From positions 1 to 64,000 of IMG/VR virus record IMGVR_UViG_3300017791_000021: a DNA stretch of 64,000 bases. One strand, written 5' to 3'. The DNA comes from a virus. Lineage: Duplodnaviria; Caudoviricetes. The notes under the pieces are model-generated. The model had not been told where the DNA came from, ran no database searches, and was given only the letters and a program-made list of their open reading frames with translations. This document shows positions 1-64,000 of the stretch, piece after piece (the first letter of the stretch is position 1; the number at the start of each line of letters is the position of its first letter). The translations under genes were made by a program, and so were the position numbers.

Positions 1-536
1 AAACGGTATCCCTTGGAATCCGTGTCGTACTTAAGCCAAGAGTACTCGTTGTAGAGACGCTTTGCGCCATCTGCAACACCCTTCTTAAGGTACGCAGGGA
101 AGTTCTTGCCGTACTTGCTCTCGTAGTAAGCCAGCACCTCACCAGGTTCGTCTGCACGAGCCTGAGAAGCCGCTACAAGGGCACGTGGAGCGCCGTTCAT
201 AGCTCCTGAGTCATAGAGTGCCTTAGCACCCTCAACAGCCGCTACAACAGCCGCAGAACGCATGAACGCATCGTTGCGAAGCCAGCCGACGAAACCAGCG
301 AACCAGCGAGGGTCCAACACAGCAACATCAGCAGACAGACGGGCAAAGCGGTCGTCACGATCCTGTGCGGTCTCGTAGAACGAATCCTTGCCAACGAAGT
401 TGGATACAGCCAGAAGAAACAGCTCACTCTTCTGTGTGCGCTCGAAACCCTGCTTGAAGTCAGCATTAAGCGCTGCCTTGGTGCTAGTTACAGGAGAAGT
501 CACTCCCGTGCGAACTGGCTTGTTGAACTTTGCCAT
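1..536 (-). CDS. rsr: Ro60/TROVE-domain RNA-binding protein (Rsr-like), N-terminal part, truncated by window edge
   Basis: Manual translation from ATG 536 (RBS AAGGAGG): MAKFNKPVRTG...KSELFLLAVSNFVGKDSFYE...WLRNDAFMRSAAVV...RADEPGEVLAY...KKGVAD...YNEYSWLKYD, typical of actinobacterial TROVE proteins; absent from the ORF track because there is no stop in the window. Confidence 0.9.
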   Translation of the reverse strand, partial: MAKFNKPVRTGVTSPVTSTKAALNADFKQGFERTQKSELFLLAVSNFVGKDSFYETAQDRDDRFARLSADVAVLDPRWFAGFVGWLRNDAFMRSAAVVAAVEGAKALYDSGAMNGAPRALVAASQARADEPGEVLAYYESKYGKNFPAYLKKGVADGAKRLYNEYSWLKYDTDSKGYR

Positions 537-574
537 TACTGCCTCCTTGTTAGTGTGGTACGTTGTAAGTTAAG

Positions 575-608
575 AAAAAACCCACCAGGGGTGTAAGTCT
601 GGTGGGTA
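575..608 (-). terminator. Intrinsic terminator between the Y-RNA/tRNA array and the TROVE gene
   Basis: Minus strand ACCCACCAG-loop-CTGGTGGGT followed by a T tract. Confidence 0.7.
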
Positions 609-620
609 TAAGAATTGACT

Positions 621-741
621 ACCTAGAAATAATGGCTTGAGGTATTTTACTAGCGCCATGCACCCGCAAGTACGGGCGTGGGATTCGAACCCACTCGTCC
701 TTTTAATCAGAAAGAAGTAACCCCGTTGCCTTCGCATCGGT
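621..741 (-). ncRNA. Y RNA-like (YrlA-type) element 1
   Basis: ACCGATGCGAAG..GTTACTTC 5' arm, T-arm GTGGGTTCGAATCCCAC, closed acceptor-like hairpin, 3' arm TTTCTAGGT; adjacent to Ro60. Confidence 0.8.
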
Positions 742-757
742 AATCGTAAAAATATAT

Positions 758-830
758 ACCCTAGAAAAAACGCCTACAGTGCTTTGTATTCACCATAATT
801 GAAGAAGTAACTGTTGGCTACGCATCGGGT
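758..830 (-). ncRNA. Minimal Y RNA-like element 2 (no tRNA-like domain)
   Basis: ACCCGATGCGTAGCCAACAGTTACTTC...ACTGTAGGC..TTTCTAGGGT; same conserved ends, short insert. Confidence 0.7.
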
Positions 831-850
831 AAAGCTTATGAAATTATTGC

Positions 851-955
851 ACCTAGAAATAGCGACCAAGGAAAGGACACCAGTCCATGAAGGCGGAATC
901 GAACCGACCTACTCTATATTAGTTGGTTAGAAGTAACCCTAGTCTTCGCATCGGT
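851..955 (-). ncRNA. Y RNA-like element 3
   Basis: ACCGATGCGAAGACTAGGGTTACTTC...CGGTTCGATTCCG (T-arm)...CCTTGGTC..TTTCTAGGT. Confidence 0.75.
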
Positions 956-970
956 ACGTTGTAAAACTCG

Positions 971-1122
971 TGACAGCTAGAAAAATCGATAAAAGTCTTT
1001 TTCTTTTGACCACTGCTCTCGCCGCTGAGCTACCTACCGAAGAAGTCGATAGGGGAGGATTCGAACCTCCGACCCGTGGTTCCCTTTGCGATGAAGTATC
1101 TCTTATCTACGCATCGCTGTCA
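971..1122 (-). ncRNA. YrlA-type Y RNA element 4 with full permuted tRNA-like domain
   Basis: TGACAGC/GCTGTCA closing stem; T-arm GGAGGTTCGAATCCTCC precedes a closed acceptor hairpin and D-arm TAGCTCAGCGGCGAGAGC (T-before-D order as in YrlA). Confidence 0.85.
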
Positions 1123-1129
1123 AATCTAA

Positions 1130-1258
1130 TGTGTCTAGAAAGAACGAACCAAGTGTATGTAGCTACCCGATCAGGGGTAGCCGTTCAGCGCCTTTCACAG
1201 CGCCGGGTGGGATCGAACCATCTATTTCCGAAGTAACTCGGTTCTTCGCATCGACACA
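1130..1258 (-). ncRNA. Y RNA-like element 5
   Basis: TGTGTCGATGCGAAGAACCGAGTTACTTC...GGTTCGATCC...two hairpins...CTTGGTTC..TTTCTAGACACA. Confidence 0.75.
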
Positions 1259-1260
1259 AG

Positions 1261-1332
1261 CTCCCCGTGCTGGATTCGAACCAACAACCTTTGAGTTAAC
1301 AGCTCACTGCTCTGCCATTGAGCTAACGGGGA
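1261..1332 (-). tRNA. tRNA-Asn(GTT)
   Basis: Cloverleaf, loop CT-GTT-AA, T-loop TTCGAAT. Confidence 0.92.
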
Positions 1333-1378
1333 ATAAGGTCCCTCGGAAGGGACTGTGAGTATCTTACAATATAGAGCG

Positions 1379-1449
1379 CACGGCGTCAAGGATTCGAACC
1401 CTGGATAACGGTTTTGGAGACCGACGTGTTACCACTACACTAACGCCAT
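1379..1449 (-). tRNA. tRNA-Trp(CCA)
   Basis: Cloverleaf, loop CT-CCA-AA. Confidence 0.9.
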
Positions 1450-1464
1450 AAGGCCCCGAAGGGC

Positions 1465-1680
1465 TTACTTACTATTTGACAGTGCCTTAGTCACGCTGAC
1501 TACACCATCATGTACTGCTTGGGGAAGCTGTGGGAAAGAGCTTACCAGAAGGAGTGCAAAAATGCCACCCGCTATAATCTGGACAATCTTCCAACCCTGC
1601 TTGTTGATCATAATAAAGATCCAGAGTCCCACCAGACCTAGTGGTCCGAGGAATCCCAGAACTGCGAACACGATGTCCAT
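1465..1680 (-). CDS. Small membrane protein
   Basis: RBS AAGGAG before MDIVFAVLG; two hydrophobic helices; TTGACA-17-TACGCT promoter upstream. Confidence 0.7.
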   Translation of the reverse strand: MDIVFAVLGFLGPLGLVGLWIFIMINKQGWKIVQIIAGGIFALLLVSSFPQLPQAVHDGVVSVTKALSNSK

Positions 1681-1705
1681 GTTGCTCCTTTCGGCTGTTG
1701 TTAAC

Positions 1706-1734
1706 AGCGTACTACGGTGTACATGGTGTGTCAA
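1706..1734 (-). promoter_or_regulatory. Housekeeping-sigma-type promoter
   Basis: TTGACA-17nt-TACGCT. Confidence 0.55.
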
Positions 1735-1735
1735 G

Positions 1736-1808
1736 TACTGCTACTCGGATTCGAACCGAGACTGGCTAGTTCCTAAGACTAGTGCCTCTACCATTGGGCT
1801 ACAGCAGC
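1736..1808 (-). tRNA. tRNA-Leu(TAG), short variable loop
   Basis: Cloverleaf, loop CT-TAG-GA, Leu-type D arm GCCCAATGGTAGAGGC. Confidence 0.88.
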
Positions 1809-1977
1809 ATAAGTGGATAGCTGGACTTAAGTTTACCAGCAATGAGATCCTTACGTACTCCGTTGTCTCATACCATCACATTGGGTGCTACCCCAGGTTG
1901 CTAAACCAGCGATGTGCGTTACCCCCGTAAGAAGGGTGTTCCGCCATATCCAGGAGAGGTGATCAACCCCTCCATTG

Positions 1978-2050
1978 TAGTTCTAGTCGGATTCGAACCG
2001 ACACTTTGCAGGACTTAAATCTGCCGCCTCTACCGTTGGGCTATAGAACC
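1978..2050 (-). tRNA. tRNA-Leu(TAA), reads the TTA codon (bldA-equivalent specificity), short variable loop
   Basis: Cloverleaf, loop TT-TAA-GT. Confidence 0.85.
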
Positions 2051-2056
2051 ATTATG

Positions 2057-2131
2057 TACTCCTACTCGGATTCGAACCGAGAACCTTCGGGACTTGAATC
2101 CGACGCCTCTACCAAATTGGGCTACAGGAGC
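2057..2131 (-). tRNA. tRNA-Leu(CAA), short variable loop
   Basis: Cloverleaf, loop TT-CAA-GT. Confidence 0.87.
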
Positions 2132-2142
2132 ATGTTGTAAAG

Positions 2143-2214
2143 AGCCTCAGGAGGGAATTGAACCCTCTACCTTCCCCGTACCAAGGGGATATTCAACCAA
2201 TGAAATTCAGAGGC
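2143..2214 (-). tRNA. tRNA-Thr(GGT), atypical D arm
   Basis: Anticodon stem TCCCC/GGGGA, loop TT-GGT-AC, good T arm; lacks U8 and has a T.T mismatch in the acceptor stem. Confidence 0.7.
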
Positions 2215-2225
2215 ATTGAATGGAG

Positions 2226-2298
2226 AGCCCCCAGTAGGATTCGAACCCACGACCTGTCGCTTACAAGGCGACTGCTCTAGCCACTGAGCTATAAGGGC
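2226..2298 (-). tRNA. tRNA-Thr(TGT)
   Basis: Canonical cloverleaf, loop CT-TGT-AA. Confidence 0.93.
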
Positions 2299-2337
2299 AT
2301 TAGCTATGGTATCACGCCCCATAGCAGGCGTCAAATC

Positions 2338-3153
2338 TTAGGCTACGTTGTTCTTAATGGCCCATGCCTTTAGTGCAGTATACGCAGCAAGTACATCCGC
2401 GTCAACACTAGGTGTTGGACCTGGTGGTGTTGGAGGAGTTGGAGTGCTCAGCTTCACGAACACTGTAGCATCTCCCTGCTCTGCAAGCAAGCGCTCATAG
2501 TCAGCAAAGGAGAAGTAAAAGCGTCCCTTGAGTCCCCAAGAGTCTCCCCAGGAGTTTGTGGCTCCGATAAGCTTGTTGGTAACATCTACCTCATCAAGAA
2601 CGAACTCATGTCCACCACGGACGTAAGCGCTCTTGGTAATAGATACCTTACCAGTCTTGCTCGGATTGTCAAATGATGAATACCAGTTGACACCCGTAAT
2701 GATTGGTCCTAACTGGAGAGCGGCAACAGCGTCCGCAAGAGACGTGATGTGCTGGTAACCAGAGATAAAACCAGCCTTCTGGGCTGCCTTGGCGACGCTC
2801 AAACCGTCTGAACCAGTGTCGGTGGGAGGATACTCGCCTGCATAGCCATCAAGGGCTGTAGCGGAGCTGTAGAGCTTTACAGCCTCATCCTCGTTGAGAG
2901 TTACATCAGAAGGAATGGTAGCGAAGAAATCGCCAGTTCCCAGATTTCCTGTTGCTGCATTTCCAGTACAAGATCCTAGGTCACCCTGGTCTAATACAGG
3001 AATGTAGCGAGTGTGACGAATAGATGTCGCAGTGAATCCAGATCCATCGAACTTATAGTCCAATGAGCGGGAATCATGATTAACGTGTCTTCCTAGGCGT
3101 CCACCAATAGTCTCGGAGGCAACCTCAGGAATGTGACGAGTGTAAATAGCCAA
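2338..3153 (-). CDS. Papain-like (peptidase C1) cysteine protease
   Basis: DQGDLGSCTGNA (Gln/Cys), GGHEF (His), NSWGDSWG (Asn) motifs; Pro-rich C-terminal linker. Confidence 0.9.
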   Translation of the reverse strand: MAIYTRHIPEVASETIGGRLGRHVNHDSRSLDYKFDGSGFTATSIRHTRYIPVLDQGDLGSCTGNAATGNLGTGDFFATIPSDVTLNEDEAVKLYSSATALDGYAGEYPPTDTGSDGLSVAKAAQKAGFISGYQHITSLADAVAALQLGPIITGVNWYSSFDNPSKTGKVSITKSAYVRGGHEFVLDEVDVTNKLIGATNSWGDSWGLKGRFYFSFADYERLLAEQGDATVFVKLSTPTPPTPPGPTPSVDADVLAAYTALKAWAIKNNVA

Positions 3154-3215
3154 TTTCAGTTCCTTGCAAGAGTAGGGCTAAGTATCTCACTCATGATAGC
3201 AATAAAACTGAAGCT

Positions 3216-3258
3216 GTGAGTGGGCTATGAACCTAAATCCACAGCCCACTCAAAAAAA
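3216..3258. terminator. Stem-loop terminator
   Basis: TGAGTGGGCT...AGCCCACTCA inverted repeat flanked by an A tract. Confidence 0.5.
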
Positions 3259-3259
3259 C

Positions 3260-3574
3260 TTACGCGGTGCCTGTTGTAACAATTACATAGTCAGTAGTTG
3301 CATTCAGAGTGAAGTCAATAGGCTGACTAAACTGAGATGCACCATTTAGCTGAACTGTCCATAGAACAGCAGCAGAAGTAACAGGGTTACCTCCACTGTC
3401 AGTTCCAGGTGGAACAGTAGCAGGGTAAAGTGCACGAACGGTTGGGTAAGTAGCACCAGAAGCAGTAGGAGTTGGATACACGTATGCATGTCCATCTGCG
3501 GCAACTGCGGCAACAACTTGCTGTCCAACGGACAATCCGTTTACCTTAACTACAGTATTAGCTCCAAAAGCCAT
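3260..3574 (-). CDS. Hypothetical beta-rich protein (possible virion accessory)
   Basis: RBS GAAAGG; Thr/Val/Gly-rich 104 aa. Confidence 0.65.
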   Translation of the reverse strand: MAFGANTVVKVNGLSVGQQVVAAVAADGHAYVYPTPTASGATYPTVRALYPATVPPGTDSGGNPVTSAAVLWTVQLNGASQFSQPIDFTLNATTDYVIVTTGTA

Positions 3575-3801
3575 ATTATTAAACCTTTCTAGAAAGAAAT
3601 CACTAAGTGATCGCTATAGCAATTCCTATTGTACTAGAAAAGTTGGCTGGTGGTCTCATCCCTCGTGCCTACTTAGCCTGCCAGAGCTAAGCGGTTCTCC
3701 CACCTTGGAGGCCCTACCCGTGTCCGCGCCTCTTCTGACTCGTCTAACCACTCAGTGAGAGGTGATTAGCTGCATCCCGTAAACCGGCTCACTATGCTAC
3801 G

Positions 3802-3872
3802 TACCCCCACAGGGACTCGAACCCTGTCCTTGAGATTGAAAGCCTCAGATCCTACCTATAGACGATGGGGGC
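3802..3872 (-). tRNA. tRNA-Glu(TTC)
   Basis: Cloverleaf, loop CT-TTC-AA. Confidence 0.88.
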
Positions 3873-4042
3873 AGGAACCTAGAGGAGCTACCTCTAGGCT
3901 TATGCGAGCACTGGGCACCAAACAGCCTCACTTATGTATTGATCTATCATAGGCAGCGTATTCCAATTTCCGCTAACGATACCCACTCGAACCCCCGACA
4001 GGGGCATGGTCATATCTTTGGAACCTATGAAGGTGCCGAACG

Positions 4043-4113
4043 TACTCCCAAGGGGGATTGAACCCCTAACTCCAGATTGAGAGTCTGGTATGTTGCCATT
4101 ACACTATGGGAGC
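4043..4113 (-). tRNA. tRNA-Glu(CTC)
   Basis: Cloverleaf, loop CT-CTC-AA. Confidence 0.9.
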
Positions 4114-4255
4114 AAAGATTCATTATTTCCTGCACGGTCATAATGAATCTGGAGAACTTTCTCTGTGTCCTCAGCAGACTTAGCTCTATCCCTCGGCCCG
4201 GCTAAGTGGGTGATATATTCCCCGTGCAGGTTTATATCGTTTGAAGTCTTTCAAG

Positions 4256-4328
4256 CGCTCTCGACGGGATTCGAACCCGCCCCTACACTGTGACAGAGTG
4301 CAATGCTACGCCCATACACTACGAGAGC
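4256..4328 (-). tRNA. tRNA-Asp(GTC)
   Basis: Cloverleaf, loop CT-GTC-AC. Confidence 0.9.
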
Positions 4329-4471
4329 AAGAAGTGCCCTTTAAGGTAGGACACGAACCTTTTTAGATGGAGGACGAGCAGCCTCGGTACCATCGGCTTT
4401 TCCCGTACAGCTTACCCTGGCCTTGGGCGTACTGTCAATAGGGTATTTTATCCCTTAGGAGGACTCGCGCG

Positions 4472-4542
4472 CTCCCCCGTCTGGAATCGAACCAAAACTA
4501 GGAGATCCAAAGGCTCCTGTGCTGCCATTACACCAAGGGGGA
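4472..4542 (-). tRNA. tRNA-Gln(TTG)
   Basis: Cloverleaf, loop CT-TTG-GA, U1-A72. Confidence 0.88.
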
Positions 4543-4679
4543 TAGATTTTGTCAAGTGGTTGGACGTAGCGTGGCTTAAACCCACGTTTCGGCCTTGTCT
4601 TCACCCATAGCTTATCTAGAAAACTATGAACTAGCATCCGGCTTATCCGTGCTCTTGTGCACCGAGCTTTGGCGTCCAG

Positions 4680-4750
4680 CTCCCCATCAAAGATTCGAAC
4701 TTCGATTCTACGCTCCAGAGGCGCATGTATTGCCATTATACGAATGGGGA
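4680..4750 (-). tRNA. tRNA-Gln(CTG)
   Basis: Cloverleaf, loop CT-CTG-GA. Confidence 0.87.
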
Positions 4751-4751
4751 A

Positions 4752-4827
4752 TGGTCCGGTATAGGAGATTCGAACTCCCTCTCTCAGTTTGGAAGACTGA
4801 TGTGCTGCCGTTAAACACTAATACCGA
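4752..4827 (-). tRNA. tRNA-Gly(TCC)
   Basis: Cloverleaf, loop CT-TCC-AA, encoded CCA end. Confidence 0.87.
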
Positions 4828-4865
4828 TTAAGTGAGCAGTTTATACTCATACTCAGGAGAATCTG

Positions 4866-5219
4866 TTACCAGATCTCATCCTCATAGGCGTATGGGTCAA
4901 CCGGAACGGTATCCCAATCATACGGAAAACCCTTGAGGGTAATTATGCAGTTGTATGTATCTATATCAACGATGCGGTCCGCACCATCCTGTACTTCCGC
5001 TGAGACTCCGTATCCTGTCTCCTCGCCCAAGCTGTTCTTAATCATCTCTTCGAACAGGATTCTTGTCAAGTAAGCAGTATCGGTCAAGCGGTTTTGTGCA
5101 CGTCCAGTCTGTAAGGCATCCTTAATCAGACGTGGCAGATACGTGCCATCCCAGTGCGTGTACAGGTAGACGCCCGGACGACCATTCTCGTGGATATAAA
5201 CGTTTGCCCTATCTCCCAC
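4866..5219 (-). CDS. Hypothetical phage protein
   Basis: RBS AGGAGG; GDRANV..YLYTHWDG motif recurrent in phage hypotheticals. Confidence 0.75.
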   Translation of the reverse strand: MGDRANVYIHENGRPGVYLYTHWDGTYLPRLIKDALQTGRAQNRLTDTAYLTRILFEEMIKNSLGEETGYGVSAEVQDGADRIVDIDTYNCIITLKGFPYDWDTVPVDPYAYEDEIW

Positions 5220-5283
5220 AGTTCCTCCTAGTCGATTTCAGTAACTGGAGTGTACTACATAAGATAGGGCTTGTAAAGTAACG

Positions 5284-5360
5284 TGGGGGCACAGGTAGGA
5301 GTCGAACCTACTACTTGCAAGCTTATGAGGCTTGTGAGACACCGTTTCTCTATCCGTGCA
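5284..5360 (-). tRNA. tRNA-Met(CAT), initiator-like
   Basis: Loop CT-CAT-AA, 1:72 mismatch, fMet-like D stem GAG/CTC, encoded CCA; lacks the three G-C anticodon-stem pairs. Confidence 0.8.
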
Positions 5361-5361
5361 G

Positions 5362-5433
5362 TGGCTCAGGTAGGAATCGAACCTACAACAATCCGCGTAT
5401 GAGACGGACGCTCTGCCATTGAGCTACTGAGCC
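5362..5433 (-). tRNA. tRNA-Met(CAT) elongator (or Ile2)
   Basis: Canonical cloverleaf, loop CT-CAT-AC. Confidence 0.88.
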
Positions 5434-5486
5434 AAAATCATGGTTTTTATTGTGTTCCTCTACGGGATAACCATGAACCCGCATTG

Positions 5487-5559
5487 TGGTCCCCACCGGA
5501 CTTGAACCGATATCCTCCGGGCTTCAACCGGATGCTCTGCCAAATTGAGCTAAAGGACC
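5487..5559 (-). tRNA. tRNA-Phe(GAA)
   Basis: Cloverleaf, loop TT-GAA-GC. Confidence 0.9.
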
Positions 5560-5638
5560 ATTAAGCGATGAGCAAGTCTATATGATGAGCACCATTCTTA
5601 TCAATTGTTGAGGGTGTGTTCATATGTGATCTCACTCA

Positions 5639-5713
5639 TGGTCGGGTACCGGGGAATCGAACCCCGTTTATCCTGTTCCCAAAACAGGCGGATTACCATC
5701 TTCCTCGTACCCG
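5639..5713 (-). tRNA. tRNA-Pro(TGG)
   Basis: CGGGTAC/GTACCCG acceptor, loop TT-TGG-GA, encoded CCA. Confidence 0.88.
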
Positions 5714-5792
5714 AGGACTCCTAAAGGGTTTCGTGTGTTCACTACTTGCGCCCTTTAGGAGCTTTTCGAAAGGAGGCTAGATCAGTATAACA

Positions 5793-6014
5793 CTAGTCTT
5801 CCTTCTGTGCAACTTCGCTTGACAACTGCACTTCCAGCATGATTACATCATTGCTGATAGTCGCCAGGGTGATATATTCGGCCTCTGACGTTGAGTCCCA
5901 CACTAGCCTAGTAGGTGGCATCTTGTCAAGTAGTTCCTTAGAGACCTTCAAGGAGCCGCCAAGGTTGTGAACGGCCAGTGCTAAGAATCTAGCAAGTTCA
6001 TCGTACTGTGTCAA
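5793..6014 (-). CDS. Hypothetical protein
   Basis: Probable TTG start with AAGGAG RBS, overlapping the upstream gene. Confidence 0.55.
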   Translation of the reverse strand: MTQYDELARFLALAVHNLGGSLKVSKELLDKMPPTRLVWDSTSEAEYITLATISNDVIMLEVQLSSEVAQKED

Positions 6015-6210
6015 GCCCTTGCTCCTTGCTGAGTCTCTTGATCGTCTCTTTAAGATGACCAATGGATTCTTGCAGGTCAACCATATGGGCTTCCGCACCA
6101 GCAACGGCCTGGAGAGTTAATTCATGAAGAAATAGGTTCTCCTCTGCTGTTTCTACTCTGATAGTAGATACAAGGGAACCATAAATCGAATCATATAGTT
6201 CTTGATTCAT
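5998..6210 (-). CDS. Hypothetical coiled-coil protein
   Basis: ORF in an overlapping operon. Confidence 0.6.
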   Translation of the reverse strand: MNQELYDSIYGSLVSTIRVETAEENLFLHELTLQAVAGAEAHMVDLQESIGHLKETIKRLSKEQGLDTVR

Positions 6211-6412
6211 ATAGACCCATTTCCTCAGTAAGTTCAGTCAGTTCCTGCAAAGCTTCCTGGCTCTGTAGATTCTCTACCAGAGATTCCAGTACCTTGCGGA
6301 TATAAACGGTAATCCCAAGTCCCTGTAGTTCAGCTTGCTTATGAAGAACAGTTAGAGTGTCCTTCTTCAGACGTAGACTTCTGGAAACCATAGCGTTACT
6401 AGTATTTTCCAT
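6191..6412 (-). CDS. Putative ribbon-helix-helix DNA-binding protein
   Basis: SRSLRL beta strand then two helices with a G-ITVYIR turn; RBS GGAG; promoter TTGACA-17-TACAAT upstream. Confidence 0.6.
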   Translation of the reverse strand: MENTSNAMVSRSLRLKKDTLTVLHKQAELQGLGITVYIRKVLESLVENLQSQEALQELTELTEEMGLYESRTI

Positions 6413-6508
6413 GTTTCTCCTATTCGAAAGATACCTCTTAGTCTAACCTAGTTAGACTAGAAGTAAGTAGTACTAATAGTATTTCCTAGCTATATAAGTA
6501 TAAAGAAC

Positions 6509-6537
6509 ATTGTACACAGTACCGTGGTACTTGTCAA
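6509..6537 (-). promoter_or_regulatory. Strong housekeeping-sigma promoter probably driving the leftward tRNA region
   Basis: TTGACA-17nt-TACAAT; the spacer contains the inverted repeat AGTACC..GGTACT. Confidence 0.65.
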
Positions 6538-6620
6538 GTCCTTGTGCCCACAGGTCACCTCTGGTAGAGTACTACTGAAGGGGGCTGGTGGGGGTACTAC
6601 TAAGAAAAAGGTTCGGGGAT

Positions 6621-6782
6621 ATGAAGTTTAAAGATATGGACATCGGTAAGAAGGGTCCTTGCATGGTACCAGGTCACCCCAAGGAACACGTACTGGAACT
6701 TAACCCATGCTGGTCCACCATGCGTAGGTACCTATTTGATCACACATTCGAGCAATTCTTGGAAGCTGTCAAGAATAAGTAG
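6621..6782 (+). CDS. Hypothetical protein
   Basis: Short ORF heading the rightward operon. Confidence 0.5.
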   Translation: MKFKDMDIGKKGPCMVPGHPKEHVLELNPCWSTMRRYLFDHTFEQFLEAVKNK

Positions 6783-6796
6783 AGAAGAGAAAGAGG

Positions 6797-7207
6797 ATGG
6801 GACGTAAGAATCAAAGTTCTTACTACTCTAAACCCATCACACGGATACACGCGGACTTCAAGGGTATCTGTGCGTTGTGCAATGAGTATGTAGAGCTGGA
6901 GGATGCGTCCCGAGACCATATTATCCCCCGCTCAGCGGGCGGGGGTAATGGCCGGGACAACATTCAACTAACACATAAGCAATGCAATAACCTGAAGGGA
7001 GATATAGTCTACCCTTCGAATTGGCAGGAACAGCTTAAGCGGGAGATGGTCATACCTCACGGTTATCGCTGCCGTTACTGTTCCACGGAAATTACCAAGT
7101 TCCACAAGCAGAATGACTATGTTGCCAAAATTATCCACAAGGGTAAGCTCTTGGCGCTTCATTCCTGGTGTAACGAAGACAGACTAAAGTATGGAGGCAA
7201 ATTTTAA
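6797..7207 (+). CDS. HNH endonuclease
   Basis: CALC...DHIIPRSAGG...NIQLTHKQCNNLKG. Confidence 0.88.
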   Translation: MGRKNQSSYYSKPITRIHADFKGICALCNEYVELEDASRDHIIPRSAGGGNGRDNIQLTHKQCNNLKGDIVYPSNWQEQLKREMVIPHGYRCRYCSTEITKFHKQNDYVAKIIHKGKLLALHSWCNEDRLKYGGKF

Positions 7208-7728
7208 TGAACGATTTTGCTATCCTTCTGGACGTTGATGGACCCTTGAATCCGTACGCGGCAAAGGCTACACAGCGTCCAGAAGGCTACGAAACCCATC
7301 GGATGAAGCCCAGGGGCTTTGAGATGGGAAAGGGCCTCAGAGTGTGGCTCAAGCCCTCTCACGGGGCAGAGCTGACCGCACTCGGAGGTGAGCTGATCTG
7401 GGCAACCGCATGGGAATTCGAAGCCAATGACTGGATTGGACCCCATATTGGGCTTCCAGAGCTTCCAGTTATTGACTGGATAGACCGTGATCCCTGGAAT
7501 GAAGAGGGATTGCACTGGAAAACCAAGCGATTGGTCCAGTGGATGAACGAAAATCGTCCAGGAATCCCATTTATTTGGCTGGACGACGAAGTCGGACGGC
7601 CCGACCGGGATTTTATTGACGAAAACGCTGCTCCAGGGTCCAGAATCCTGATAATTTCTCCAAGAATCGGTATTGCAGCCGATGACTACGAAATAATTAC
7701 CGAGTGGAAGCAGGATTTGGGACTGTAA
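7207..7728 (+). CDS. HAD-superfamily phosphatase (Swiss-Army-Knife RNA-repair type)
   Basis: LLDVDGPLNP, WATAW, K, WLDDE motifs. Confidence 0.82.
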   Translation: MNDFAILLDVDGPLNPYAAKATQRPEGYETHRMKPRGFEMGKGLRVWLKPSHGAELTALGGELIWATAWEFEANDWIGPHIGLPELPVIDWIDRDPWNEEGLHWKTKRLVQWMNENRPGIPFIWLDDEVGRPDRDFIDENAAPGSRILIISPRIGIAADDYEIITEWKQDLGL

Positions 7729-8012
7729 TGACGAACCTGACAGTACGTATGACAGATGAGTTTGCGGAAGATCTGGAAGTGTTGTGCGGTGCCGTGCAGC
7801 CGAATGGGACAAGACTGAATAAAACAGAGGCTGTAAAGCTCGCAATACAGCGTCTTGCCGATACGTACAGAGGTGCATGGGATTACGGGGACGTACAAGA
7901 AGGCCGCGCCCCCGTACTCGTGTCCTACAGGTACCGTATGGACAACGGAGACCCTTCGTGGGTACCATCAGTACCGCACCTGAACATCATCGAAAGGGAG
8001 ATAGATGAGTAA
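7728..8012 (+). CDS. Hypothetical protein, possible RHH DNA-binding
   Basis: NLTVRM strand plus NKTEAVKLAI helix; TAATG coupling. Confidence 0.55.
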   Translation: MTNLTVRMTDEFAEDLEVLCGAVQPNGTRLNKTEAVKLAIQRLADTYRGAWDYGDVQEGRAPVLVSYRYRMDNGDPSWVPSVPHLNIIEREIDE

Positions 8013-8166
8013 TGACGAGTGGGGTGAGCGAGAAGATACCCAGAAGGGTATGTATATTCGCTTCAACTCCAAGACAAAGCGCTGGTATCTCTACAACAAG
8101 CGTGGCATTCTGATTACCAGTAATCGTAATAAGAAAACTCTACAGAATTGGAAGAACCCCGAGTGA
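8005..8166 (+). CDS. Small hypothetical protein
   Basis: 53-aa ORF with GGGAG RBS, coupled (GTGA) to the next gene. Confidence 0.55.
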   Translation: MSNDEWGEREDTQKGMYIRFNSKTKRWYLYNKRGILITSNRNKKTLQNWKNPE

Positions 8167-8717
8167 AAATCTTCTATGACACGGAATTTCTTGAGAACGG
8201 CTCCACAATCCGACTGATTTCAATCGGAATGATTCGGGAAGACGGAAAGGGCCTCTATCGAGTTGTCTATGATTACAGCCTTCTGAAGGATGTATTCGCG
8301 CATGACTGGTTGAGACATAATGTCTTTCCATCTCTGCCTTATGACATGACCGAAGACGGCATTGCTATGGATCATGCACATCTCGACTACAAGGACATCA
8401 AGTCCAGAAGTGAGATCGCGGATGACGTAAAGCGTTTCATTACTGATACACCGAATCCAGAACTGTGGGCTTACTATGGAGCATATGACCATGTAGCTCT
8501 TTGTCAGCTCTTCGGGCGCATGGTGGACTTGCCCACGGGCATTCCAATGTATACGAATGACTTGAAGAGCGAGATTATGCGCCTAGGGAATCCAAGGATT
8601 TCAGAACAGGCTACAGGGCTCCACAACGCCTTCATGGACGCTTGTTGGAACCTGGACACCTATGAGTACCTTCAGGGGCTCCAGAGGGCCAAAGAATTGA
8701 TTCTAGAGCGAGACTAG
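8163..8717 (+). CDS. DEDDh 3'-5' exoribonuclease (Rv2179c/RNase AS-like)
   Basis: IFYDTEFLENG, LISIGM, WAYYGAYDHV, HNAFMDA. Confidence 0.85.
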   Translation: MKIFYDTEFLENGSTIRLISIGMIREDGKGLYRVVYDYSLLKDVFAHDWLRHNVFPSLPYDMTEDGIAMDHAHLDYKDIKSRSEIADDVKRFITDTPNPELWAYYGAYDHVALCQLFGRMVDLPTGIPMYTNDLKSEIMRLGNPRISEQATGLHNAFMDACWNLDTYEYLQGLQRAKELILERD

Positions 8718-8728
8718 GGAGACAGACC

Positions 8729-8836
8729 ATGGCAGGAACCATCAAGGAATACAAATGTAGTAAGTGCAACGCTCAGAGTACTAATCCGGCTCGTTGTCCC
8801 GATAAGAACTGCAAGGGACAAATGGAAGCCATGTAA
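8729..8836 (+). CDS. Tiny zinc-ribbon protein
   Basis: 35 aa, YKCSKC...RCPDKNC, GGGAG RBS, followed by a terminator. Confidence 0.55.
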   Translation: MAGTIKEYKCSKCNAQSTNPARCPDKNCKGQMEAM

Positions 8837-8884
8837 AAAAGAAGGACCCCAATCCTCTAACCAGGAAAGGGGTCCTTCTCATTT
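8836..8884. terminator. Terminator between convergent genes
   Basis: AGAAGGACCCC...GGGGTCCTTCT inverted repeat. Confidence 0.7.
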
Positions 8885-9074
8885 AGCCGATATAAATCAC
8901 GATGATGTATACGCTCTTCTTGCGCTTCTCAACTCCAACAGAAACCTTTTTACCCGCCTTCTTCGCATTCTTCATAATGTAGTTCTTCTCAACCGAATAA
9001 TGCTCCGTGACGTATTTCCAGGCAGCATCCTCAGTAGAGAAAACATGATCCGTATATATCTTCTGTCTGGCCAT
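8883..9074 (-). CDS. Small basic hypothetical protein
   Basis: ORF preceded by TTGACG-17-TAGGGT promoter. Confidence 0.55.
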   Translation of the reverse strand: MARQKIYTDHVFSTEDAAWKYVTEHYSVEKNYIMKNAKKAGKKVSVGVEKRKKSVYIIVIYIG

Positions 9075-9219
9075 AGATACACCCTACAGCGAGCTACGCT
9101 CTACGTCAAGCGGATACTTACTATTACGTCAACCCCATAATTCAATTTTAAAAGGCTATACCCCCTATTCGGATACTGCAATTCATATAGACCCCAAATT
9201 CATTTTCGTAACTAGGCCG

Positions 9220-9970
9220 CCCCTTTTGTCCGCATTTGTCCGTTAAGGGTAGGGGGGTCTCATATGTCCGATTTGCCCAGCTATACCATATACGCACCCT
9301 ATAGGCACAGCGCCCCATTATGTCCAATATGCCCTGTGTGCCCATTCTATGCCCTATGCCAGTGATGTCCTGATATGTCCTGTGTACCTGGTTATGCCAT
9401 ATATTACACAGAGTTATGATATTACTAGGGGTTTGAGGGCTAATATGTCACTCTGCGTGATATTTGGGCTATATTCCATATGGTTTGTATGTCCGTTTTG
9501 CCCTTTATAGAGCGGTATGGGGGATACGGGGTATTCAGGGGCTTATGGGTGAGATGTCGGATATGCCTGATGTGGCATAGTATTGGGGGCATGGGTAGTT
9601 AGTGGTGTTATGGGGTGATGTCACTTAGGGTGTGCTGGCATAAGGGACATAGGGGACTGTCTGAGTGAGTGTCAGTTAGGCTCTTGTCAAGCCTTGCAGG
9701 TCAGAGGGCATATCTGATAGAGCGTCAGTCATTGGTGATGGTGTGTCAGTTACTACGCTCTGTGAAATCGCTCTGTACGGGCCTACGGGGGAAGGGTTGG
9801 GGTGACTGGATAGGTGAGGCTAAAGGATCATGCTAGAGAGGCGTACAGGGCTTTCTATGGAGTACTTGTCAGTACTGTTGACAGACCAGAGAGACTATGC
9901 TTTCGCCGCCCCGCCCGTTCCCGCATGATCATCTGATGACTCGTCAATGTCTGTGATGTCCGTTATTCCC
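9220..9970 (+). repeat. Non-coding block of degenerate (T/G)(A/T)TG(T/C)CC heptamer repeats
   Basis: Copies at about 9225, 9235, 9263, 9272, 9319, 9328, 9337, 9348, 9355, 9364, 9374, 9488, 9497 and further right; no credible ORF. Confidence 0.7.
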
Positions 9971-10099
9971 CCATGGCTTAGTGCTGTCTTGGTAAAGCTT
10001 TGGTCATGATCATGGGCTGAGTTTGCGTGCTCCCCCCTATGGGGTATGTACTGGCCGAACGTTCCCAACAGGGGAGCGACACAGACAAGGGGTCACACC

Positions 10100-11485
10100 A
10101 TGCGAGTCAAGATCACTCCCGCTCAGATCATCGCGCTTCGTTCGGCCACGCTCACGGACGCGGGAACGTACGAACTGACTACCGCTAAGGCACAGACGCT
10201 CAACGCGCTTACCCGCGTAGGGGTTGTGGTGGAGGGTTCCACGTACCTCACGGTTCAGGGTGTGTCGGTCATGCACAGTGTCAGTCACATTGACGTGATC
10301 GCGTCCAAGGGTCACACGGTGAGTCTGAGTGATGACGCTGAATCCCTGGTCATGTTCGTACTTCCCCCGCGTGTGGAGGATGACGGATCGGACATGATCA
10401 TTTCGGACAGTGCGGCTGAGCTGTCCACCATGATCACGGAAACCCTTTCTGGAGTGATCATCACGGGGGATGAGCCGAACACGTGGGAACCCGATTTCAC
10501 CGTGTCCAGTGCGCGGGAATGCTACTTCGGTTGTGGCGTTGCTCCCGTTGCTGTCTTTGTGGACTACGTAGGCCGTACAGAGGGAGTGTGCGCCGCTCAC
10601 CGTGTGCAGGTGGAGGGAAAGACCTATGACATTCCGGCAGACGCTTACGCGCCCGTACAGGAGGTTTCCCCCACCCTTGCCATGGTGCGCGCTATCCAGG
10701 GTGGGGAAGTGCCTACCGCGTGCGTAATTCAGAACACGCCCGGAATGGCGGGAGTTTCGCACTATCACTCTCCCGCGTGTGCAGACGTCAAGCGGGAAAT
10801 GCGTAAGTGGGGACAGTCTGAGAGTGACGTTATGTTCGCCACCTTTGCGACCGTTGCTGACATCCTCGTGTTTGAGGATGGCGGACGGGGGAGCGACTAC
10901 GCGGAGGAATTCACTCCGGAATGGTGGAGCGTCGTTATGGAGAACTCCACTTCTGACGTGCGCATTATGCCTTGCCTTTCCATTCCGGCCGGACGTGTTG
11001 GGGATTCCCCGCTTGTCACTCAGGGGAATTTCTTCCGCACGGGATTTGACCAGCCTTCCCCCGAAAAGGTGGCGGAAGCACAAGCGGAAATCGACGCGCA
11101 CAATTTCAACACGTGCGACGAAAAGGAATGCATCACGTGTGCATTCAAGCTTTATGAAGCGTGCAAGGGAAACCACACGGGAGACAACGTGTGCGCCGCT
11201 TGTGACGCATTCGAAAACGCGCGGGTTATTCCGGCCACGGTGGAGGATGACACAGACGCGGGTTTCGTTGAGACCCTGGTTACCAAGGAATATGAGCTTT
11301 CCGTGATCGTTGATGAGATCACGGGAACGCGCGTTTCCCTTGGTTGGGTCACGCTCACCATGAATGCCGCTCAGTCTCACGATTGGGACCGCGTGGCAGA
11401 GGAGTACGGGCGTACTCAGAACACGCGCACGCCGCGCCACGGTTGGGCAAGCATCATCACGGTTCACGACGTGGCAGACATCTAG
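10100..11485 (+). CDS. Large acidic early protein with Cys/His clusters
   Basis: ATG 10100 with AAGGGG RBS; several CxxC pairs; no family recognised. Confidence 0.75.
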   Translation: MRVKITPAQIIALRSATLTDAGTYELTTAKAQTLNALTRVGVVVEGSTYLTVQGVSVMHSVSHIDVIASKGHTVSLSDDAESLVMFVLPPRVEDDGSDMIISDSAAELSTMITETLSGVIITGDEPNTWEPDFTVSSARECYFGCGVAPVAVFVDYVGRTEGVCAAHRVQVEGKTYDIPADAYAPVQEVSPTLAMVRAIQGGEVPTACVIQNTPGMAGVSHYHSPACADVKREMRKWGQSESDVMFATFATVADILVFEDGGRGSDYAEEFTPEWWSVVMENSTSDVRIMPCLSIPAGRVGDSPLVTQGNFFRTGFDQPSPEKVAEAQAEIDAHNFNTCDEKECITCAFKLYEACKGNHTGDNVCAACDAFENARVIPATVEDDTDAGFVETLVTKEYELSVIVDEITGTRVSLGWVTLTMNAAQSHDWDRVAEEYGRTQNTRTPRHGWASIITVHDVADI

Positions 11486-11608
11486 TCACACCCTGTACGG
11501 CACGTAAACGGGCCTAGGACAGCCTAGGGGAGCATCCTAGGCCCGTTGTCCCACCCAAGCTAAACGATCACGCTAGACAGCCTCACAGAGCTTTAGGGAG
11601 AAACGATC

Positions 11609-13384
11609 ATGAACGCAACGGCAGTAGCAACGGGCGCACGGTTCCACGGTGCCGTTATGCACGTGATCACTAAGGGCATGGCTCACGACGTGAGCGCGTG
11701 TGGCCGGTTGGTCATTCCGGGCAAGGGTGAAACGCTCCGCATGTGCCGTACGTGTGTCCGTATCAACAGTGACGCGCGCAAGATCAATGACCGTGCGCGT
11801 AAGGCAGAAAGGGAATTGCGTATGAATCGCTCTAACAAAATGGCGGAGGAATTCATTTCCTGGGAATTCCAGCTCACCGCTTATGAGCTGGAAATGACTA
11901 AGGAAAAGATCGAAAAGATTAACGCGCGTTGCGCTAAGCGTGGAATTCCGGGCGGTTTGAATGTCGAATGGCGGGAGGAAATCAAAAAGGAAAAGAATTC
12001 CGTTGGGGTGGAAATCGAATACCTGGTCTACATGACCAAAATCACGGGTATTTCTCCCAAGCTTCCCGATTGGGAATTCATTGCCACTCTGGACTATGAC
12101 CACAATGCGGGATTGATTGTGCGCACGTATCCGGGCGTGAATTCCATTGACCGTAGCGAATTGCGGGAGGGATGGTGCGACCATTGCCAGACCGACCGTT
12201 ACCGCAAAAACACCTATGTAATGCGGAATACCGCAACGGGTGAACAAATTCAGGTCGGTTCTTCCTGCATTAAGGATTTCACGGGATGGGAAGCGCTCCC
12301 GTATTCCGCAGAGAAGATGTCCAAGGATGTTGAGGAAATGTCCGGGGGATTTGGTGGGGGAGCGCGTGACGTTTCCACGCTTACGGTTCTCTCCGTTGCT
12401 TGGGCATGTGTCACTGAGTTTGGCTATGTGCGCTCCCGTGAAATCGGCGCAACCGTGGATATGGTGCGGAATGTCATTGACCCCCCGCGCAAGATTTCCC
12501 CGGAATTCAAGGCTGAACTTGAAAGGCTTTCCGCTCACGCGGACAGCATGACGGACCGTGCGAAGGAATTGCGCGCGTGGATTCTCTCCGATGAATTCAG
12601 CGGTAATTCTGAGTACGTGCTGAACATGAAAGCAATTGCGGGCGCGGAAATGGTGAGTTCCCGCAATTACGGATTGCTGGTCAGTGCTCCGCAGGCTTGG
12701 GCGCGATTCCTGGAAAAGTCTTTCATTAAGGCTAAGGAAGCTAAGCCCGAATCCAATTGGGTTGGCGAAATTGGGGAGCGTTGGGAAATGTCCCTCAAGC
12801 TGGAAACCGTTAAGTACATCGAAAGTGCTTACGGTTGCTCTACCCTCCACAAGTTCACGGATGCTAGCGGGAATGTGTTCTCTTGGTTCGCCAGTAGTGC
12901 GGACTATAGGGACAACGTAGGCGACGTGTTCCACGTGTCCGCTAGCATTAAGGGACACAGCAATAAGTACGGCGTAGAGACTGCCCTTACCCGCGTCAAG
13001 GTGATTGACGACGTACAGGCAGAATCGCGCAAGATCAAAGATGCGCCTATCAAGGTGCGCGACGAAATCACGGTGAGCGCACTTACCGCAAAGGGAATTG
13101 ACCTTGACGGTGTGTACGTGATGAATGGCGAGTTTTTCAAGATTCGCCAGACAAAGGGAAATGCCTACGCCGTTAAGTTCACGTCTAACGGTTGGGAATA
13201 CTCGCACCGTTCGGTAAACATCATCCGTCCGGCCGATATGGCTACTGCGGAGGATGCCGCACGGTTCGGTAAGACTCACGCTCACTGTGTCTACTGCGTG
13301 CGCCCGTTGACGGATGAGCGCTCCCTCACGGTTGGCTATGGCGAGACTTGCGCCGCTACCCGTGGCCTTCCCTGGGGTGAGTAA
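11609..13384 (+). CDS. Multi-domain protein with zinc finger, probable OB fold and C-terminal DUF6011-like finger
   Basis: CDHC..R..TY..QVGSSC; WVGEIGER..KGHS.Y.ETALTRV; HCVYCVRPLTDERSLTVGYGETCA. Confidence 0.78.
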   Translation: MNATAVATGARFHGAVMHVITKGMAHDVSACGRLVIPGKGETLRMCRTCVRINSDARKINDRARKAERELRMNRSNKMAEEFISWEFQLTAYELEMTKEKIEKINARCAKRGIPGGLNVEWREEIKKEKNSVGVEIEYLVYMTKITGISPKLPDWEFIATLDYDHNAGLIVRTYPGVNSIDRSELREGWCDHCQTDRYRKNTYVMRNTATGEQIQVGSSCIKDFTGWEALPYSAEKMSKDVEEMSGGFGGGARDVSTLTVLSVAWACVTEFGYVRSREIGATVDMVRNVIDPPRKISPEFKAELERLSAHADSMTDRAKELRAWILSDEFSGNSEYVLNMKAIAGAEMVSSRNYGLLVSAPQAWARFLEKSFIKAKEAKPESNWVGEIGERWEMSLKLETVKYIESAYGCSTLHKFTDASGNVFSWFASSADYRDNVGDVFHVSASIKGHSNKYGVETALTRVKVIDDVQAESRKIKDAPIKVRDEITVSALTAKGIDLDGVYVMNGEFFKIRQTKGNAYAVKFTSNGWEYSHRSVNIIRPADMATAEDAARFGKTHAHCVYCVRPLTDERSLTVGYGETCAATRGLPWGE

Positions 13385-13491
13385 CACACCCTAGAACGTG
13401 CTACAGGGTGCCTAGGACAGCCTTACAGGGGTTCTAGGCACCCTTTCCCCAACGACCCTAAACGATCTTGTTAGAGAGGCACTGAGAGACT

Positions 13492-13701
13492 ATGGCCGGT
13501 AGACCTAAAGCGGAATGGCTAGCAAGGGTGCGGAGCATCGGACGCGCGCTTAGGCAGGGTGAGGGAATCAGGGTTCATGTCCGTATTGTCCTAGATCGTG
13601 ATCCTTCGCGCGATGTGTCCGTTTACCTGACTCTTGACGACGCGCGCAAGTGGCGCGATGCTCTAGACGTAATGATCCGACGAACGGAGAACGGGGAATG
13701 A
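13492..13701 (+). CDS. Hypothetical protein
   Basis: ORF, ATGA-coupled to the next gene. Confidence 0.6.
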   Translation: MAGRPKAEWLARVRSIGRALRQGEGIRVHVRIVLDRDPSRDVSVYLTLDDARKWRDALDVMIRRTENGE

Positions 13702-13895
13702 CCAGGGAACAACTGGCAAGCCTGTACGCTCATCAGATCAAAGAGGGAGAATTGACCAGAACTCACGCCATTATGTACTGGCGTAATCGTCATCAAACGG
13801 ATTACATCACTGCACTAGAGGCAATTGATTTTGCCATCGGAGAATTGAACGAATTTGGGGTGTTGACATACCCCGATCCGTTCGCTACCCTCTAA
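13698..13895 (+). CDS. Hypothetical protein
   Basis: MTREQLA start with GGAG RBS. Confidence 0.6.
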   Translation: MTREQLASLYAHQIKEGELTRTHAIMYWRNRHQTDYITALEAIDFAIGELNEFGVLTYPDPFATL

Positions 13896-13986
13896 CTATA
13901 TTTATATATAGAAATAGGTAGGGATTAGAGATATATTTCTCTGTCCCTATCTATTTCTATTTCTCCTTCTAATAGGAATAGGGATT

Positions 13987-14103
13987 ATGAAATACCTAGT
14001 CATACTGACAATGATTGTCATTGCGTACAGCGCTGGTGTGTTCATGGGTTGGGATGCTGGGGTGAGAGACGCACAACACCTAGCCACGGTTCAGACTCCC
14101 TAG
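13987..14103 (+). CDS. Small membrane protein
   Basis: 38 aa, hydrophobic N-terminus, AGGGA RBS. Confidence 0.45.
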   Translation: MKYLVILTMIVIAYSAGVFMGWDAGVRDAQHLATVQTP

Positions 14104-14236
14104 CGTGTGGTGCGGGAAGAGCCCTAGGAACGGCTGAGAGGCTGTCTCTAGGGCTCTTGGCATGTCTGATGGACACAGAGACCTAGGGCAGGGTGTGAGG
14201 CTGTCACACGGGCACACAGAGCGTTTGCGTGTGGAG

Positions 14237-14425
14237 TTGACAAGTGCTCCGCACCCTGGCAATGTTCTACCTGTCAGCAGCACAGAGCAACGCCAGAGCG
14301 GGACAGCCCTACGGGCCTAAAACGACGCGATGGACGCTCACAACGCAGGTTGACAAGCAAGACAGCAAGTGCAAGACTCTAGCTCAGCAGGACAGCACAA
14401 CGGCTCTTTGAGAACTGAATAGCGG
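14237..14425 (+). promoter_or_regulatory. Tandem promoters followed by an rrn-like boxA antitermination element
   Basis: TTGACA at 14237 and 14350 with 17-nt spacers to CAATGT and AAGACT; GCTCTTTGAGAACTGAATAG at 14403-14422. Confidence 0.65.
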
Positions 14426-14470
14426 CTCTAGACAGCGCTAAAACCGCTGGATTCGGGAATGGGGTAACCC

Positions 14471-14785
14471 ATGAACGTTCACGTGACTGTCGGCAACAAG
14501 ATCATCAACACCCTGCCGAATGTCTCTGGGATGCGCAGCATGTATGACCGTTTTTACGGTCCGGCTGTCCGAATCACTTTCCGCAACGGGCATGAATTGT
14601 CTATCGTGGCCAATCCTGGTTTCGGTCGGGGTGGTCGCTATGCGTCCGGTGATCTGTGCGAAATCGCAGTGTTTGACAACAGCGATGAATTCACACAGCG
14701 TTTCTTCACCATTGAGGATGACGTAATGGGTTACTGCACCATGGAAGAGATCATGCAGGTTGCGGAGAGGATTTCGAATGTCTGA
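14471..14785 (+). CDS. Hypothetical phage protein
   Basis: FRNGHELSIV..CEIAV..DVMGYCT motif common in phage hypotheticals. Confidence 0.7.
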   Translation: MNVHVTVGNKIINTLPNVSGMRSMYDRFYGPAVRITFRNGHELSIVANPGFGRGGRYASGDLCEIAVFDNSDEFTQRFFTIEDDVMGYCTMEEIMQVAERISNV

Positions 14786-15092
14786 GTGGCGCAGTTCAAA
14801 GCGTGGTGGAGAAACCGTTCTCATTGTGTGGGAACTGAATACCTCCATGGGATATGACTGGGAGATCACATCAATCGTCATGAATTCCAAGGGTGAATAT
14901 GCCCTGTATTCCGCTTCGGGTTGTTCTTGTGATGGCCCATACTGGAATGGTTGGGATGAATGTGATTTGGCTTGGACGGATAACCTCAATGAGGTAAAGC
15001 GCCAAGCCAGGGAATCCGTGGGTAGGTCAGAGCGGATTTCCGTTGGCCGAAAGGCTGACAATCTGTCCAAGCTCTCTCGACTCAGCAAGTAA
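14778..15092 (+). CDS. Hypothetical protein
   Basis: YDW...ASGCSCDGPY motif; GGAGAGG RBS. Confidence 0.7.
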   Translation: MSEWRSSKRGGETVLIVWELNTSMGYDWEITSIVMNSKGEYALYSASGCSCDGPYWNGWDECDLAWTDNLNEVKRQARESVGRSERISVGRKADNLSKLSRLSK

Positions 15093-15148
15093 CACAAAAC
15101 TACTAGAATTCAGCGGTTCTAGGACTGTCTAGAGAGAGGAAAGTCCAG

Positions 15149-15466
15149 ATGGATTCCGATTTGAATATCGTGTATAGGAATCCGGAATATCACCTGTCAC
15201 ACGGTGAAGTGGATTACGAGGTTTGGGAATTCCGAACCTACGGACACACAATTTCGGATGCTTGTGCACAGACAATCGCGTCATGGTGGCATTCCCCAGG
15301 TTCCCCGCTTTCAACTGTTCTTAGCACAATGGGAGCAGTAACGAGCGATATGGAAATCTCGCATTTCGCCGGGCAACATGAGTTTGATATGTCCGACGAG
15401 AGGGAACAGCAAGAGCTTAAAGCCCTGGATATGTACATCAAGTCAAAGCAGAAGGGTAAAAACTAA
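15149..15466 (+). CDS. Hypothetical protein
   Basis: ISDACAQTIASWWHSPG motif; RBS. Confidence 0.7.
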   Translation: MDSDLNIVYRNPEYHLSHGEVDYEVWEFRTYGHTISDACAQTIASWWHSPGSPLSTVLSTMGAVTSDMEISHFAGQHEFDMSDEREQQELKALDMYIKSKQKGKN

Positions 15467-15606
15467 TGCCGATTGTCAGACTGCTGATTCTGCCTCTTGT
15501 GTGGGGATTCCTCGCACTGTGTGCGGTTTTCATGCTGGTTTACGGTGGCCTCTTTTGGGTAATGACCGGAGAGACCTACACCATTCGTCTCAACATCGGA
15601 AACTGA
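15466..15606 (+). CDS. Small membrane protein
   Basis: TAATG-coupled 46-aa hydrophobic ORF. Confidence 0.55.
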   Translation: MPIVRLLILPLVWGFLALCAVFMLVYGGLFWVMTGETYTIRLNIGN

Positions 15607-15616
15607 GGAAAAGCAC

Positions 15617-15847
15617 ATGATGACTCGCAAGCACTTTCAGAAGACTGCCGACATTCTCAATGCGCGTATTCGTACGTGTCTGGTGAGTGTGGATGGCGTC
15701 AACATTCCTGGTCTGATTCTCCCCGAAATGGCGGGGGAATACGCGCAGCTCACTTCCCTTGCAGATGAGTTTGCGGATTGGTTCGCGGATGACAATCCGA
15801 GTTTCAACCGTGAGCGGTTCATGCAGGCTGCTTATCGCTGCAATTGA
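15617..15847 (+). CDS. Conserved phage hypothetical protein
   Basis: MTRKHF..ADIL...DNPSFNRERFMQA motif. Confidence 0.75.
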   Translation: MMTRKHFQKTADILNARIRTCLVSVDGVNIPGLILPEMAGEYAQLTSLADEFADWFADDNPSFNRERFMQAAYRCN

Positions 15848-15926
15848 TGGTGCTTTCCGCGCGGAAATACGTAGGGATTGTGTCCCTATAGTCCGTGCGG
15901 ATTACTCCACCAATTGAGGGGAAATA

Positions 15927-16157
15927 ATGGCAACTCTTCGTGATCTTGAGGAAATGCTCAAGCGTTTGCCTGATGGCATCAAAGACACGGAATTTGTGGT
16001 TTTCGACACGCACACGGGAACACGTACAACGTTCACAAAGGGTGTGTCTGAATTGGTCATGGTTGGTAGCCATGGCCGAGCGTTTGTGGAACTACGGGGA
16101 GCGCAAGACTTTATGCAGCGTTCAACCCCTCCCCCGTTCCCTGGTAAGCCTAGCTAG
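15927..16157 (+). CDS. Hypothetical protein
   Basis: RBS GAGGGG. Confidence 0.65.
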   Translation: MATLRDLEEMLKRLPDGIKDTEFVVFDTHTGTRTTFTKGVSELVMVGSHGRAFVELRGAQDFMQRSTPPPFPGKPS

Positions 16158-16235
16158 AGGGGTTGCATCACCTAAGCCACTGTGCTTAGATGGTGCTGTC
16201 CACCTAGACAGGGTGGCTCACTCGGAGGTAATCCA

Positions 16236-16367
16236 ATGGCTGTCAACCTGAACAACCGTGCCGGTATCACCTGCGGTAAGCGCTCGGATGGTTCGCGCTG
16301 CGTGCTGTGGAGTGACGACACGTTCGAATGGTTCAACGCTGAGGAGTTCAACGCGCTGTTTGTCTAG
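16236..16367 (+). CDS. Small hypothetical protein
   Basis: GGAGG RBS before MAVNLNN. Confidence 0.6.
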   Translation: MAVNLNNRAGITCGKRSDGSRCVLWSDDTFEWFNAEEFNALFV

Positions 16368-16434
16368 TCTGATTGTGTCTTGCAGGGGTGAAAATCCCTG
16401 TGAGGCACTGTCCGACTAAACGGGAAGGTAAGAA

Positions 16435-16629
16435 ATGTTTACCCTGCTCATGACGATTTACGCTATCGGCGCAATCGCATTGTTTTTCGGATGCATAATC
16501 AGCGGAGTACAGGAGAATGACACTCCGCTAAAGCTCATCGGTGACGCTGTATTCGTGGCTGTCATTTGGCCGGTTGGCATAATCGGTCTGTTTCTCATGC
16601 TGATATGGTGGGGAATCGTAGGCGACTAA
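16435..16629 (+). CDS. Small membrane protein
   Basis: Two TM helices, WP motif. Confidence 0.65.
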   Translation: MFTLLMTIYAIGAIALFFGCIISGVQENDTPLKLIGDAVFVAVIWPVGIIGLFLMLIWWGIVGD

Positions 16630-16721
16630 CGTTTTACGTCATTCAAACAAACTAGATGCATTGCATCATTCCCGAGTAATTCGGGAGTGGTGTTGTTCAC
16701 CTAGTGGAAAGGCTGTGAACA

Positions 16722-16904
16722 GTGATTGCATGGTATTTGGTGATAGGTGCGGTATTCGGTACTTCCGGATATTTCGGAATGCGGAATGCCAAGCATGGTC
16801 AAGGTAAATCCCTACTCGCATTCTTCGGTTTGCTGGTAGGTTGGCCGGTAGTTGTGTTGGGTGGATTCATCGCGTTTCTTCTCTTCGGGGATGGGATGTT
16901 CTGA
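16722..16904 (+). CDS. Small membrane protein
   Basis: Two TM helices, WP motif. Confidence 0.65.
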   Translation: MIAWYLVIGAVFGTSGYFGMRNAKHGQGKSLLAFFGLLVGWPVVVLGGFIAFLLFGDGMF

Positions 16905-17005
16905 TGAATTGGTGGCAAGCACTGATTGCGACTTTTGGATCATTCGGTTTCGCTGCTGTGTTCGTTCTCTGGGCTGCATGGGTGACCAGAGACAGAGATT
17001 TCTAG
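16904..17005 (+). CDS. Tiny membrane protein
   Basis: TGATG-coupled 33-aa hydrophobic ORF. Confidence 0.5.
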   Translation: MNWWQALIATFGSFGFAAVFVLWAAWVTRDRDF

Positions 17006-17074
17006 ACGTGTTGCATCCTTCTAAGACATGTGCTTAGATGGGTGTTGTTCGCCTAGACGAAAGGACGCGAACTC

Positions 17075-17368
17075 ATGGCCGGTATTCTGCCTGTTGGCAA
17101 CGGAAATCAGATTCTCTTTCTGGACGCTGAGGAAGCGGGATTTCTGAAAGATCTTCTCATGTGTCACGTGGCCGGAAAGCTCACGACCGGAGATGAGCCG
17201 CTAGCGCGTGTGTCTAAGGCTCTTGCGCCTGTTGACCGTAGGCTGTCCCGTAAGGCTGCTGAGTATGGACACAGCGGGTACGCCGTAGTAGAGTCGTACC
17301 AGGACAGCACAGAGGAAGCGTACGCGCTTAACAGGCTGTTTGACAGCCTCAACGGTGAAGGGTTCTAA
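17075..17368 (+). CDS. Hypothetical protein
   Basis: RBS GAAAGGA. Confidence 0.65.
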   Translation: MAGILPVGNGNQILFLDAEEAGFLKDLLMCHVAGKLTTGDEPLARVSKALAPVDRRLSRKAAEYGHSGYAVVESYQDSTEEAYALNRLFDSLNGEGF

Positions 17369-17722
17369 ATGGCACTGGAGAATTACGGAACCATTTGGGT
17401 GTGCGGCAATTGTCTGCACCATCACGCAAATGGTGAGTGTGGAGACTGTCACTCAGACCATGGGCACGATGAGGAACCGTTGAGCGCAATTGAGAACGGT
17501 TTTACCGTGGCAATGGGTATGACATGGGGTGACCACAACGACGAATGCCTTACGTATATCGTCAACAATCTTCGTGCGAATTATCCGGATATGGTTTGGC
17601 CGGATGTTCCGGGGGATTACTGGTGTGATTGTGAGGATGTGTCGTACAGCTACACACAGTGTGACGGTTGCGGTACGTATCTTCACGGTGAGCGACACGC
17701 GCTAACGCTCTTCAAGGAGTAG
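17369..17722 (+). CDS. Cys/His-rich metal-binding protein
   Basis: CGNC..ANGEC..CDGCGTYLHGERH. Confidence 0.7.
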   Translation: MALENYGTIWVCGNCLHHHANGECGDCHSDHGHDEEPLSAIENGFTVAMGMTWGDHNDECLTYIVNNLRANYPDMVWPDVPGDYWCDCEDVSYSYTQCDGCGTYLHGERHALTLFKE

Positions 17723-17820
17723 ACATCTTTTCTCGCTCCCCCGCTTGACACGGGGGAACGGGGATGGTTAGCTAGTCCTAGCAAGCCAGACAGCAGCAAC
17801 ACAGACCGAAAGGTAAGATC

Positions 17821-18087
17821 ATGACTGAGCTTCAGATTCGCATTGCGATTGCCAACCACCCCAAGGTTCAGGCGTACCGCAAGGCTGTTCAGATCATGCA
17901 CGCTCGCATGGTGGCCACGTACGGTGAGGACTACGCGCAGGACTACGACGCGAACGCGCGCCCGGACGTGAACCCTGTTGGTATCTCCCGCATGACTCCG
18001 CTTGACCTTCAGCGGTTCGAAAGCCTCATGCGTGGAGCCGCTATCGTCCGTAGGGACGTGCGAGCGTCCATCCTGGCCACTGTCTAA
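17821..18087 (+). CDS. Hypothetical protein
   Basis: RBS GAAAGG. Confidence 0.65.
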   Translation: MTELQIRIAIANHPKVQAYRKAVQIMHARMVATYGEDYAQDYDANARPDVNPVGISRMTPLDLQRFESLMRGAAIVRRDVRASILATV

Positions 18088-18147
18088 CTGAGACGCTACA
18101 GGGGAGCCTGTAGAGCCTTACAGGCTCCTCGTTAGGGAGGTAGTATC

Positions 18148-18363
18148 GTGGAAGATGTGACCAAATCTCATTACAACGCTGAGTTTGTCACCGATCACGG
18201 ACAGACAACACGTATTACAAACCTGTCCGGAATCCAGGTGAAAGAGGTTATCGAATTGAAGAAAGAGGGAAGAACATTCATTTCCTCTGACATCTTCGGA
18301 GACATCACGGTAATTGACCTTAGCAAGATAACGACTATTAATTTCTCCAAGCGTCACAACTGA
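18148..18363 (+). CDS. Hypothetical protein
   Basis: RBS GGGAGG. Confidence 0.6.
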   Translation: MEDVTKSHYNAEFVTDHGQTTRITNLSGIQVKEVIELKKEGRTFISSDIFGDITVIDLSKITTINFSKRHN

Positions 18364-18379
18364 GAAAAGAGAAAACAAA

Positions 18380-18586
18380 ATGCAGATGCTCATGAATCCC
18401 CCTTTCATGCTCGTTAAGCCTTCCAATTACGTTGTTGTTTCCAACAATGGGAAGACTGAGCGTGTGGTGTTCGGCGCGAATCTCCCGCTCACAAAGCGCG
18501 CTGCAAACAGTTTTGCCAAGACTCACGTAAAGGGTGAGTTTCGCGTGATCATGCGCAAGACTGCGCAGCGTGCCGGTTTGATCTAG
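18380..18586 (+). CDS. Basic hypothetical protein
   Basis: ORF in operon. Confidence 0.6.
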   Translation: MQMLMNPPFMLVKPSNYVVVSNNGKTERVVFGANLPLTKRAANSFAKTHVKGEFRVIMRKTAQRAGLI

Positions 18587-18652
18587 TGCGCTTTAATCGG
18601 TATCCCGGAAACGGGATATCGGTTATGGTTCCCTAGTCGAAAGGCAATCCAA

Positions 18653-19162
18653 ATGAACGTAATTGGTGGATTCTCGCTCTGTGGAGTTTGTGACGCTCTT
18701 ATCGAGAATCGAAAGGGAATTTGGTGGGCAACTGTCGATGACACGGCCGTTTCGGATAACGTGGAAGTGCACAAGCATTTCCCCGCTACGGCTTTTGGTT
18801 ACGACTCCCACAAGTACGGCAGTGACATTCGGACCGAGATTCTTTCGGTCATGGGTGATTTCGCTTTCAATACGGAATCGCTTGGTGAGGCTGAGACATT
18901 CGGATATTACGAACTGTTCGAAGATCTCTGCGCAATTGTGGAATACGACTCGCAAGGGTTTGTGTTCTCGACCATTTACGACACGCCCGAAATGGCGCGT
19001 AATGCTTGGTCGCATGTCGAAACCGATTATGACGAATGGTTGGATGATGAGCCCTGTAACTGTGGTTCATACAACTGTGACGCATACGCGGATCGAACCG
19101 AGTACGAACCGGACATTTTCGACTATGCGATGCAAACCATGGAAAATGACCTACTTCGCTAG
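18653..19162 (+). CDS. Acidic hypothetical protein
   Basis: Asp/Glu-rich; DSQGFV motif; RBS GAAAGG. Confidence 0.7.
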   Translation: MNVIGGFSLCGVCDALIENRKGIWWATVDDTAVSDNVEVHKHFPATAFGYDSHKYGSDIRTEILSVMGDFAFNTESLGEAETFGYYELFEDLCAIVEYDSQGFVFSTIYDTPEMARNAWSHVETDYDEWLDDEPCNCGSYNCDAYADRTEYEPDIFDYAMQTMENDLLR

Positions 19163-19251
19163 TCGATTCTGTCGCATCCTGTCGCTTGACAGGGTGCGGG
19201 AGTGTCCACTAGATTTGGACTTGTCAGCAGGACAGCAGGAAGGAACACAAA

Positions 19252-19794
19252 ATGTCGTACGTGTGGGGACGCGCTTACAACCGGCTCACGGGTGAAAGCA
19301 TGATCAAGCCCGAATTCCCCCGCATCATGGCGTTTGACCACATGTCCGAATGGTACAAGGCTTATTACGCCTACGTTTCGGACATGAAGAAGTGGGACGC
19401 ATTCATTGCGGAAATCCCGGACACTTACCGTTACGAGCGTCCCAAGCTCGTTCACGCGAAGGTGAAGGGGATTCCAGTTCCGCGTACCGGTTCGCGTCGC
19501 TGGCACAGCGGTAAGAACTCTGGTAAGTCGGGAGTGATCGGAAACTCTCGTGTGCTGCCTCACCGTTACATGGATGAGGGAGACAAGGGAGCGGCGCACA
19601 ACCGGCACATCAAGCGCGTGGAGCGCGCACAGTGGCTCTCTGAGGCTCTGGAAGAGCTGAGGGAACAGGAAGACGCTTACAGCGTCTCAGACTGGTACGG
19701 TGGCGTTTTCGGGCAGGATGACGCAGACGCTTGGTACGACTACGACACGGAAGAGTACGAATGCGAGTACTGCCAGGGTCCGTGTGAGCTGTAA
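19252..19794 (+). CDS. Hypothetical protein with basic core and acidic tail
   Basis: RBS GAAGGA. Confidence 0.7.
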   Translation: MSYVWGRAYNRLTGESMIKPEFPRIMAFDHMSEWYKAYYAYVSDMKKWDAFIAEIPDTYRYERPKLVHAKVKGIPVPRTGSRRWHSGKNSGKSGVIGNSRVLPHRYMDEGDKGAAHNRHIKRVERAQWLSEALEELREQEDAYSVSDWYGGVFGQDDADAWYDYDTEEYECEYCQGPCEL

Positions 19795-19814
19795 AAGATC
19801 TTGAGCTAGTGGCT

Positions 19815-19843
19815 TGACAGGGTAGACGTTGGTTCGCTAACGT
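19815..19843 (+). promoter_or_regulatory. Housekeeping-sigma-type promoter
   Basis: TTGACA-18nt-TAACGT. Confidence 0.5.
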
Positions 19844-19892
19844 CTTCCCTATCAAGTTCCTAACCAGGGAACTTAACGGAAGGACACAGAAA

Positions 19893-20765
19893 ATGGCTTC
19901 TCGACCGAAGAACAACAGCGGAGCGCTTGACCTGGTTAAGGCTTTCGTGGTTCTCCAGTCTTTCGACGTGACGGAGGATGACCCGGTTTCAACCGAGGAT
20001 TTCGCCGCTGAAATGGGGGTCACTCCTGCGGAAGCGTTCGCCGCTCTTGACTCCCTGGCAGATGTTGAGCTTGTGGACGCGGTAGGGCGTGGCCTCTCCG
20101 CTGAGTGGTGGATCAACGTTCCGGATGTCTCGGCCGAGAATGCCGAGAGCATCGCGCGGGAAGCGCTTGACGGAATGGTTCAGGTGGTCAAGGATGAACC
20201 GCGTAAGCTCACTCAAAAGGAGCAGGATTACAAGGATCGTACGGCGTACAACGCTTATGCGGATGAGCGCGCACAGGGTTTCGTTTCCTCGGAAGTAATT
20301 CCGGCCGTTACTCCGGTAATTGCGGAGAATGGCGAGACTGTCACCATTCCGGTTGACTTTGACAATCCGGAAGCGGGTAGGCGAGAGCTTGACGCAAGCA
20401 AGGGTGAGCGGGTAATTTCTGAGGACACGTTCAAGGTTTCCGCTCCCAAGACTGAAAAGGCAATTCAGGAATTGGCGGATAAGCTCGCTGAGCTTTCGCC
20501 TAAGCCTCTCCCCGTGATTGATGGACTGGATCAGTTCATTGATGACGAAACGGGAGACATGGTTTATGAGTCTCGGATTGTCAAGAGTGGACTTGCTCTC
20601 GATGAGCCTAGCGAGATTCCCCCGACTCCTGAGGGAGTCAACCGGAATACGTGGCTTGCAGCTCACGACGCAATCACTCAGAGCGCGCGTGATTGGTATA
20701 TGGCACGTGCTAAGGCGCAAGAGGAAGAGTTCAAGATCAACAAGGGTGCGCCTGCTCCGTTCTAG
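19893..20765 (+). CDS. Acidic protein with N-terminal winged-helix-like region
   Basis: VSTEDFAAEMGVTPAEAFAALDSLAD.ELV HTH-like pattern. Confidence 0.7.
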   Translation: MASRPKNNSGALDLVKAFVVLQSFDVTEDDPVSTEDFAAEMGVTPAEAFAALDSLADVELVDAVGRGLSAEWWINVPDVSAENAESIAREALDGMVQVVKDEPRKLTQKEQDYKDRTAYNAYADERAQGFVSSEVIPAVTPVIAENGETVTIPVDFDNPEAGRRELDASKGERVISEDTFKVSAPKTEKAIQELADKLAELSPKPLPVIDGLDQFIDDETGDMVYESRIVKSGLALDEPSEIPPTPEGVNRNTWLAAHDAITQSARDWYMARAKAQEEEFKINKGAPAPF

Positions 20766-20831
20766 TCGGATGGGTTAGACTCCGGTAGCAATATCGGAGT
20801 CTTTCCCTCCCAACTAGAAAGGTCATAGGAA

Positions 20832-21017
20832 ATGATCAAGGTTATTGCTGGTTCTGTCGCTGCGCTGATTCTCGCTGTGATTGTGGGAATCGTTCTCGTG
20901 GCAATCGGTAAGTTCCTTCTTGGGGTGGCTCTTGTGGTCGGATTGATTCTGATTGCTGGGCTGGTTCTTGCGGGAGTTTTCGGAAGTAAGTTCCTTGACT
21001 TCTGGAAGTCGTTCTAG
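20832..21017 (+). CDS. Small membrane protein
   Basis: Very hydrophobic, two TM helices. Confidence 0.7.
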   Translation: MIKVIAGSVAALILAVIVGIVLVAIGKFLLGVALVVGLILIAGLVLAGVFGSKFLDFWKSF

Positions 21018-21094
21018 GTTTAATGAGCTTTAGGGATTATCGGGGAAACCCGATATTCTCTATGGTCCACTAAACCGAATGGAGAAAAACAGAA

Positions 21095-21685
21095 ATGATT
21101 ACGCTTACCAAGGACATGGGTGCGGCTGACCTTCCGGGCGTTACCAGTCTTCAGATTGGCGTTTCGTGGGACACTACGGCCGGTAGCTCTGGTGGAATCC
21201 TGGGCAAGATCAAGAAGAAGGCAGGCACTGACCTTGACCTGATCGCAATTGCGATGAGCGGTGAAAACCCTGTGCGCCTTGCTGGTCTGGATTCTCTCGA
21301 TCCTCTGGGCAATGGCTCTATGGTTCACAGTGGCGACAACCAGACTGGCCACGGTGAGGGGGACGACGAAACCGTAACCCTGAACTTTGCCAAGATTCCC
21401 GCTCCTGTCACTTCCATTGTCTTTGTGGCTAGCGCATTCAAGCGCGGTAGCTCTTTCCAGAAGGCACGGAATATCTCTTTCAAGGTTTATGACGCTACGG
21501 GCGGTAGCTCTGAGCAGGTGGCCGATATCTGGCCTTCCCTTCTTAGCAATCACAACACGTGCGCAATCGCTAAGGCTGTTCGTACGTCCGACCCTGCCGT
21601 TTGGACCCTTGAGGTTCTGGAGTACTTCGGTAGCGTCACACAGGGGGATGAATTCTCCCTCATGCGGTTTGCTGTTGGTCGCTAG
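21095..21685 (+). CDS. terD: TerD-family stress protein
   Basis: IGVSWD, DLDLIA, HSGDNQTGHGEGDDETVTLN motifs. Confidence 0.9.
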   Translation: MITLTKDMGAADLPGVTSLQIGVSWDTTAGSSGGILGKIKKKAGTDLDLIAIAMSGENPVRLAGLDSLDPLGNGSMVHSGDNQTGHGEGDDETVTLNFAKIPAPVTSIVFVASAFKRGSSFQKARNISFKVYDATGGSSEQVADIWPSLLSNHNTCAIAKAVRTSDPAVWTLEVLEYFGSVTQGDEFSLMRFAVGR

Positions 21686-21750
21686 TTGAGTTTAGGGATA
21701 GCCACTTTAACGAGTGGCTTTCTCTATGCCTAACTAGAAAGGGCTGAACA

Positions 21751-21960
21751 ATGGAAGATCTGTATTCTCCGGAGTTCTGGGCAATCGTTGCCTCTAAGGT
21801 TCGTGAGGGACAACGGAAAGGGCAAGCTGTATTCAATACGGCTGCTGAGTTCCACCACAAGGAAGCGGGGGAACTGACAGGTACAGTCTTTGACCCTTTC
21901 TATCAAGATGCGAAGGTTTCCGCATTCCTGGAAAAACTCGCTGACATCCTCACCCGATAG
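21751..21960 (+). CDS. Conserved phage hypothetical protein
   Basis: QRKGQAVFN...FDPFYQD motif. Confidence 0.7.
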   Translation: MEDLYSPEFWAIVASKVREGQRKGQAVFNTAAEFHHKEAGELTGTVFDPFYQDAKVSAFLEKLADILTR

Positions 21961-22159
21961 GAGTAATGGAGTGGAATTCCCCCTAGGTATGTTCTATGGG
22001 CTGATGATAGGTATTGGCGCGTCAGTCATTCTCTTTGTTCTCGCTGGTGCTCCCGCTGCAAGAGATGGGCAATTCAGTAAGGACTGTAAGACAATGGCAC
22101 ACGCTAAGGTGAGTAACCATCTGTGTGTCAATGGTGACAAGATTCTCTTTCACCAGTAA
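21890..22159 (+). CDS. Membrane-anchored hypothetical protein (true start probably about 21970-21990)
   Basis: TM helix followed by a small Cys pair. Confidence 0.55.
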   Translation: MTLSIKMRRFPHSWKNSLTSSPDRSNGVEFPLGMFYGLMIGIGASVILFVLAGAPAARDGQFSKDCKTMAHAKVSNHLCVNGDKILFHQ

Positions 22160-22162
22160 ATA

Positions 22163-22218
22163 GCGAAAACCCCTTACGTCTCCTCAATTTGAGGAATTAG
22201 GCGTAAGGGGTTTTTCGT
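22163..22218. terminator. Bidirectional terminator
   Basis: GCGAAAACCCCTTACG...CGTAAGGGGTTTTTCGT. Confidence 0.8.
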
Positions 22219-22765
22219 ATGTAGGGACTTGACAGGTACACAGCACACTGTGCCGACGCAGACCCTAGAAGCTCTGTACGGCTGTCTAACAAGATCGTTT
22301 AGGTGGGTCGGTCTCTCTGTCCAACTGGGGTACGCGAGGCTGTCAGAGAGGCGTACAGGGTGCCTAGCGACCGCTTGAGGCTCCGTGGCTGAACTCGTGT
22401 GTATGGATGGCGATAGCCTGAATCTGCTTACGGGCGGTTTCCTTGCTTTGCGGATGCTTGCTGAAGGTATGTCCTCCCTTGTGCGCAGCCTTGTAACCAC
22501 CCTTGACCTTTCGTACTTCGTACGGCATGACGTTAGTTCCCCTTAGCTAGGCATAGGCCCGTTGTAGTGTCTGTGTGGCTGTCTGAGACGCTTACGCTTG
22601 CTGCCTGCCCTAGAGCTAGGGTGTCTCCGCGTACGGCGCACACGGTGAAAGCTACGGCAGCAGCCAATAAGGCAGAGACAGCCGCACTTGTATAAGTCTT
22701 TCTGTCCCATAACCCATGAGATTGTGATTGGTTATCCATTGATTCTCCGTTGGAATAGATGAAAC

Positions 22766-22814
22766 GCAAAAAAGCCGATAACCCCATTCTAGCGAAGAAT
22801 GAGGCTATCGGCTG
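22766..22814 (-). terminator. Terminator of the leftward early operon
   Basis: AGCCGATA...TATCGGCT stem with a minus-strand U tract. Confidence 0.65.
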
Positions 22815-22827
22815 TAATGCTATTTAA

Positions 22828-23055
22828 TTAGAACTCGTCCATATTCCAATCAGACTCGTCATAGGAGATAGTCACAAGCGAGTCAGTGTCAAGAATGAAC
22901 GACTTAACGTCACCATTCGTCATGACACCGTTAACGCAGTAGTCACCCATAGACAACTCGGCATCGGAATACGCGATGAACTCACGTCCAAGCGCATCCG
23001 TAACCTTGTCACCCGTACGGATATCAGCGGGAGACTGACGCTCGTAAGTAACCAT
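22828..23055 (-). CDS. Acidic hypothetical protein
   Basis: MVTYERQ start with GAAAGG RBS. Confidence 0.65.
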   Translation of the reverse strand: MVTYERQSPADIRTGDKVTDALGREFIAYSDAELSMGDYCVNGVMTNGDVKSFILDTDSLVTISYDESDWNMDEF

Positions 23056-23152
23056 TGTGTTGTTTTGCCTTTCGTACATGAGACTAGCGGATTGCTAGCC
23101 ATAGCCACCCCTGGAGTATTCCAGAGATGACTAAAGCTGTCAATCGGTTATG

Positions 23153-23368
23153 CTACTCCGCCACCTTCACAATCTCATAGGTGGCATTGTCCAACGCAAC
23201 TGTATAAAGCTCAATGGTGCAAGCCTTATATGCCTTTGCGGACAATCCCAAGACAGCCCAACGGCAAGCCAATTTCGAAAGCTGTTCGTCTGTCTTGTTG
23301 TTACCCGCAATGATATGCGTTGCATGGTCATTGTCAAGCGTAGGCCAAGTGACGATTGCAATACGCAT
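23153..23368 (-). CDS. Hypothetical protein
   Basis: RBS GAAAGGG. Confidence 0.6.
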   Translation of the reverse strand: MRIAIVTWPTLDNDHATHIIAGNNKTDEQLSKLACRWAVLGLSAKAYKACTIELYTVALDNATYEIVKVAE

Positions 23369-23443
23369 AACGTTATTCCCTTTCCGTTGACCATAGCCGT
23401 TATCCTCCCTGTCTAAGCGGAGGATAGCGACTAAAGCAAACGG

Positions 23444-23998
23444 TTAGTGATTGGCGAAAACATACAGTTCATAACCGTACTCATGCGACGCAAAGTCATT
23501 CATGAGGTTATCCGCTGTCTGCTCCCAGTCAATCGAAACATACGGGGAATTCAGGATGCCCGAGAATTCTTCGTCATTCTCGACAAATTCCTGTGCGAAC
23601 TCTTCCGCATTGTCGTACACACCGTAATAACCATCCTCATACGCACGGCCATAACGGGTGTTCTGGAAATTGCTTTCCATCCATCCGAAAAGCTCACCAT
23701 ACGCGATGATCTTACCGGCATCGTCCGGAGACTCGAACAGTGCGTCAAACACAGCGGACAGAGTACCCGCGTCCTTGATATCCGACGCGTTCAGGTAGTC
23801 GTTATCCGTGTGAATGAACACACGGTGAATCTCCCACCCTGCCCGCTCCATACCCTTGATGATGTTGTCTACCGATCCGCAATCGTGCGTGTCGTCAAAC
23901 TCAACGTCACGAGTGATAACGCGTCGGTCGATTCCCGCAGTGCCAACAAAGGCAGTGAAAGAAACCTCAATGTGCGAGAACGTCTCACCAACAGCCAT
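23444..23998 (-). CDS. ardA: ArdA-like antirestriction (DNA-mimic) protein
   Basis: Highly acidic; YYGVYDNAEEFAQEFVE and YVSIDWEQTADNLM match the ArdA C-terminal signature. Confidence 0.82.
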   Translation of the reverse strand: MAVGETFSHIEVSFTAFVGTAGIDRRVITRDVEFDDTHDCGSVDNIIKGMERAGWEIHRVFIHTDNDYLNASDIKDAGTLSAVFDALFESPDDAGKIIAYGELFGWMESNFQNTRYGRAYEDGYYGVYDNAEEFAQEFVENDEEFSGILNSPYVSIDWEQTADNLMNDFASHEYGYELYVFANH

Positions 23999-24081
23999 TT
24001 TATGGCCTTTCTATAGCTTCCTATTCCGATTAGGAAGACATAGAGACTTTCCCCCGAAAGGGGGAAGATCCCTAAATCCCA

Positions 24082-24321
24082 CTACGCGGAGTAAGTCACG
24101 AAAACCTCAGAATCCGATTCGTCTACGAACTCCAGAGAGGCAGTCTCGTTACCCTCCTGCTCAAGCCACGTACGCATGAGCGACGTAAGCTGATCGATCG
24201 GGGCAGTCTCGGCAAGAATCGCCATTACCGCGCCGGTAGCCTCATCGAGGCAGTTCAGCGGAATGTTACCGCCGTGCGCGATGTGAACGGGGCAAGACTC
24301 CGTGATCGTGAGGATAGCCAT
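24082..24321 (-). CDS. Acidic hypothetical protein
   Basis: RBS GAAAGG. Confidence 0.65.
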   Translation of the reverse strand: MAILTITESCPVHIAHGGNIPLNCLDEATGAVMAILAETAPIDQLTSLMRTWLEQEGNETASLEFVDESDSEVFVTYSA

Positions 24322-24412
24322 GGTGTTAGCCTTTCAGCCGTTGTCGTTGTTGGCTCTAGTGAACCCTACCGACTAGGTTCTGTCAAGCGATGAACCTAGA
24401 CGATAGTGGAGG

Positions 24413-24811
24413 CTAGAACTCCCGAGTTGCGATGTGGTGAACCAGCCACGACGTTACCAGTCGCATGGTCCAACCGTCAATGACCCAATTCGGTTCGCCA
24501 CCCTGCAAGTGCAAGGGCGTACCTGTACGCATTTCGAGCAACGTTTCCGGATTGTAGTCCGAAACAAACTGTCCATGCTCGGTAAAGTCGTAACGCGAGT
24601 CGTAGAACGACACTACCTCAGTAGTGGAGTAACTACCATCACGGTACTTACGGCGTCCGAAAGTCACGCGGAAAGGAATTCCCTTTTCGGTAACAACGTC
24701 AACCATGCGGAGAGCAGGAACAGCATTCTTCCCCTTGTTCGAGCATTCGGGACGCTCACACTGAACGTTCCCACACGGACGCTGAGACAGCATCGTACGA
24801 CACTGAGTCAT
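24413..24811 (-). CDS. Conserved phage hypothetical protein
   Basis: SFYDSRY..GQFVSDY..L.LQGGEPNW motif; RBS AAGGAGG. Confidence 0.75.
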   Translation of the reverse strand: MTQCRTMLSQRPCGNVQCERPECSNKGKNAVPALRMVDVVTEKGIPFRVTFGRRKYRDGSYSTTEVVSFYDSRYDFTEHGQFVSDYNPETLLEMRTGTPLHLQGGEPNWVIDGWTMRLVTSWLVHHIATREF

Positions 24812-24930
24812 TGCCTTACCTCCTTGTGCGCTTCCCCTTTAGGAAGCTAGCACCATCTAAGCACACTGTCTTAGGTGGCGCAAGCTCACTACGTGGTATC
24901 TGCATTGCCGTTGTGGCGACGAAGAGAACG

Positions 24931-25158
24931 TTACGCGCTCACTGCGATCGTGTCAACACCCGTTCCCCGGTAGACGTAGCCAACCCTTACCGCCGTAGAG
25001 TCACAACGGGCGTTCACGTCGTTGTGCCTGTACAGGGTGCCGTTAGACCTACGCTTGACACCCTTACGGCAGACAGGACAGCGAACCTGTCCAGGCTTAA
25101 GGGTTTCCACCTTACGCGGAATGGCTTGGAATGCCTTACTGCGTTTGATCGTTGTCAT
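24931..25158 (-). CDS. Basic zinc-finger protein, probably leaderless
   Basis: CPVC..G.LYRH..C; TTGACA-16-TATGGT promoter ends 7 nt before the ATG. Confidence 0.6.
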   Translation of the reverse strand: MTTIKRSKAFQAIPRKVETLKPGQVRCPVCRKGVKRRSNGTLYRHNDVNARCDSTAVRVGYVYRGTGVDTIAVSA

Positions 25159-25524
25159 GGGGAGAACCATACTCCCATCGGGCAGGCTGTCAACTGTGCA
25201 TGTCAGAGGGTGTCTGTATGCCTCTCTCACGCGCGTACAGGGGAGCATGGGGGACACGTGCTAGGGTTCTCCCAACAACGCGCCACACGGGCACACAGAG
25301 ACTCGCAAGAAAGGGACGCGGGAGCGCTTGACACGGTGCCGTGAGCGTGATTGAATGTAGTCATGAACGGAGCGCTTGCGCTCTAAGGGCCACCTGTCGG
25401 GCCACTCGGCAGCCTACGGATTCGTACCAGGGGTGCCCGAAAACAAATGTCCGATTTATACCTTATATCGTATTATCTGTAGCTATTAATGGAATCATGC
25501 CTACAAATGGGAGACTGAGGGACA

Positions 25525-25757
25525 TGCGAGACATTGAGCGCGATGCCGCTGTTGTGACGATGGCTAACTATTTCATGCAGCCAGAGGTGTACATCAGTCC
25601 GGAGTTGTTTATCCGTACTTATTCAGATGATGCGGCAAGCGCGGAAGAGTTGAAGGAGACGCTGTACGCGCTAGATCTCATCTTTACGAAGCGTAAGGCT
25701 AACATTTGGGATGAATTTCCTGTTATTGAACTTGCTTGGAAGAACGAAGAAGATTAA
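25525..25757 (+). CDS. Hypothetical protein
   Basis: 3' part of ORF 25341-25757; MRDIER start after GAGGGA, start uncertain. Confidence 0.5.
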
Positions 25758-25760
25758 CTA

Positions 25761-25804
25761 AGAAAACCCCTTAGATTTCCGGTTGGATTTCTAAGGGGTT
25801 TTCT
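25761..25804. terminator. Bidirectional terminator
   Basis: AGAAAACCCCTTAGA...TCTAAGGGGTTTTCT. Confidence 0.8.
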
Positions 25805-25818
25805 GTTTTGATTATTGT

Positions 25819-26088
25819 TTAATTTCCGGTCAGGAGTTCATCCCAATTAACGTTTTCTACGTTCTGTCGCGCTGCATGAAGTGCTTCCAGGAACAGGTGG
25901 AGATAATCAAGCTCTTCCCCAGTAATTACGATATCAATAGTGTGGCCTGGTTCATCCAGGGTTATGCCTATGCGGTCGATATCGTATGCAGAAAGGGTTA
26001 GTCCTGAATCAAACTCAGCAACCAGTCCTTCCCCAGCTAATAGGTTATCGACCATCTCATCAAAAACTTGTTCGTTAGACAACGCCAT
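25819..26088 (-). CDS. Acidic hypothetical protein
   Basis: RBS GGGGAG. Confidence 0.65.
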   Translation of the reverse strand: MALSNEQVFDEMVDNLLAGEGLVAEFDSGLTLSAYDIDRIGITLDEPGHTIDIVITGEELDYLHLFLEALHAARQNVENVNWDELLTGN

Positions 26089-26248
26089 CTCCCCAACAAT
26101 CTAGGCAATCTGCATCTAGTTCTCTATCCAATCCAGTACCGAAGCAGGCTGGACAAGGCTTGGAATCCTCAAACTCATAATCTTCCAGGAAATCTGACTC
26201 GTCCTCAAAGAACTCGTCCGTGTCATATTCCTCAATTTGCTGAGTCAT
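26075..26248 (-). CDS. Small acidic protein with DnaJ-type zinc finger
   Basis: MTQQIEE...CPACFGTG...CLDCWGDG; RBS AAGGA; below the ORF-track cutoff. Confidence 0.65.
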   Translation of the reverse strand: MTQQIEEYDTDEFFEDESDFLEDYEFEDSKPCPACFGTGLDRELDADCLDCWGDGVV

Positions 26249-26266
26249 GTAGTTACTATTGTTCCT

Positions 26267-27754
26267 TTACTCGAATGATTCTACGTCTAGTATTTGTGCC
26301 ATGTAATCATCGGCTGGTTGAGCCGCTGGAAGTTCTCTGAGAGCCTGTGTGTTTCCCATCTCTCCAAAGATTCTATCTACGATTCCAGCCTGACCATTCT
26401 GCTTGGCTGTAACAGTAAGCGAGAAACCCTCTTGTTCCATGTCATGCTTGGTCTTCAACAGCTTCATCACGCGATCAATTTCACCTGACAGGATCGGATC
26501 AGCGTGTCCACCTTCCATATCTTCAGCCATTTTCATGAGAAGAACGCGCTGTGCCTGCATTTCTACAAGCGTATCCATAAGAGCCTGCGCTTGCTCCTTC
26601 GTACGGATAGTGATGGGGATATCATACGCGCAAGTTGAGTTTTCTTCAAACATAGGACACTTTGAAGCTAGGAAACAGGTGTCACAGATGCGCATTGAAT
26701 TACTTCTGCTCTTGACCAGAGGAACATCTACGTCCTCCATCTCACCTGTGTTCTTGTTACGCTTTCTCTCCACGGACATTTCAATTCCGAGGATGGGAAG
26801 TACTCTCTTTTCACTCACATCACGTGGGATCGGAGTTGATACTCTGTTCCGCACTGGCTCTATAACACCACCAACTGCGTCATCATAGTTTTCCGTAAAG
26901 TCGTCACCATGCGAAATCATGGATGTAGTTACTCCTCTTGCTCTTTTGTCATTAATTGAGTCAACAAACTGTGACCAGGACCACAATGAAAGACGTAAAA
27001 GTTCCTTAGGATCTTCAGCTAGTATCTTTTCTACATCAAATCCTGCGGCCTCAATGACGAATCTTTCCTTACGTCTAGCCTGTTCCTTCTGTTCCTTGGA
27101 ATAGCTCTTCAATTGATTGTGAGACCAGACGAATGTGGCTCCATACTTCTGAGGAGAAACCCAAGAGGTTGACGAAACTGAAGTCCATCTAACCGCCTGC
27201 ATTATATCTTGCTTAGTCATAGCCAATCCATGGAGTTCTACTCCAGCATCAGCCAAACGGTTAAGGATGGGTACGAGATCTCTACCCTTTAGATGAGTCT
27301 GTGAGACTCCTACACGGCCGAACTTCTCACCTAGGCGGTATAACTCATCTAGTCCGTCATCCTCTCGCCAAATAGGCAGGAACTTATCGAACATCAGCTC
27401 TCGTGCAGATTCACGATGACTCTCAATGAATGACTTACCCAATTGCAAAGCATCAAATTCTGAGTAGATTTCGATATTATCGATGTTTTGCTCTACCCAT
27501 GAGTAATAATGCTCAGCTATTTCCTTTAATTCTGCATTTGTGTACTTCTGTTCCTTGGCATTGTTCAAGGTTTGACATCCCGAATCCACAAAGAGAGAAT
27601 GTCCCTCTGGGAAATACTTGGACACCAACCATGGCTTACCAAAGTTAGTACGATTACGTAACCCTAAATAGGACAGGGAGCTACTTCCCACCCCGGTTTC
27701 CTTAATAAGGTTCCGATAGGTGGGAAGATGGGCTCCCTGGAAATATAACTTAAT
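26267..27754 (-). CDS. TGT/DpdA-like (tRNA-guanine transglycosylase fold) protein fused to a Cys4 and coiled-coil domain
   Basis: LYFQG..SLSY..LFVDSG..EFD..FLPIW..LHGL..SVSSTSW..YG motif series; CDTC..C..C region; likely ATT start at 27754 (first canonical start GTG 27691). Confidence 0.68.
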   Translation of the reverse strand: MKLYFQGAHLPTYRNLIKETGVGSSSLSYLGLRNRTNFGKPWLVSKYFPEGHSLFVDSGCQTLNNAKEQKYTNAELKEIAEHYYSWVEQNIDNIEIYSEFDALQLGKSFIESHRESARELMFDKFLPIWREDDGLDELYRLGEKFGRVGVSQTHLKGRDLVPILNRLADAGVELHGLAMTKQDIMQAVRWTSVSSTSWVSPQKYGATFVWSHNQLKSYSKEQKEQARRKERFVIEAAGFDVEKILAEDPKELLRLSLWSWSQFVDSINDKRARGVTTSMISHGDDFTENYDDAVGGVIEPVRNRVSTPIPRDVSEKRVLPILGIEMSVERKRNKNTGEMEDVDVPLVKSRSNSMRICDTCFLASKCPMFEENSTCAYDIPITIRTKEQAQALMDTLVEMQAQRVLLMKMAEDMEGGHADPILSGEIDRVMKLLKTKHDMEQEGFSLTVTAKQNGQAGIVDRIFGEMGNTQALRELPAAQPADDYMAQILDVESFE

Positions 27755-27756
27755 GG

Positions 27757-28758
27757 CTAGTCTCCCAATCTCAACTGTGTATTGTTAGATCCTCTTTGCT
27801 GTCTAACTTGCTGCTGACGCTGAATTGCCCACGCTTCTAGCTGGGAACCACGTGCAGCAATTCCGCCTGGCTGGACATTACGAGAACCAGTAGTAAATGT
27901 ATTTGGTCTAGGCTGACGCGCTGTCAGGTTTGCGAGCGGCTGTGTAGATGACCCTTCAGGATGTACATGCTGAGGGAACTGAGGGCCTGTAACGCTGCCT
28001 GAGCGTGTGGGAGCAGTCGTAGGGGCAGAAGGGGTAGGTCCGCTACTGAAAGACGCTGTAGCGCTCCCCTGAGGGCCGCTAGCGGGCTTCTGAGGCTTGA
28101 ACTGACTGGAGAACGTAGCCTGAGGAATCCCCTGAGGCTTCACAGAAGGTGTGTGAGCCTGCGGAGCACTGGAGAATGACGGAGTTAGCGACGGAACGCT
28201 AGGCGTACTAGTGGTATTCACTGGCCCTCCCTTAGCTGCTGTCTTATTCATCTGCTTCTGCTGTTGAATAGCCTGACCGTGTGCATAGTTTCTTTGCTGT
28301 TGCTGAACTCTGAATTGGGCTGCCTGGTAATTCAAAGCCTGACCATGAGCAAAGTTACGCTGTTGCTGCATTGTCTTAGCACTTGCCGCAGTAGCCTTAG
28401 CCTGTGCTTTCTGCTGTGGAGTTGTTCCCATAGCAAAGGTACGTGGTGGTGCACCCTGCGCAGGCGCTACTCTACCAGACTTTACACCCTGTGCGTGAGC
28501 CGCAGCAGCCTTCTTGGCGGCTGTCTGTTGCGCCTTCTGGTTCTTGGCGTATGCTGCCTGTCCCTGCTTGATTCCCTGAGCTGCGCTTTGTGCAAACTTC
28601 TGGCGATTAGTAGCAGTTTGCTTTACCTGAGCTACATGAGCATCAGCGAATTGCTTACTCTTGGTGTTCAAGCTCTTCTGTGCCTGAGCAAAGACATTGT
28701 GGTGGAACTGTCCGCCCAAATGGGCTACAGCTCCTAGATCTGGAATATTTGCTGCCAT
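27757..28758 (-). CDS. Low-complexity Gln/Ala/Pro/Ser-rich basic protein
   Basis: 333-aa ORF with RBS AAGGA; almost no acidic residues; internal repeat QQQRN(F/Y)AHGQA. Confidence 0.75.
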   Translation of the reverse strand: MAANIPDLGAVAHLGGQFHHNVFAQAQKSLNTKSKQFADAHVAQVKQTATNRQKFAQSAAQGIKQGQAAYAKNQKAQQTAAKKAAAAHAQGVKSGRVAPAQGAPPRTFAMGTTPQQKAQAKATAASAKTMQQQRNFAHGQALNYQAAQFRVQQQQRNYAHGQAIQQQKQMNKTAAKGGPVNTTSTPSVPSLTPSFSSAPQAHTPSVKPQGIPQATFSSQFKPQKPASGPQGSATASFSSGPTPSAPTTAPTRSGSVTGPQFPQHVHPEGSSTQPLANLTARQPRPNTFTTGSRNVQPGGIAARGSQLEAWAIQRQQQVRQQRGSNNTQLRLGD

Positions 28759-28767
28759 AGTATTTCC

Positions 28768-29265
28768 TTAGAAGTCTAGAAGTCGTGTATCTGTCGCTCT
28801 GGCCTCTTGCTGTCTTATCTTTTCTTCCAGCAAATTATTCCAAGGAGTAGGTTCGGTGGAATGTCCAGGACGGAAATCAGGGTGTGTGTACTGCGGATGT
28901 AGGAATAGCATTGTAGGAATCTGTGCTCTGAGCAATGCTGTTGCTGCATCGGTATCAGATTCATAAACGAGTCCTAGCGGTCCCTGCTTTCTCAAACGGG
29001 CAATCTGGCGTAGTCGTCTCTTGCCTGTATCTTCAGGATCGGTCTCATCCCAATAGATCTCATTTACGTGATCGATAAGAGAATTCATAAGCAGCCAGTA
29101 CTGAACCTTTTCCTTAGCTGCACTATCAATAATGAGAGAAACCCTGTGATCCTTGACCAGAGACTTATAAATCAGTAGTCCTGGAATGATGACAGATGAG
29201 TCGTTTGGCTGTCTTAGGATGCCGTTAACAACTATAGCTACGTGATTTCCCCATGATTCACCCAT
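28768..29265 (-). CDS. Hypothetical protein, degenerate HAD-like
   Basis: AIVVNGIL resembles HAD motif I without the Asp residues; RBS AGGAG. Confidence 0.65.
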   Translation of the reverse strand: MGESWGNHVAIVVNGILRQPNDSSVIIPGLLIYKSLVKDHRVSLIIDSAAKEKVQYWLLMNSLIDHVNEIYWDETDPEDTGKRRLRQIARLRKQGPLGLVYESDTDAATALLRAQIPTMLFLHPQYTHPDFRPGHSTEPTPWNNLLEEKIRQQEARATDTRLLDF

Positions 29266-29274
29266 TTAATTCTC

Positions 29275-30117
29275 CTAGTTAATTATCTCATTAAGTGCGT
29301 TTACTACTCCATGCTGCTTTGCGTGCTGCCACTGGAAGTTATAGAAGTCTCCATATCCTTCTCCCTGGTTCGAAAAAGCCATCTTTCTACCCAAATGGAG
29401 CGCGTCAAAGAGATTTTGCGCCTCTGTTCGTACCAAAGCTTTATGTCTAGCATTATTAACATCTTGTGGGCTCCCAGGTCTCAGGGTTGCACCTTCTCTA
29501 CGAATAGCGTTATAGCGTTCCACTAGAGCTTCAGCAGACTGCTTATTGGCTTCTGCTTGAATATAGTAGTCTGTCGGATAAGCTTCTCCAGGCTGTTCAG
29601 ACAGTCTTGGCGGTTTAATGGTCCACTGATTCTTTGTCAAATTGTAGGCAGCATATGGATGAATATTGGCAATAGAGTTATCAGTACCCTCCACGTTATC
29701 GTTAAGGAAGAATGTCAACTCATATTCTCCCATGCCAAAGTAAGTGTGAGCTGTTACTGGCCAGAGGTTTCGACGTAGATCTGTAGTGATGTATTCAGCT
29801 ATTTCGTGTCGGTCGGAGTACATGAATTCTGGATTGTCTGAGACGAATCGGGAGTAGTCAATCCCGAACAGTACATCCAGATCACCATTACCGCGATTTG
29901 CCGCCCACTGGAAACTAATTCCACTACCTGCCAGCCAAACCATAGACCACTCGCTAGGGTTGTTGTAATGAGAAGCCATGTAATCCATGTATATACGGAG
30001 GATAGTTTCTCTGACATCGGGTCTTAGGTGCTCACCTTCGAATAGATTCGGGTCAAGAATGTTGGAGGGACGGCTGAAATAGCTACTCGCCCCTAACTCA
30101 ATGCGTATATCGTTCAT
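29275..30117 (-). CDS. Pol-beta-superfamily nucleotidyltransferase-like protein
   Basis: WLAGSGISFQW...GDLDVLF...YELTFF (GS, DxD and third acidic residue). Confidence 0.72.
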   Translation of the reverse strand: MNDIRIELGASSYFSRPSNILDPNLFEGEHLRPDVRETILRIYMDYMASHYNNPSEWSMVWLAGSGISFQWAANRGNGDLDVLFGIDYSRFVSDNPEFMYSDRHEIAEYITTDLRRNLWPVTAHTYFGMGEYELTFFLNDNVEGTDNSIANIHPYAAYNLTKNQWTIKPPRLSEQPGEAYPTDYYIQAEANKQSAEALVERYNAIRREGATLRPGSPQDVNNARHKALVRTEAQNLFDALHLGRKMAFSNQGEGYGDFYNFQWQHAKQHGVVNALNEIIN

Positions 30118-30193
30118 GCGTCAATCCTACCGTAGAAAGAAGAAAAAGGGAATCCCTCCAAGTGTATCGGAGAGATTCCCTTTAATCTTGTGG

Positions 30194-31126
30194 TTAAGAG
30201 CCGTAAGCCAGTGTGAACAGCAGCTTCCAACCCTTAGGACCGATAGCAGGATCAGACTTTACACCAGGGTCATTAAGACCGTGCTTCTCGTTGAATCCAG
30301 CCACAGCGGACTGTGTTTTAGGTCCATAGTTGTTGGACAGAGTGACGTTCTTAGCCATCCATCCTGTAGCCTTCAGGGCCTTCTGTAGGGGCTGTGCGGA
30401 AGGGTTGCTCTTCCCTGGTGCCAACCCTGCTGGGAAGGCTGGAGGAGTGTACACAGGAGGCTTTGGCTTAGGTGGTGTGGGTGGGGTAGGAGTAGGCGGA
30501 TTCACAATCAGCTTGGCAAATGCTAGCAGTCTTGCAAATGGTAGCGCTCCAGGATCACCGTGGTAATTCTCAGGTACATGCTCATGTCCACAAATTCCAC
30601 GGAATACAGCCCACTGTGCCTGAGTCATACGGACACCGTTGTTAGTTCCATAAGAAGCTGGATATGCTTCCCAATTAGGAACTCCAGAAAGAGGAACGTT
30701 ATGGTTCTCATTAGCCCAAGCAAGGAACTTAGCAAGCTCCTTCAAAGCCCAGTCAGGAGCCTCAGGCCAGTAAATGTGTGGAGTCTTTATTCCCCACTTG
30801 TTGTGAGTAGCAGGATCACAAGTTCCTACTAGCTCAATCTGACATACGTTATTGGTGTTTGTTGCTGGCTGTCCAGAAGCATGAACAAGCGCACGTGAAG
30901 ATTCGTCAAAGTCATAGTGCTGATGCCATACTAGCTTTTCGTTCTTGAAATCAGGGACAGCGGTAAAGTTAGGAGCAACAGCACCACTGTTGTAATCAGT
31001 AAGGGTAGGTCCCTCAGTAGTGTGGAGAACAATACAGTTTACTTCCTGCTTGTCTCCAGGATAATTATTGTGGTACCACTCGTCTAATACGGCACCAGGG
31101 TACTTCTGTGGTCCGGACATTGTCAT
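30194..31126 (-). CDS. Endolysin: N-acetylmuramoyl-L-alanine amidase plus peptidoglycan-binding domain
   Basis: VLHTTEG, QIELVG, GHEHVPENYHGDPG; Pro linker; LQKAL..YGPKT..AV..F..G.IGPK.W. Confidence 0.92.
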   Translation of the reverse strand: MTMSGPQKYPGAVLDEWYHNNYPGDKQEVNCIVLHTTEGPTLTDYNSGAVAPNFTAVPDFKNEKLVWHQHYDFDESSRALVHASGQPATNTNNVCQIELVGTCDPATHNKWGIKTPHIYWPEAPDWALKELAKFLAWANENHNVPLSGVPNWEAYPASYGTNNGVRMTQAQWAVFRGICGHEHVPENYHGDPGALPFARLLAFAKLIVNPPTPTPPTPPKPKPPVYTPPAFPAGLAPGKSNPSAQPLQKALKATGWMAKNVTLSNNYGPKTQSAVAGFNEKHGLNDPGVKSDPAIGPKGWKLLFTLAYGS

Positions 31127-31130
31127 ATAA

Positions 31131-31487
31131 TCACACTCTCAACTTACTTGGATCAATTAGGGAGGCTACTCGTGAAGCCTCTTGCTGTTGCTGCATTTGG
31201 AACTGCATCTGTGCAGCTCGCTGCTCCATCATAATGATTGTGGACATAGCAGACTGCTGAACCTGACATCCCATTTGAACATTGGCGCAACCACCAACAA
31301 TGTCATCCATGGTAGCCGTTCTCTCCATAGAGAGATCCTTGTCCGCGAAATCAGCATAAGCAGCCCACTGACCATTGCTGTCCTGGACAATAAGAAAAGC
31401 TGTAGTAACCTCTTCAGCTCCAGAATCCTTATCAGCAAGTAATTCGGCGGCCTGCTTCTTCTGTAGCTCTTCTAGGTCAATTGTCAT
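31131..31487 (-). CDS. Hypothetical protein
   Basis: RBS GGAG; Gln-rich C-terminus. Confidence 0.7.
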   Translation of the reverse strand: MTIDLEELQKKQAAELLADKDSGAEEVTTAFLIVQDSNGQWAAYADFADKDLSMERTATMDDIVGGCANVQMGCQVQQSAMSTIIMMEQRAAQMQFQMQQQQEASRVASLIDPSKLRV

Positions 31488-31652
31488 CCGTTGTACTCCA
31501 ATTTGGTTTACCTTCAGTTATTTCCAGTTTAAGCCCTGCCCAATAATAGGTAGATTTACCTTTATCAGCTAGGACTTGAGTAGCAATTGCAATAAAGTTA
31601 TCTCGCATGAAATCGAGAACCTTATCATCAATTTCCGTGAACTCATACGCCA

Positions 31653-32213
31653 TTACTTTCGTAGCTCCAGCTTAACGGATTGGTGATACGGGCAGTATTC
31701 GCAAATAAAGCTCTTCTTGATCTTAGTCTCATCGTACGTAGGAAGTCCAGCAATCTTACGCTCACGAGAGGTATTAGGCTTGATTTCCATGTTGTGATTT
31801 AGATAGTCGTTGCACTTAGGAGATGTGTTTGACTTGAATGCCGGACGATTGTGTCTCTGGTAGCAAGCCAGGGCATCTTCCTTAAAGGTATTGGTGGTGT
31901 CATAGAACTCGTCATCAAAACCGGTCTTTCCATTACCCTCTAGAATCTGATCAATGATCTGCTTCTTATACTGAGGGTCCTTGAAATGACGAGTAGGAAC
32001 AAAGCCAAGAGACATCCACTCAAGAATGTTGCGGTCTTCAAATGATGGGTGACGACGGAGGTGAATTTCTATGATATGACCAATACGCGGATCATTGTCT
32101 GCGTTATCCGGGTCATAATCCGGAATTTCTTCGATCTTCTTACATGGCCAACAAATAAGCAAACCAGTCTTGTGTACTGACTTGTCCTTATATGGGTCAA
32201 ACGTGTCTGTCAT
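31653..32213 (-). CDS. Hypothetical zinc-binding protein
   Basis: CWPC..H..H and C..H..C..CEYC. Confidence 0.72.
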   Translation of the reverse strand: MTDTFDPYKDKSVHKTGLLICWPCKKIEEIPDYDPDNADNDPRIGHIIEIHLRRHPSFEDRNILEWMSLGFVPTRHFKDPQYKKQIIDQILEGNGKTGFDDEFYDTTNTFKEDALACYQRHNRPAFKSNTSPKCNDYLNHNMEIKPNTSRERKIAGLPTYDETKIKKSFICEYCPYHQSVKLELRK

Positions 32214-32299
32214 CTAGTAGTCCTTTTGTATTTCGTCTGGTTCAACCATCTCATCTTAACAGAAAAAGGCTCCCCAGTCTATCCTAGGGAGCCTCCTTC

Positions 32300-32902
32300 T
32301 TAGTAGTTCACAGTGATAGTAAGAACTTCACCAGGAAAGATCAAGTTGGGATTATTCCCAATGACCTTCTTGTTTGTCTTGTATATCTTGTGCCAGTCTA
32401 CATTGAAGTACCAACCAATGAAGGACAGTGTGTCGCCTTCCTTTATGCGGTAGGTGAACGTGGTGTGCACGTTATTCTTCGGGGCGCTCTGAGTGGTCTC
32501 AGGAGCCTTGTAAGTCTTCTCAGGTGCCTTATGTACGGAGGAGCGACGTTCGGCGCTTCTAGACCCCGTAGAGTCGCTTGGTGAGCTATTCCCACTGCGG
32601 AAGCAGTTAGGCCAAGCTCCAGGGCCTTGCGAATTCAGGACTTTCTCAGCAATTGCAACCTGCTGAGAGGGTGTAGCGTTGTAAGCGTGCTGAGCATACT
32701 TACCTCCGCCATAGGATAGCCATGTGGAATTGAGGAACTGTAGTCCCCCTTCAAACATTCCGGCCGTATCATGCCAATTACCACTGGATTCACACTGAGC
32801 TATAGCGTTCCAGTCAGCAGAGCTTGCGTTAGCTGTAGTAGCAATACTCGCCAGACCAGCCGCGATTGCGGTAGTGGCAACAATCTTTTGTGTCTTGTTC
32901 AT
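32300..32902 (-). CDS. rpf: Resuscitation-promoting factor (Rpf) transglycosylase with LysM, secreted
   Basis: Signal peptide; WNAIAQCESSGNW, GGLQF..TW..YGG, QQVAIAEKVL..QGPGAWPNC; LysM YRIKEGDTLS..NPNLIFPG. Confidence 0.93.
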   Translation of the reverse strand: MNKTQKIVATTAIAAGLASIATTANASSADWNAIAQCESSGNWHDTAGMFEGGLQFLNSTWLSYGGGKYAQHAYNATPSQQVAIAEKVLNSQGPGAWPNCFRSGNSSPSDSTGSRSAERRSSVHKAPEKTYKAPETTQSAPKNNVHTTFTYRIKEGDTLSFIGWYFNVDWHKIYKTNKKVIGNNPNLIFPGEVLTITVNY

Positions 32903-33391
32903 TTACTTAACCCTTCCAAAGGAGATGCTTGCGTGAGATTCCCAGTACTTCGAGTAAATAACTTCCTTGCGGACCTTAGCACCGGAATAGGGGGCAGCTA
33001 TCATTGTGGAATGGTGATTGATAACGCCGATGTAGATACCAACATGGTAAACATGATGAGTACCCTTATAGGAGAAAAATACTAGATCTCCAGGCTTACG
33101 ATTCTTCCAAGCGATATGCGTTGTAGTGTTGTACTGCTGTTGAGCGGTGCGGGAGATCTTCTTTCCCGCTTTCTTGTAGGAATACTGCGTAAGACCAGAA
33201 CAATCGAAACTGTTCGGTCCTGTAGCACCAGAATGGTAAGGATCACCAATCTTGGACTTAGCCACCTTAACAGCGGCTGGTGCGTAGTTTACTGCTGCGG
33301 AAGCATCAGGTGCAAGTGCTAGACCTGAGCCAACCAGCGAAGCAATCATGGTGCTGGTAACAACTGCACGCTTTCCTATACTACTGGACAT
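32903..33391 (-). CDS. NlpC/P60 cell-wall peptidase, secreted
   Basis: Signal peptide; GATGPNSFDCSGL, PGDLVFF, HVGIYIG. Confidence 0.92.
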   Translation of the reverse strand: MSSSIGKRAVVTSTMIASLVGSGLALAPDASAAVNYAPAAVKVAKSKIGDPYHSGATGPNSFDCSGLTQYSYKKAGKKISRTAQQQYNTTTHIAWKNRKPGDLVFFSYKGTHHVYHVGIYIGVINHHSTMIAAPYSGAKVRKEVIYSKYWESHASISFGRVK

Positions 33392-33464
33392 GGATAGTCC
33401 AATCTCTAGACAATAAGGACGGTTCTTACAAATCAAATGTCTTTGTTCTGTAACAACTGACCTA

Positions 33465-33508
33465 AGACTACAGCCCCTGACCGACATCTGTCAACTCAGG
33501 GGCTGTGG
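33465..33508 (-). promoter_or_regulatory. Promoter of the NlpC/Rpf pair embedded in an inverted repeat
   Basis: TTGACA-18-TAGTCT; ACAGCCCCTGA/TCAGGGGCTGT arms flank the -35. Confidence 0.6.
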
Positions 33509-33526
33509 TGCAATGTTAGGAAAGTA

Positions 33527-33811
33527 CTACCAAGTCTGTCCTAGAACGCCATCATCTTCAAGTCTTTCCAGCTTGTTCTTGTAGAAATCAGGGGTTGTGA
33601 CAGTCTGTAGACGCGCTGGTACACGCATTTCACGCGCCATACCAACACCGTAGTACGGAAGACTCAGTTGCTCACGTGCATCATAGGTCAAGTTCTGAAT
33701 CTTGTCATCTGTGTCTGCGCACTCTACATTGGGGCGGATCTTCTTGTAAAGTCCGTCAGTTGCTCCCTCATTAAGGGATGCATTCATTGATCTTAGTCGT
33801 GGATAAGCCAT
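33527..33811 (-). CDS. Hypothetical protein
   Basis: Abutting operon ORF. Confidence 0.65.
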   Translation of the reverse strand: MAYPRLRSMNASLNEGATDGLYKKIRPNVECADTDDKIQNLTYDAREQLSLPYYGVGMAREMRVPARLQTVTTPDFYKNKLERLEDDGVLGQTW

Positions 33812-34000
33812 TTACTGAGCCTTTCTAGGTCTGCCTGCCTTGCCCTTGGCTACCTTTACAGGCTTTACAGCCTTATAGGTTGCAGCAGACGCGGCTGTAA
33901 CTTTCTTCGGATTCTTCGCTGAGCCAACAGTTCTCTTGTCTGTGGCACGTCTCGGAGCAGCTACTTTCTTTGCTGCTGCCTTCTTGATTGGTTCTGCCAT
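33812..34000 (-). CDS. Small Lys/Ala-rich histone-like protein
   Basis: KKAAAKKVAAP repeats, C-terminal AT-hook-like GRPRK; RBS AGGAG. Confidence 0.7.
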   Translation of the reverse strand: MAEPIKKAAAKKVAAPRRATDKRTVGSAKNPKKVTAASAATYKAVKPVKVAKGKAGRPRKAQ

Positions 34001-34011
34001 TTGTACTCCTA

Positions 34012-34341
34012 TTAAGGAAGAGAAGGATTCTGGGGATAACTTGTACCACCATAGCCAGACTCTGTTCCAGAGAAGTCACCAAAGTTGGAAGAGAAGGAGT
34101 CATCTACAACAAGAATATCGGCAATTCCTGGTGGATAGCTTCTATAACCAAATCGATTGGGAATCTTTCCGATATTAGGAATTGGCGGTCTTCTATTTGC
34201 AGCCTCAGCGGTAGCATTATCTAATAACTGTTGCTGGACAAGTTGTTCCTGCATGGACTGGAAAGGGCGAGTCCAGTTATATATTGAGTTATTGCCCTGT
34301 TCGCGCTTATCAGGATTGTAATTGGTATTCTGCTTTTCCAT
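34012..34341 (-). CDS. Hypothetical low-complexity protein
   Basis: TAATG-coupled ORF. Confidence 0.6.
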   Translation of the reverse strand: MEKQNTNYNPDKREQGNNSIYNWTRPFQSMQEQLVQQQLLDNATAEAANRRPPIPNIGKIPNRFGYRSYPPGIADILVVDDSFSSNFGDFSGTESGYGGTSYPQNPSLP

Positions 34342-34904
34342 TAGAGACTCATCCCACTTCCTGTTTGACTCCAACCAGGTAGATTGTACTTTGAGTGGAA
34401 GGCTCTTACGTTAGGGGACACTACCTTCATTTGTGGATCGAAAGCAATATTCAGTTCCTGTGCGAATTGCTTTGCTTCCTCATTAGTAATGTACTTACCA
34501 CCATGAGCTAGTCTTTCCGCTGGATTACCTTGAGCAGCATATCTATGCTTATCTCCTGCCATGCGTCTCTCCAGAGAAGAGTAAGGAGTCAAATCATCCG
34601 GCCAGAAGTAATCTGTTGGTGAGATTCGTGATCCTTTGTGCACCCCTCTGGTATAGCTACGGGCATTATTTCGTACGGTTTGTAGAAGCTTATCCTGACG
34701 TCTATCAACGACAGAGCCTAGATAACCATCAGGATATTGTGCCTCTGGAGTCTTGCCTGTAGCTGCGGCTAGTCTAGCATCAAGGATAGAGCGGAAGCCA
34801 GAGATAGGCATTCCTCCGCCACCACCATACTGTGTGACAGAGCCTTGCTGTCCTACAGGTGGATTGTAACTGACGTTATTCATACCTGCAACTGAACTAG
34901 GCAT
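34341..34904 (-). CDS. Hypothetical protein
   Basis: YPDGYLG..RGVHKG motif. Confidence 0.7.
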   Translation of the reverse strand: MPSSVAGMNNVSYNPPVGQQGSVTQYGGGGGMPISGFRSILDARLAAATGKTPEAQYPDGYLGSVVDRRQDKLLQTVRNNARSYTRGVHKGSRISPTDYFWPDDLTPYSSLERRMAGDKHRYAAQGNPAERLAHGGKYITNEEAKQFAQELNIAFDPQMKVVSPNVRAFHSKYNLPGWSQTGSGMSL

Positions 34905-34911
34905 AATTCCT

Positions 34912-35292
34912 CTATTCTATATCGGCTGTATTTACAGCCAAGTGTTCCGCGATTCGTTCTTGAATGGCCAACGTGCGCTTATCGGTCTTCAAGTCCTCCT
35001 CTGCTCTTGCGCGGTCGTGCTCGCTCTGTCTATTTTGACTCATTAGAATCAATGGCGCACTATAAAATGCGAACGCACTGAACGCTAGGTTCAAGAATAC
35101 AAATGGAAATGGATCATAACGCATTCCATGTGGAGCCAGTGTATTCCACAATATCCAACCTAGGACTACGATAGTAGCCCACGCAATGAAAGATAACTTG
35201 CCAATGGCATCAGTCATAGCATCAGGTAATTTATCTACCCAGGATTCTTTCTCGAATCTAGCAATATTCGCGGGGTGCTGATTTAGTGTCAT
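34912..35292 (-). CDS. DUF1003 membrane protein
   Basis: YDPFPFVFLNL..APLILMSQNRQ signature. Confidence 0.88.
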   Translation of the reverse strand: MTLNQHPANIARFEKESWVDKLPDAMTDAIGKLSFIAWATIVVLGWILWNTLAPHGMRYDPFPFVFLNLAFSAFAFYSAPLILMSQNRQSEHDRARAEEDLKTDKRTLAIQERIAEHLAVNTADIE

Positions 35293-35307
35293 TGGCTATT
35301 GCCTTTC

Positions 35308-35628
35308 TTACATAGCGCGACCGTACTTAGCCTTTGCGCGGAATGAATCTGTCCAGGAACTACGAGAAGGCATCATCAGAACTCTCTTGCACATCTCTCC
35401 AGCCTCAGCGGCGTTCTGAGCGTACAGAGTTGCTGTCGGATGCAGGGAGGCACCCATCTTCTCAAAAGAGGCTCTACGGTGTCCTGTAGGCCCTTGTAGG
35501 GCGTTCCCGCCCTTGCCTGCTCCACCCTTAGGGCGTAGTCTTCCACGCTCTGGTCTTCCGGTGCGGGCAAGCATAGCTGCTTCAGTCCCCATTGTTGGGC
35601 GACTTCCTGTGCCAATTTCTTCGGCCAT
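35308..35628 (-). CDS. Basic hypothetical protein
   Basis: RBS AGGAG. Confidence 0.65.
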   Translation of the reverse strand: MAEEIGTGSRPTMGTEAAMLARTGRPERGRLRPKGGAGKGGNALQGPTGHRRASFEKMGASLHPTATLYAQNAAEAGEMCKRVLMMPSRSSWTDSFRAKAKYGRAM

Positions 35629-35640
35629 TGTTTCTCCTAA

Positions 35641-35865
35641 TTAAGAACGGTAATAACTCAGGGCGCGGTTTTGCTGATAAGTGGTGGAACTCATTCCATT
35701 AGTTGTAGAACCTAATGGTGATAGTACCGAAGAAGGTGAATAACTCTGGGGTGCCATTTGCTGGACTGTATGAGTAGTGCCCTGTCCTACAAGCCCAGTG
35801 GCTCCAGAGGAGAATTCAGCGGTACGTGATTGTGGAAAACTGTTATCCACTGGCTGTGCTGGCAT
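35641..35865 (-). CDS. Ser/Thr-rich hypothetical protein
   Basis: RBS GGGGAG. Confidence 0.6.
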   Translation of the reverse strand: MPAQPVDNSFPQSRTAEFSSGATGLVGQGTTHTVQQMAPQSYSPSSVLSPLGSTTNGMSSTTYQQNRALSYYRS

Positions 35866-35882
35866 TCGGGACTCTCCCCTGT

Positions 35883-36167
35883 TTAAGAAATGATTAGCTT
35901 AAAGATGAGAGCGCTTATCTCTCCGTCGTCCATAACCACAGTTGCAAAACCGGGACGGCAGGACAACACATACCCTCTAGGACCAACATAGGATTGAGCA
36001 ATAGCGACAGCCTTCATCGACTGGTTAACTGCTGCTGCTCCGATAGCACGAAGAGTAATATCCTTATTGGCATAGACATTGTTAGCAATCGCTGCTGCGA
36101 GGGATGATGCGGAAGAGGCGGACTTCACTTTCAGAAGAACCTCATTGGGGTTCAGGTTATCTACCAT
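35883..36167 (-). CDS. spoVS: SpoVS-family (Alba-fold nucleic-acid-binding) protein
   Basis: LKV..S....LAAAIA..LRAIGAAAVNQSMKAVAIA..L.C.PGF signature. Confidence 0.9.
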   Translation of the reverse strand: MVDNLNPNEVLLKVKSASSASSLAAAIANNVYANKDITLRAIGAAAVNQSMKAVAIAQSYVGPRGYVLSCRPGFATVVMDDGEISALIFKLIIS

Positions 36168-36282
36168 ATTTTTCTCCAAGTTTATAGTACATGTCTCCTA
36201 CTGATTATACAGATAAAAAAGAGACCTATACCCGATATACAGGTATAGGTCTCTTAGAAGGGAGATAGCAAAGGAGGAGTTG

Positions 36283-36777
36283 CTAACTAGATTGTATCAT
36301 GAGTGCGATGCCATAGGCATCTGCTAGGTTGTCGTTGGTTATTTCGGGATCGAATTGCTGGATTGCGGCAACCATATCTTCCTTAGAAGCCTTGCCAGAG
36401 CCTCCGATGAACTGCTTGAGAGCTGTTGGCTGGACTGTCTGAGGATTCTGGTCAAAGACAAGCTTTGAGACAAGCTTGACAATTCCTCCGAGTTCTCCAA
36501 GCTTTTCCCGATTGAGCTTGGCTCCATATGCATATCCCTCCATTCCTATATGGATTGTAGCTCCCGATCCTTGATGAATAGCGAAGTACATCAGTAAATC
36601 ATCGTAGATATTAACTAATCGGTCTGCTTCGTCCTTGAATTTATTCAAAGGGTATTTCAATAAGCTTTTCTGGTGGCAATGGCCACTCTCGTCTAACACA
36701 ACAAGCCCGAACCCTGTATAGGACTGATCGATTCCTATAAACAGGGATTCGGGCTTGCGTGGTTCTAAATCACTCAC
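36283..36777 (-). CDS. ruvC: RuvC-like Holliday junction resolvase
   Basis: IGIDQSYTGFG, MEG, LGELGG, LKQFIGGSGKASKEDM, DNLADA. Confidence 0.88.
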   Translation of the reverse strand: MSDLEPRKPESLFIGIDQSYTGFGLVVLDESGHCHQKSLLKYPLNKFKDEADRLVNIYDDLLMYFAIHQGSGATIHIGMEGYAYGAKLNREKLGELGGIVKLVSKLVFDQNPQTVQPTALKQFIGGSGKASKEDMVAAIQQFDPEITNDNLADAYGIALMIQSS

Positions 36778-37039
36778 CTATTACTGTCCTGTCGTATGTT
36801 CTGTAGCCATTCTTTGTCTTATGGACTTCATCCGCTATCTCAGCCCAGATGTGCATCACGCGAGGCTCACCGAGTGGACGAGAGTACACAGAGGGAGCGG
36901 GACCATCAGGCATCGAATCCCAATATTCCTTAATGTACTCGTCTCTGTCAGCAGAAGTCTCATGAATGGAATATCCGTCAAAGCTGGTTCCCCAGCCTGC
37001 CTCAGATTCTACCCATTCCTGTACCACCATTGTTGGCAT
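36770..37039 (-). CDS. Hypothetical protein
   Basis: ESEAGWG..DGYS motif. Confidence 0.65.
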   Translation of the reverse strand: MPTMVVQEWVESEAGWGTSFDGYSIHETSADRDEYIKEYWDSMPDGPAPSVYSRPLGEPRVMHIWAEIADEVHKTKNGYRTYDRTVIGE

Positions 37040-37215
37040 TACTTGCCTTCCTTCCAACATGTGGTGTAGTCCCAGCAATGGGGACAGTATTTCAGTCCCC
37101 GTCGCTTCCGAATCCACCATCGTAGTTTATTGATCACTTGGTCTTGTTCCAGAAATCCCAGCATATCTTAGAGCAATACGGAAACCACTTAGGAGTAGCT
37201 TCAGCAGCTCCACAC

Positions 37216-37473
37216 TTACACAGCATCGTACTCCAGTAGAGTCGGAAGGAATCCCAGGGGATCACCTTCAATGTAAAGGCCCTGATAGTTCTTCTCACCC
37301 TCAAGAACGTAGCGAATCTCAAAGGTCATTCCAGTACCACCATAACCGCAAGTATCACAGCCATCGTTGTACGGACCCTCTGTGTCACCAAAGTGAGCCT
37401 TAGTAGCTATGATGTTCCTCTCATCAGCCAGATAGGCGATAAGCATCTTCTCAATACGGTCAAAAACGTCCAT
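37216..37473 (-). CDS. Hypothetical protein
   Basis: GCDTCGYG motif. Confidence 0.65.
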   Translation of the reverse strand: MDVFDRIEKMLIAYLADERNIIATKAHFGDTEGPYNDGCDTCGYGGTGMTFEIRYVLEGEKNYQGLYIEGDPLGFLPTLLEYDAV

Positions 37474-37862
37474 TAGCCCCTCACTTCTATGATTCGGTCC
37501 TTGAGTCCGGCACGAACAGCCATATCATATGTCATCTGAGTTCCACGGTTTCCCGCGCCCTCTAGGAAACACGCTACCACGTAATCAGGGTTTAGGTCAA
37601 TCATCTCCTGATTCCTCTTGGCATATGCCCAACCCTGCTGCTTCAATGGCGGATGCGGAATAACCTCCCAATCGGCTCCAGTAGCCCAGGAAGCCCCTAT
37701 AAGGTCCGCTCCGCCGTACGGACACTCTCCATGGTGCAATTCCATCGGAGACCAGTGCCAGTCGTTCTCATGGGCCTTCTCTAGCTTCCTGAGGGCATCC
37801 CAGATGAGATGAGCCTTAGCCATCGGCCAATCTCGGGAACCAGTGATCACTACAACGGTCAA
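37473..37862 (-). CDS. SLOG/YspA-like (DUF2493) protein
   Basis: VITGSRDW, HGECPYGGAD, RNQEMID, GT..T. Confidence 0.8.
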   Translation of the reverse strand: MTVVVITGSRDWPMAKAHLIWDALRKLEKAHENDWHWSPMELHHGECPYGGADLIGASWATGADWEVIPHPPLKQQGWAYAKRNQEMIDLNPDYVVACFLEGAGNRGTQMTYDMAVRAGLKDRIIEVRG

Positions 37863-37976
37863 AGTCTCATCTTTCTAATAGGCATATCACAACGAAGACA
37901 GCGCCAAAATCTTGGCTTAGTTACTTTCTTTTTATCGTCCTCAAATACCTGATCGTTCTTTTTACACTTAGGACAT

Positions 37977-38162
37977 TCAGGTCTCGGATCGCTCATTCTC
38001 TTCCATCTCCTTAACAGCGAGCTTACGAAGCCTTGCCATTTCTCCGATTTCGCCGATCATAATGGCTTCCTCCGGAGTCATCTTCATTGTAGTTCCAGAC
38101 TTGCTGTCAAGCCAGAATACGAATACATCATTATCGTGGTCCACATTTACAGAATGAAGCAT
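37977..38162 (-). CDS. Hypothetical protein
   Basis: RBS AAGGAG. Confidence 0.55.
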   Translation of the reverse strand: MLHSVNVDHDNDVFVFWLDSKSGTTMKMTPEEAIMIGEIGEMARLRKLAVKEMEENERSET

Positions 38163-38319
38163 TACTTCATCTCCTTACAGTTATCGCAGTACCATCGACC
38201 TTCACGATTAACTGTTACTCGCTTAAGTCGCTTTCCACACTTTCCACAATTAGGTGCTGTCATACTAAACTCCTTAAACTAAGAAGGGCTCCCATTGCTG
38301 AGAGCCCTTCAATCAGTTA

Positions 38320-38526
38320 CTACCTAGCGTGCTTACCCGAACGAGATGCACCGTTGGTGGCGATGTCCGCCTTACCCTCTTCGGTGTTATTCCAACCGTT
38401 GTCGATGATCTCAACATCCTTAGCTATTCGCTCAGGACTAGGACCAGTCCCTGCGTTGTTCAGTGCTCGGATGACCGGATTTCCCTGAGTGGCAGTCACG
38501 TCACTCTTCTTGCCGTGCTTTGCCAT
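38320..38526 (-). CDS. Hypothetical protein
   Basis: RBS GAGGAG; followed by a terminator at about 38282-38310. Confidence 0.65.
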   Translation of the reverse strand: MAKHGKKSDVTATQGNPVIRALNNAGTGPSPERIAKDVEIIDNGWNNTEEGKADIATNGASRSGKHAR

Positions 38527-38567
38527 TTCAACGTTCTCCTCGTTGTCGGTGTTTGGTAGGTACTACC

Positions 38568-38774
38568 TTACACTGCCTGCCAGTCCCACGCAACCCTGCC
38601 GTTGGCCTGGATAATCTTCACGCGGCGCTGAGTGGGCTTGATCTTGCTACCAGTCTTCTTACGCTTCTTCGGAGGACCATTGTGGGTACCACCCGAATAG
38701 CGACCACGCTGCTTGGGGCAAGAGTACTTGTTCTTGATCCAGGTAACCGGACCAGCCTCAGTCTGAGTCTCCAT
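38568..38774 (-). CDS. Basic hypothetical protein
   Basis: METQTE start with GGGAG RBS. Confidence 0.55.
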   Translation of the reverse strand: METQTEAGPVTWIKNKYSCPKQRGRYSGGTHNGPPKKRKKTGSKIKPTQRRVKIIQANGRVAWDWQAV

Positions 38775-39003
38775 TGTCGATCTCCCATTCTCCTTGGATG
38801 AATTCCCACATACCAACCACGAAATAGTCTCCGCTATTGTCGTCATTGGAATAGATGACCCAACTTTCAGTCATTGGGTCCTTAACAATTACCTCTTCAA
38901 TTCTGAATGATGGACCCTTCCGGCCAGAGAACCAATACATGGCTCTGAATCCCAGATGGGTCCACCACTCACCTACTTGTGGAAGCCTATCGGAGATTGC
39001 CAT
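38758..39003 (-). CDS. Hypothetical protein
   Basis: Operon ORF. Confidence 0.6.
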   Translation of the reverse strand: MAISDRLPQVGEWWTHLGFRAMYWFSGRKGPSFRIEEVIVKDPMTESWVIYSNDDNSGDYFVVGMWEFIQGEWEIDNGDSD

Positions 39004-39129
39004 CTTCGTCCAGCAAACGGTTCAACTTCAGCTTGTCATTCAGTGCTTGCTGTCCGCGCTTCTGTTCAGGAGTAAAGCCTGTAGGCTTCGGCTCCTCTAC
39101 CTTAGCGGGCTTGTCACGGCGTAGCTTCA

Positions 39130-39345
39130 TTACCAAACCTCCGTTGTGAGTACCCAATGATCGTACTCGTCAATCTCGTCTTCGTCAATAGCTTCCATGA
39201 AGCGGTGTTGCAGCTCCTCAACATAGCGAGCGCCTACACCGTTTACCATGCGAAGCTCATTTCCCTCTTCGTCAGTAGAGAGAATAAGAGGAGTATCAGG
39301 TGGAAACTCCTTGAGCATTTCGATAAAGTCTCGTACAGTTACCAC
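39130..39345 (-). CDS. Hypothetical protein
   Basis: TV.D.I..L..FP.D..LSTDEEGN motif. Confidence 0.65.
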   Translation of the reverse strand: MVTVRDFIEMLKEFPPDTPLILSTDEEGNELRMVNGVGARYVEELQHRFMEAIDEDEIDEYDHWVLTTEVW

Positions 39346-39692
39346 CAGAGTTCCACCACGTAATTTCCCTCAGGAATGACTGCCATGTTACACAGCCATT
39401 GAAGAATGTGCTGGATTCCAGGGGAATCATACGAGTACGTACCATCTGGATCAAGATAGAAGGGACCTTCACCCATAATCCAACGGTTGAAGTCTTGATC
39501 GAGATCATCCTCAATCTCCTGTCCGACCCTAACCTCTGCACTCATGTAGCTGCCATTATGGTAGCCATCGTAACCAGTGTCAAGGGAACGCCAAGAGGCA
39601 CCGTAACCCTCAAGATGCATGTTCACGAACTTATCGAGATCGTGACAGTCAACTGCATAAGAAACCTTGTAGCGCAACTTCGGTTCAGACAT
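39339..39692 (-). CDS. Acidic hypothetical protein
   Basis: IPEGNYVVELWW C-terminal motif. Confidence 0.7.
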   Translation of the reverse strand: MSEPKLRYKVSYAVDCHDLDKFVNMHLEGYGASWRSLDTGYDGYHNGSYMSAEVRVGQEIEDDLDQDFNRWIMGEGPFYLDPDGTYSYDSPGIQHILQWLCNMAVIPEGNYVVELWW

Positions 39693-39873
39693 TCAGTTTC
39701 TCCATTCTCGGCCAATAATAACCACAGGCACAAGTCTTACCAGAGTGACAGTTGCAGGAACAGTGTCCGTATTCTACACAGAACTCATTACCACAGTCCT
39801 CATAATCGCAGAATCCGAACACTACTCCATCTGTACATCTATCGCAGTTCTCGTGATTATGCGAACGGCTCAT
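39685..39873 (-). CDS. Small Cys-rich protein
   Basis: About 62 aa with many Cys (CSCNCH..CAC). Confidence 0.5.
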   Translation of the reverse strand: MSRSHNHENCDRCTDGVVFGFCDYEDCGNEFCVEYGHCSCNCHSGKTCACGYYWPRMEKLNV

Positions 39874-40564
39874 CAGGGAAGTCCTGATATGTAGCAGGGG
39901 CAATCTTGCGTAGCTCCTCAAGAACCAGCGTAGCGAATGCCCGTATTTCTGCGTCAGCGTGCATAGAATAGCGCTTGAACAACATGTCACGCCATGCTCT
40001 GTGGTTTCCAGTGACGACTATCTTAGTCTCTGTACCGCCAGGAAGCAAGGCTCTTGCTGCCTCACGTGCCTTCTTACCCTTAACACCTTCAGACTCCAGG
40101 ATCTCTACGATATCGCCATAGCGGCTGATAGCGTCAGACATCGTGCGGCCTAGCTTACCAACAGGCTCCATCCAATTGTCAAGAGCGTCGATAGCGGGTG
40201 GAACGGTAATTACAGCATCTTCCATGTTGATGTAACGCTGTGAAAGCTCACTGTAGCTCAGGTGTCTATGTCTAATCAACTCGTGAGTCATATTGCGGCT
40301 GACACCCTCAACATAGAAAGTAACGCTAGCGTGCTCTAGAACTGAAAAATGTCCCTGCTTGATGATATTGGCCAAATAGCCATTATCGGTAGCAGTATCG
40401 GGATTAGGCATTTGCCAGGATTGGTAACAGGAACGTCCAGCAAAATGGGCTAGACGATCAGCAGACTGATGAGGCTTGCCACCATGAAAACTGCCGAACT
40501 CTGTATTTCTAACAGAGTCCGGCAGTTCCTCAAAATAGGTGGAAGCTAACACTGTTAACTTCAC
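39857..40564 (-). CDS. thyX: Flavin-dependent thymidylate synthase
   Basis: GHFSVLEH, RHRHLSYSELSQRY signature, HADAEIR. Confidence 0.95.
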   Translation of the reverse strand: MKLTVLASTYFEELPDSVRNTEFGSFHGGKPHQSADRLAHFAGRSCYQSWQMPNPDTATDNGYLANIIKQGHFSVLEHASVTFYVEGVSRNMTHELIRHRHLSYSELSQRYINMEDAVITVPPAIDALDNWMEPVGKLGRTMSDAISRYGDIVEILESEGVKGKKAREAARALLPGGTETKIVVTGNHRAWRDMLFKRYSMHADAEIRAFATLVLEELRKIAPATYQDFPDEPFA

Positions 40565-40696
40565 GTATTTCCTTAATTCTTCTCGTAGCTACTTGCGAGC
40601 TGATCAAAGGTCACCCGAATAGGTGCCTCTCGGTTGTTGGTGTTCTTAAGGTAGACCACATTGGCACCATTGTCAACGGCATCAATTTTATAGGTC

Positions 40697-41134
40697 TCAC
40701 CCTTGATCTGCTTGTGCTTGTACGACTCTCCCTTGCGCGGCAAGGTTCCCTCCTAGTACTAGCGGATTAATGAGTCCAGCACTGATCACTAATTCTTGGC
40801 TTATCAGTCGCCCTCTAAGATATGTTGGCGCGAAAGCCTTAGCTTTCAGTGTCTGGTGCTGTGCTCCTACCCTAGCGGACAGGAAATCTCCTGTCAAGCA
40901 GTAAGCTAGGGAGACACCAGAACGGTCACCTGCTCCTGGACCCCACAGCCTATTTTCAGGTAGGAAGTCCAGGAGGGTGTAATTCGCTTCAATTTGAGCA
41001 GTTGTCTGATAAACCTGAAAACCATCAGGAAGTTCAAACAAGAGAATTTTAGTAGGTGAGAAGATTCTACTTACAAAGTAGAACTGGTTTGGCAGTATCT
41101 TCCATTGATAATACTGCCCTCTTAGTACTGTCAT
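40697..41134 (-). CDS. Hypothetical protein
   Basis: Operon ORF, 145 aa. Confidence 0.55.
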   Translation of the reverse strand: MTVLRGQYYQWKILPNQFYFVSRIFSPTKILLFELPDGFQVYQTTAQIEANYTLLDFLPENRLWGPGAGDRSGVSLAYCLTGDFLSARVGAQHQTLKAKAFAPTYLRGRLISQELVISAGLINPLVLGGNLAAQGRVVQAQADQG

Positions 41135-41141
41135 GGCTCAC

Positions 41142-41609
41142 CTACGTTGAATACTTATCAGCACGGTTCTCCAGATCACGTCTGGAGATTCTTCTAGACA
41201 ACTCTCTGGATACTACCTTGGATGCGGCCTCTAGGTGGGTATATTCCGATTTTGAGAGTTTCGTTATGGCATATGCTAGCTCAACGGCATCTTCAGCGTC
41301 CAGATATTCTTCCTCTTGCTGAACCATTGCCTTTGTTGCTGCAACAGTCTTTTCCTTCTTATGCACAATGCTATAACGGTCGAACACACGCTGAAGATTT
41401 CTCTCAGCCTTACGTTCTGCAATTTCATTCAGGGCTACTTGATAGCCAGCGTAGCCAGTCCAGTTGGTAAAGTCAACCAGCAGATCCATCAACAAATCAT
41501 CGGGAAGGTCTGACAATCCGGGTGGAAGTATTGGCTGGTCTTCTGACGGCTTTTCTCTCAGAGTTGTGCTCTCTAACCATCCGCTCTGAATCGGGTTTCT
41601 GCGCGCCAT
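41142..41609 (-). CDS. Helical hypothetical protein (possible UvsY-like recombination mediator)
   Basis: Coiled-coil, near a nuclease and RecA; VSRELSRR tail. Confidence 0.6.
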   Translation of the reverse strand: MARRNPIQSGWLESTTLREKPSEDQPILPPGLSDLPDDLLMDLLVDFTNWTGYAGYQVALNEIAERKAERNLQRVFDRYSIVHKKEKTVAATKAMVQQEEEYLDAEDAVELAYAITKLSKSEYTHLEAASKVVSRELSRRISRRDLENRADKYST

Positions 41610-42501
41610 ATTTCTCACAATCTTTACACGTACCAGTAGGACACTCTGGAAGAGGACCATCAAGATCCAGAGCAGCGACAATATCAGAGCAGTTCTTAAG
41701 AACTCTCTTGGAGACCTCAGGATCGTGCTTTACAACGAATTCTTTCACGCCCTGATTGAATTTGGCTTCATAAATAAAGATAATTTGGTCAAAAGGGAGA
41801 CCAATTCGCGCACAAAGAGCAAGATAAAGCTGTCCCTGCTTAATGTGAGACGGAAATGGTGCCTTGATGTCCTTCCAAAGGCCCTGAAAATCTATAGAAC
41901 TGCCATTGGAGTTCTGAGCATAGACGTCAGGTGCTTCTATTCTAACGGTTCCGGCACCAACGGACTTAATCTCTATCAACGCATTCAACCGTGGAATAGC
42001 TCCGTCAGCATGACCAGAGATCATTAGAGGGTCATAGCGTAGCGGTACCTCAAGATACTGCATGATTTCGATACCCGCACCGCATATATGGCACTTATCA
42101 GGAAGTACGTCTGAGCGCACAAAGGTACCACAGCGCAGACACTTCCAGTTACCCCACAAATCCCCCATCTGCCACAAACGACGTTGCCACTTGTCATGGA
42201 TGTAGTGACCTTCGTCAAAGATGTTGAGGAGCTGCGGAGCGATGGTCTCAGCAGGCTTGAGATAGGGGTTGTCTGCCTCTCTACAGGCCAAAATCCGGTA
42301 GTAGGTAGCTAGAGGGCACCAGCTCTCTTTCGCTGTCTCAGAAGGGTGTACGATGTCTTGCCTACGCTTGGAGGGTTTCGCATTCTCCTTAATCATATGG
42401 GCCTGAATATCACCAATAAGGAGTGTTCCCTTAGAAGCATTGGCATAGTTGGCTAGATTTCCGGAGAGCTTTGGTCCCCATCCTGAGCTGATTGTTGCCA
42501 A
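41497..42501 (-). CDS. Cas4-like PD-(D/E)xK exonuclease
   Basis: HPS..WCP, G..IH, GHADG, IEIKS, QGQLY, terminal C..C..C. Confidence 0.85.
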   Translation of the reverse strand: MATISSGWGPKLSGNLANYANASKGTLLIGDIQAHMIKENAKPSKRRQDIVHPSETAKESWCPLATYYRILACREADNPYLKPAETIAPQLLNIFDEGHYIHDKWQRRLWQMGDLWGNWKCLRCGTFVRSDVLPDKCHICGAGIEIMQYLEVPLRYDPLMISGHADGAIPRLNALIEIKSVGAGTVRIEAPDVYAQNSNGSSIDFQGLWKDIKAPFPSHIKQGQLYLALCARIGLPFDQIIFIYEAKFNQGVKEFVVKHDPEVSKRVLKNCSDIVAALDLDGPLPECPTGTCKDCEKYGAQKPDSERMVREHNSERKAVRRPANTSTRIVRPSR

Positions 42502-42803
42502 GTTCTTCTTTCCTTTCGTAGTTTAGTACGCTCTTCTGGAGAATGTCCTCCCCAAACTCCCCACCGCTCGTTATTGACTAACGCGAATTCTAAACAGAGT
42601 TCTAATAGTGGGCACGGTCGTCCGTCATACGTACCTAAGCAGATATTCTTTGCATCTTCTGTCTCGTCAGTTGCCTCAGGATCATCCGACTCTCCATACC
42701 AGGGATCATAATCCGCTGTGGCGGGAAAGGACACACATTTGGCTGTCTTCCTTGGATCATCACTGAACCATTGAGGAGCAACACTACGTAACTTCATTAC
42801 CAA
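42453..42803 (-). CDS. whiB: WhiB-family transcription factor
   Basis: C...AK.IC...CP...CL.FAL..E.WGVWGG..ER; an insertion separates the central Cys pair. Confidence 0.85.
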   Translation of the reverse strand: MVMKLRSVAPQWFSDDPRKTAKCVSFPATADYDPWYGESDDPEATDETEDAKNICLGTYDGRPCPLLELCLEFALVNNERWGVWGGHSPEERTKLRKERRTWQQSAQDGDQSSPEI

Positions 42804-43113
42804 TACTAGCTTCTTCCCTTAAGGTGAGATAGTCATCCTTTGACATGATTACCCACTCATTACCAGTGGTCTTGAACTCTACCATAAAGATCGGTAAACG
42901 TCCATCCACCAGCGCTTGATTAGTCAATGTCTCAAGCTCTGCATCCTTGAGGGAATATGATTTGGCTGATGTAATCTTCAGCTCAAACAATTCATCTTCT
43001 GTACGCACATCACCCTTGCGTATCCATCCATTACCTGAGCCAGAATTGACAGAGCCCCCGACCAAACGGCCGAGGGCTTTTTCCTGTCTCTGGCTATCCT
43101 TTAAGGTAGCCAT
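42784..43113 (-). CDS. Hjc-like PD-(D/E)xK nuclease/resolvase
   Basis: QE..GSG..KGDV..FELK motif. Confidence 0.72.
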   Translation of the reverse strand: MATLKDSQRQEKALGRLVGGSVNSGSGNGWIRKGDVRTEDELFELKITSAKSYSLKDAELETLTNQALVDGRLPIFMVEFKTTGNEWVIMSKDDYLTLREEASIGNEVT

Positions 43114-43121
43114 TTGTAACC

Positions 43122-43394
43122 TTACTTCTCGTTGTCAATATTCTTCGGACGACCAGTGATCAGGCGAACGCTGTCACGGACCAGACCAACACCGAAACCA
43201 CCCAGACCCATGACAGGCCATGCAGCAACCATACCGCCTCGGTAAAGACAGCAGACCAGCATACCCAGATCATGACCGTACTTCTCACGGTACTGCTTAA
43301 GGCTCTTGCCGTTATCCAGCAGATCGCTGAGCGTAGTTCCCGACCCGATGAGCCAAATGAGTCCGCCAACAATCCAAGCGCCAATAACCAGCAT
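43122..43394 (-). CDS. Membrane protein
   Basis: Two TM helices, WP motif, RBS AAGGAGG. Confidence 0.65.
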   Translation of the reverse strand: MLVIGAWIVGGLIWLIGSGTTLSDLLDNGKSLKQYREKYGHDLGMLVCCLYRGGMVAAWPVMGLGGFGVGLVRDSVRLITGRPKNIDNEK

Positions 43395-43546
43395 GTGTTT
43401 GCCTCCTTGATAGGATTAATAGTCCTTCTACTGCCTCAAGCCAGTACCCATAATCAGGTACTGGCTCAAGGTTACTTCATATCAGCCTGCGGGGCAACCG
43501 CAGTGCGGAGGGAAGTGAGGCGGATTGGTGCAGTTGTGCTGACACT

Positions 43547-43813
43547 TCATCGACTAGCCACCTTAACAATCGCATTTGTATACTTACGGTCCAGCTCTTG
43601 AACTTCCTCTGAGAGTTCAGAGAAAGGAATCAAGGACTTGTGATCAGGTCGAGTAAGGTTACGCCATACTGACCACGCATCATGTACGTCTTCCAGGGTA
43701 GTTTCCTTGCCCTTGACGAGTACAAGAAGACTGTACATGTCCAACAGATCTTCGTCAATACCGGGAAGTTCCTGACGGACAGCATCCCGAATCTCATTGA
43801 CGTAATTACGCAC
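43547..43813 (-). CDS. Hypothetical protein with RyR-repeat-like motif
   Basis: VHDAW..HKSLIPFSELSEEVQELD. Confidence 0.65.
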   Translation of the reverse strand: MRNYVNEIRDAVRQELPGIDEDLLDMYSLLVLVKGKETTLEDVHDAWSVWRNLTRPDHKSLIPFSELSEEVQELDRKYTNAIVKVASR

Positions 43814-44432
43814 CCTGTGTCTCCCACTTGTGGATATCGTCGTTCTCAAGGAGAACCTTGTAACTTGCGTTGACCTCTCGAAGGTACACTACCATGCCCT
43901 CCGACTTAAAGCCAGGCATTGCCTTCGACCCGTTGTCCGCGAGATCCTTGCGAAGCTCACCAACATTCAGATCGTAGAACTGCCCTGCAAACAGTAGCGG
44001 AACGATATAGAGGTTGTCAACCTCAGATCGTGCCTCAGTCGGGTGCAGCGTCTCAAACCAGCGAGGCGCATTGAAGAGGCTGAAGCGCTTCTCAGAGAGT
44101 CCGTAGCCCCTCTGGATACCCCGACCCCACCACTCGCCATAGTGGTCCCCAGAGCCCAATGTACGGACAAGTGCAGACGCATTGTCGTGCACCCATCCTG
44201 CAAAACCGAAGTTGTCAGTACTCTTACCAGGCTGAAGCAGCCGCTTGCGAGACTGTGCCCACAGGGTGTACGCCTCATCGTCTACAGTGACGTGCAGAAC
44301 AGCCTGACTGTCATCCTCAGTACCATCGTACGGACGGATGCGTACTGCTGAGTTGGAACCGTCGATCTTCTCTGTAACTACCGCACGCTCCTTGCTCATG
44401 CGCGGGATAGAAGGCCACGGCTTGAACTCCAT
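43806..44432 (-). CDS. ATP-dependent RNA ligase (Rnl2-like adenylation domain)
   Basis: TEKIDGSN (motif I), QSR, YGEW.G.GIQ, EGMV, K. Confidence 0.85.
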   Translation of the reverse strand: MEFKPWPSIPRMSKERAVVTEKIDGSNSAVRIRPYDGTEDDSQAVLHVTVDDEAYTLWAQSRKRLLQPGKSTDNFGFAGWVHDNASALVRTLGSGDHYGEWWGRGIQRGYGLSEKRFSLFNAPRWFETLHPTEARSEVDNLYIVPLLFAGQFYDLNVGELRKDLADNGSKAMPGFKSEGMVVYLREVNASYKVLLENDDIHKWETQGA

Positions 44433-44446
44433 TGCTATCTCCTCTG

Positions 44447-44830
44447 TTAAATGTACGGCTGAAGTACTGTTGTCAGGTCTACCGTAGCACCTAGGGTAGA
44501 AGGAATCAACACGCCCTTTGTTGTGCGGTTGGCCATGTTGGTTACCTTCTCGATGATGGTATATGTAAACCCACCAGGGTGCAACTCGTCGTTGTCAGTA
44601 CACGGTAGTGTAATGCTGAAGGTACCCGGACCTGAACTGTTCGGCGTACCTCCGATCGTTCCTGGAAGGATAGCAACCAGGGGTGGTACTGTCAAGAACT
44701 GATCGTCTGTGGCATCGGAAAGAGACGGCACAGACGGAATGAACTGTACTGTGCCGTTCTCACCTGCACCACTGACGAAGTTAATGTACTTTCCAGTTAC
44801 GGTAATTAACTTAGCGCCTGTGATAGTCAT
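44447..44830 (-). CDS. Hypothetical beta-rich protein
   Basis: VTGKY..GTVQF.P..FSITLP.TD..FTY..E, resembles N-termini of actinophage tail-associated proteins. Confidence 0.6.
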   Translation of the reverse strand: MTITGAKLITVTGKYINFVSGAGENGTVQFIPSVPSLSDATDDQFLTVPPLVAILPGTIGGTPNSSGPGTFSITLPCTDNDELHPGGFTYTIIEKVTNMANRTTKGVLIPSTLGATVDLTTVLQPYI

Positions 44831-44833
44831 GGA

Positions 44834-45880
44834 TTATTCCTTTGTTGTAGCTAGCTCTAGAGTTCTTGCGAAAATCTCTTCCTTAAGGTCTAGATTACTA
44901 CGAATATCCTCAACCATCGGATCTCTACCTTGCCACTTGAATTCTTCCCCATCCTTAGTGGTGTAATTGAACCAAGCACCACCACGACGAATGACCTTGA
45001 AGAGCACAGCCATGGTGATGATGTCCTTTACTAGATCGAACTCACCAGCATGGAATCCCTTTACAGAATCCAGGAAGTAGAAGTCTCCCATAGCAACAGA
45101 CTTAGGCGCTGCTGCCTTGTTCTTCTCCATCAGGTATTTGTTGGTCTGCCCAACCTTTACCTTTCCAGCAATACCATCGACCTTTTCTTCAATCCACTCA
45201 TCTCGGGATACAAGAACTCGCTGATAAAAGGCATAGTTCTTTGCCTTTCCTCCCGGAGTGGTAGTTGGGGTTCCATACGGAGAAAAAGAACCAACTGCAT
45301 CACGCAATTGATTAACGAAGAAACCAATGTAAGGACGCTCCTTGTTGAATGTTCCTCCTACCTTGCGGAAGAACTGTCCAGTACGTCTTGCACCAAGAGT
45401 CATGGAGTTCTGATCCATGGTCTTCTCTTCCTCTTCAGAGGCAGCAAGAGCAGGATAACTATCAAGCACGATGCAGTCAAACTCATGGGAGAACGCAGCA
45501 TCAAGTACCATCTGGTACGCCAACTCCATATTGCTGGTTGGCATAACGATTACACGAGAGTTGTCAACGCCATTCTTTTCTGCCCACTCCATGTCATAGT
45601 GCTCAGAAGCAACCCAGAATGTCATGAAGCTAGGATCTAATGCCTGATTAGCGGCAATAGTTCGCAGAATAATAGAAGTCTTTCCGTTACTCTCCTTACC
45701 ATAAACCTCTACCCATTGATTTCCTGGCCATCCTCCACCTAACGCCACATCTAACGCCAGTAGACCAGAGGTAAACTTCTTTGGAATTACCATGTCGGAT
45801 GCCATCGTAAGCAATGGCTTTCCGTCCTTCTCTAACTGCTTATTCATCTTTGCTAAGAAAGCAACAGCAGAATCACTCAA
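44834..45880 (-). CDS. recA: RecA/UvsX recombinase
   Basis: SG...LDVALGGG.P, GKESNGKT, VLDS, NQLR, TPGG. Confidence 0.93.
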   Translation of the reverse strand: MSDSAVAFLAKMNKQLEKDGKPLLTMASDMVIPKKFTSGLLALDVALGGGWPGNQWVEVYGKESNGKTSIILRTIAANQALDPSFMTFWVASEHYDMEWAEKNGVDNSRVIVMPTSNMELAYQMVLDAAFSHEFDCIVLDSYPALAASEEEEKTMDQNSMTLGARRTGQFFRKVGGTFNKERPYIGFFVNQLRDAVGSFSPYGTPTTTPGGKAKNYAFYQRVLVSRDEWIEEKVDGIAGKVKVGQTNKYLMEKNKAAAPKSVAMGDFYFLDSVKGFHAGEFDLVKDIITMAVLFKVIRRGGAWFNYTTKDGEEFKWQGRDPMVEDIRSNLDLKEEIFARTLELATTKE

Positions 45881-46243
45881 AGTATCTCCCTTAAATAGCG
45901 TAGGGGCCGGTAGAAACCTACTCTACCAGCCCCTACTGACATTGTCTAGTGTCTAGAACCAGTCAAAATCTCCGTCACCGAAGTACCAAATACCTCCGAG
46001 TGCCAGCAAGATAATGCCCAGCCATACAGGTCCATGGGACAACAGAACGATGACTCCTGCAATTACGCATATAAGTTCAAACATTCTTCGGCCAACCGTA
46101 CATATTCTTCCAGGTCTCCATGTCACCTGTTGCAGCCACGTACTGAATGGTCAGCAGGAAAAGCTTAATCCGCTGGACATTCTCATAGAAATTATCGCTG
46201 CGCTCTTCCCAAATGACCTTCAGTGCGTCAAGCATTTTATCTC

Positions 46244-48172
46244 CTAAGCGACTAGATCAACTGTTTCGCAGCCTCCATCAGCAGTACAAGCTAGAGACTG
46301 TGTTCCTACTGTCTGATCGTACAATTCATACCAGCTAAGGTCTTCCCACGGAAGCTCCTTCGGCATGGCTGCTACTAAATCATCGTACTGTTCTCTTGTC
46401 AAGTCCTCGTAAGGAGCCTGCTTGTAAACGTGATCAGAGTACGGAAGAAATGCCACTCCAGAGATCTCATCGAAGTGCTTCCATACCCAAGCGGCTGTAT
46501 CCAGCCACTCATCTTCCTTGATGGTGATCGTAACAGATGGCTTGTGCTCTGTAAAGTGTCGCTGATACGCAAGCCATAGATCCAGGTGAGGAATAGCACC
46601 AAGATCTGTACGAGTCAAAGCATTCTCTGGAGCTGCAACGGGGAATCCGAATACAACAGCAGAGGAATTCATTACATCATCTTCATAAGGAACTCCTGCG
46701 TCAATCATTAGACGAGTTAGAGGGTCCTTCTTATCGGCGCGTACATTTCTACGGTAATACTTTGCGTGCCAGGTGTGCATACCACTAGCAGCATTGGCTA
46801 GCTGAGAGGTAGTACCCTCTGGCTTCACACAAGTTACAGCAGCAGACGGAACGATGTCAAGCTTACGTGCCCACTGCTTATTGACAGCTACAGCTACCTT
46901 GCGCAGCTCATCAAGCCACGCATTCATGATGTCATGTCCTTCAGAACCATTCAAGACAGCGTGACCCATCTGTCCAGTCATGGACACACCTAGCAGACGC
47001 TCAGCCTCAGTATTCTCACGCCAAATAGGACGGAGATAGTTGAAATCAGTAAGCGTGGACTGAATAGTTCCGAAGATAGCAGCAGCCTTGATCTTATCCA
47101 TAAGATCTAATAGAGAATCCTCTGGATTAACTACCACGGTTGATAGATTACAGAACTGATATGGTCGCAGGATGATTTCGGAGCAGGGATTTGTGCCGTA
47201 ATCAATCGAATCGGATCTCTTTCCGTACTTTGCAGCCTGCTTTTGGGAGGCTTCTCTATTGAAAATACCTCTCTCGCCTGACTTGGAATCATAAATAGTC
47301 TTCCATTCCTGCATGAATACAGATTGTGTTGGACGCTTATCGTAAACCGCAGAGACGTTAGCCAGTCCACGGTACTGATGCTCAATGTACCACTCACCTG
47401 ACTTAGCTGTGGCTAGATCCTGGTCATCAAGATCAGTCAGAGCAATCAGAGCGGAACGACGCACGCCACCTACGACTACAACAGATGCAATCTTGCAGAC
47501 GATATCAAACACTTCAAGGGTGGTCAACTTACGACCGACAGCGTTGGTAAAGATCTTGGTGACGAACTCAAACAGTTCTACCAGCGGTTCAGGACCACTG
47601 GAACGGCCTCCAAACGTCTTCAGACGGCTGCCTGCGGGGCGAACACCACTGACATCCCATGTGGGTATGATCCCCACGTACAAGGCTGCCACAACGGCTC
47701 TCAGAGCCTTGGCCCAACCCTCTTTGGAGTCCTCTACAACGACGTGAAAATCAATAGTACGTAGATCACCACGACCAACGACAGGAAGTTTGTCAACGTA
47801 TCTCTTTTCTACTGAGAAACCTACACCAGTTCCATTCATGAGAATATACAGCAGCTCATCGAAAGCCACTACGTCATCAATGGGTAGATAGGAACAGTTG
47901 TATCCAGCAATATTGGAACGCTCCAGTGCTGGACCAGCAGTCATCAGGGCACGCATTGAGCCCAAAGCTTCCAGCCCTACAAACTTCTCCCTAAGGAATG
48001 GGAGATCGGCTGACAAATCATAAGAATAATTCTCTGCTAGATGCTCTGATAGAAAATTGAGATATCTATCAGAACTCTCCTCCCAAAATTCTCTTCGTTG
48101 ATTCTCCTCATCCCAGCGGGCGTATCGAGAAATGGCAATGAAAGACTGATATGGGCTCATATGTGTGGTCAC
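46244..48172 (-). CDS. nrdJ: Class II (B12-dependent) ribonucleotide reductase
   Basis: YNCSY, GTGVGFS, GGVRRSALI, TNPCSEI, FCNL, TCVKPEGT, C-terminal ACTADGGC. Confidence 0.95.
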   Translation of the reverse strand: MTTHMSPYQSFIAISRYARWDEENQRREFWEESSDRYLNFLSEHLAENYSYDLSADLPFLREKFVGLEALGSMRALMTAGPALERSNIAGYNCSYLPIDDVVAFDELLYILMNGTGVGFSVEKRYVDKLPVVGRGDLRTIDFHVVVEDSKEGWAKALRAVVAALYVGIIPTWDVSGVRPAGSRLKTFGGRSSGPEPLVELFEFVTKIFTNAVGRKLTTLEVFDIVCKIASVVVVGGVRRSALIALTDLDDQDLATAKSGEWYIEHQYRGLANVSAVYDKRPTQSVFMQEWKTIYDSKSGERGIFNREASQKQAAKYGKRSDSIDYGTNPCSEIILRPYQFCNLSTVVVNPEDSLLDLMDKIKAAAIFGTIQSTLTDFNYLRPIWRENTEAERLLGVSMTGQMGHAVLNGSEGHDIMNAWLDELRKVAVAVNKQWARKLDIVPSAAVTCVKPEGTTSQLANAASGMHTWHAKYYRRNVRADKKDPLTRLMIDAGVPYEDDVMNSSAVVFGFPVAAPENALTRTDLGAIPHLDLWLAYQRHFTEHKPSVTITIKEDEWLDTAAWVWKHFDEISGVAFLPYSDHVYKQAPYEDLTREQYDDLVAAMPKELPWEDLSWYELYDQTVGTQSLACTADGGCETVDLVA

Positions 48173-48206
48173 GTTATACTACTCCGCTGGGATGAGTGGT
48201 TTATAT

Positions 48207-48605
48207 TTACAGGTGTTCTCCGCCACCAGCATTCAGGGTGGCAATTGCGCCTTGCATTGTCTGATTATCTCCAGACTGGCGTGCTGGCTGTGCTTCTCCC
48301 GGCTTTGTCTGGAGACTTCTTTCTCCGTAGCCAGACTGCTCAAAGCGAGGGTGATATCCGCACTCTCCACAGGCGATAGCATATGACCCCATTGTCATGT
48401 ACTTGTCGCTCCCACAGCCAGGACAGCGCCCACCTTCCTTAAGGCGGACGCTGGGAGTGTATTCCTGTTCCTGGCTAGGGATACTCTGAGAAGGCGGAGT
48501 TGCTGGGGGTATATTCGGTGAATTGTAAACCGGGTAGAGATCCCTTGACGGGAGTACCGCTGGCTTTACTTGTTCACCATTAAGTTTGTTCGCCCAAAAA
48601 CTCAT
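48207..48605 (-). CDS. Zinc-ribbon protein
   Basis: CPGCGS..CGECGY. Confidence 0.7.
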   Translation of the reverse strand: MSFWANKLNGEQVKPAVLPSRDLYPVYNSPNIPPATPPSQSIPSQEQEYTPSVRLKEGGRCPGCGSDKYMTMGSYAIACGECGYHPRFEQSGYGERSLQTKPGEAQPARQSGDNQTMQGAIATLNAGGGEHL

Positions 48606-49023
48606 CTGTTTCTCCGTATTGTATTAATCCTTTTTGAAGCATATGAGAGACAACTGTTTCTGCAATAGCTGTTCCCAATTTCACATTGTGAATCCTGAAT
48701 TTGAGTTTTTCTTCATCAGGCAACTCACTCATCATTTCGTCATTACGAATGAGTGCCAAAGAAGCGGACTCCGCTGCCATATAACACAGCAATGAGAAGT
48801 CCATACCAAAGGGAAGCATTGAATGCTTGCGAGTCCACATCTCTTTAGCTTCAGCTTCAAGGACATCAGGACTAGCAGGCTGTTGACCATACTTCCCTGG
48901 CTCATCACGCATTCGAGTGGGGCCAATCATGTCCCACATCATCGAACGGGAAAGTTCAGTGGTAAGCGCCTGCCACGGGTCAATGGGCGCGACAGGCGAT
49001 ACCTCTTCGAACGGATCTACCAT
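48580..49023 (-). CDS. Hypothetical protein
   Basis: Abuts the polymerase stop; RBS AAGGA. Confidence 0.7.
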   Translation of the reverse strand: MVDPFEEVSPVAPIDPWQALTTELSRSMMWDMIGPTRMRDEPGKYGQQPASPDVLEAEAKEMWTRKHSMLPFGMDFSLLCYMAAESASLALIRNDEMMSELPDEEKLKFRIHNVKLGTAIAETVVSHMLQKGLIQYGETDEFLGEQT

Positions 49024-51063
49024 TTATTCCTTCGCTTCCGACCATCTCTGGCACACTACGACATCACCAACATCCAATGGGACCTTGATGAGATCCTGAA
49101 TTTCGCTACCAAGCATAGCTTCTCTAAGCATTTCACTGCCTTCCTCTGCTCTATCTTCCGGACAAAGAATGACAAGCTCATCGTGCACTGAAAGAATCAT
49201 GTGGATCTCTCGACCTGGATTCTTCAGGGCATCTTCTGATAGTAGCTTATGCATCCGTACCATTGCAAGCTTGATGATGTCACCAAGCGAACCCTGAACC
49301 AGACTGTTGATGACCTGACGCTCACCTCTTGCGAGAATAGAACGCTCAGCTCTCCAAGGCTGGGAAGGATCATACCATTCCAGCTTCGGAGCCTCCCGAC
49401 GTGCTACCTCAGGAAGAACCTCCCATACCCTACGCTTGCGACCCATGAGGGTACGAATGTGCGGGTCAGTCTTACGGCTCTTGGCAAGCTTCAGGATGTA
49501 ATCCTTGAACTTGTAGATCTCAGGGAATGCCTTACGGTGATCCTCTAGAAGTTGTTCGGCTTCTTCCACCGTAATCTTCAGCGTCTTTGCAACCTTATCC
49601 TTTTGTGCTCCATAAACAATAGCGAAGTTCAGTGTCTTAGCTGCACTACGCATCCACTTCTCTACCTGATCAACTGGCACACCATAAACCAGCGCTGCTG
49701 TCTGAGTGTGCGCGTCAATCCCAGCATGGAAACCGTCGTACAGACCACCATATCCGATCATGGATGCCAGAATGCGCAGTTCCATCTGGCCATAGTCAGC
49801 CACAAGGAGCTTATATCCAGGCGGAGCCATGAACAGACCACGAATCTTCTTACCGAGATCGGTATCCGGTCGTGGGATGTTCTGTAGATTTGGTTCCCTA
49901 GAAGAGAATCGACCTGTAACAGTACCATACTGAACCAGGTCGGTGTGAATACGTCCATCAAAAATACGACACGGCTTATCACTCTCTTCGTCACCAATGT
50001 ATCCGATGACATACGTGTTGAGAATCTTAGCCATTTCCTGGTATTCCAGGAGTGCATCTACTACAGGATTCCCTGCGTACTTCTCCAGGGTTTCCGCGTC
50101 AGTAGATGGGAGACCTGTCTTCTTAGAGAACTTGAGAGGCTTTAGTGCTTGCCCTCCCTCTTTCTTTTTCCCGAATAGGATCTCCTGCTTTTGGGGAACT
50201 GAGTTAATGTTGAATACTTTACCAGCAGCACGATAGATTTTTGCTTCGATCAATTCGAGCTGATGAGTCAGGTCAACCTTCAGTTCCTCAATCGCCTGTA
50301 CGTCCACAGGAGCGCCGATCAGGCCCATTTGGCAGCAGACTTCCGTCACCTGGTTTTCAAGCCCGGAGATGTCCTGTAGAGCCTCTTCTAGCAGGCGTGG
50401 AGTGAACTTCCTCCACAGCAACCAGTCGTACCGAGCGTCAAGCAGGATGTACCGAGCAACAGAGGAGAACGGGTGAGCCTCAATGCACTTACCAACTTCC
50501 TCCTTGTCATAGTCTACGCTGTAGTACCACTTGATAAGCGTCTTGAGCTTCTTAGCAATGGGACGCTTAGGTCCCGCTGCCATCTGCCCAATGTTCTCAT
50601 CAATGAGCCACTGCTGAACAATGGTGTCCTCAAAAGGACCAGGGATAATCTCATCGTAGTACTTAGCGATAGAGATTACGTCGAACGTTTCGTTATGCGC
50701 AATCTTCTTGATCTTAGGATTGAAGAATAGCGGACGAAGAATTTCGAATACCACGCTGGGCTTTAGCTGTACAGGTGGAGCATCGTAGATCGGAGGATGG
50801 CTGACAAACTTCTTTGTCTCGGCATCCTTCTTTCGGTGTGCTCGCTGTAGCAGTACATCCCCGTTGGGATGACCCATAGGGATAGCAATGGTACGTCCGT
50901 GTGTAGCAAGAGCAATCCACACCACGCTGTTCTGTGTCGGCACGCCACGAGTATTCGGGAGCGCTCCATCCATAGACTCAACGTCGAATGCAAAAGCATC
51001 CTGCCTCATGAAGTAAGCAACTTCTCTGCGAAGCTCTTCTTCAGTGAAGATTACGCCTTCCAT
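49024..51063 (-). CDS. polA: Family A DNA polymerase (3'-5' exo plus pol)
   Basis: FDVE, HNETFD, TGRFSS..PNLQNIP, DYGQMELR, AKTLNFAIVYG, VHDEL. Confidence 0.96.
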   Translation of the reverse strand: MEGVIFTEEELRREVAYFMRQDAFAFDVESMDGALPNTRGVPTQNSVVWIALATHGRTIAIPMGHPNGDVLLQRAHRKKDAETKKFVSHPPIYDAPPVQLKPSVVFEILRPLFFNPKIKKIAHNETFDVISIAKYYDEIIPGPFEDTIVQQWLIDENIGQMAAGPKRPIAKKLKTLIKWYYSVDYDKEEVGKCIEAHPFSSVARYILLDARYDWLLWRKFTPRLLEEALQDISGLENQVTEVCCQMGLIGAPVDVQAIEELKVDLTHQLELIEAKIYRAAGKVFNINSVPQKQEILFGKKKEGGQALKPLKFSKKTGLPSTDAETLEKYAGNPVVDALLEYQEMAKILNTYVIGYIGDEESDKPCRIFDGRIHTDLVQYGTVTGRFSSREPNLQNIPRPDTDLGKKIRGLFMAPPGYKLLVADYGQMELRILASMIGYGGLYDGFHAGIDAHTQTAALVYGVPVDQVEKWMRSAAKTLNFAIVYGAQKDKVAKTLKITVEEAEQLLEDHRKAFPEIYKFKDYILKLAKSRKTDPHIRTLMGRKRRVWEVLPEVARREAPKLEWYDPSQPWRAERSILARGERQVINSLVQGSLGDIIKLAMVRMHKLLSEDALKNPGREIHMILSVHDELVILCPEDRAEEGSEMLREAMLGSEIQDLIKVPLDVGDVVVCQRWSEAKE

Positions 51064-51327
51064 TTAATCGATATCCTCTCCGGGTGCCATGAACTGAATG
51101 AAGTAGTAGTCGTATCCGTATTGTCCCTCCCTCTTGATGAGAACCATATCGTCCAGAGAATCCCAGTGCTCCCAAGAGTAGTCATCAAAGTGACCCTTCT
51201 TTTCCCACTCCTTCAGCTTTCCAAATGCTGTCTCGTATTCCCATGCGAACTGTACATCATCCTGATCATGCCTGCCATAGCCATCATAGACGTAGTGGCG
51301 GATCATCCAGATACCATCAGGTTCCAT
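51064..51327 (-). CDS. Acidic hypothetical protein
   Basis: MEPDG start with AGGAGG RBS. Confidence 0.65.
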   Translation of the reverse strand: MEPDGIWMIRHYVYDGYGRHDQDDVQFAWEYETAFGKLKEWEKKGHFDDYSWEHWDSLDDMVLIKREGQYGYDYYFIQFMAPGEDID

Positions 51328-51399
51328 CGTTCCTCCTAAGTAAAAGAGCCCCTTGACCAGTAGGTGTAATCTACCAGCCAAGGGGCTCTTCGTCAATCA

Positions 51400-52128
51400 C
51401 TAGCTGCGGTTACGCTTCTGGGGAAGATCAGAAGGCAGAACCTCAGCCGCTACGTCCTCAAGGTAGTCCAGAGTGTTGATGTAGACAACCTCAGCGCCGT
51501 AACGATCCTCATTCAGCTCTGCAATCTCTTCCTCGTTCAGAGGCTCAAGAGAGTGCTCCTCAATCAGGTAGCGAGAACGAAGGAAGCCAACGTTCGTACC
51601 TGGAGCGGAGCGACCAGCCACCTTGACGTGACGAACCTCAAAGTAGGAACCGATGTCGTCAAGCGCTGCCTTCTCCTCAGCGATAGTCTGAAGCTGAGAA
51701 GAAACCTCAGTGCCGAACGTCCAAGTCTTAACCTCAGTCGGATCGTCAACCAGGTCAACAACGTTCATGACGAAGGTCCAGGACGCACGAACACCAGCCG
51801 CACACAGCGGGCAACCGCTCTGAGTGCAAGTGTAGTAGCGGTTCTTGGAGTTGACGTAGTGTCGCTTGTACTTGACGGGCGGAGCGGCGTCAAGAATCTT
51901 GATAACGCGAGTACCAGCATCCTTCAGCTTGAGAACAGGTGCCTTAACAGTCTCGGCACGCTCCTCCTGCTTAGCACCCCAACCAGAGGAAACAGCAGAG
52001 CGAGTAACACGCGGAGCAGGGGTGTCAGCCTCATCAGAAGTGTAAACCTCGCGCTCAACGTCGTGCGGCATGTCCATGTTGGAAGTGTCAGCGTCAGAAG
52101 TGACACGGGTACGGGTGATCTTAGCCAT
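51400..52128 (-). CDS. Single-stranded DNA-binding protein (gp32-like)
   Basis: H..C..CPLC zinc motif, acidic C-terminal region, strong codon bias, next to polA. Confidence 0.68.
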   Translation of the reverse strand: MAKITRTRVTSDADTSNMDMPHDVEREVYTSDEADTPAPRVTRSAVSSGWGAKQEERAETVKAPVLKLKDAGTRVIKILDAAPPVKYKRHYVNSKNRYYTCTQSGCPLCAAGVRASWTFVMNVVDLVDDPTEVKTWTFGTEVSSQLQTIAEEKAALDDIGSYFEVRHVKVAGRSAPGTNVGFLRSRYLIEEHSLEPLNEEEIAELNEDRYGAEVVYINTLDYLEDVAAEVLPSDLPQKRNRS

Positions 52129-52175
52129 TAATGTAGCTCCTTATTTGAATGCACTTGGGCATATAGGAAAGGTTA

Positions 52176-52442
52176 TTACGGAAGGACACGAGTAATCAAG
52201 GAACCCTTGTTACTCGTCATTGAGCGAGCCCATGTAAGGTCTGCGCCCTGAATCTCGTTCAGCATATCAGAGATTTCCTCTCCGACTGCACTGAGATCCG
52301 AATCAGCGGGAACGTTCTTCTTAATGCTAGTGAAGACTGACATCTTCTCATACTGGACGACAGCGAGTTCCCAGCTCCTTGAGTAGGTGATCTCTAGCGT
52401 ATCACCTTGCTCTGACACTGTCATCTTGTCGATCGGAATCAC
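52176..52442 (-). CDS. Hypothetical protein
   Basis: GTGA-coupled; start uncertain. Confidence 0.55.
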   Translation of the reverse strand: MIPIDKMTVSEQGDTLEITYSRSWELAVVQYEKMSVFTSIKKNVPADSDLSAVGEEISDMLNEIQGADLTWARSMTSNKGSLITRVLP

Positions 52443-52870
52443 GTCTGCAACAGGCTCTGAAACAACTTCAGGGCTTTCTGTTGAAACAACGTCTCCGACA
52501 GCCTCTTTCCTTTGTCTGGCAGCCATACTCCCTCTTCCTTTGCGATCTTGACCAACCCCTCAACCATAGCACGGGTGTACATTCTGCGTCTACCCCGTGG
52601 GTCTGCGGAAGGCTTGGTGTATGGAGACTTGGGTAGGATACCGTCTTGCTCCCACTTGCGCAAGGTCACTGCTGACCTATTGCCTAGGGCCTTGCCCAAC
52701 TGGCCGATGGAAAAGAACTCTTGCTCTTTCCCACCGACCAGAAAGGTAAAGGGTTTGGCATCCCACTTCTCGGTTTCCTTCTCCTGTGCCTTGTTCATCT
52801 GCTCAAAGAGCAGTGGAACTTGAGAACCTGGGAAGGTCTTTAGAAATCTATCGATTTGGTCAGATGCCAA
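52439..52870 (-). CDS. MerR-type HTH DNA-binding protein
   Basis: FSIGQLGKALG..TLRKWEQDGILP..RRMYT. Confidence 0.82.
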   Translation of the reverse strand: MASDQIDRFLKTFPGSQVPLLFEQMNKAQEKETEKWDAKPFTFLVGGKEQEFFSIGQLGKALGNRSAVTLRKWEQDGILPKSPYTKPSADPRGRRRMYTRAMVEGLVKIAKEEGVWLPDKGKRLSETLFQQKALKLFQSLLQT

Positions 52871-53344
52871 TTAGTACCCACAATCATAGTCAAACTGAAC
52901 GACAGACTCCGGAGTAACTACAATCTTGGTGTCATTACCGAATACAGAACGCAAGGCATCCTCAAATGCTCCATCATCAACAGGAACGTTGACCTTCAGT
53001 ATCCAGGCACCGTCAGGGTGTGAACTGTAGTGCTCATAGTCGTATTCGTCGTAATAGATATCCTCATCAGGATAGGCGATTTCCATATCCGGCTCAGACT
53101 CCTCTAGCCAGGCACGCGCAACTTCCGCGTTGGAAGTCAGCTTAGCCTCACGAACAGAGAACTCGCAAGGCTCTCCGTCGTTCCAACCAGGAGTGTACTG
53201 TTCCCACATGACTGCCTTGACACCCTGCTCAAAGGCTAGCTTAAAGTAGGGGTACAGCTCCTCAATGGGCTTCTGAATAGCACGAGACCAACCGCCGTAG
53301 CTTCCCTTTACTGCCATACCCATAAACACAGTACTGTTACCCAT
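52871..53344 (-). CDS. Conserved phage hypothetical protein
   Basis: WEQYTPGWNDGEPCEF motif. Confidence 0.75.
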   Translation of the reverse strand: MGNSTVFMGMAVKGSYGGWSRAIQKPIEELYPYFKLAFEQGVKAVMWEQYTPGWNDGEPCEFSVREAKLTSNAEVARAWLEESEPDMEIAYPDEDIYYDEYDYEHYSSHPDGAWILKVNVPVDDGAFEDALRSVFGNDTKIVVTPESVVQFDYDCGY

Positions 53345-53731
53345 TTACTCTCCCTTATTGAATACGTCATTAAAGTTGCCAACTTCTTTGCGAATTGCCC
53401 CAGACATCCAACGAGTTTCATCAGAATTGTGTGGGATATTCTTCAGGTAATGCTCAGGACTTGGAAGGAATCCCAGATCCTCTACGATGTGCCGTTCTGC
53501 AATGAGACGAACAGGCACTTGAATTGTCTTAGTGTTCTTCTGAACAGCAATAGTCTTACCGAATAGATCCTCACACAGGTAAACACCTAGCGTGTGATGA
53601 TACATGGCGCGATGACGATAGTCACCGAATGTCTTCTTAGAGGAGTCAATGAATTCCTCAATAGGAAGATAGTCTTCTGGGGTACCGCCCCACTTGTGTG
53701 AGGCGGACACCGCATGATACCAGCTATTCAA
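53345..53731 (-). CDS. Conserved hypothetical protein (DUF6915-like)
   Basis: HA.S..KWGG..DY..DSSK..RHRA..H..VR.IAE.H..ED.G..P. Confidence 0.75.
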   Translation of the reverse strand: MNSWYHAVSASHKWGGTPEDYLPIEEFIDSSKKTFGDYRHRAMYHHTLGVYLCEDLFGKTIAVQKNTKTIQVPVRLIAERHIVEDLGFLPSPEHYLKNIPHNSDETRWMSGAIRKEVGNFNDVFNKGE

Positions 53732-53915
53732 TTACTCGTACCTCATCGATCTCAAAGTTCTCCATGAAATGGTTCTCCAGATCAAAGTAGAGCTGATCGA
53801 TAATGGGCTGCCAGTCTTCCAGCTCATCGGACTCAGCAATGGCGCGCTCAAGCTCAGGAGTGAGCGGAACGTACATGTTAGAGAAGCCCCAGAAGCTCAC
53901 TACAGCAGTTCTCAT
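53724..53915 (-). CDS. Acidic hypothetical protein
   Basis: ATGA-coupled. Confidence 0.6.
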   Translation of the reverse strand: MRTAVVSFWGFSNMYVPLTPELERAIAESDELEDWQPIIDQLYFDLENHFMENFEIDEVRVIE

Positions 53916-54115
53916 CGGCCGTACTCCTTAACCTCAGCCTTGTAGGTCTTGTGCTCACCCTTGGCCCACTTGTACAGCTCCTCAGTGAATCCCCAGTCCG
54001 CGCGAAGCAGGTCAAGAGTCACGATGAAGTCAAGCAGCTCATCATTCGTAAGCTGATCAGACAACTCACGAGCAATGTACTCAGGGTCAAGAGGGATTAC
54101 TACACTGAATTCCAC
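53912..54115 (-). CDS. Hypothetical protein
   Basis: GGAGG RBS. Confidence 0.6.
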   Translation of the reverse strand: MEFSVVIPLDPEYIARELSDQLTNDELLDFIVTLDLLRADWGFTEELYKWAKGEHKTYKAEVKEYGR

Positions 54116-54354
54116 TATGCCTCCACGATTTCGAAATACTTATCAAGGTGAGCTTCGCACACGAGATCGACTTCATCCTCGTAATACCAAGCGTTGCGCA
54201 TCATGTGCCCGTGATCCTCTTCCACACTGCGACACTTGACGAGATAGTACACTTCCTGGTCATCCGGGTCAATCCAGATAGCCATGATCTCAATGGTTGC
54301 TGCGTTTCGGCCTACCTCAAACTCGTTATTGAGGAATTGCCCAACCTCATACAC
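54115..54354 (-). CDS. Acidic hypothetical protein
   Basis: GTG start with GGGAGG RBS. Confidence 0.55.
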   Translation of the reverse strand: MYEVGQFLNNEFEVGRNAATIEIMAIWIDPDDQEVYYLVKCRSVEEDHGHMMRNAWYYEDEVDLVCEAHLDKYFEIVEA

Positions 54355-54634
54355 TAACAGCCTCCCAAGCAACGGTAGTGATCTCAACAGGATGAACCTG
54401 AGTGGCCTCTACGTATCCGCGAGAGTCTTCCCATCGATCCTGTCCGTCTTGCATCTCGGTAGCAGGGTCCATGTAGTCAACCATGTAATGGTTTCCATCA
54501 TCAGCCAGGAATACCAGCTCAAGAACGGAATACCAACGACGCTTGTCTACAGTTTCCTCATGGATAGCGCCCCATGGAAGGTCATACTGCTCTTCTAGTT
54601 CTTCTACAGTGAAGTTCCTGGTAATTGGTGCCAT
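54347..54634 (-). CDS. Hypothetical protein
   Basis: RRW..VF..ATEMQ motif common in phage hypotheticals. Confidence 0.7.
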   Translation of the reverse strand: MAPITRNFTVEELEEQYDLPWGAIHEETVDKRRWYSVLELVFLADDGNHYMVDYMDPATEMQDGQDRWEDSRGYVEATQVHPVEITTVAWEAVSV

Positions 54635-54691
54635 GCTATTCCTCTCTAGTTATCCATAACCACTCCCACATAGTGGGAATGATTAAAGCTA

Positions 54692-55330
54692 CTAGCAGTG
54701 ATAGTCCACAACGGTGATAGCAAGGTTAGCTATCGGCTCTACGTCACGAAGGTAGTTCCAGTAATCATAGGCAGGATTCGGGGGGAATACAGAGTTGGGA
54801 TCGCCATCCTCATAACCCACACCATCCTTGTTGTACGTCTCTCGCTTGATGAACTCGCCATCAAGAGTCAGATAGGAATACGGACCGCTATCCATCCAAT
54901 CATACTTACCATGATTGCGCAAGGAAAGAGCATAGCCGATGGAAACAGTATTGACAGAACTTGTAGTAGAGACAACTCCTTCAAAGAACTTGCGCGCCTC
55001 ACTGGTCTCCCAGTAGTTATCCCAGCGTCCACCGATAACCCACCAATCCCAGTAACCCTGAGGATTCCAGGTGCTCAGCTTATAAGCGCCCTTCTCATCG
55101 GTGTAGGTGACAGAATTACTCCAGGAGAACGGGATCACATCGTTAGGGTCATCACCTTCGTGATAGCCCTTCTCGGCATACCATGCATTCGCGCTAGCAA
55201 TCTCCTTCTCGCTGTAGTAATCCTTATACTCAGGAACTTCCAGCTCCTCATAAAAAGGAGTCATCTTTTCCGTGATGTATTCCTCCACATCAACATCAGC
55301 AGGATGAATAACGTGCAGTACGTAGTGCAT
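54692..55330 (-). CDS. Conserved phage hypothetical protein
   Basis: NP...WDWWVIGGRW..VVDYHC signature. Confidence 0.78.
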   Translation of the reverse strand: MHYVLHVIHPADVDVEEYITEKMTPFYEELEVPEYKDYYSEKEIASANAWYAEKGYHEGDDPNDVIPFSWSNSVTYTDEKGAYKLSTWNPQGYWDWWVIGGRWDNYWETSEARKFFEGVVSTTSSVNTVSIGYALSLRNHGKYDWMDSGPYSYLTLDGEFIKRETYNKDGVGYEDGDPNSVFPPNPAYDYWNYLRDVEPIANLAITVVDYHC

Positions 55331-55390
55331 ATTCTCTCCTCTAGTAGTCCATAGACAGAGCTAGGTTTCCCTAGCCCTGACTAAAGCATA

Positions 55391-55738
55391 CTAGCGGTGA
55401 CGACGAGTCGTAGTACGACGCTTGGTGGTCGTGTGCTTCGTAGTCGTAGTGTGCTTGGTGGTGGTACGAGAACCATTGCTGTGAACAGTGGTAGTCGTGT
55501 TGTGCTGAACAGTCACGTGGTGCGAGGTGACGTAGCTGCTGCTGACGTGGTGCACAGGGTGCAGGTGGTTATTGTACAGACTTGTGTGGCTGTGGTAGTA
55601 GCGGTAAGGAACGTAGACGTAGTGTCCGTGATCCCATACCTGCTCATACCCACCGTCGCTGTATCCGCCGTTACCACACGCAGTAGCACCGGTCAGGATG
55701 ACAGCAGCCGTACCGACAGCAGCAAGAAACTTCTTCAA
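55391..55738 (-). CDS. Lipoprotein with His/Thr-rich tail
   Basis: MKK-hydrophobic-ATAC lipobox. Confidence 0.72.
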   Translation of the reverse strand: MKKFLAAVGTAAVILTGATACGNGGYSDGGYEQVWDHGHYVYVPYRYYHSHTSLYNNHLHPVHHVSSSYVTSHHVTVQHNTTTTVHSNGSRTTTKHTTTTKHTTTKRRTTTRRHR

Positions 55739-55756
55739 CGTTCTCTCCCTTGTGAG

Positions 55757-56224
55757 TTATACCTTTGTTGGATTGAAGCTCCACGATACAGTCACATCAA
55801 AGAAGCTGTCAAGCTCCTCTTGACTGATCATGTCTTGCACGAACAGGTCCCACAGTACATCCTGATCGACGTGTTGTACAGTCACGATCACACCGGAATT
55901 TGAGACAAGATCATCCCAACCCATCCAATGCTCATCCTCACTGTTCGCACGCTCCGTCAGGAAGTCGATGACGCGCTGTTCGTTGAGAACCTTACTCACC
56001 TTCTTGGTCTTTTGCAAGCTTGCGTACTCCTTGCCGTTGACCTTCAGGGGTTCTGCGAACGGTATCACATGAGAGCCGCGAGTGTTAGTGTCTGCATCCC
56101 GTAGGTACGGTTCCAACTCTCGCTTGATGCCCTCTTGCAGAGCCTTTCTATCAGCTATCTCCTGGTTGAGCAAGAGGTACGCTGCCACCTTGGCCTTGAT
56201 GGATGTATCAGATGTTAAGGCCAT
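55757..56224 (-). CDS. Hypothetical protein
   Basis: Coiled-coil N-terminus; RBS AGGAG. Confidence 0.7.
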   Translation of the reverse strand: MALTSDTSIKAKVAAYLLLNQEIADRKALQEGIKRELEPYLRDADTNTRGSHVIPFAEPLKVNGKEYASLQKTKKVSKVLNEQRVIDFLTERANSEDEHWMGWDDLVSNSGVIVTVQHVDQDVLWDLFVQDMISQEELDSFFDVTVSWSFNPTKV

Positions 56225-56771
56225 ATGCTCTCCTAGTAATCACAATGTTGTTGTCGGAAGTGCGTAGCTGACGATCCAAATACTTGGACAGCTCATCAAC
56301 GTCATCAAAGGTGAGATTAGACTGAGCAATTCCAGACTTCATACTCACATCGAAATAGGTATCAGGACGCTTACGGAAGCGAATAGGAGAACCAACAGAG
56401 ATACCTCCGAAGTGCGGAGGATTCAACCATCTATCAGAGCCAGCCAACTTGAACTGCACATTCTGATCAGAAAGGTAAGGAGCAATTCCGGGAGAGGTAG
56501 GCTCTTCCTTACGAATGGCCGCGAACTGTCCCTCTGCCAGCATAGAAGAAACCTTCGCCATGGCCTCAGTCTTGTCTCCAGATGTCAGAACCTTCTTGTC
56601 AAAGGAATCAGTGACCACATACTTAATCACTGGAGCTACACGAAACTCAGTACCAGAAGGAAACTCTGTGAGAGTTCCACAGTCGGCCCACTCGTTGTAA
56701 TTCTCCTCAACCTTCCACGAAGGAAGCTGAGCCTTCAGCGTACGATACTGCACGCCATTAAGTACAGACAT
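56208..56771 (-). CDS. Hypothetical protein
   Basis: RBS GGAG. Confidence 0.7.
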   Translation of the reverse strand: MSVLNGVQYRTLKAQLPSWKVEENYNEWADCGTLTEFPSGTEFRVAPVIKYVVTDSFDKKVLTSGDKTEAMAKVSSMLAEGQFAAIRKEEPTSPGIAPYLSDQNVQFKLAGSDRWLNPPHFGGISVGSPIRFRKRPDTYFDVSMKSGIAQSNLTFDDVDELSKYLDRQLRTSDNNIVITRRAYGLNI

Positions 56772-56773
56772 GT

Positions 56774-58333
56774 TTATTCTCCAAAGTAGTCCTTCAAGAA
56801 CTGTGTTAGGTTTCTTGCTTCATTAGTTACTTTACCATCCGGGTCTGACATTCCAGTTAACACACCCCGGCTTACACGAGCCTTGTAATCTAGTCTCGAT
56901 TTCTGATACTCCTCAATGGAATCCCTGACAATAAGGTTGTCAATAAATACATTTCGGAATGTGGAAGAAGCTCTTACGTGTCTTCCATTTCTCTGCTTGA
57001 ATGTCCCCGAACTCATAGGCATATCGTAGTTAATCAAATGAGATGCCATGTACAAGTCCACACCATAGCCACCGGCATCAGAGGACAGGAAGACTCTAGC
57101 ATCCTCAGAGAACTTTCGGATGGCATCGGCTCTCTGAGTACCGTTCAAACCACCATGAAACAGCACAGGATTGTACTTGTCAAGCCCTTCTGCCAGGAGT
57201 GGGAGCACTCCACGGAACCTAGCGAAGACGATGATCTTGTGTTCCGGATTCTCTTCCAGATACTCCGTAGCCAGATCTAGGCACGCCTCTAGCTTAGCCC
57301 CATGAGAGCCCTCAGGTGGCAGTCTCCCAGCCTCTAAGAGCGTGTGTGCGTACTTGGACCCACTAGGGTCTGAGGGGTCCGCATACGCCCGTGCAGAGCC
57401 TTCTAATAGTGTCGGGTCATCCAAGAGGAGATGTAACGCGAGAAGCCTTCCGGTGATAGCTCCCATGCTGGAATTGTCCTCACTCTTTTCCCCTGCATAG
57501 TATCGCGCAAGGTCTTTACTGACTGAGGGACCAGCACCATAGAGTTCTCGTAGGAGTTCTCTGGCGATTTGGTTATAGAGTCTTCTGGTTTCATCGTCCA
57601 TTTCCACATAGGCGTTGTACTCTTCTACGGTTGGCATGAATGACGCTACGTCAGGATCGTCTCTCCTCTTTGAGATACAAGCTGTCATAAGTCGTGCATT
57701 TAGTTCAGGCATATTCTTATAGCCTGTGATGATATTGAATGAATTACGGATGATGTAATTCTCTTCAAAGAATTGCCAATTACCTAGAACGGAATCGTCA
57801 ATCCATTGCATGATAGAGAATAGTTCTTCTGCCTTTCCATTCTCTACAGGTTCAGCAGTTAATCCAATTCGGTACTTCGGCTTTAGCTTTTTAATTGCTT
57901 TTGTCTGCTGAGTTCCGAAGTTCTTTATCGACGTTACTTCGTCTACTAGCACCAGCTCTGGATTTAGTTGCTTTACGAACTCTAGGTCTTTCACTACTTG
58001 GCGGATTCCCATTATCAGATACGCCGGTCTCTGTTGGAGACATGCAGTGTAAACAGCCTTCCTCTTGGCAGGGGACAATGATCCATCCACCACTTGGATT
58101 GACTGTTCGTCTGTGAACTGCTCTATCCTCTCCTTCCATTGCACTGTCAAACTGCTGCTCATAATCAGAAGGGAACATTTAACATCACCTTTATCTCTTA
58201 GTTCTTCTATCGCGGCTATGGATACTACGGTCTTCCCTGTACCCAAATCCAACGCCAATAGGGCCTTACCCCTTTCTAGGATAAGGCCCTTGGCTTGTTC
58301 TTGGTACTCGCGTAATTCGCCCTTAAAAGTCAT
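56774..58333 (-). CDS. SNF2-like superfamily 2 helicase
   Basis: LREYQ, GTGKT, VDEVT, GLTA.P, GGYGVDL, QRNGR..R. Confidence 0.9.
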   Translation of the reverse strand: MTFKGELREYQEQAKGLILERGKALLALDLGTGKTVVSIAAIEELRDKGDVKCSLLIMSSSLTVQWKERIEQFTDEQSIQVVDGSLSPAKRKAVYTACLQQRPAYLIMGIRQVVKDLEFVKQLNPELVLVDEVTSIKNFGTQQTKAIKKLKPKYRIGLTAEPVENGKAEELFSIMQWIDDSVLGNWQFFEENYIIRNSFNIITGYKNMPELNARLMTACISKRRDDPDVASFMPTVEEYNAYVEMDDETRRLYNQIARELLRELYGAGPSVSKDLARYYAGEKSEDNSSMGAITGRLLALHLLLDDPTLLEGSARAYADPSDPSGSKYAHTLLEAGRLPPEGSHGAKLEACLDLATEYLEENPEHKIIVFARFRGVLPLLAEGLDKYNPVLFHGGLNGTQRADAIRKFSEDARVFLSSDAGGYGVDLYMASHLINYDMPMSSGTFKQRNGRHVRASSTFRNVFIDNLIVRDSIEEYQKSRLDYKARVSRGVLTGMSDPDGKVTNEARNLTQFLKDYFGE

Positions 58334-59331
58334 GGGCGATAGTTTAGCAGGCTTTTCGCTCTGAGTATAGCCTTCTGGATATCCTTATCGGTTACTCCTT
58401 CAGTACCCAGATCCTTTGCCCACGGAATATGCGAGTAGTCTGCGAACTTGATTCGCTTTCCACTCTTGAGGTATCGCTGTCTCAGTTCCCACATCTTCGC
58501 TAGGCCAACTTCATCGTTGTCCAGTGCGAAGATTACAATCTCTGCTCTATCGAATAGGAGATCAAGCTGTCGCTCAGTTACTCCTACACCAAAAGAAGAG
58601 ACGCCACCACCAATACCAGCAGTGTGTAGACGGAGACAATCGAGAGGACTTTCCAGTAGTACTGCCGTTGAGCCATTTAGTGTCTCGATTCCGAATAGAG
58701 TGTCACCCTTGGGAACTCGCGCTGGCTTATTACAGAACCAGCCTGCACCCTTTTCCTGGTATCCCCATAGTGCCCCAGTATCAGGGTCACGTATGGGGAG
58801 AATCCAGTTGTCTCGTTCAGAGTCCCAGAGGACACCGTAGTGGGTTACCGCTCCCGAAGATACTCTTCGTCCGTCCAGTGCCGAGTGCGGTGGAGCATTG
58901 AAGAGCGCCAGTCGTGCTTCATTCCACGCTGGTACCCCCGCGTCTCGTTCGAGATCAGAAGTCCGCCCTTTGGAATCAGCCAGAATTCGTCGTAGTCGCT
59001 GGACTCCACCACGATTACGGACCCATTGTTCTGCATCAGATCGATCATATCCCTTAACCTCCTGGACTAGGTAAACGAATGAACCACTGAAACCACACGC
59101 GAAACAGGAATGCTGACCTGTCTCGATATTAACTGACCACTTGTTAGGGCGGGTGTTGTGCTTACCCACCCTTTCAAAGTGTCCTGGACAAATAGCCCAA
59201 GCTTCTTCATGGATGATTCTTACAACGTCAATTCCAAGCTCTTCCAGACAGGCTAGAACATCGCCTGGAGTAGGTGTTCCTCGGTTATTCCAACCGTTAG
59301 AAACCCCCTGAGAACGCTGAGGTGTCTTCAT
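58330..59331 (-). CDS. DNA primase (Zn finger plus TOPRIM)
   Basis: CPGH..CFACG; LLESPLD; ALDNDEVG. Confidence 0.88.
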   Translation of the reverse strand: MKTPQRSQGVSNGWNNRGTPTPGDVLACLEELGIDVVRIIHEEAWAICPGHFERVGKHNTRPNKWSVNIETGQHSCFACGFSGSFVYLVQEVKGYDRSDAEQWVRNRGGVQRLRRILADSKGRTSDLERDAGVPAWNEARLALFNAPPHSALDGRRVSSGAVTHYGVLWDSERDNWILPIRDPDTGALWGYQEKGAGWFCNKPARVPKGDTLFGIETLNGSTAVLLESPLDCLRLHTAGIGGGVSSFGVGVTERQLDLLFDRAEIVIFALDNDEVGLAKMWELRQRYLKSGKRIKFADYSHIPWAKDLGTEGVTDKDIQKAILRAKSLLNYRP

Positions 59332-60586
59332 CCATTAGCTCCCGATCAATGTCATCGTCCAGATCAAAGCCTTCCAGCTCTGTGAACTCTCCTGTGTCGT
59401 AGTCAAACAGTAGCACGATCTCACATGGTGCACAAGAACGGGAGAGAAGGATCTTCATCTTCCGCATCTTCGTGTCCTCTGTACGCTCAATACCAATAAC
59501 CGTGTTGCTGTACTGGACGAACGCACGAGAGCCCATGATGGAGTCGTTGTTCAGCGTCTCTCCCTTGGTACGAGCGGGAGTGGACTGCGTTACCGCGACA
59601 ATGCAGATACTACGTCGCATCGCCAGAAACTTCAAGCCCGAGACGATGTTGGCAAGCGCAAGAGGAGTTCCCTTGTTCTCGCCCCGCTCATCCTCCATCA
59701 TATATACACCATCTACGATCACGATGTCAGGCTTGAAGATGTCGATCTTCGCACCAATAGATGTAACGGTCATGCAATCTTCCGAGATCAGCATAGGCGG
59801 AAGCTCTTCGGTCTTTCGGATACCTTCCTGAAGAGCTGTCCACTGAGCGTGATCAATCTGACCACTGTTCAGAAGGTTGTCGTTGAAACCAGCACGATAA
59901 GCATCAAGCCTACGTGTCTGTTCGTCAACCGTCTGCTCGTACGTCAGATACATTACACGATATCCGTCTTCCTGAATATTCATGGCAATCTTCATCGCCA
60001 AGGAAGACTTGGACGCCTTAGCCAGACCTGTGATAGTCACAAGCTGACCAGGCTGAAGGCCCTGTGTGGCCTTGTCGATCGTTGGGAAGCCTGTGGCGGC
60101 ACCAACTAGCGTCCCAGGGTTGTTCTTGCGTTCTAGGTACCGCTCAAGCCTCTCAGTACCCGTTGTGGTGACATCCTCATCCCTAGGGTTGGGGATAGCA
60201 GTGTGCGCCTTGGAGACAGTAACACCCAGGATGTTGACAGCGGCGTCGATGTCTCCCGCGTCATAGGCATCGTTGAACATATCAAGGTTCTCAGCGAGAA
60301 CTCCGGAAATGTACTGACGCTCTACACGCTTCTTAATATCCTCCCACGGTTCAGCAACCTCAATGAGCTTGAGAGGCTTCTTTTCTGTGGGAGTTTTGAA
60401 GTCCATCATAAACACACGCTGAGTAGGTACGGAACCAATTTCAGCATAGTAATTCCTGATGAACTCAAACGCTGCTCTGTAATCAGGATCGTTCAAGAAA
60501 TACGGAGGAACATCAGCGACTTCCGTCATGTCCTGATCTTGAATGATCTTAGAAATGAACATCTTCTCGACATTGAATGTCGCCAA
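59297..60586 (-). CDS. dnaB: DnaB-like replicative helicase
   Basis: TGF..ID..T.GLQPGQL, Walker A variant GLAKASKS, YEQ, VIVDG, VTQ. Confidence 0.88.
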   Translation of the reverse strand: MATFNVEKMFISKIIQDQDMTEVADVPPYFLNDPDYRAAFEFIRNYYAEIGSVPTQRVFMMDFKTPTEKKPLKLIEVAEPWEDIKKRVERQYISGVLAENLDMFNDAYDAGDIDAAVNILGVTVSKAHTAIPNPRDEDVTTTGTERLERYLERKNNPGTLVGAATGFPTIDKATQGLQPGQLVTITGLAKASKSSLAMKIAMNIQEDGYRVMYLTYEQTVDEQTRRLDAYRAGFNDNLLNSGQIDHAQWTALQEGIRKTEELPPMLISEDCMTVTSIGAKIDIFKPDIVIVDGVYMMEDERGENKGTPLALANIVSGLKFLAMRRSICIVAVTQSTPARTKGETLNNDSIMGSRAFVQYSNTVIGIERTEDTKMRKMKILLSRSCAPCEIVLLFDYDTGEFTELEGFDLDDDIDRELMDEDTSAFSGGF

Positions 60587-60597
60587 AATACATCCTC

Positions 60598-61053
60598 CTA
60601 AGCCAGAAGTTGAATCAAGTTGATCTGCTCAGGCGTACAGTAACGGCTCTTGCTTCCCCAAGTCAAGGTGCGCTTAGGGTCAGGGTCCAGTACGCCAATG
60701 ATGGCAGGATCGTATGTCAGATCAGCTAGTAGCGTCTCTGTATCGTAGTAGTGTACGTCACCGAACAATAGATTTCTACCGTCCAGTTTATCTCTGATTG
60801 CTGAAACAAAACCGGGATCTATAAAGGTGATCACGTCTACTCTGAAACGCTGTCGCCAATACAGATCCCGGATTCCTTGCGAAGTCTTGATATTCAATTG
60901 GTAATGGTCTGCAACCTGTTCCCACTTTTTCCTTTTCCGCGCCAACAGCTCTGCGGTTCGGTCCTTGGGTGATGTCGGTGGCAGACCAATTAATCCTTCG
61001 AATACGATATAGACTCTGGGGAGAGTTTCAGAACTTAACTCACCCTTCCTCAC
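60598..61053 (-). CDS. Hypothetical protein (degenerate HAD-like)
   Basis: VYIVFEGLI N-terminal strand. Confidence 0.65.
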   Translation of the reverse strand: MRKGELSSETLPRVYIVFEGLIGLPPTSPKDRTAELLARKRKKWEQVADHYQLNIKTSQGIRDLYWRQRFRVDVITFIDPGFVSAIRDKLDGRNLLFGDVHYYDTETLLADLTYDPAIIGVLDPDPKRTLTWGSKSRYCTPEQINLIQLLA

Positions 61054-61207
61054 TCAACATCGCCTCAATCTGCGCATGAATACGATCCGAATAGAACTGA
61101 ATCCATCGGTCGTCCATCTCTTCCAGTGTCAGTGGGTCGGAAGCTACACTCTCATCCTCAGGTACCCAGTCGTCAGGGTCCTCTCCACCGTACAGCACGT
61201 TAGACAT
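61040..61207 (-). CDS. Small acidic protein
   Basis: GAGGAG RBS. Confidence 0.55.
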   Translation of the reverse strand: MSNVLYGGEDPDDWVPEDESVASDPLTLEEMDDRWIQFYSDRIHAQIEAMLSEEG

Positions 61208-61538
61208 TTTGTGTCTCCTCGTAAGTTCCATTGCAGCAACCATCACAGCCATGGACTCCCATGCCGTGACTACCTTGTCGTGCATAAAAGGCTACACTAT
61301 CCGGATCACTGTGTCCAATACCATGATCGCAAAAGCGCTCAGCGAACCCATGGGGTTTACCACTGAACGGACTTCCTACACGAAGTATCAGCTTAGCATC
61401 TTTCATCGGGTGATCAGAAGGGTTGTGGATGGTGCAATGCGTTCCCTCACAAAGAGAAGCCTTATGCACCTTCCACACCGTTCCGGAGTCATCTGTGAGA
61501 CGATCGTAGGACCAGCGCTTATTCTGTTGTAGCTTCAT
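61200..61538 (-). CDS. Cys/His-rich conserved actinophage protein
   Basis: C.IHNPSDH.M..ER.C.HGIGH.DPD..HGCDGCC. Confidence 0.75.
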   Translation of the reverse strand: MKLQQNKRWSYDRLTDDSGTVWKVHKASLCEGTHCTIHNPSDHPMKDAKLILRVGSPFSGKPHGFAERFCDHGIGHSDPDSVAFYARQGSHGMGVHGCDGCCNGTYEETQNV

Positions 61539-61732
61539 CTAGGATCAATCTCACAATAGATGGCGTTCCCCTTACTCTGATTGATTACTCGGTGGGGATT
61601 CTTAGTGTGCTTTGCGGAAGTCCGGCAGATATTAGATCCACCGGACTTCCGTACCCGATGCACGTCATGCCAATTCCCATTCATCTTGACCTGGAGCATG
61701 TATGTGTCATCTCTGTCATGCGTTACAGCCAT
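61535..61732 (-). CDS. Hypothetical protein
   Basis: TAATG-coupled. Confidence 0.55.
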   Translation of the reverse strand: MAVTHDRDDTYMLQVKMNGNWHDVHRVRKSGGSNICRTSAKHTKNPHRVINQSKGNAIYCEIDPR

Positions 61733-62631
61733 TAGAAATCTCCGTCTGCCACCTGGAGAACCTTGATCCCCAGCTTACGAATACGTCGGACAACCCTGTT
61801 GCGGTCATCCAGCCACACGTGAACACGGTACTCGTCACGCACGTACTTGTCAAACAGGTGTTGCTTGACATCCGCATCGTTGATTCCCTGCATGTCAGCC
61901 GGACGCATGAACAGGTGATCAAACGTCACACCATGCCCATGCAGCCAATCCGCAGTGTCCTGACGGACGTTGTTGATATCCGGACGACCAGACATAATGA
62001 TGATCTCGTATCCATCATCAGCGTACAGGTTGACCAGATTGATAATCGACTGGAACGGACCATCAGTCAGCACGCGGCTGTAGTCGTACGGAGAGCGCGC
62101 AATGTGCTCAGCAAGGGTTCCGTCCACGTCCACCACGATAGCCGCAGAGGAGCCGTCCTGAGGCACGTACAGAGGCGACAGGACCACATCGTTCATGAAC
62201 TCAGGGGTCAGCCTCCAAGGCTTCTGGAGCTGTCGCGCCATATTCCGGATGACAGTCTCACCAACCGGCTCATCTCGCTGTGAATCGCGCTCAATGCAGG
62301 TCTCTACAGGAACATTGGTGAAGTCAGCAACAAGGAATTCCACATCCCCGTCAAAAAGCTTCTTGATTCGAGTAGGAGATTTCTTGTTCAGGTTGGTGTC
62401 GTGAACAATAACGTCCTTACCTTCCTTGATAGCACGAACGATAATGTCATCCTGAATCTTGGATACCAGATCCTCCTGACCCTTAGTGCCGACAGGAAAG
62501 CATCCAATCATTGCACGAATATCATCACGAGAAACCAGAACGATCTGCTCAGGGTCCTGCATCTGATGAGCAGTTGCCCACGTGCTCTTACCCGATCCCG
62601 GAAGACCAGTGGTCAGGATAATCTTGCGCAT
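61732..62631 (-). CDS. pseT: Polynucleotide 5'-kinase/3'-phosphatase (T4 PseT-like)
   Basis: GLPGSGKST, RDDIR, DTN; DVDGTLA, SGR, LFMR, DDR. Confidence 0.93.
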   Translation of the reverse strand: MRKIILTTGLPGSGKSTWATAHQMQDPEQIVLVSRDDIRAMIGCFPVGTKGQEDLVSKIQDDIIVRAIKEGKDVIVHDTNLNKKSPTRIKKLFDGDVEFLVADFTNVPVETCIERDSQRDEPVGETVIRNMARQLQKPWRLTPEFMNDVVLSPLYVPQDGSSAAIVVDVDGTLAEHIARSPYDYSRVLTDGPFQSIINLVNLYADDGYEIIIMSGRPDINNVRQDTADWLHGHGVTFDHLFMRPADMQGINDADVKQHLFDKYVRDEYRVHVWLDDRNRVVRRIRKLGIKVLQVADGDF

Positions 62632-62833
62632 TATTTCTCCTTAACTTGCTCTCTAGTGGCGTCTAATATTGCTTTGAAATCTTTTCGGTGCCAGACTAAT
62701 CGTTCTAGTATATTCATAGACATACCAGCAGCGATACCAGCTATTAATGCGATTAGAAATTCGTGCACAAGATCTCCTTGTTAGATAAATCCAAAAGGAC
62801 TCTCAGCATACTGAGAATCCCTTTGAATTGACC

Positions 62834-63463
62834 TTACTTAGCGTGCAGCTTCTTCAGAATTGCCGGGTCCATCGGCTGAGCGGGCATCTCAATAGCCTTG
62901 AGACTAAGCGGAGAAGACTCTATCATGACCGTTGCAGCCGTTACACAGGACTGGTGGTAACCACCCTGAGCATCGAACCAGAAGATACCATCACTGCCAC
63001 ATGCGCTACCACCATAGGATAGGTCATCCTGCGGCATCGGAACAGCCTGAGATCCATCATTGTACTGACCGATCTTGTAAATACCATCGGTAGCAGTCAT
63101 CTGCGAATCCATGGAACTGATCTTACCCTTAACCGTAGAGAAGAACACCTCACTGCGACCGCTCGGGAAGATGTAAATGTACTGAGTCTTGCTCTCGTCA
63201 TTCAGGAACAGATCCCGCTCACGCAGCATCTTCAGCTCCAGAGGATTGTGCATCTGAGAAGCAGGGTACTGATTCTCAACGTTCTTCAGCGCCTCGTTGT
63301 ACGCCTTGATCGTCTCCTGCTCATTCTGGTTCTGAATCTGATTGACGCTCTTTACATCCTGGCCAACCTTCGGAGAAGAACCACCATCACCCATACACGC
63401 GGTAGAAGTACCCGCGATGAGAGCGACAGCACCAGCAGCCAGAGCGATACGCTTGCCATTCAT
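62834..63463 (-). CDS. Lipoprotein
   Basis: Signal with STAC lipobox; GKISS..SQMT, D.SYG...GIFWF motifs. Confidence 0.75.
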   Translation of the reverse strand: MNGKRIALAAGAVALIAGTSTACMGDGGSSPKVGQDVKSVNQIQNQNEQETIKAYNEALKNVENQYPASQMHNPLELKMLRERDLFLNDESKTQYIYIFPSGRSEVFFSTVKGKISSMDSQMTATDGIYKIGQYNDGSQAVPMPQDDLSYGGSACGSDGIFWFDAQGGYHQSCVTAATVMIESSPLSLKAIEMPAQPMDPAILKKLHAK

Positions 63464-63485
63464 TTATTTGCCTCCTGTTTGGAAT

Positions 63486-63887
63486 TTAGTTGCAGGTGTC
63501 GGTGTCGAACTGTGTAGGAAGCGTATCAGGCTTCCAGTCCTTCATCAAGGGCTGAGTCTGGAGACCGTTGTAGGTCTGGACATCCTCATTACAGGCAGTC
63601 TGAGCGGTCAGGATGAATCCCTGAGGGTCTGAATCCTTGTAGGTGCTCCGAACGGTGGCAAGGTTCGCCACGTCGCGCTGTACGTCCTTGTAGGCAGCCT
63701 GCCAAGTACCCGCAGCAGCCACACGGTTAGAGACTTCCTGGTTCTGCTTGTGCTCTTGACCGTTGTTGTAGGTACCGCTGAAGATCACACCACCAGCCCA
63801 AAGGCCAACAGGCAGACCCACAAGCAGCAGAGCCCCACCGGTAATAGCAGCAGCAACAGCGAGCTTGCTTGGATCATTCTTTGACAC
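63486..63887 (-). CDS. Membrane-anchored protein
   Basis: N-terminal TM helix; C....YN...LP motif; GGAGG RBS. Confidence 0.72.
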   Translation of the reverse strand: MSKNDPSKLAVAAAITGGALLLVGLPVGLWAGGVIFSGTYNNGQEHKQNQEVSNRVAAAGTWQAAYKDVQRDVANLATVRSTYKDSDPQGFILTAQTACNEDVQTYNGLQTQPLMKDWKPDTLPTQFDTDTCN

Positions 63888-64000
63888 TAGTTTTCCTCCT
63901 TGTTAGATAATTCCAAGGGGTGCCGCATACGAGATGCGGAACCCTTTGAAACGACCTACAGATCAAGAGCGGCACGAACAGAATTCACCGCATCATCATA

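Follow-up and report, generated by a model that had tools for sequence, protein, structure and literature searches.

Long intercistronic RNA hairpins form a conserved family among small, probably early genes of a Streptomyces phage

What are the long imperfect hairpins that stand between the small genes of this phage, and at which level do they act? The window, the whole stretch of DNA analysed, takes up the opening 64 kb of a Borockvirus-like Streptomyces myophage of 111 kb, which is known from metagenome contigs. An initial annotation had described CTAG-closed hairpins punctuating early genes at 15.8–24.9 kb and proposed that they are sites of RNase III-type processing. We find that a conserved family of long RNA hairpins separates most of the small, probably early genes of this phage, and that the hairpins most likely act on the mRNA, post-transcriptionally. 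The family is absent from Rfam. The genes are called early from their content, namely a weak ArdA match below the Pfam cut-off and an ArdA-like annotation in phage Alone3.

A strand-specific family of hairpins

All 16 locations first listed hold a hairpin by sequence reading and inverted-repeat search, and each folds as one long stem-loop of 18–28 pairs, including 1–5 G·U pairs, with a minimum free energy (MFE) of -21.8 to -37.6 kcal/mol (z -2.9 to -7.8; 100 dinucleotide shuffles per hairpin). As had been proposed, they follow gene orientation: folding favours the sense strand in 15 of 16, all except 24839–24892. The structure drawn at 24010–24082 is an A-type hairpin at 24030–24085, followed by a small second stem at 24010–24044. 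Six copies beyond that list, starting at 18087, 19807, 54646, 55341, 62780 and 63901, extend the family past the 15.8–24.9 kb once assigned to it, to 54.6, 55.3, 62.8 and 63.9 kb. The number of hairpins exceeds chance expectation: single hairpins with an MFE of -28 or below number 40 on the sense strand of intergenic regions, 14 on their antisense strand and 25 in coding regions, which fill ~80% of the genome according to our own, crude gene calls. Same-strand gaps are bimodal in length (69 of 20 nt or less, 7 of 21–45 nt, 36 of 46–110 nt), and among these 36, 27 fold at -20 kcal/mol or below and 28 are more stable on the sense strand.

The rightward series opens with a 76-nt hairpin at 15841–15916 (MFE -37.6, z -6.4), which follows the gene at 15617–15847 and holds its TGA stop inside the stem base. 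Subfamily B is represented by 16154–16207 (TAG stop in the base; R2 60 bits), 16652–16704 (GAAAGG starting 2 nt downstream; R2 57 bits) and 17002–17056 (near-identical in BRock, pSt2308, Alone3 and G003; R2 76 bits). Subfamily A comprises 18583–18636 (GCUUUAA...UUAUGG, GAAA loop; R1 61 bits; -27.8 sense versus -14.6 antisense), 21017–21076 (GAAA loop; R1 59 bits) and 21682–21737 (R1 60 bits), while 17719–17775 is A-like (CUUUU/GAUGG) with TTGACA in its loop. The combination GAUU/UGUC, which joins a U·G wobble to a U×U mismatch, is found at 16364–16419 (GAAA loop; TAG stop in the base; MFE -33.3 sense versus -19.8 antisense) and at 19159–19212. The hairpin at 20762–20817 combines a GCAA loop with an internal UU/UU loop and is followed by AAAGG. 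Two of the additional copies also lie here, one at 18087–18144, adjoining the TAA stop of 17821–18087, and one at 19807–19862, with a UUCG loop and with TTGACA and TAACGT conserved in the relative G001.

On the minus strand, subfamily A is found at 23090–23146 (R1 52 bits; inner stem entirely replaced in G001), at 23385–23444 (overlapping the TAA stop of 23444–23998; R1 46 bits) and at the corrected 24030–24085 (GTAG...CTAA; R1 53 bits). The hairpin at 24356–24416 is CTAG-closed and carries TTGACA in its loop, and the B copy at 24839–24892 lies upstream of the gene at 24413–24811 (R2 51 bits). A further few copies are located in a long leftward block: two CTAG-closed members of subfamily A, at 54646–54695 (TAG stop, then AGAGGA; R1 51 bits) and 55341–55394 (GAAA loop, then AGGAG; R1 59.5 bits), and subfamily D at 62780–62837, which shows the stop-hairpin-Shine-Dalgarno layout without the U×U mismatch, with a second copy at 63901–63960.

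The stems span 22–26 positions and consist of a lower stem of ~9–10 positions that begins with the upstream stop codon, a weak point, an upper stem of 13–15 positions and a small loop. About one helical turn above the stem base lies a U×U mismatch, in most cases adjoining a U·G wobble; 16 of 22 hairpins have it 7–14 nt up from the base, compared with 23 of 287 control hairpins from coding regions (8%) and 3 of 53 intergenic-antisense controls. The subfamily motifs noted at the outset, GCTTTA(G/A)...(C/T)TATGG and TTGCATC...GGTG(C/T)TGT, are real. Of the 55 subfamily A rows, 48 carry the mismatch. In subfamily B, with 15 rows, the U×U is invariant and stands next to a U·G in 11 and a G·U in 13. 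GNRA-type loops are frequent, those of GAAA type accounting for 18 of 55 in subfamily A. Part of the conservation could be promoter sequence, since several hairpins hold sigma-70-like hexamers: TTGACA-18-TAGATT occurs at 19186–19215, within the 19159 hairpin, and B copies show, by eye, a -10-like hexamer 17–18 nt past TTGCAT.

Covariation and conserved motifs

Subfamily A has 3–12 copies in each of seven related genomes or records. In an alignment that was fitted to the structure of the model and drew 55 distinct copies, a few antisense hits among them, from 8 genomes or records, 93.3% of cells are paired (63.5% when shuffled, 40–50% when slid) and compensatory changes affect 16 of 17 pairs; a MAFFT-only alignment of 10 copies gives 13 of 17. 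In the larger alignment, Watson-Crick combinations fill 702 cells, G·U 164 and A·C 24, and the excess of G·U over A·C indicates structure in the sense-strand RNA. Differences from the orthologous hairpins of G001 are only structure-preserving changes or replacements of a whole stem: all seven substitutions at 15841–15916 keep the structure, and 23385–23444 shows compensatory swaps. The orthologues of 24839–24892 in BRock, pSt2308 and G001 carry different top stems. Folding, conservation and covariation thus bear out a genuine strand-specific family of RNA-level elements between cistrons.

It is unlikely, in our view, that the hairpins are sites for a sequence-specific RNA-binding protein of phage or host that regulates translation or timing, which would make them functionally comparable to the SAS/ESAS elements of cluster K mycobacteriophages. 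Such sites would account for motifs conserved within otherwise covarying stems. They would also account for the 17002 copy, which is the only megablast match of 15.8–24.9 kb to public phages and keeps ~90–95% identity among five phages between diverging flanks. A different 71-kb phage lineage, G005, has B-type hairpins too, each of them followed by a conserved leader, and the present phage encodes a Ro-like (TROVE) RNA-binding protein. SAS/ESAS are likewise repeated inverted repeats directly upstream of non-structural gene starts, in one orientation and conserved per gene family, as far as the available text of these reports goes (PMC3203893, PMC12699233). No candidate binding protein has emerged, however, and subfamilies with different motifs would demand several proteins or loose specificity. 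The SAS consensus is absent from this phage (1 match with 2 mismatches versus 1.36 expected), and the available text of Pope et al. describes half-sites conserved in sequence, with departures that are not compensated, and doubts an mRNA hairpin (PMC3203893), whereas the stems here covary strongly.

Stop codons, ribosome-binding sites and termination

CTAG had been taken as the mark of the family. The seven closures reported on the plus strand are exact, in the hairpins starting at 16154, 16652, 17002, 18583, 19159, 20762 and 21682, and CTAG pairs 49–52 nt apart number 18, most other spacings having 1–4 each. Genome-wide, CTAG is not enriched (397 seen versus 385 expected), and it does not define the family, as the closing helix covaries (TTAG/CTAA, CTAA/TTAG, ATAA/TTAT, ATTG/CAAT). 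The conserved feature is the stop codon as stem base, of which CTAG is merely the commonest form. The upstream stop lies inside or abuts the stem base in 16 of 20 non-D hairpins; as had been observed, it is often TAG (TAG 13, TAA 2, TGA 1), against a crude genome-wide usage of TAA 99, TAG 42 and TGA 21. GAAAGG, described as abutting the hairpins, or a similar purine-rich Shine-Dalgarno sequence comes 0–5 nt downstream in about half of them.

This placement invites a reading in which the RNA stays uncut, as a barrier to exonucleases from both sides (a REP-like stabiliser or insulator) and/or as a means of looping out the spacer. In its coupling form, with the stop and the next Shine-Dalgarno sequence brought side by side, a terminating ribosome would open the lower stem and re-initiate. 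The stop codon at the stem base, the nearby Shine-Dalgarno sequences and the bimodal, folding gaps agree with this, and all of the RNA-level evidence (folding, strand, covariation) applies equally. The U×U mismatch sits ~7 nt past the stop, about as far as a ribosome positioned there would be expected to open the RNA, judging from ribosome footprints. REP/BIME palindromes are similarly imperfect, stand just after stops within operons and stabilise upstream mRNA; they differ in being high-copy, nearly invariant elements of host genomes, whereas the present hairpins are phage-borne, diverged and compensated. We consider this reading somewhat unlikely. It leaves the constant two-turn stem length unexplained and the motifs CUUUA/UAUGG and UUGCAUC/GGUGYUGU unaccounted for, and overlapping stops and starts, used elsewhere in the genome, would couple translation without any spacer.

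Alternatively, the hairpins could be attenuators without U tracts, giving expression a gradient along the operon. In favour of this, they are stable, lie between genes and belong to an early-type region of a Streptomyces phage, for which the early region of phiC31 offers a precedent: Ingham, Hunter and Smith reportedly described rho-independent terminators lacking U tails there in 1995. Like those, the present hairpins lack U tracts and lie between early genes; they differ in forming longer, covarying families with conserved internal mismatches and in lying inside operons that are closed by normal terminators. The lack of U tracts, as first noted, holds in a terminator scan whose only hits among the hairpins are the inner stems of 21017 and 21682, two A copies with a U-rich 3′ arm; its total is no higher than in shuffles (15 versus 16.3). 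Ordinary U-tract terminators are confined to the ends of the two hairpin-punctuated operons, a bidirectional one at 22163–22218, where the plus and minus operons converge, and one at 22766–22820 on the minus strand, at the end of the leftward operon. The 22–26-position stems are far longer than these, and their conserved mismatches are unlike terminator stems. Moreover, 13–18 partial terminators in series would silence distal genes. According to the available text of one study, hairpins without U tracts fail to halt recombinant mycobacterial RNA polymerase, also when the purified enzyme is supplied with NusA and NusG, and contaminating nucleases could have caused older reports of such termination (PMC3993855). 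Attenuation therefore appears quite improbable.

Processing of the mRNA and exchange of gene cassettes

As to mechanism, we tentatively favour host RNase III-type processing or stabilisation of the mRNA, a reading that we regard as possible rather than probable. The hairpins would be cis-acting structures of the sense mRNA. The two operons concerned, at ~15.6–22.2 kb rightward and ~24.9–22.8 kb leftward, converge, are made up of small, probably early genes and are presumably transcribed by host RNA polymerase. The double-strand-specific endonuclease RNase III of the host (AbsB in Streptomyces) would cut at or beside the conserved mismatch, leaving the upstream cistron with a protective terminal stem and the downstream cistron with a start a few nucleotides ahead of its ribosome-binding site. 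In this way the polycistronic RNA would be divided into units, each stable and translated on its own.

The RNase III hairpins of T7 early mRNA are comparable, being long and imperfect, separating the cistrons of an early operon that the host polymerase transcribes, having an internal loop between lower and upper stem, and causing no termination. They number a handful, compared with at least 20 copies here, where the stop codon forms the stem base, a U·G/U×U motif is conserved, there are several sequence subfamilies, the host is actinobacterial and cleavage is only predicted. The early RNA of Bacillus phage SP82 has RNase III-type processing sites with a downstream polypurine "5′ stabiliser"; these too are repeated, sequence-conserved intercistronic hairpins of a Gram-positive phage, directly followed by a purine-rich Shine-Dalgarno sequence. 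Their sequence is unrelated, and the candidate sites of the present phage are many more. The processing proposed in the initial annotation gains partial support: stem length and conserved internal mismatch suit a substrate of RNase III type. The available text on S. coelicolor describes cleavage of the rpsO-pnp hairpin by RNase III on either side of an internal loop (PMC10126417).

Domain searches found no RNase III, double-stranded RNA-binding or tyrosine-recombinase domain encoded by the phage. This result and the B-type hairpins of G005 imply that any cleavage would need a host factor. In MrMiyagi, a distant relative of G005, small-gene arrays share the conserved leader of G005, and 11 of 13 gaps hold tRNA-like minihelices; tRNA-like structures are substrates of RNA-processing enzymes, and by analogy these minihelices may support processing. 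To our knowledge, bacterial RNase III needs no conserved sequence, and the 6–8-nt motifs kept in subfamilies would fit a sequence-specific protein at least as well. The exact start at the stop codon and end at the Shine-Dalgarno sequence are unexplained by cleavage and would fit a translational role.

The hairpins also coincide with junctions between mosaic gene cassettes. In a comparison of G000 with G001, stretches of homology break off at the edges of hairpins, and an additional gene of G001 stands between two B hairpins. In a soil variant the 21682–21737 hairpin is retained, though its inner stem differs, and the TerD gene that precedes it, between two A hairpins, is missing; the contig divergence points 17058, 18088, 23144 and 24416 are hairpin edges. 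These breaks, together with CTAG...CTAG flanks compatible with duplication of a TA target, could be explained by DNA-level recombination linkers or miniature mobile palindromes (attC-like or MITE-like) that bound cassettes, the RNA fold being incidental. We judge this highly improbable. The strong bias to G·U and the sense-strand energy bias speak against it, as do the common GNRA-type loops, and no tyrosine recombinase was found; the copies are far too diverged for a recently mobile element, yet have kept their pairing, and phage mosaics commonly have their junctions at gene boundaries. As a side effect, related phages exchange cassettes at the conserved hairpins.

Gene arrays and the hairpins between their genes

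The virus record of which the window makes up the first 64 kb is 111,015 bp in length with direct terminal repeats, and its only nucleotide relatives amongst public phages are the Streptomyces phages BRock (Borockvirus), Alone3, LuckySocke, and pSt2308. The annotation of Alone3 describes a myovirus with numerous tRNAs and with neither an RNA polymerase nor an RNase III. A cluster of 17 tRNA genes (Rfam) lies on the minus strand at 1261–5712 of the window, and a Ro-like (TROVE) protein, annotated likewise in Alone3, is encoded beyond it (locus L304, G000:C1:110421–110648, minus strand; 63 bits, above the cut-off). By our own crude gene calls, a rightward block of small genes extends up to 22159 and a leftward block runs from 24811 to 22828. 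The two converge on a canonical bidirectional U-tract terminator (22163–22218), and the leftward block ends at a second canonical U-tract terminator on the minus strand (22766–22820). Amongst ten proteins searched against Pfam, only a TerD domain (21095–21682) scored above the cut-off; an ArdA match at 23447–23998 was weak and fell below it, its Alone3 counterpart being annotated as ArdA-like. It is therefore plausible that the arrays are early genes.

All 16 sites that the initial annotation had proposed as long hairpins between 15841 and 24892 fold as single long stem-loops, with z-scores of −2.9 to −7.8 against dinucleotide shuffles. They were also said to follow gene orientation, and in 15 of the 16 folding favours the sense strand, by up to 13 kcal/mol; the CTAG...CTAG closure is exact in all seven cases named. 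CTAG is not over-represented genome-wide, whereas pairs of CTAG spaced 49–52 nt apart are (18 pairs). The region proposed proved too narrow for the family, which includes two further hairpins of the same build within it (18087–18144 and 19807–19862) and four outside it (54646–54695, 55341–55394, 62780–62837, and 63901–63960).

Placement of the hairpins between same-strand ORFs is clear from the gene calls. Same-strand gap lengths are bimodal (69 gaps of ≤20 nt, seven of 21–45 nt, and 36 of 46–110 nt), and 27 of the 36 longer gaps fold at −20 kcal/mol or lower, with 28 being more stable in sense. Every gap of ≥60 nt inspected in the two arrays contains a hairpin. A fold filter of ≥18 pairs at any energy was uninformative, returning 1983 hairpins everywhere, and energy thresholds were used instead.

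Each of the 22 hairpins drawn has 18–28 pairs and a stem span of 22–26 positions. In 16 of the 20 hairpins outside subfamily D, the base of the stem is the upstream stop codon (13 TAG, two TAA, and one TGA), while TAG accounts for 42 of 162 stops genome-wide. CTAG is not itself the signal but a consequence of the stop codon, because the closing helix covaries (CTAG/CTAG, TTAG/CTAA, CTAA/TTAG, ATAA/TTAT, and ATTG/CAAT) while the stop stays at the base. Roughly one helical turn up from the base, all subfamilies except D have a weak point, a U×U mismatch mostly beside a U·G wobble (CUUUA/UAUGG in subfamily A; U·G, U×U, G·U in subfamily B; GAUU/UGUC in the hairpins at 16364 and 19159). In MFE structures, 16 of 22 hairpins have a U×U at 7–14 nt from the base, compared with 23 of 287 coding-region and three of 53 intergenic-antisense control hairpins with an MFE of −22 or better. 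The upper stem spans 13–15 positions, and a second weak spot is often present ~7 pairs up.

Compensatory change and mosaic junctions

The initial annotation had suggested aligning and folding the copies as a check on covariation. A MAFFT alignment of 10 copies of subfamily A, which has the form CTAG-N3-GCUUUAG...CUAUGG-N4-CUAG, gave compensatory changes in 13 of 17 predicted pairs, as assessed by counting structure pairs. The covariance model built from this alignment detects eight clear copies in the genome containing the window, three in BRock, three in pSt2308, four in Alone3, and 8, 8, 12, and 3 in four IMG/VR relatives. In an alignment of 55 distinct subfamily A rows, pairing is seen in 93.3% of cells, compared with 63.5% when shuffled and 40–50% with a slid partner, and 16 of 17 pairs show compensatory changes; the rows were fitted to the covariance model, and a few of them are antisense hits. 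GAAA-type loops occur in 18 of these 55 rows. The same alignment holds 164 G·U cells versus 24 A·C cells; together with the strand asymmetry in folding energy, this excess indicates a sense-RNA structure and not a duplex-DNA structure. For subfamily B (UUGCAUC...GGUGYUGU), 15 copies gave compensatory changes in 11 of 18 pairs, and its model matches four times in the genome of the window, five times in G001 and twice in G003 (both relatives), and six times in G005, a different 71-kb phage lineage.

Comparison with G001, which is collinear with the window at ~72–88% identity, is free of model-fitting bias, as is the MAFFT alignment. All seven differences in the 15841–15916 hairpin keep pairing, and paired swaps occur at 19159, 19807, 23385, and 24356. 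The 18583 and 23090 hairpins keep their conserved motifs and have had the inner stem wholly replaced. Orthologous hairpins thus evolve by compensation. When IMG/VR was scanned with subfamily A and B patterns, each scan returned at least 117 stretches, mostly chance matches; among the matches listed (234 loci), 11 fold as long single hairpins, seven of them in relatives or G005. A related-locus search with a 290-aa protein yielded one relative. No Rfam family matches 15500–25200 at E ≤ 1, and only tRNAs reach the gathering score across the window; membership in any Rfam family was therefore rejected.

Blocks of homology between the genome of the window and G001 end at hairpin edges, and G001 has an additional gene between two subfamily B hairpins. 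Between soil contigs and the window, divergence sets in at 17058, 18088, 23144, and 24416, all of which are hairpin edges. A soil contig from run X3 joins 21078 to 21719 with 32 other letters between them and lacks the TerD gene (21095–21685), which, to judge from this contig, is a dispensable cassette. The TerD-less variant retains a subfamily A hairpin whose inner stem is different yet complementary. In a megablast comparison of 15.8–24.9 kb with other phages, only the 17002 hairpin matched, and this hairpin is nearly identical in five genomes. That the hairpins serve as linkers at the DNA level is very improbable, given that no resident tyrosine recombinase (PF00589) was matched in the 111-kb genome, the control being found in 14 of 14 genomes. 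An integron attC-type site with a resident integrase was rejected on the same search; the stem base here consists of a stop codon and its complement.

Probable action of the hairpins on the transcript

The hairpins are probably sense-RNA elements that act after transcription. As the initial annotation had noted, no U tract follows them, and we rejected an intrinsic (rho-independent) terminator, a GC-rich hairpin with an immediate U tract; canonical ones occur only at the operon ends. A terminator scan flagged only the inner stems of two copies and did not exceed shuffles. Attenuation by a U-less hairpin is also quite improbable, as recombinant mycobacterial polymerase reads past such hairpins without terminating, according to a study whose authors suggest that nucleases may account for earlier reports of U-less termination (PMC3993855).

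Promoter-like hexamers within some hairpins count against processing by RNase III. On the plus strand, a sigma-70-like TTGACA-18-TAGATT lies inside a hairpin at 19186–19215 and TTGACA-18-TAACGT inside another at 19813–19848, the latter being kept in G001; TTGACA is found in the loop of the 17719 hairpin (at 17745), where orthologues in other phages keep TTGAC(A/G/T). On the minus strand, TTGACA is found in the loop of the 24356 hairpin (at 24386), and sigma-70-like hexamers lie in a hairpin at 23143–23115. Promoter readings of single hairpins are anecdotal because a sigma-70 scan gave 11 hits versus 14.9 in shuffles. Elsewhere in the window, a separate repeat forms hairpins around CCTAGG/ACAGCC (11499–11580, 13397–13480, 14110–14163, and 22258–22374), three sites being followed by a common stretch of ~20 nt with CTAAACGATC; these sites are candidate promoters or operators for the early region. 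An AT-rich, near-perfect palindrome of ~53 nt (13901–13964; MFE −31.9) lies in a region of ~50% GC.

T7 early RNA and SP82 RNA carry RNase III sites, which the hairpins would resemble in how they work. Processing by the host RNase III is the reading that we tentatively favour, with the enzyme cutting at or beside the conserved mismatch. The hairpins provide the roughly two helical turns (~20 bp or more) of mostly double-stranded RNA expected of an RNase III site, and this stem length, the conserved internal weak point, and the restriction of ordinary terminators to the operon ends all argue for such processing. So does the cleavage by Streptomyces coelicolor RNase III of both sides of an internal loop, as reported in PMC10126417. 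A host enzyme is favoured because a domain search of the phage genome found neither an RNase III nor a dsRBD.

The sequencing runs comprised soil metagenomes, represented by contigs, and one metatranscriptome (share 0.06). Of the eight RNA contigs listed from run X13 on 15800–25000, three end ≤10 nt from a hairpin edge (17067, 19867, and 20756) and one spans 18583, although contigs do not resolve RNA ends and repeats break assemblies. The hairpins could instead be left uncleaved and act as stabilisers or translational couplers, a less probable reading to which the stop-to-SD geometry, suited to coupling or re-initiation, lends itself. Conserved motifs in the hairpins would suit a sequence-specific protein, although we consider a binding site of this kind unlikely.

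Punctuation modules in other actinobacteriophages

Phage G005, which is distantly related to the Fowlmouthvirus mycobacteriophages, has a small-ORF array (L302, C1:14000–26000, minus strand) in which hairpins of B type, or resembling it, occupy nine gaps after ORFs; seven of these hairpins are CTAG-closed. Seven of the nine gaps also have, after the hairpin, a conserved purine-rich leader that continues into the start codon. Two longer gaps of this array contain T-arm-like stem-loops. A closely similar leader is found in the small-gene arrays of Mycobacterium phage MrMiyagi (MT776806, L303, 32631–42588, genes 38–59), where 11 of the 13 gaps of ≥35 nt carry a tRNA-like minihelix. In it, an acceptor-like stem that covaries is combined with a T-arm-like GGTTCGAnTCC stem-loop; ..CACGA comes next, then a small hairpin, and then a conserved leader that ends in AGGATGGAAA..ATG. 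ARAGORN and Rfam called nothing in the gaps with minihelices, which look like tRNA-type punctuation of mRNA.

Enzymes that process tRNA classically act on elements resembling tRNA. That modules are interchanged at corresponding positions would, by analogy, give indirect support to an RNA-processing role. A wider and rather doubtful proposal is that small-early-gene arrays of actinobacteriophages share a modular RNA punctuation, in which interchangeable structured modules between the stop codon and the leader or SD (the two-turn U·G/U×U hairpin in Borockvirus-like Streptomyces phages and G005, and the tRNA-like minihelix in Fowlmouthvirus) would be recognised by host RNase III, RNase P, or RNase Z and would double as cassette-swap junctions between phages.

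The SAS/ESAS elements of cluster K mycobacteriophages resemble the hairpins in placement, going by PMC3203893 and PMC12699233. In the former, ESAS are described as inverted repeats of 17 bp that have a conserved sequence and uncompensated departures, whereas the stems here are variable and compensated (16 of 17 and 13 of 17 pairs). The 13-nt SAS consensus has one match with two mismatches in the window (44404), versus 1.36 expected by chance. With the consensus absent and the stems compensated, membership in SAS/ESAS as described there was rejected. No description of these hairpins was found in the literature, in a search of main texts, mostly of open-access papers.

The hairpins thus constitute a genuine and well-supported family of structured intercistronic RNAs that has apparently not been described before. 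Supported by covariation and absent from Rfam, it is present at 15–20 copies per genome in at least two phage lineages, and it offers a comparison point for the long-unexplained SAS/ESAS of mycobacteriophages. It provides candidate natural substrates for Streptomyces RNase III, the specificity of which is poorly defined, and suggests compact insulator or processing parts for Streptomyces multigene constructs. The family opens the post-transcriptional organisation of early expression in large actinophages to direct experiment and marks the points at which these phage genomes break and rejoin. If modular punctuation holds true, the RNA signal would coincide with the unit of horizontal exchange.
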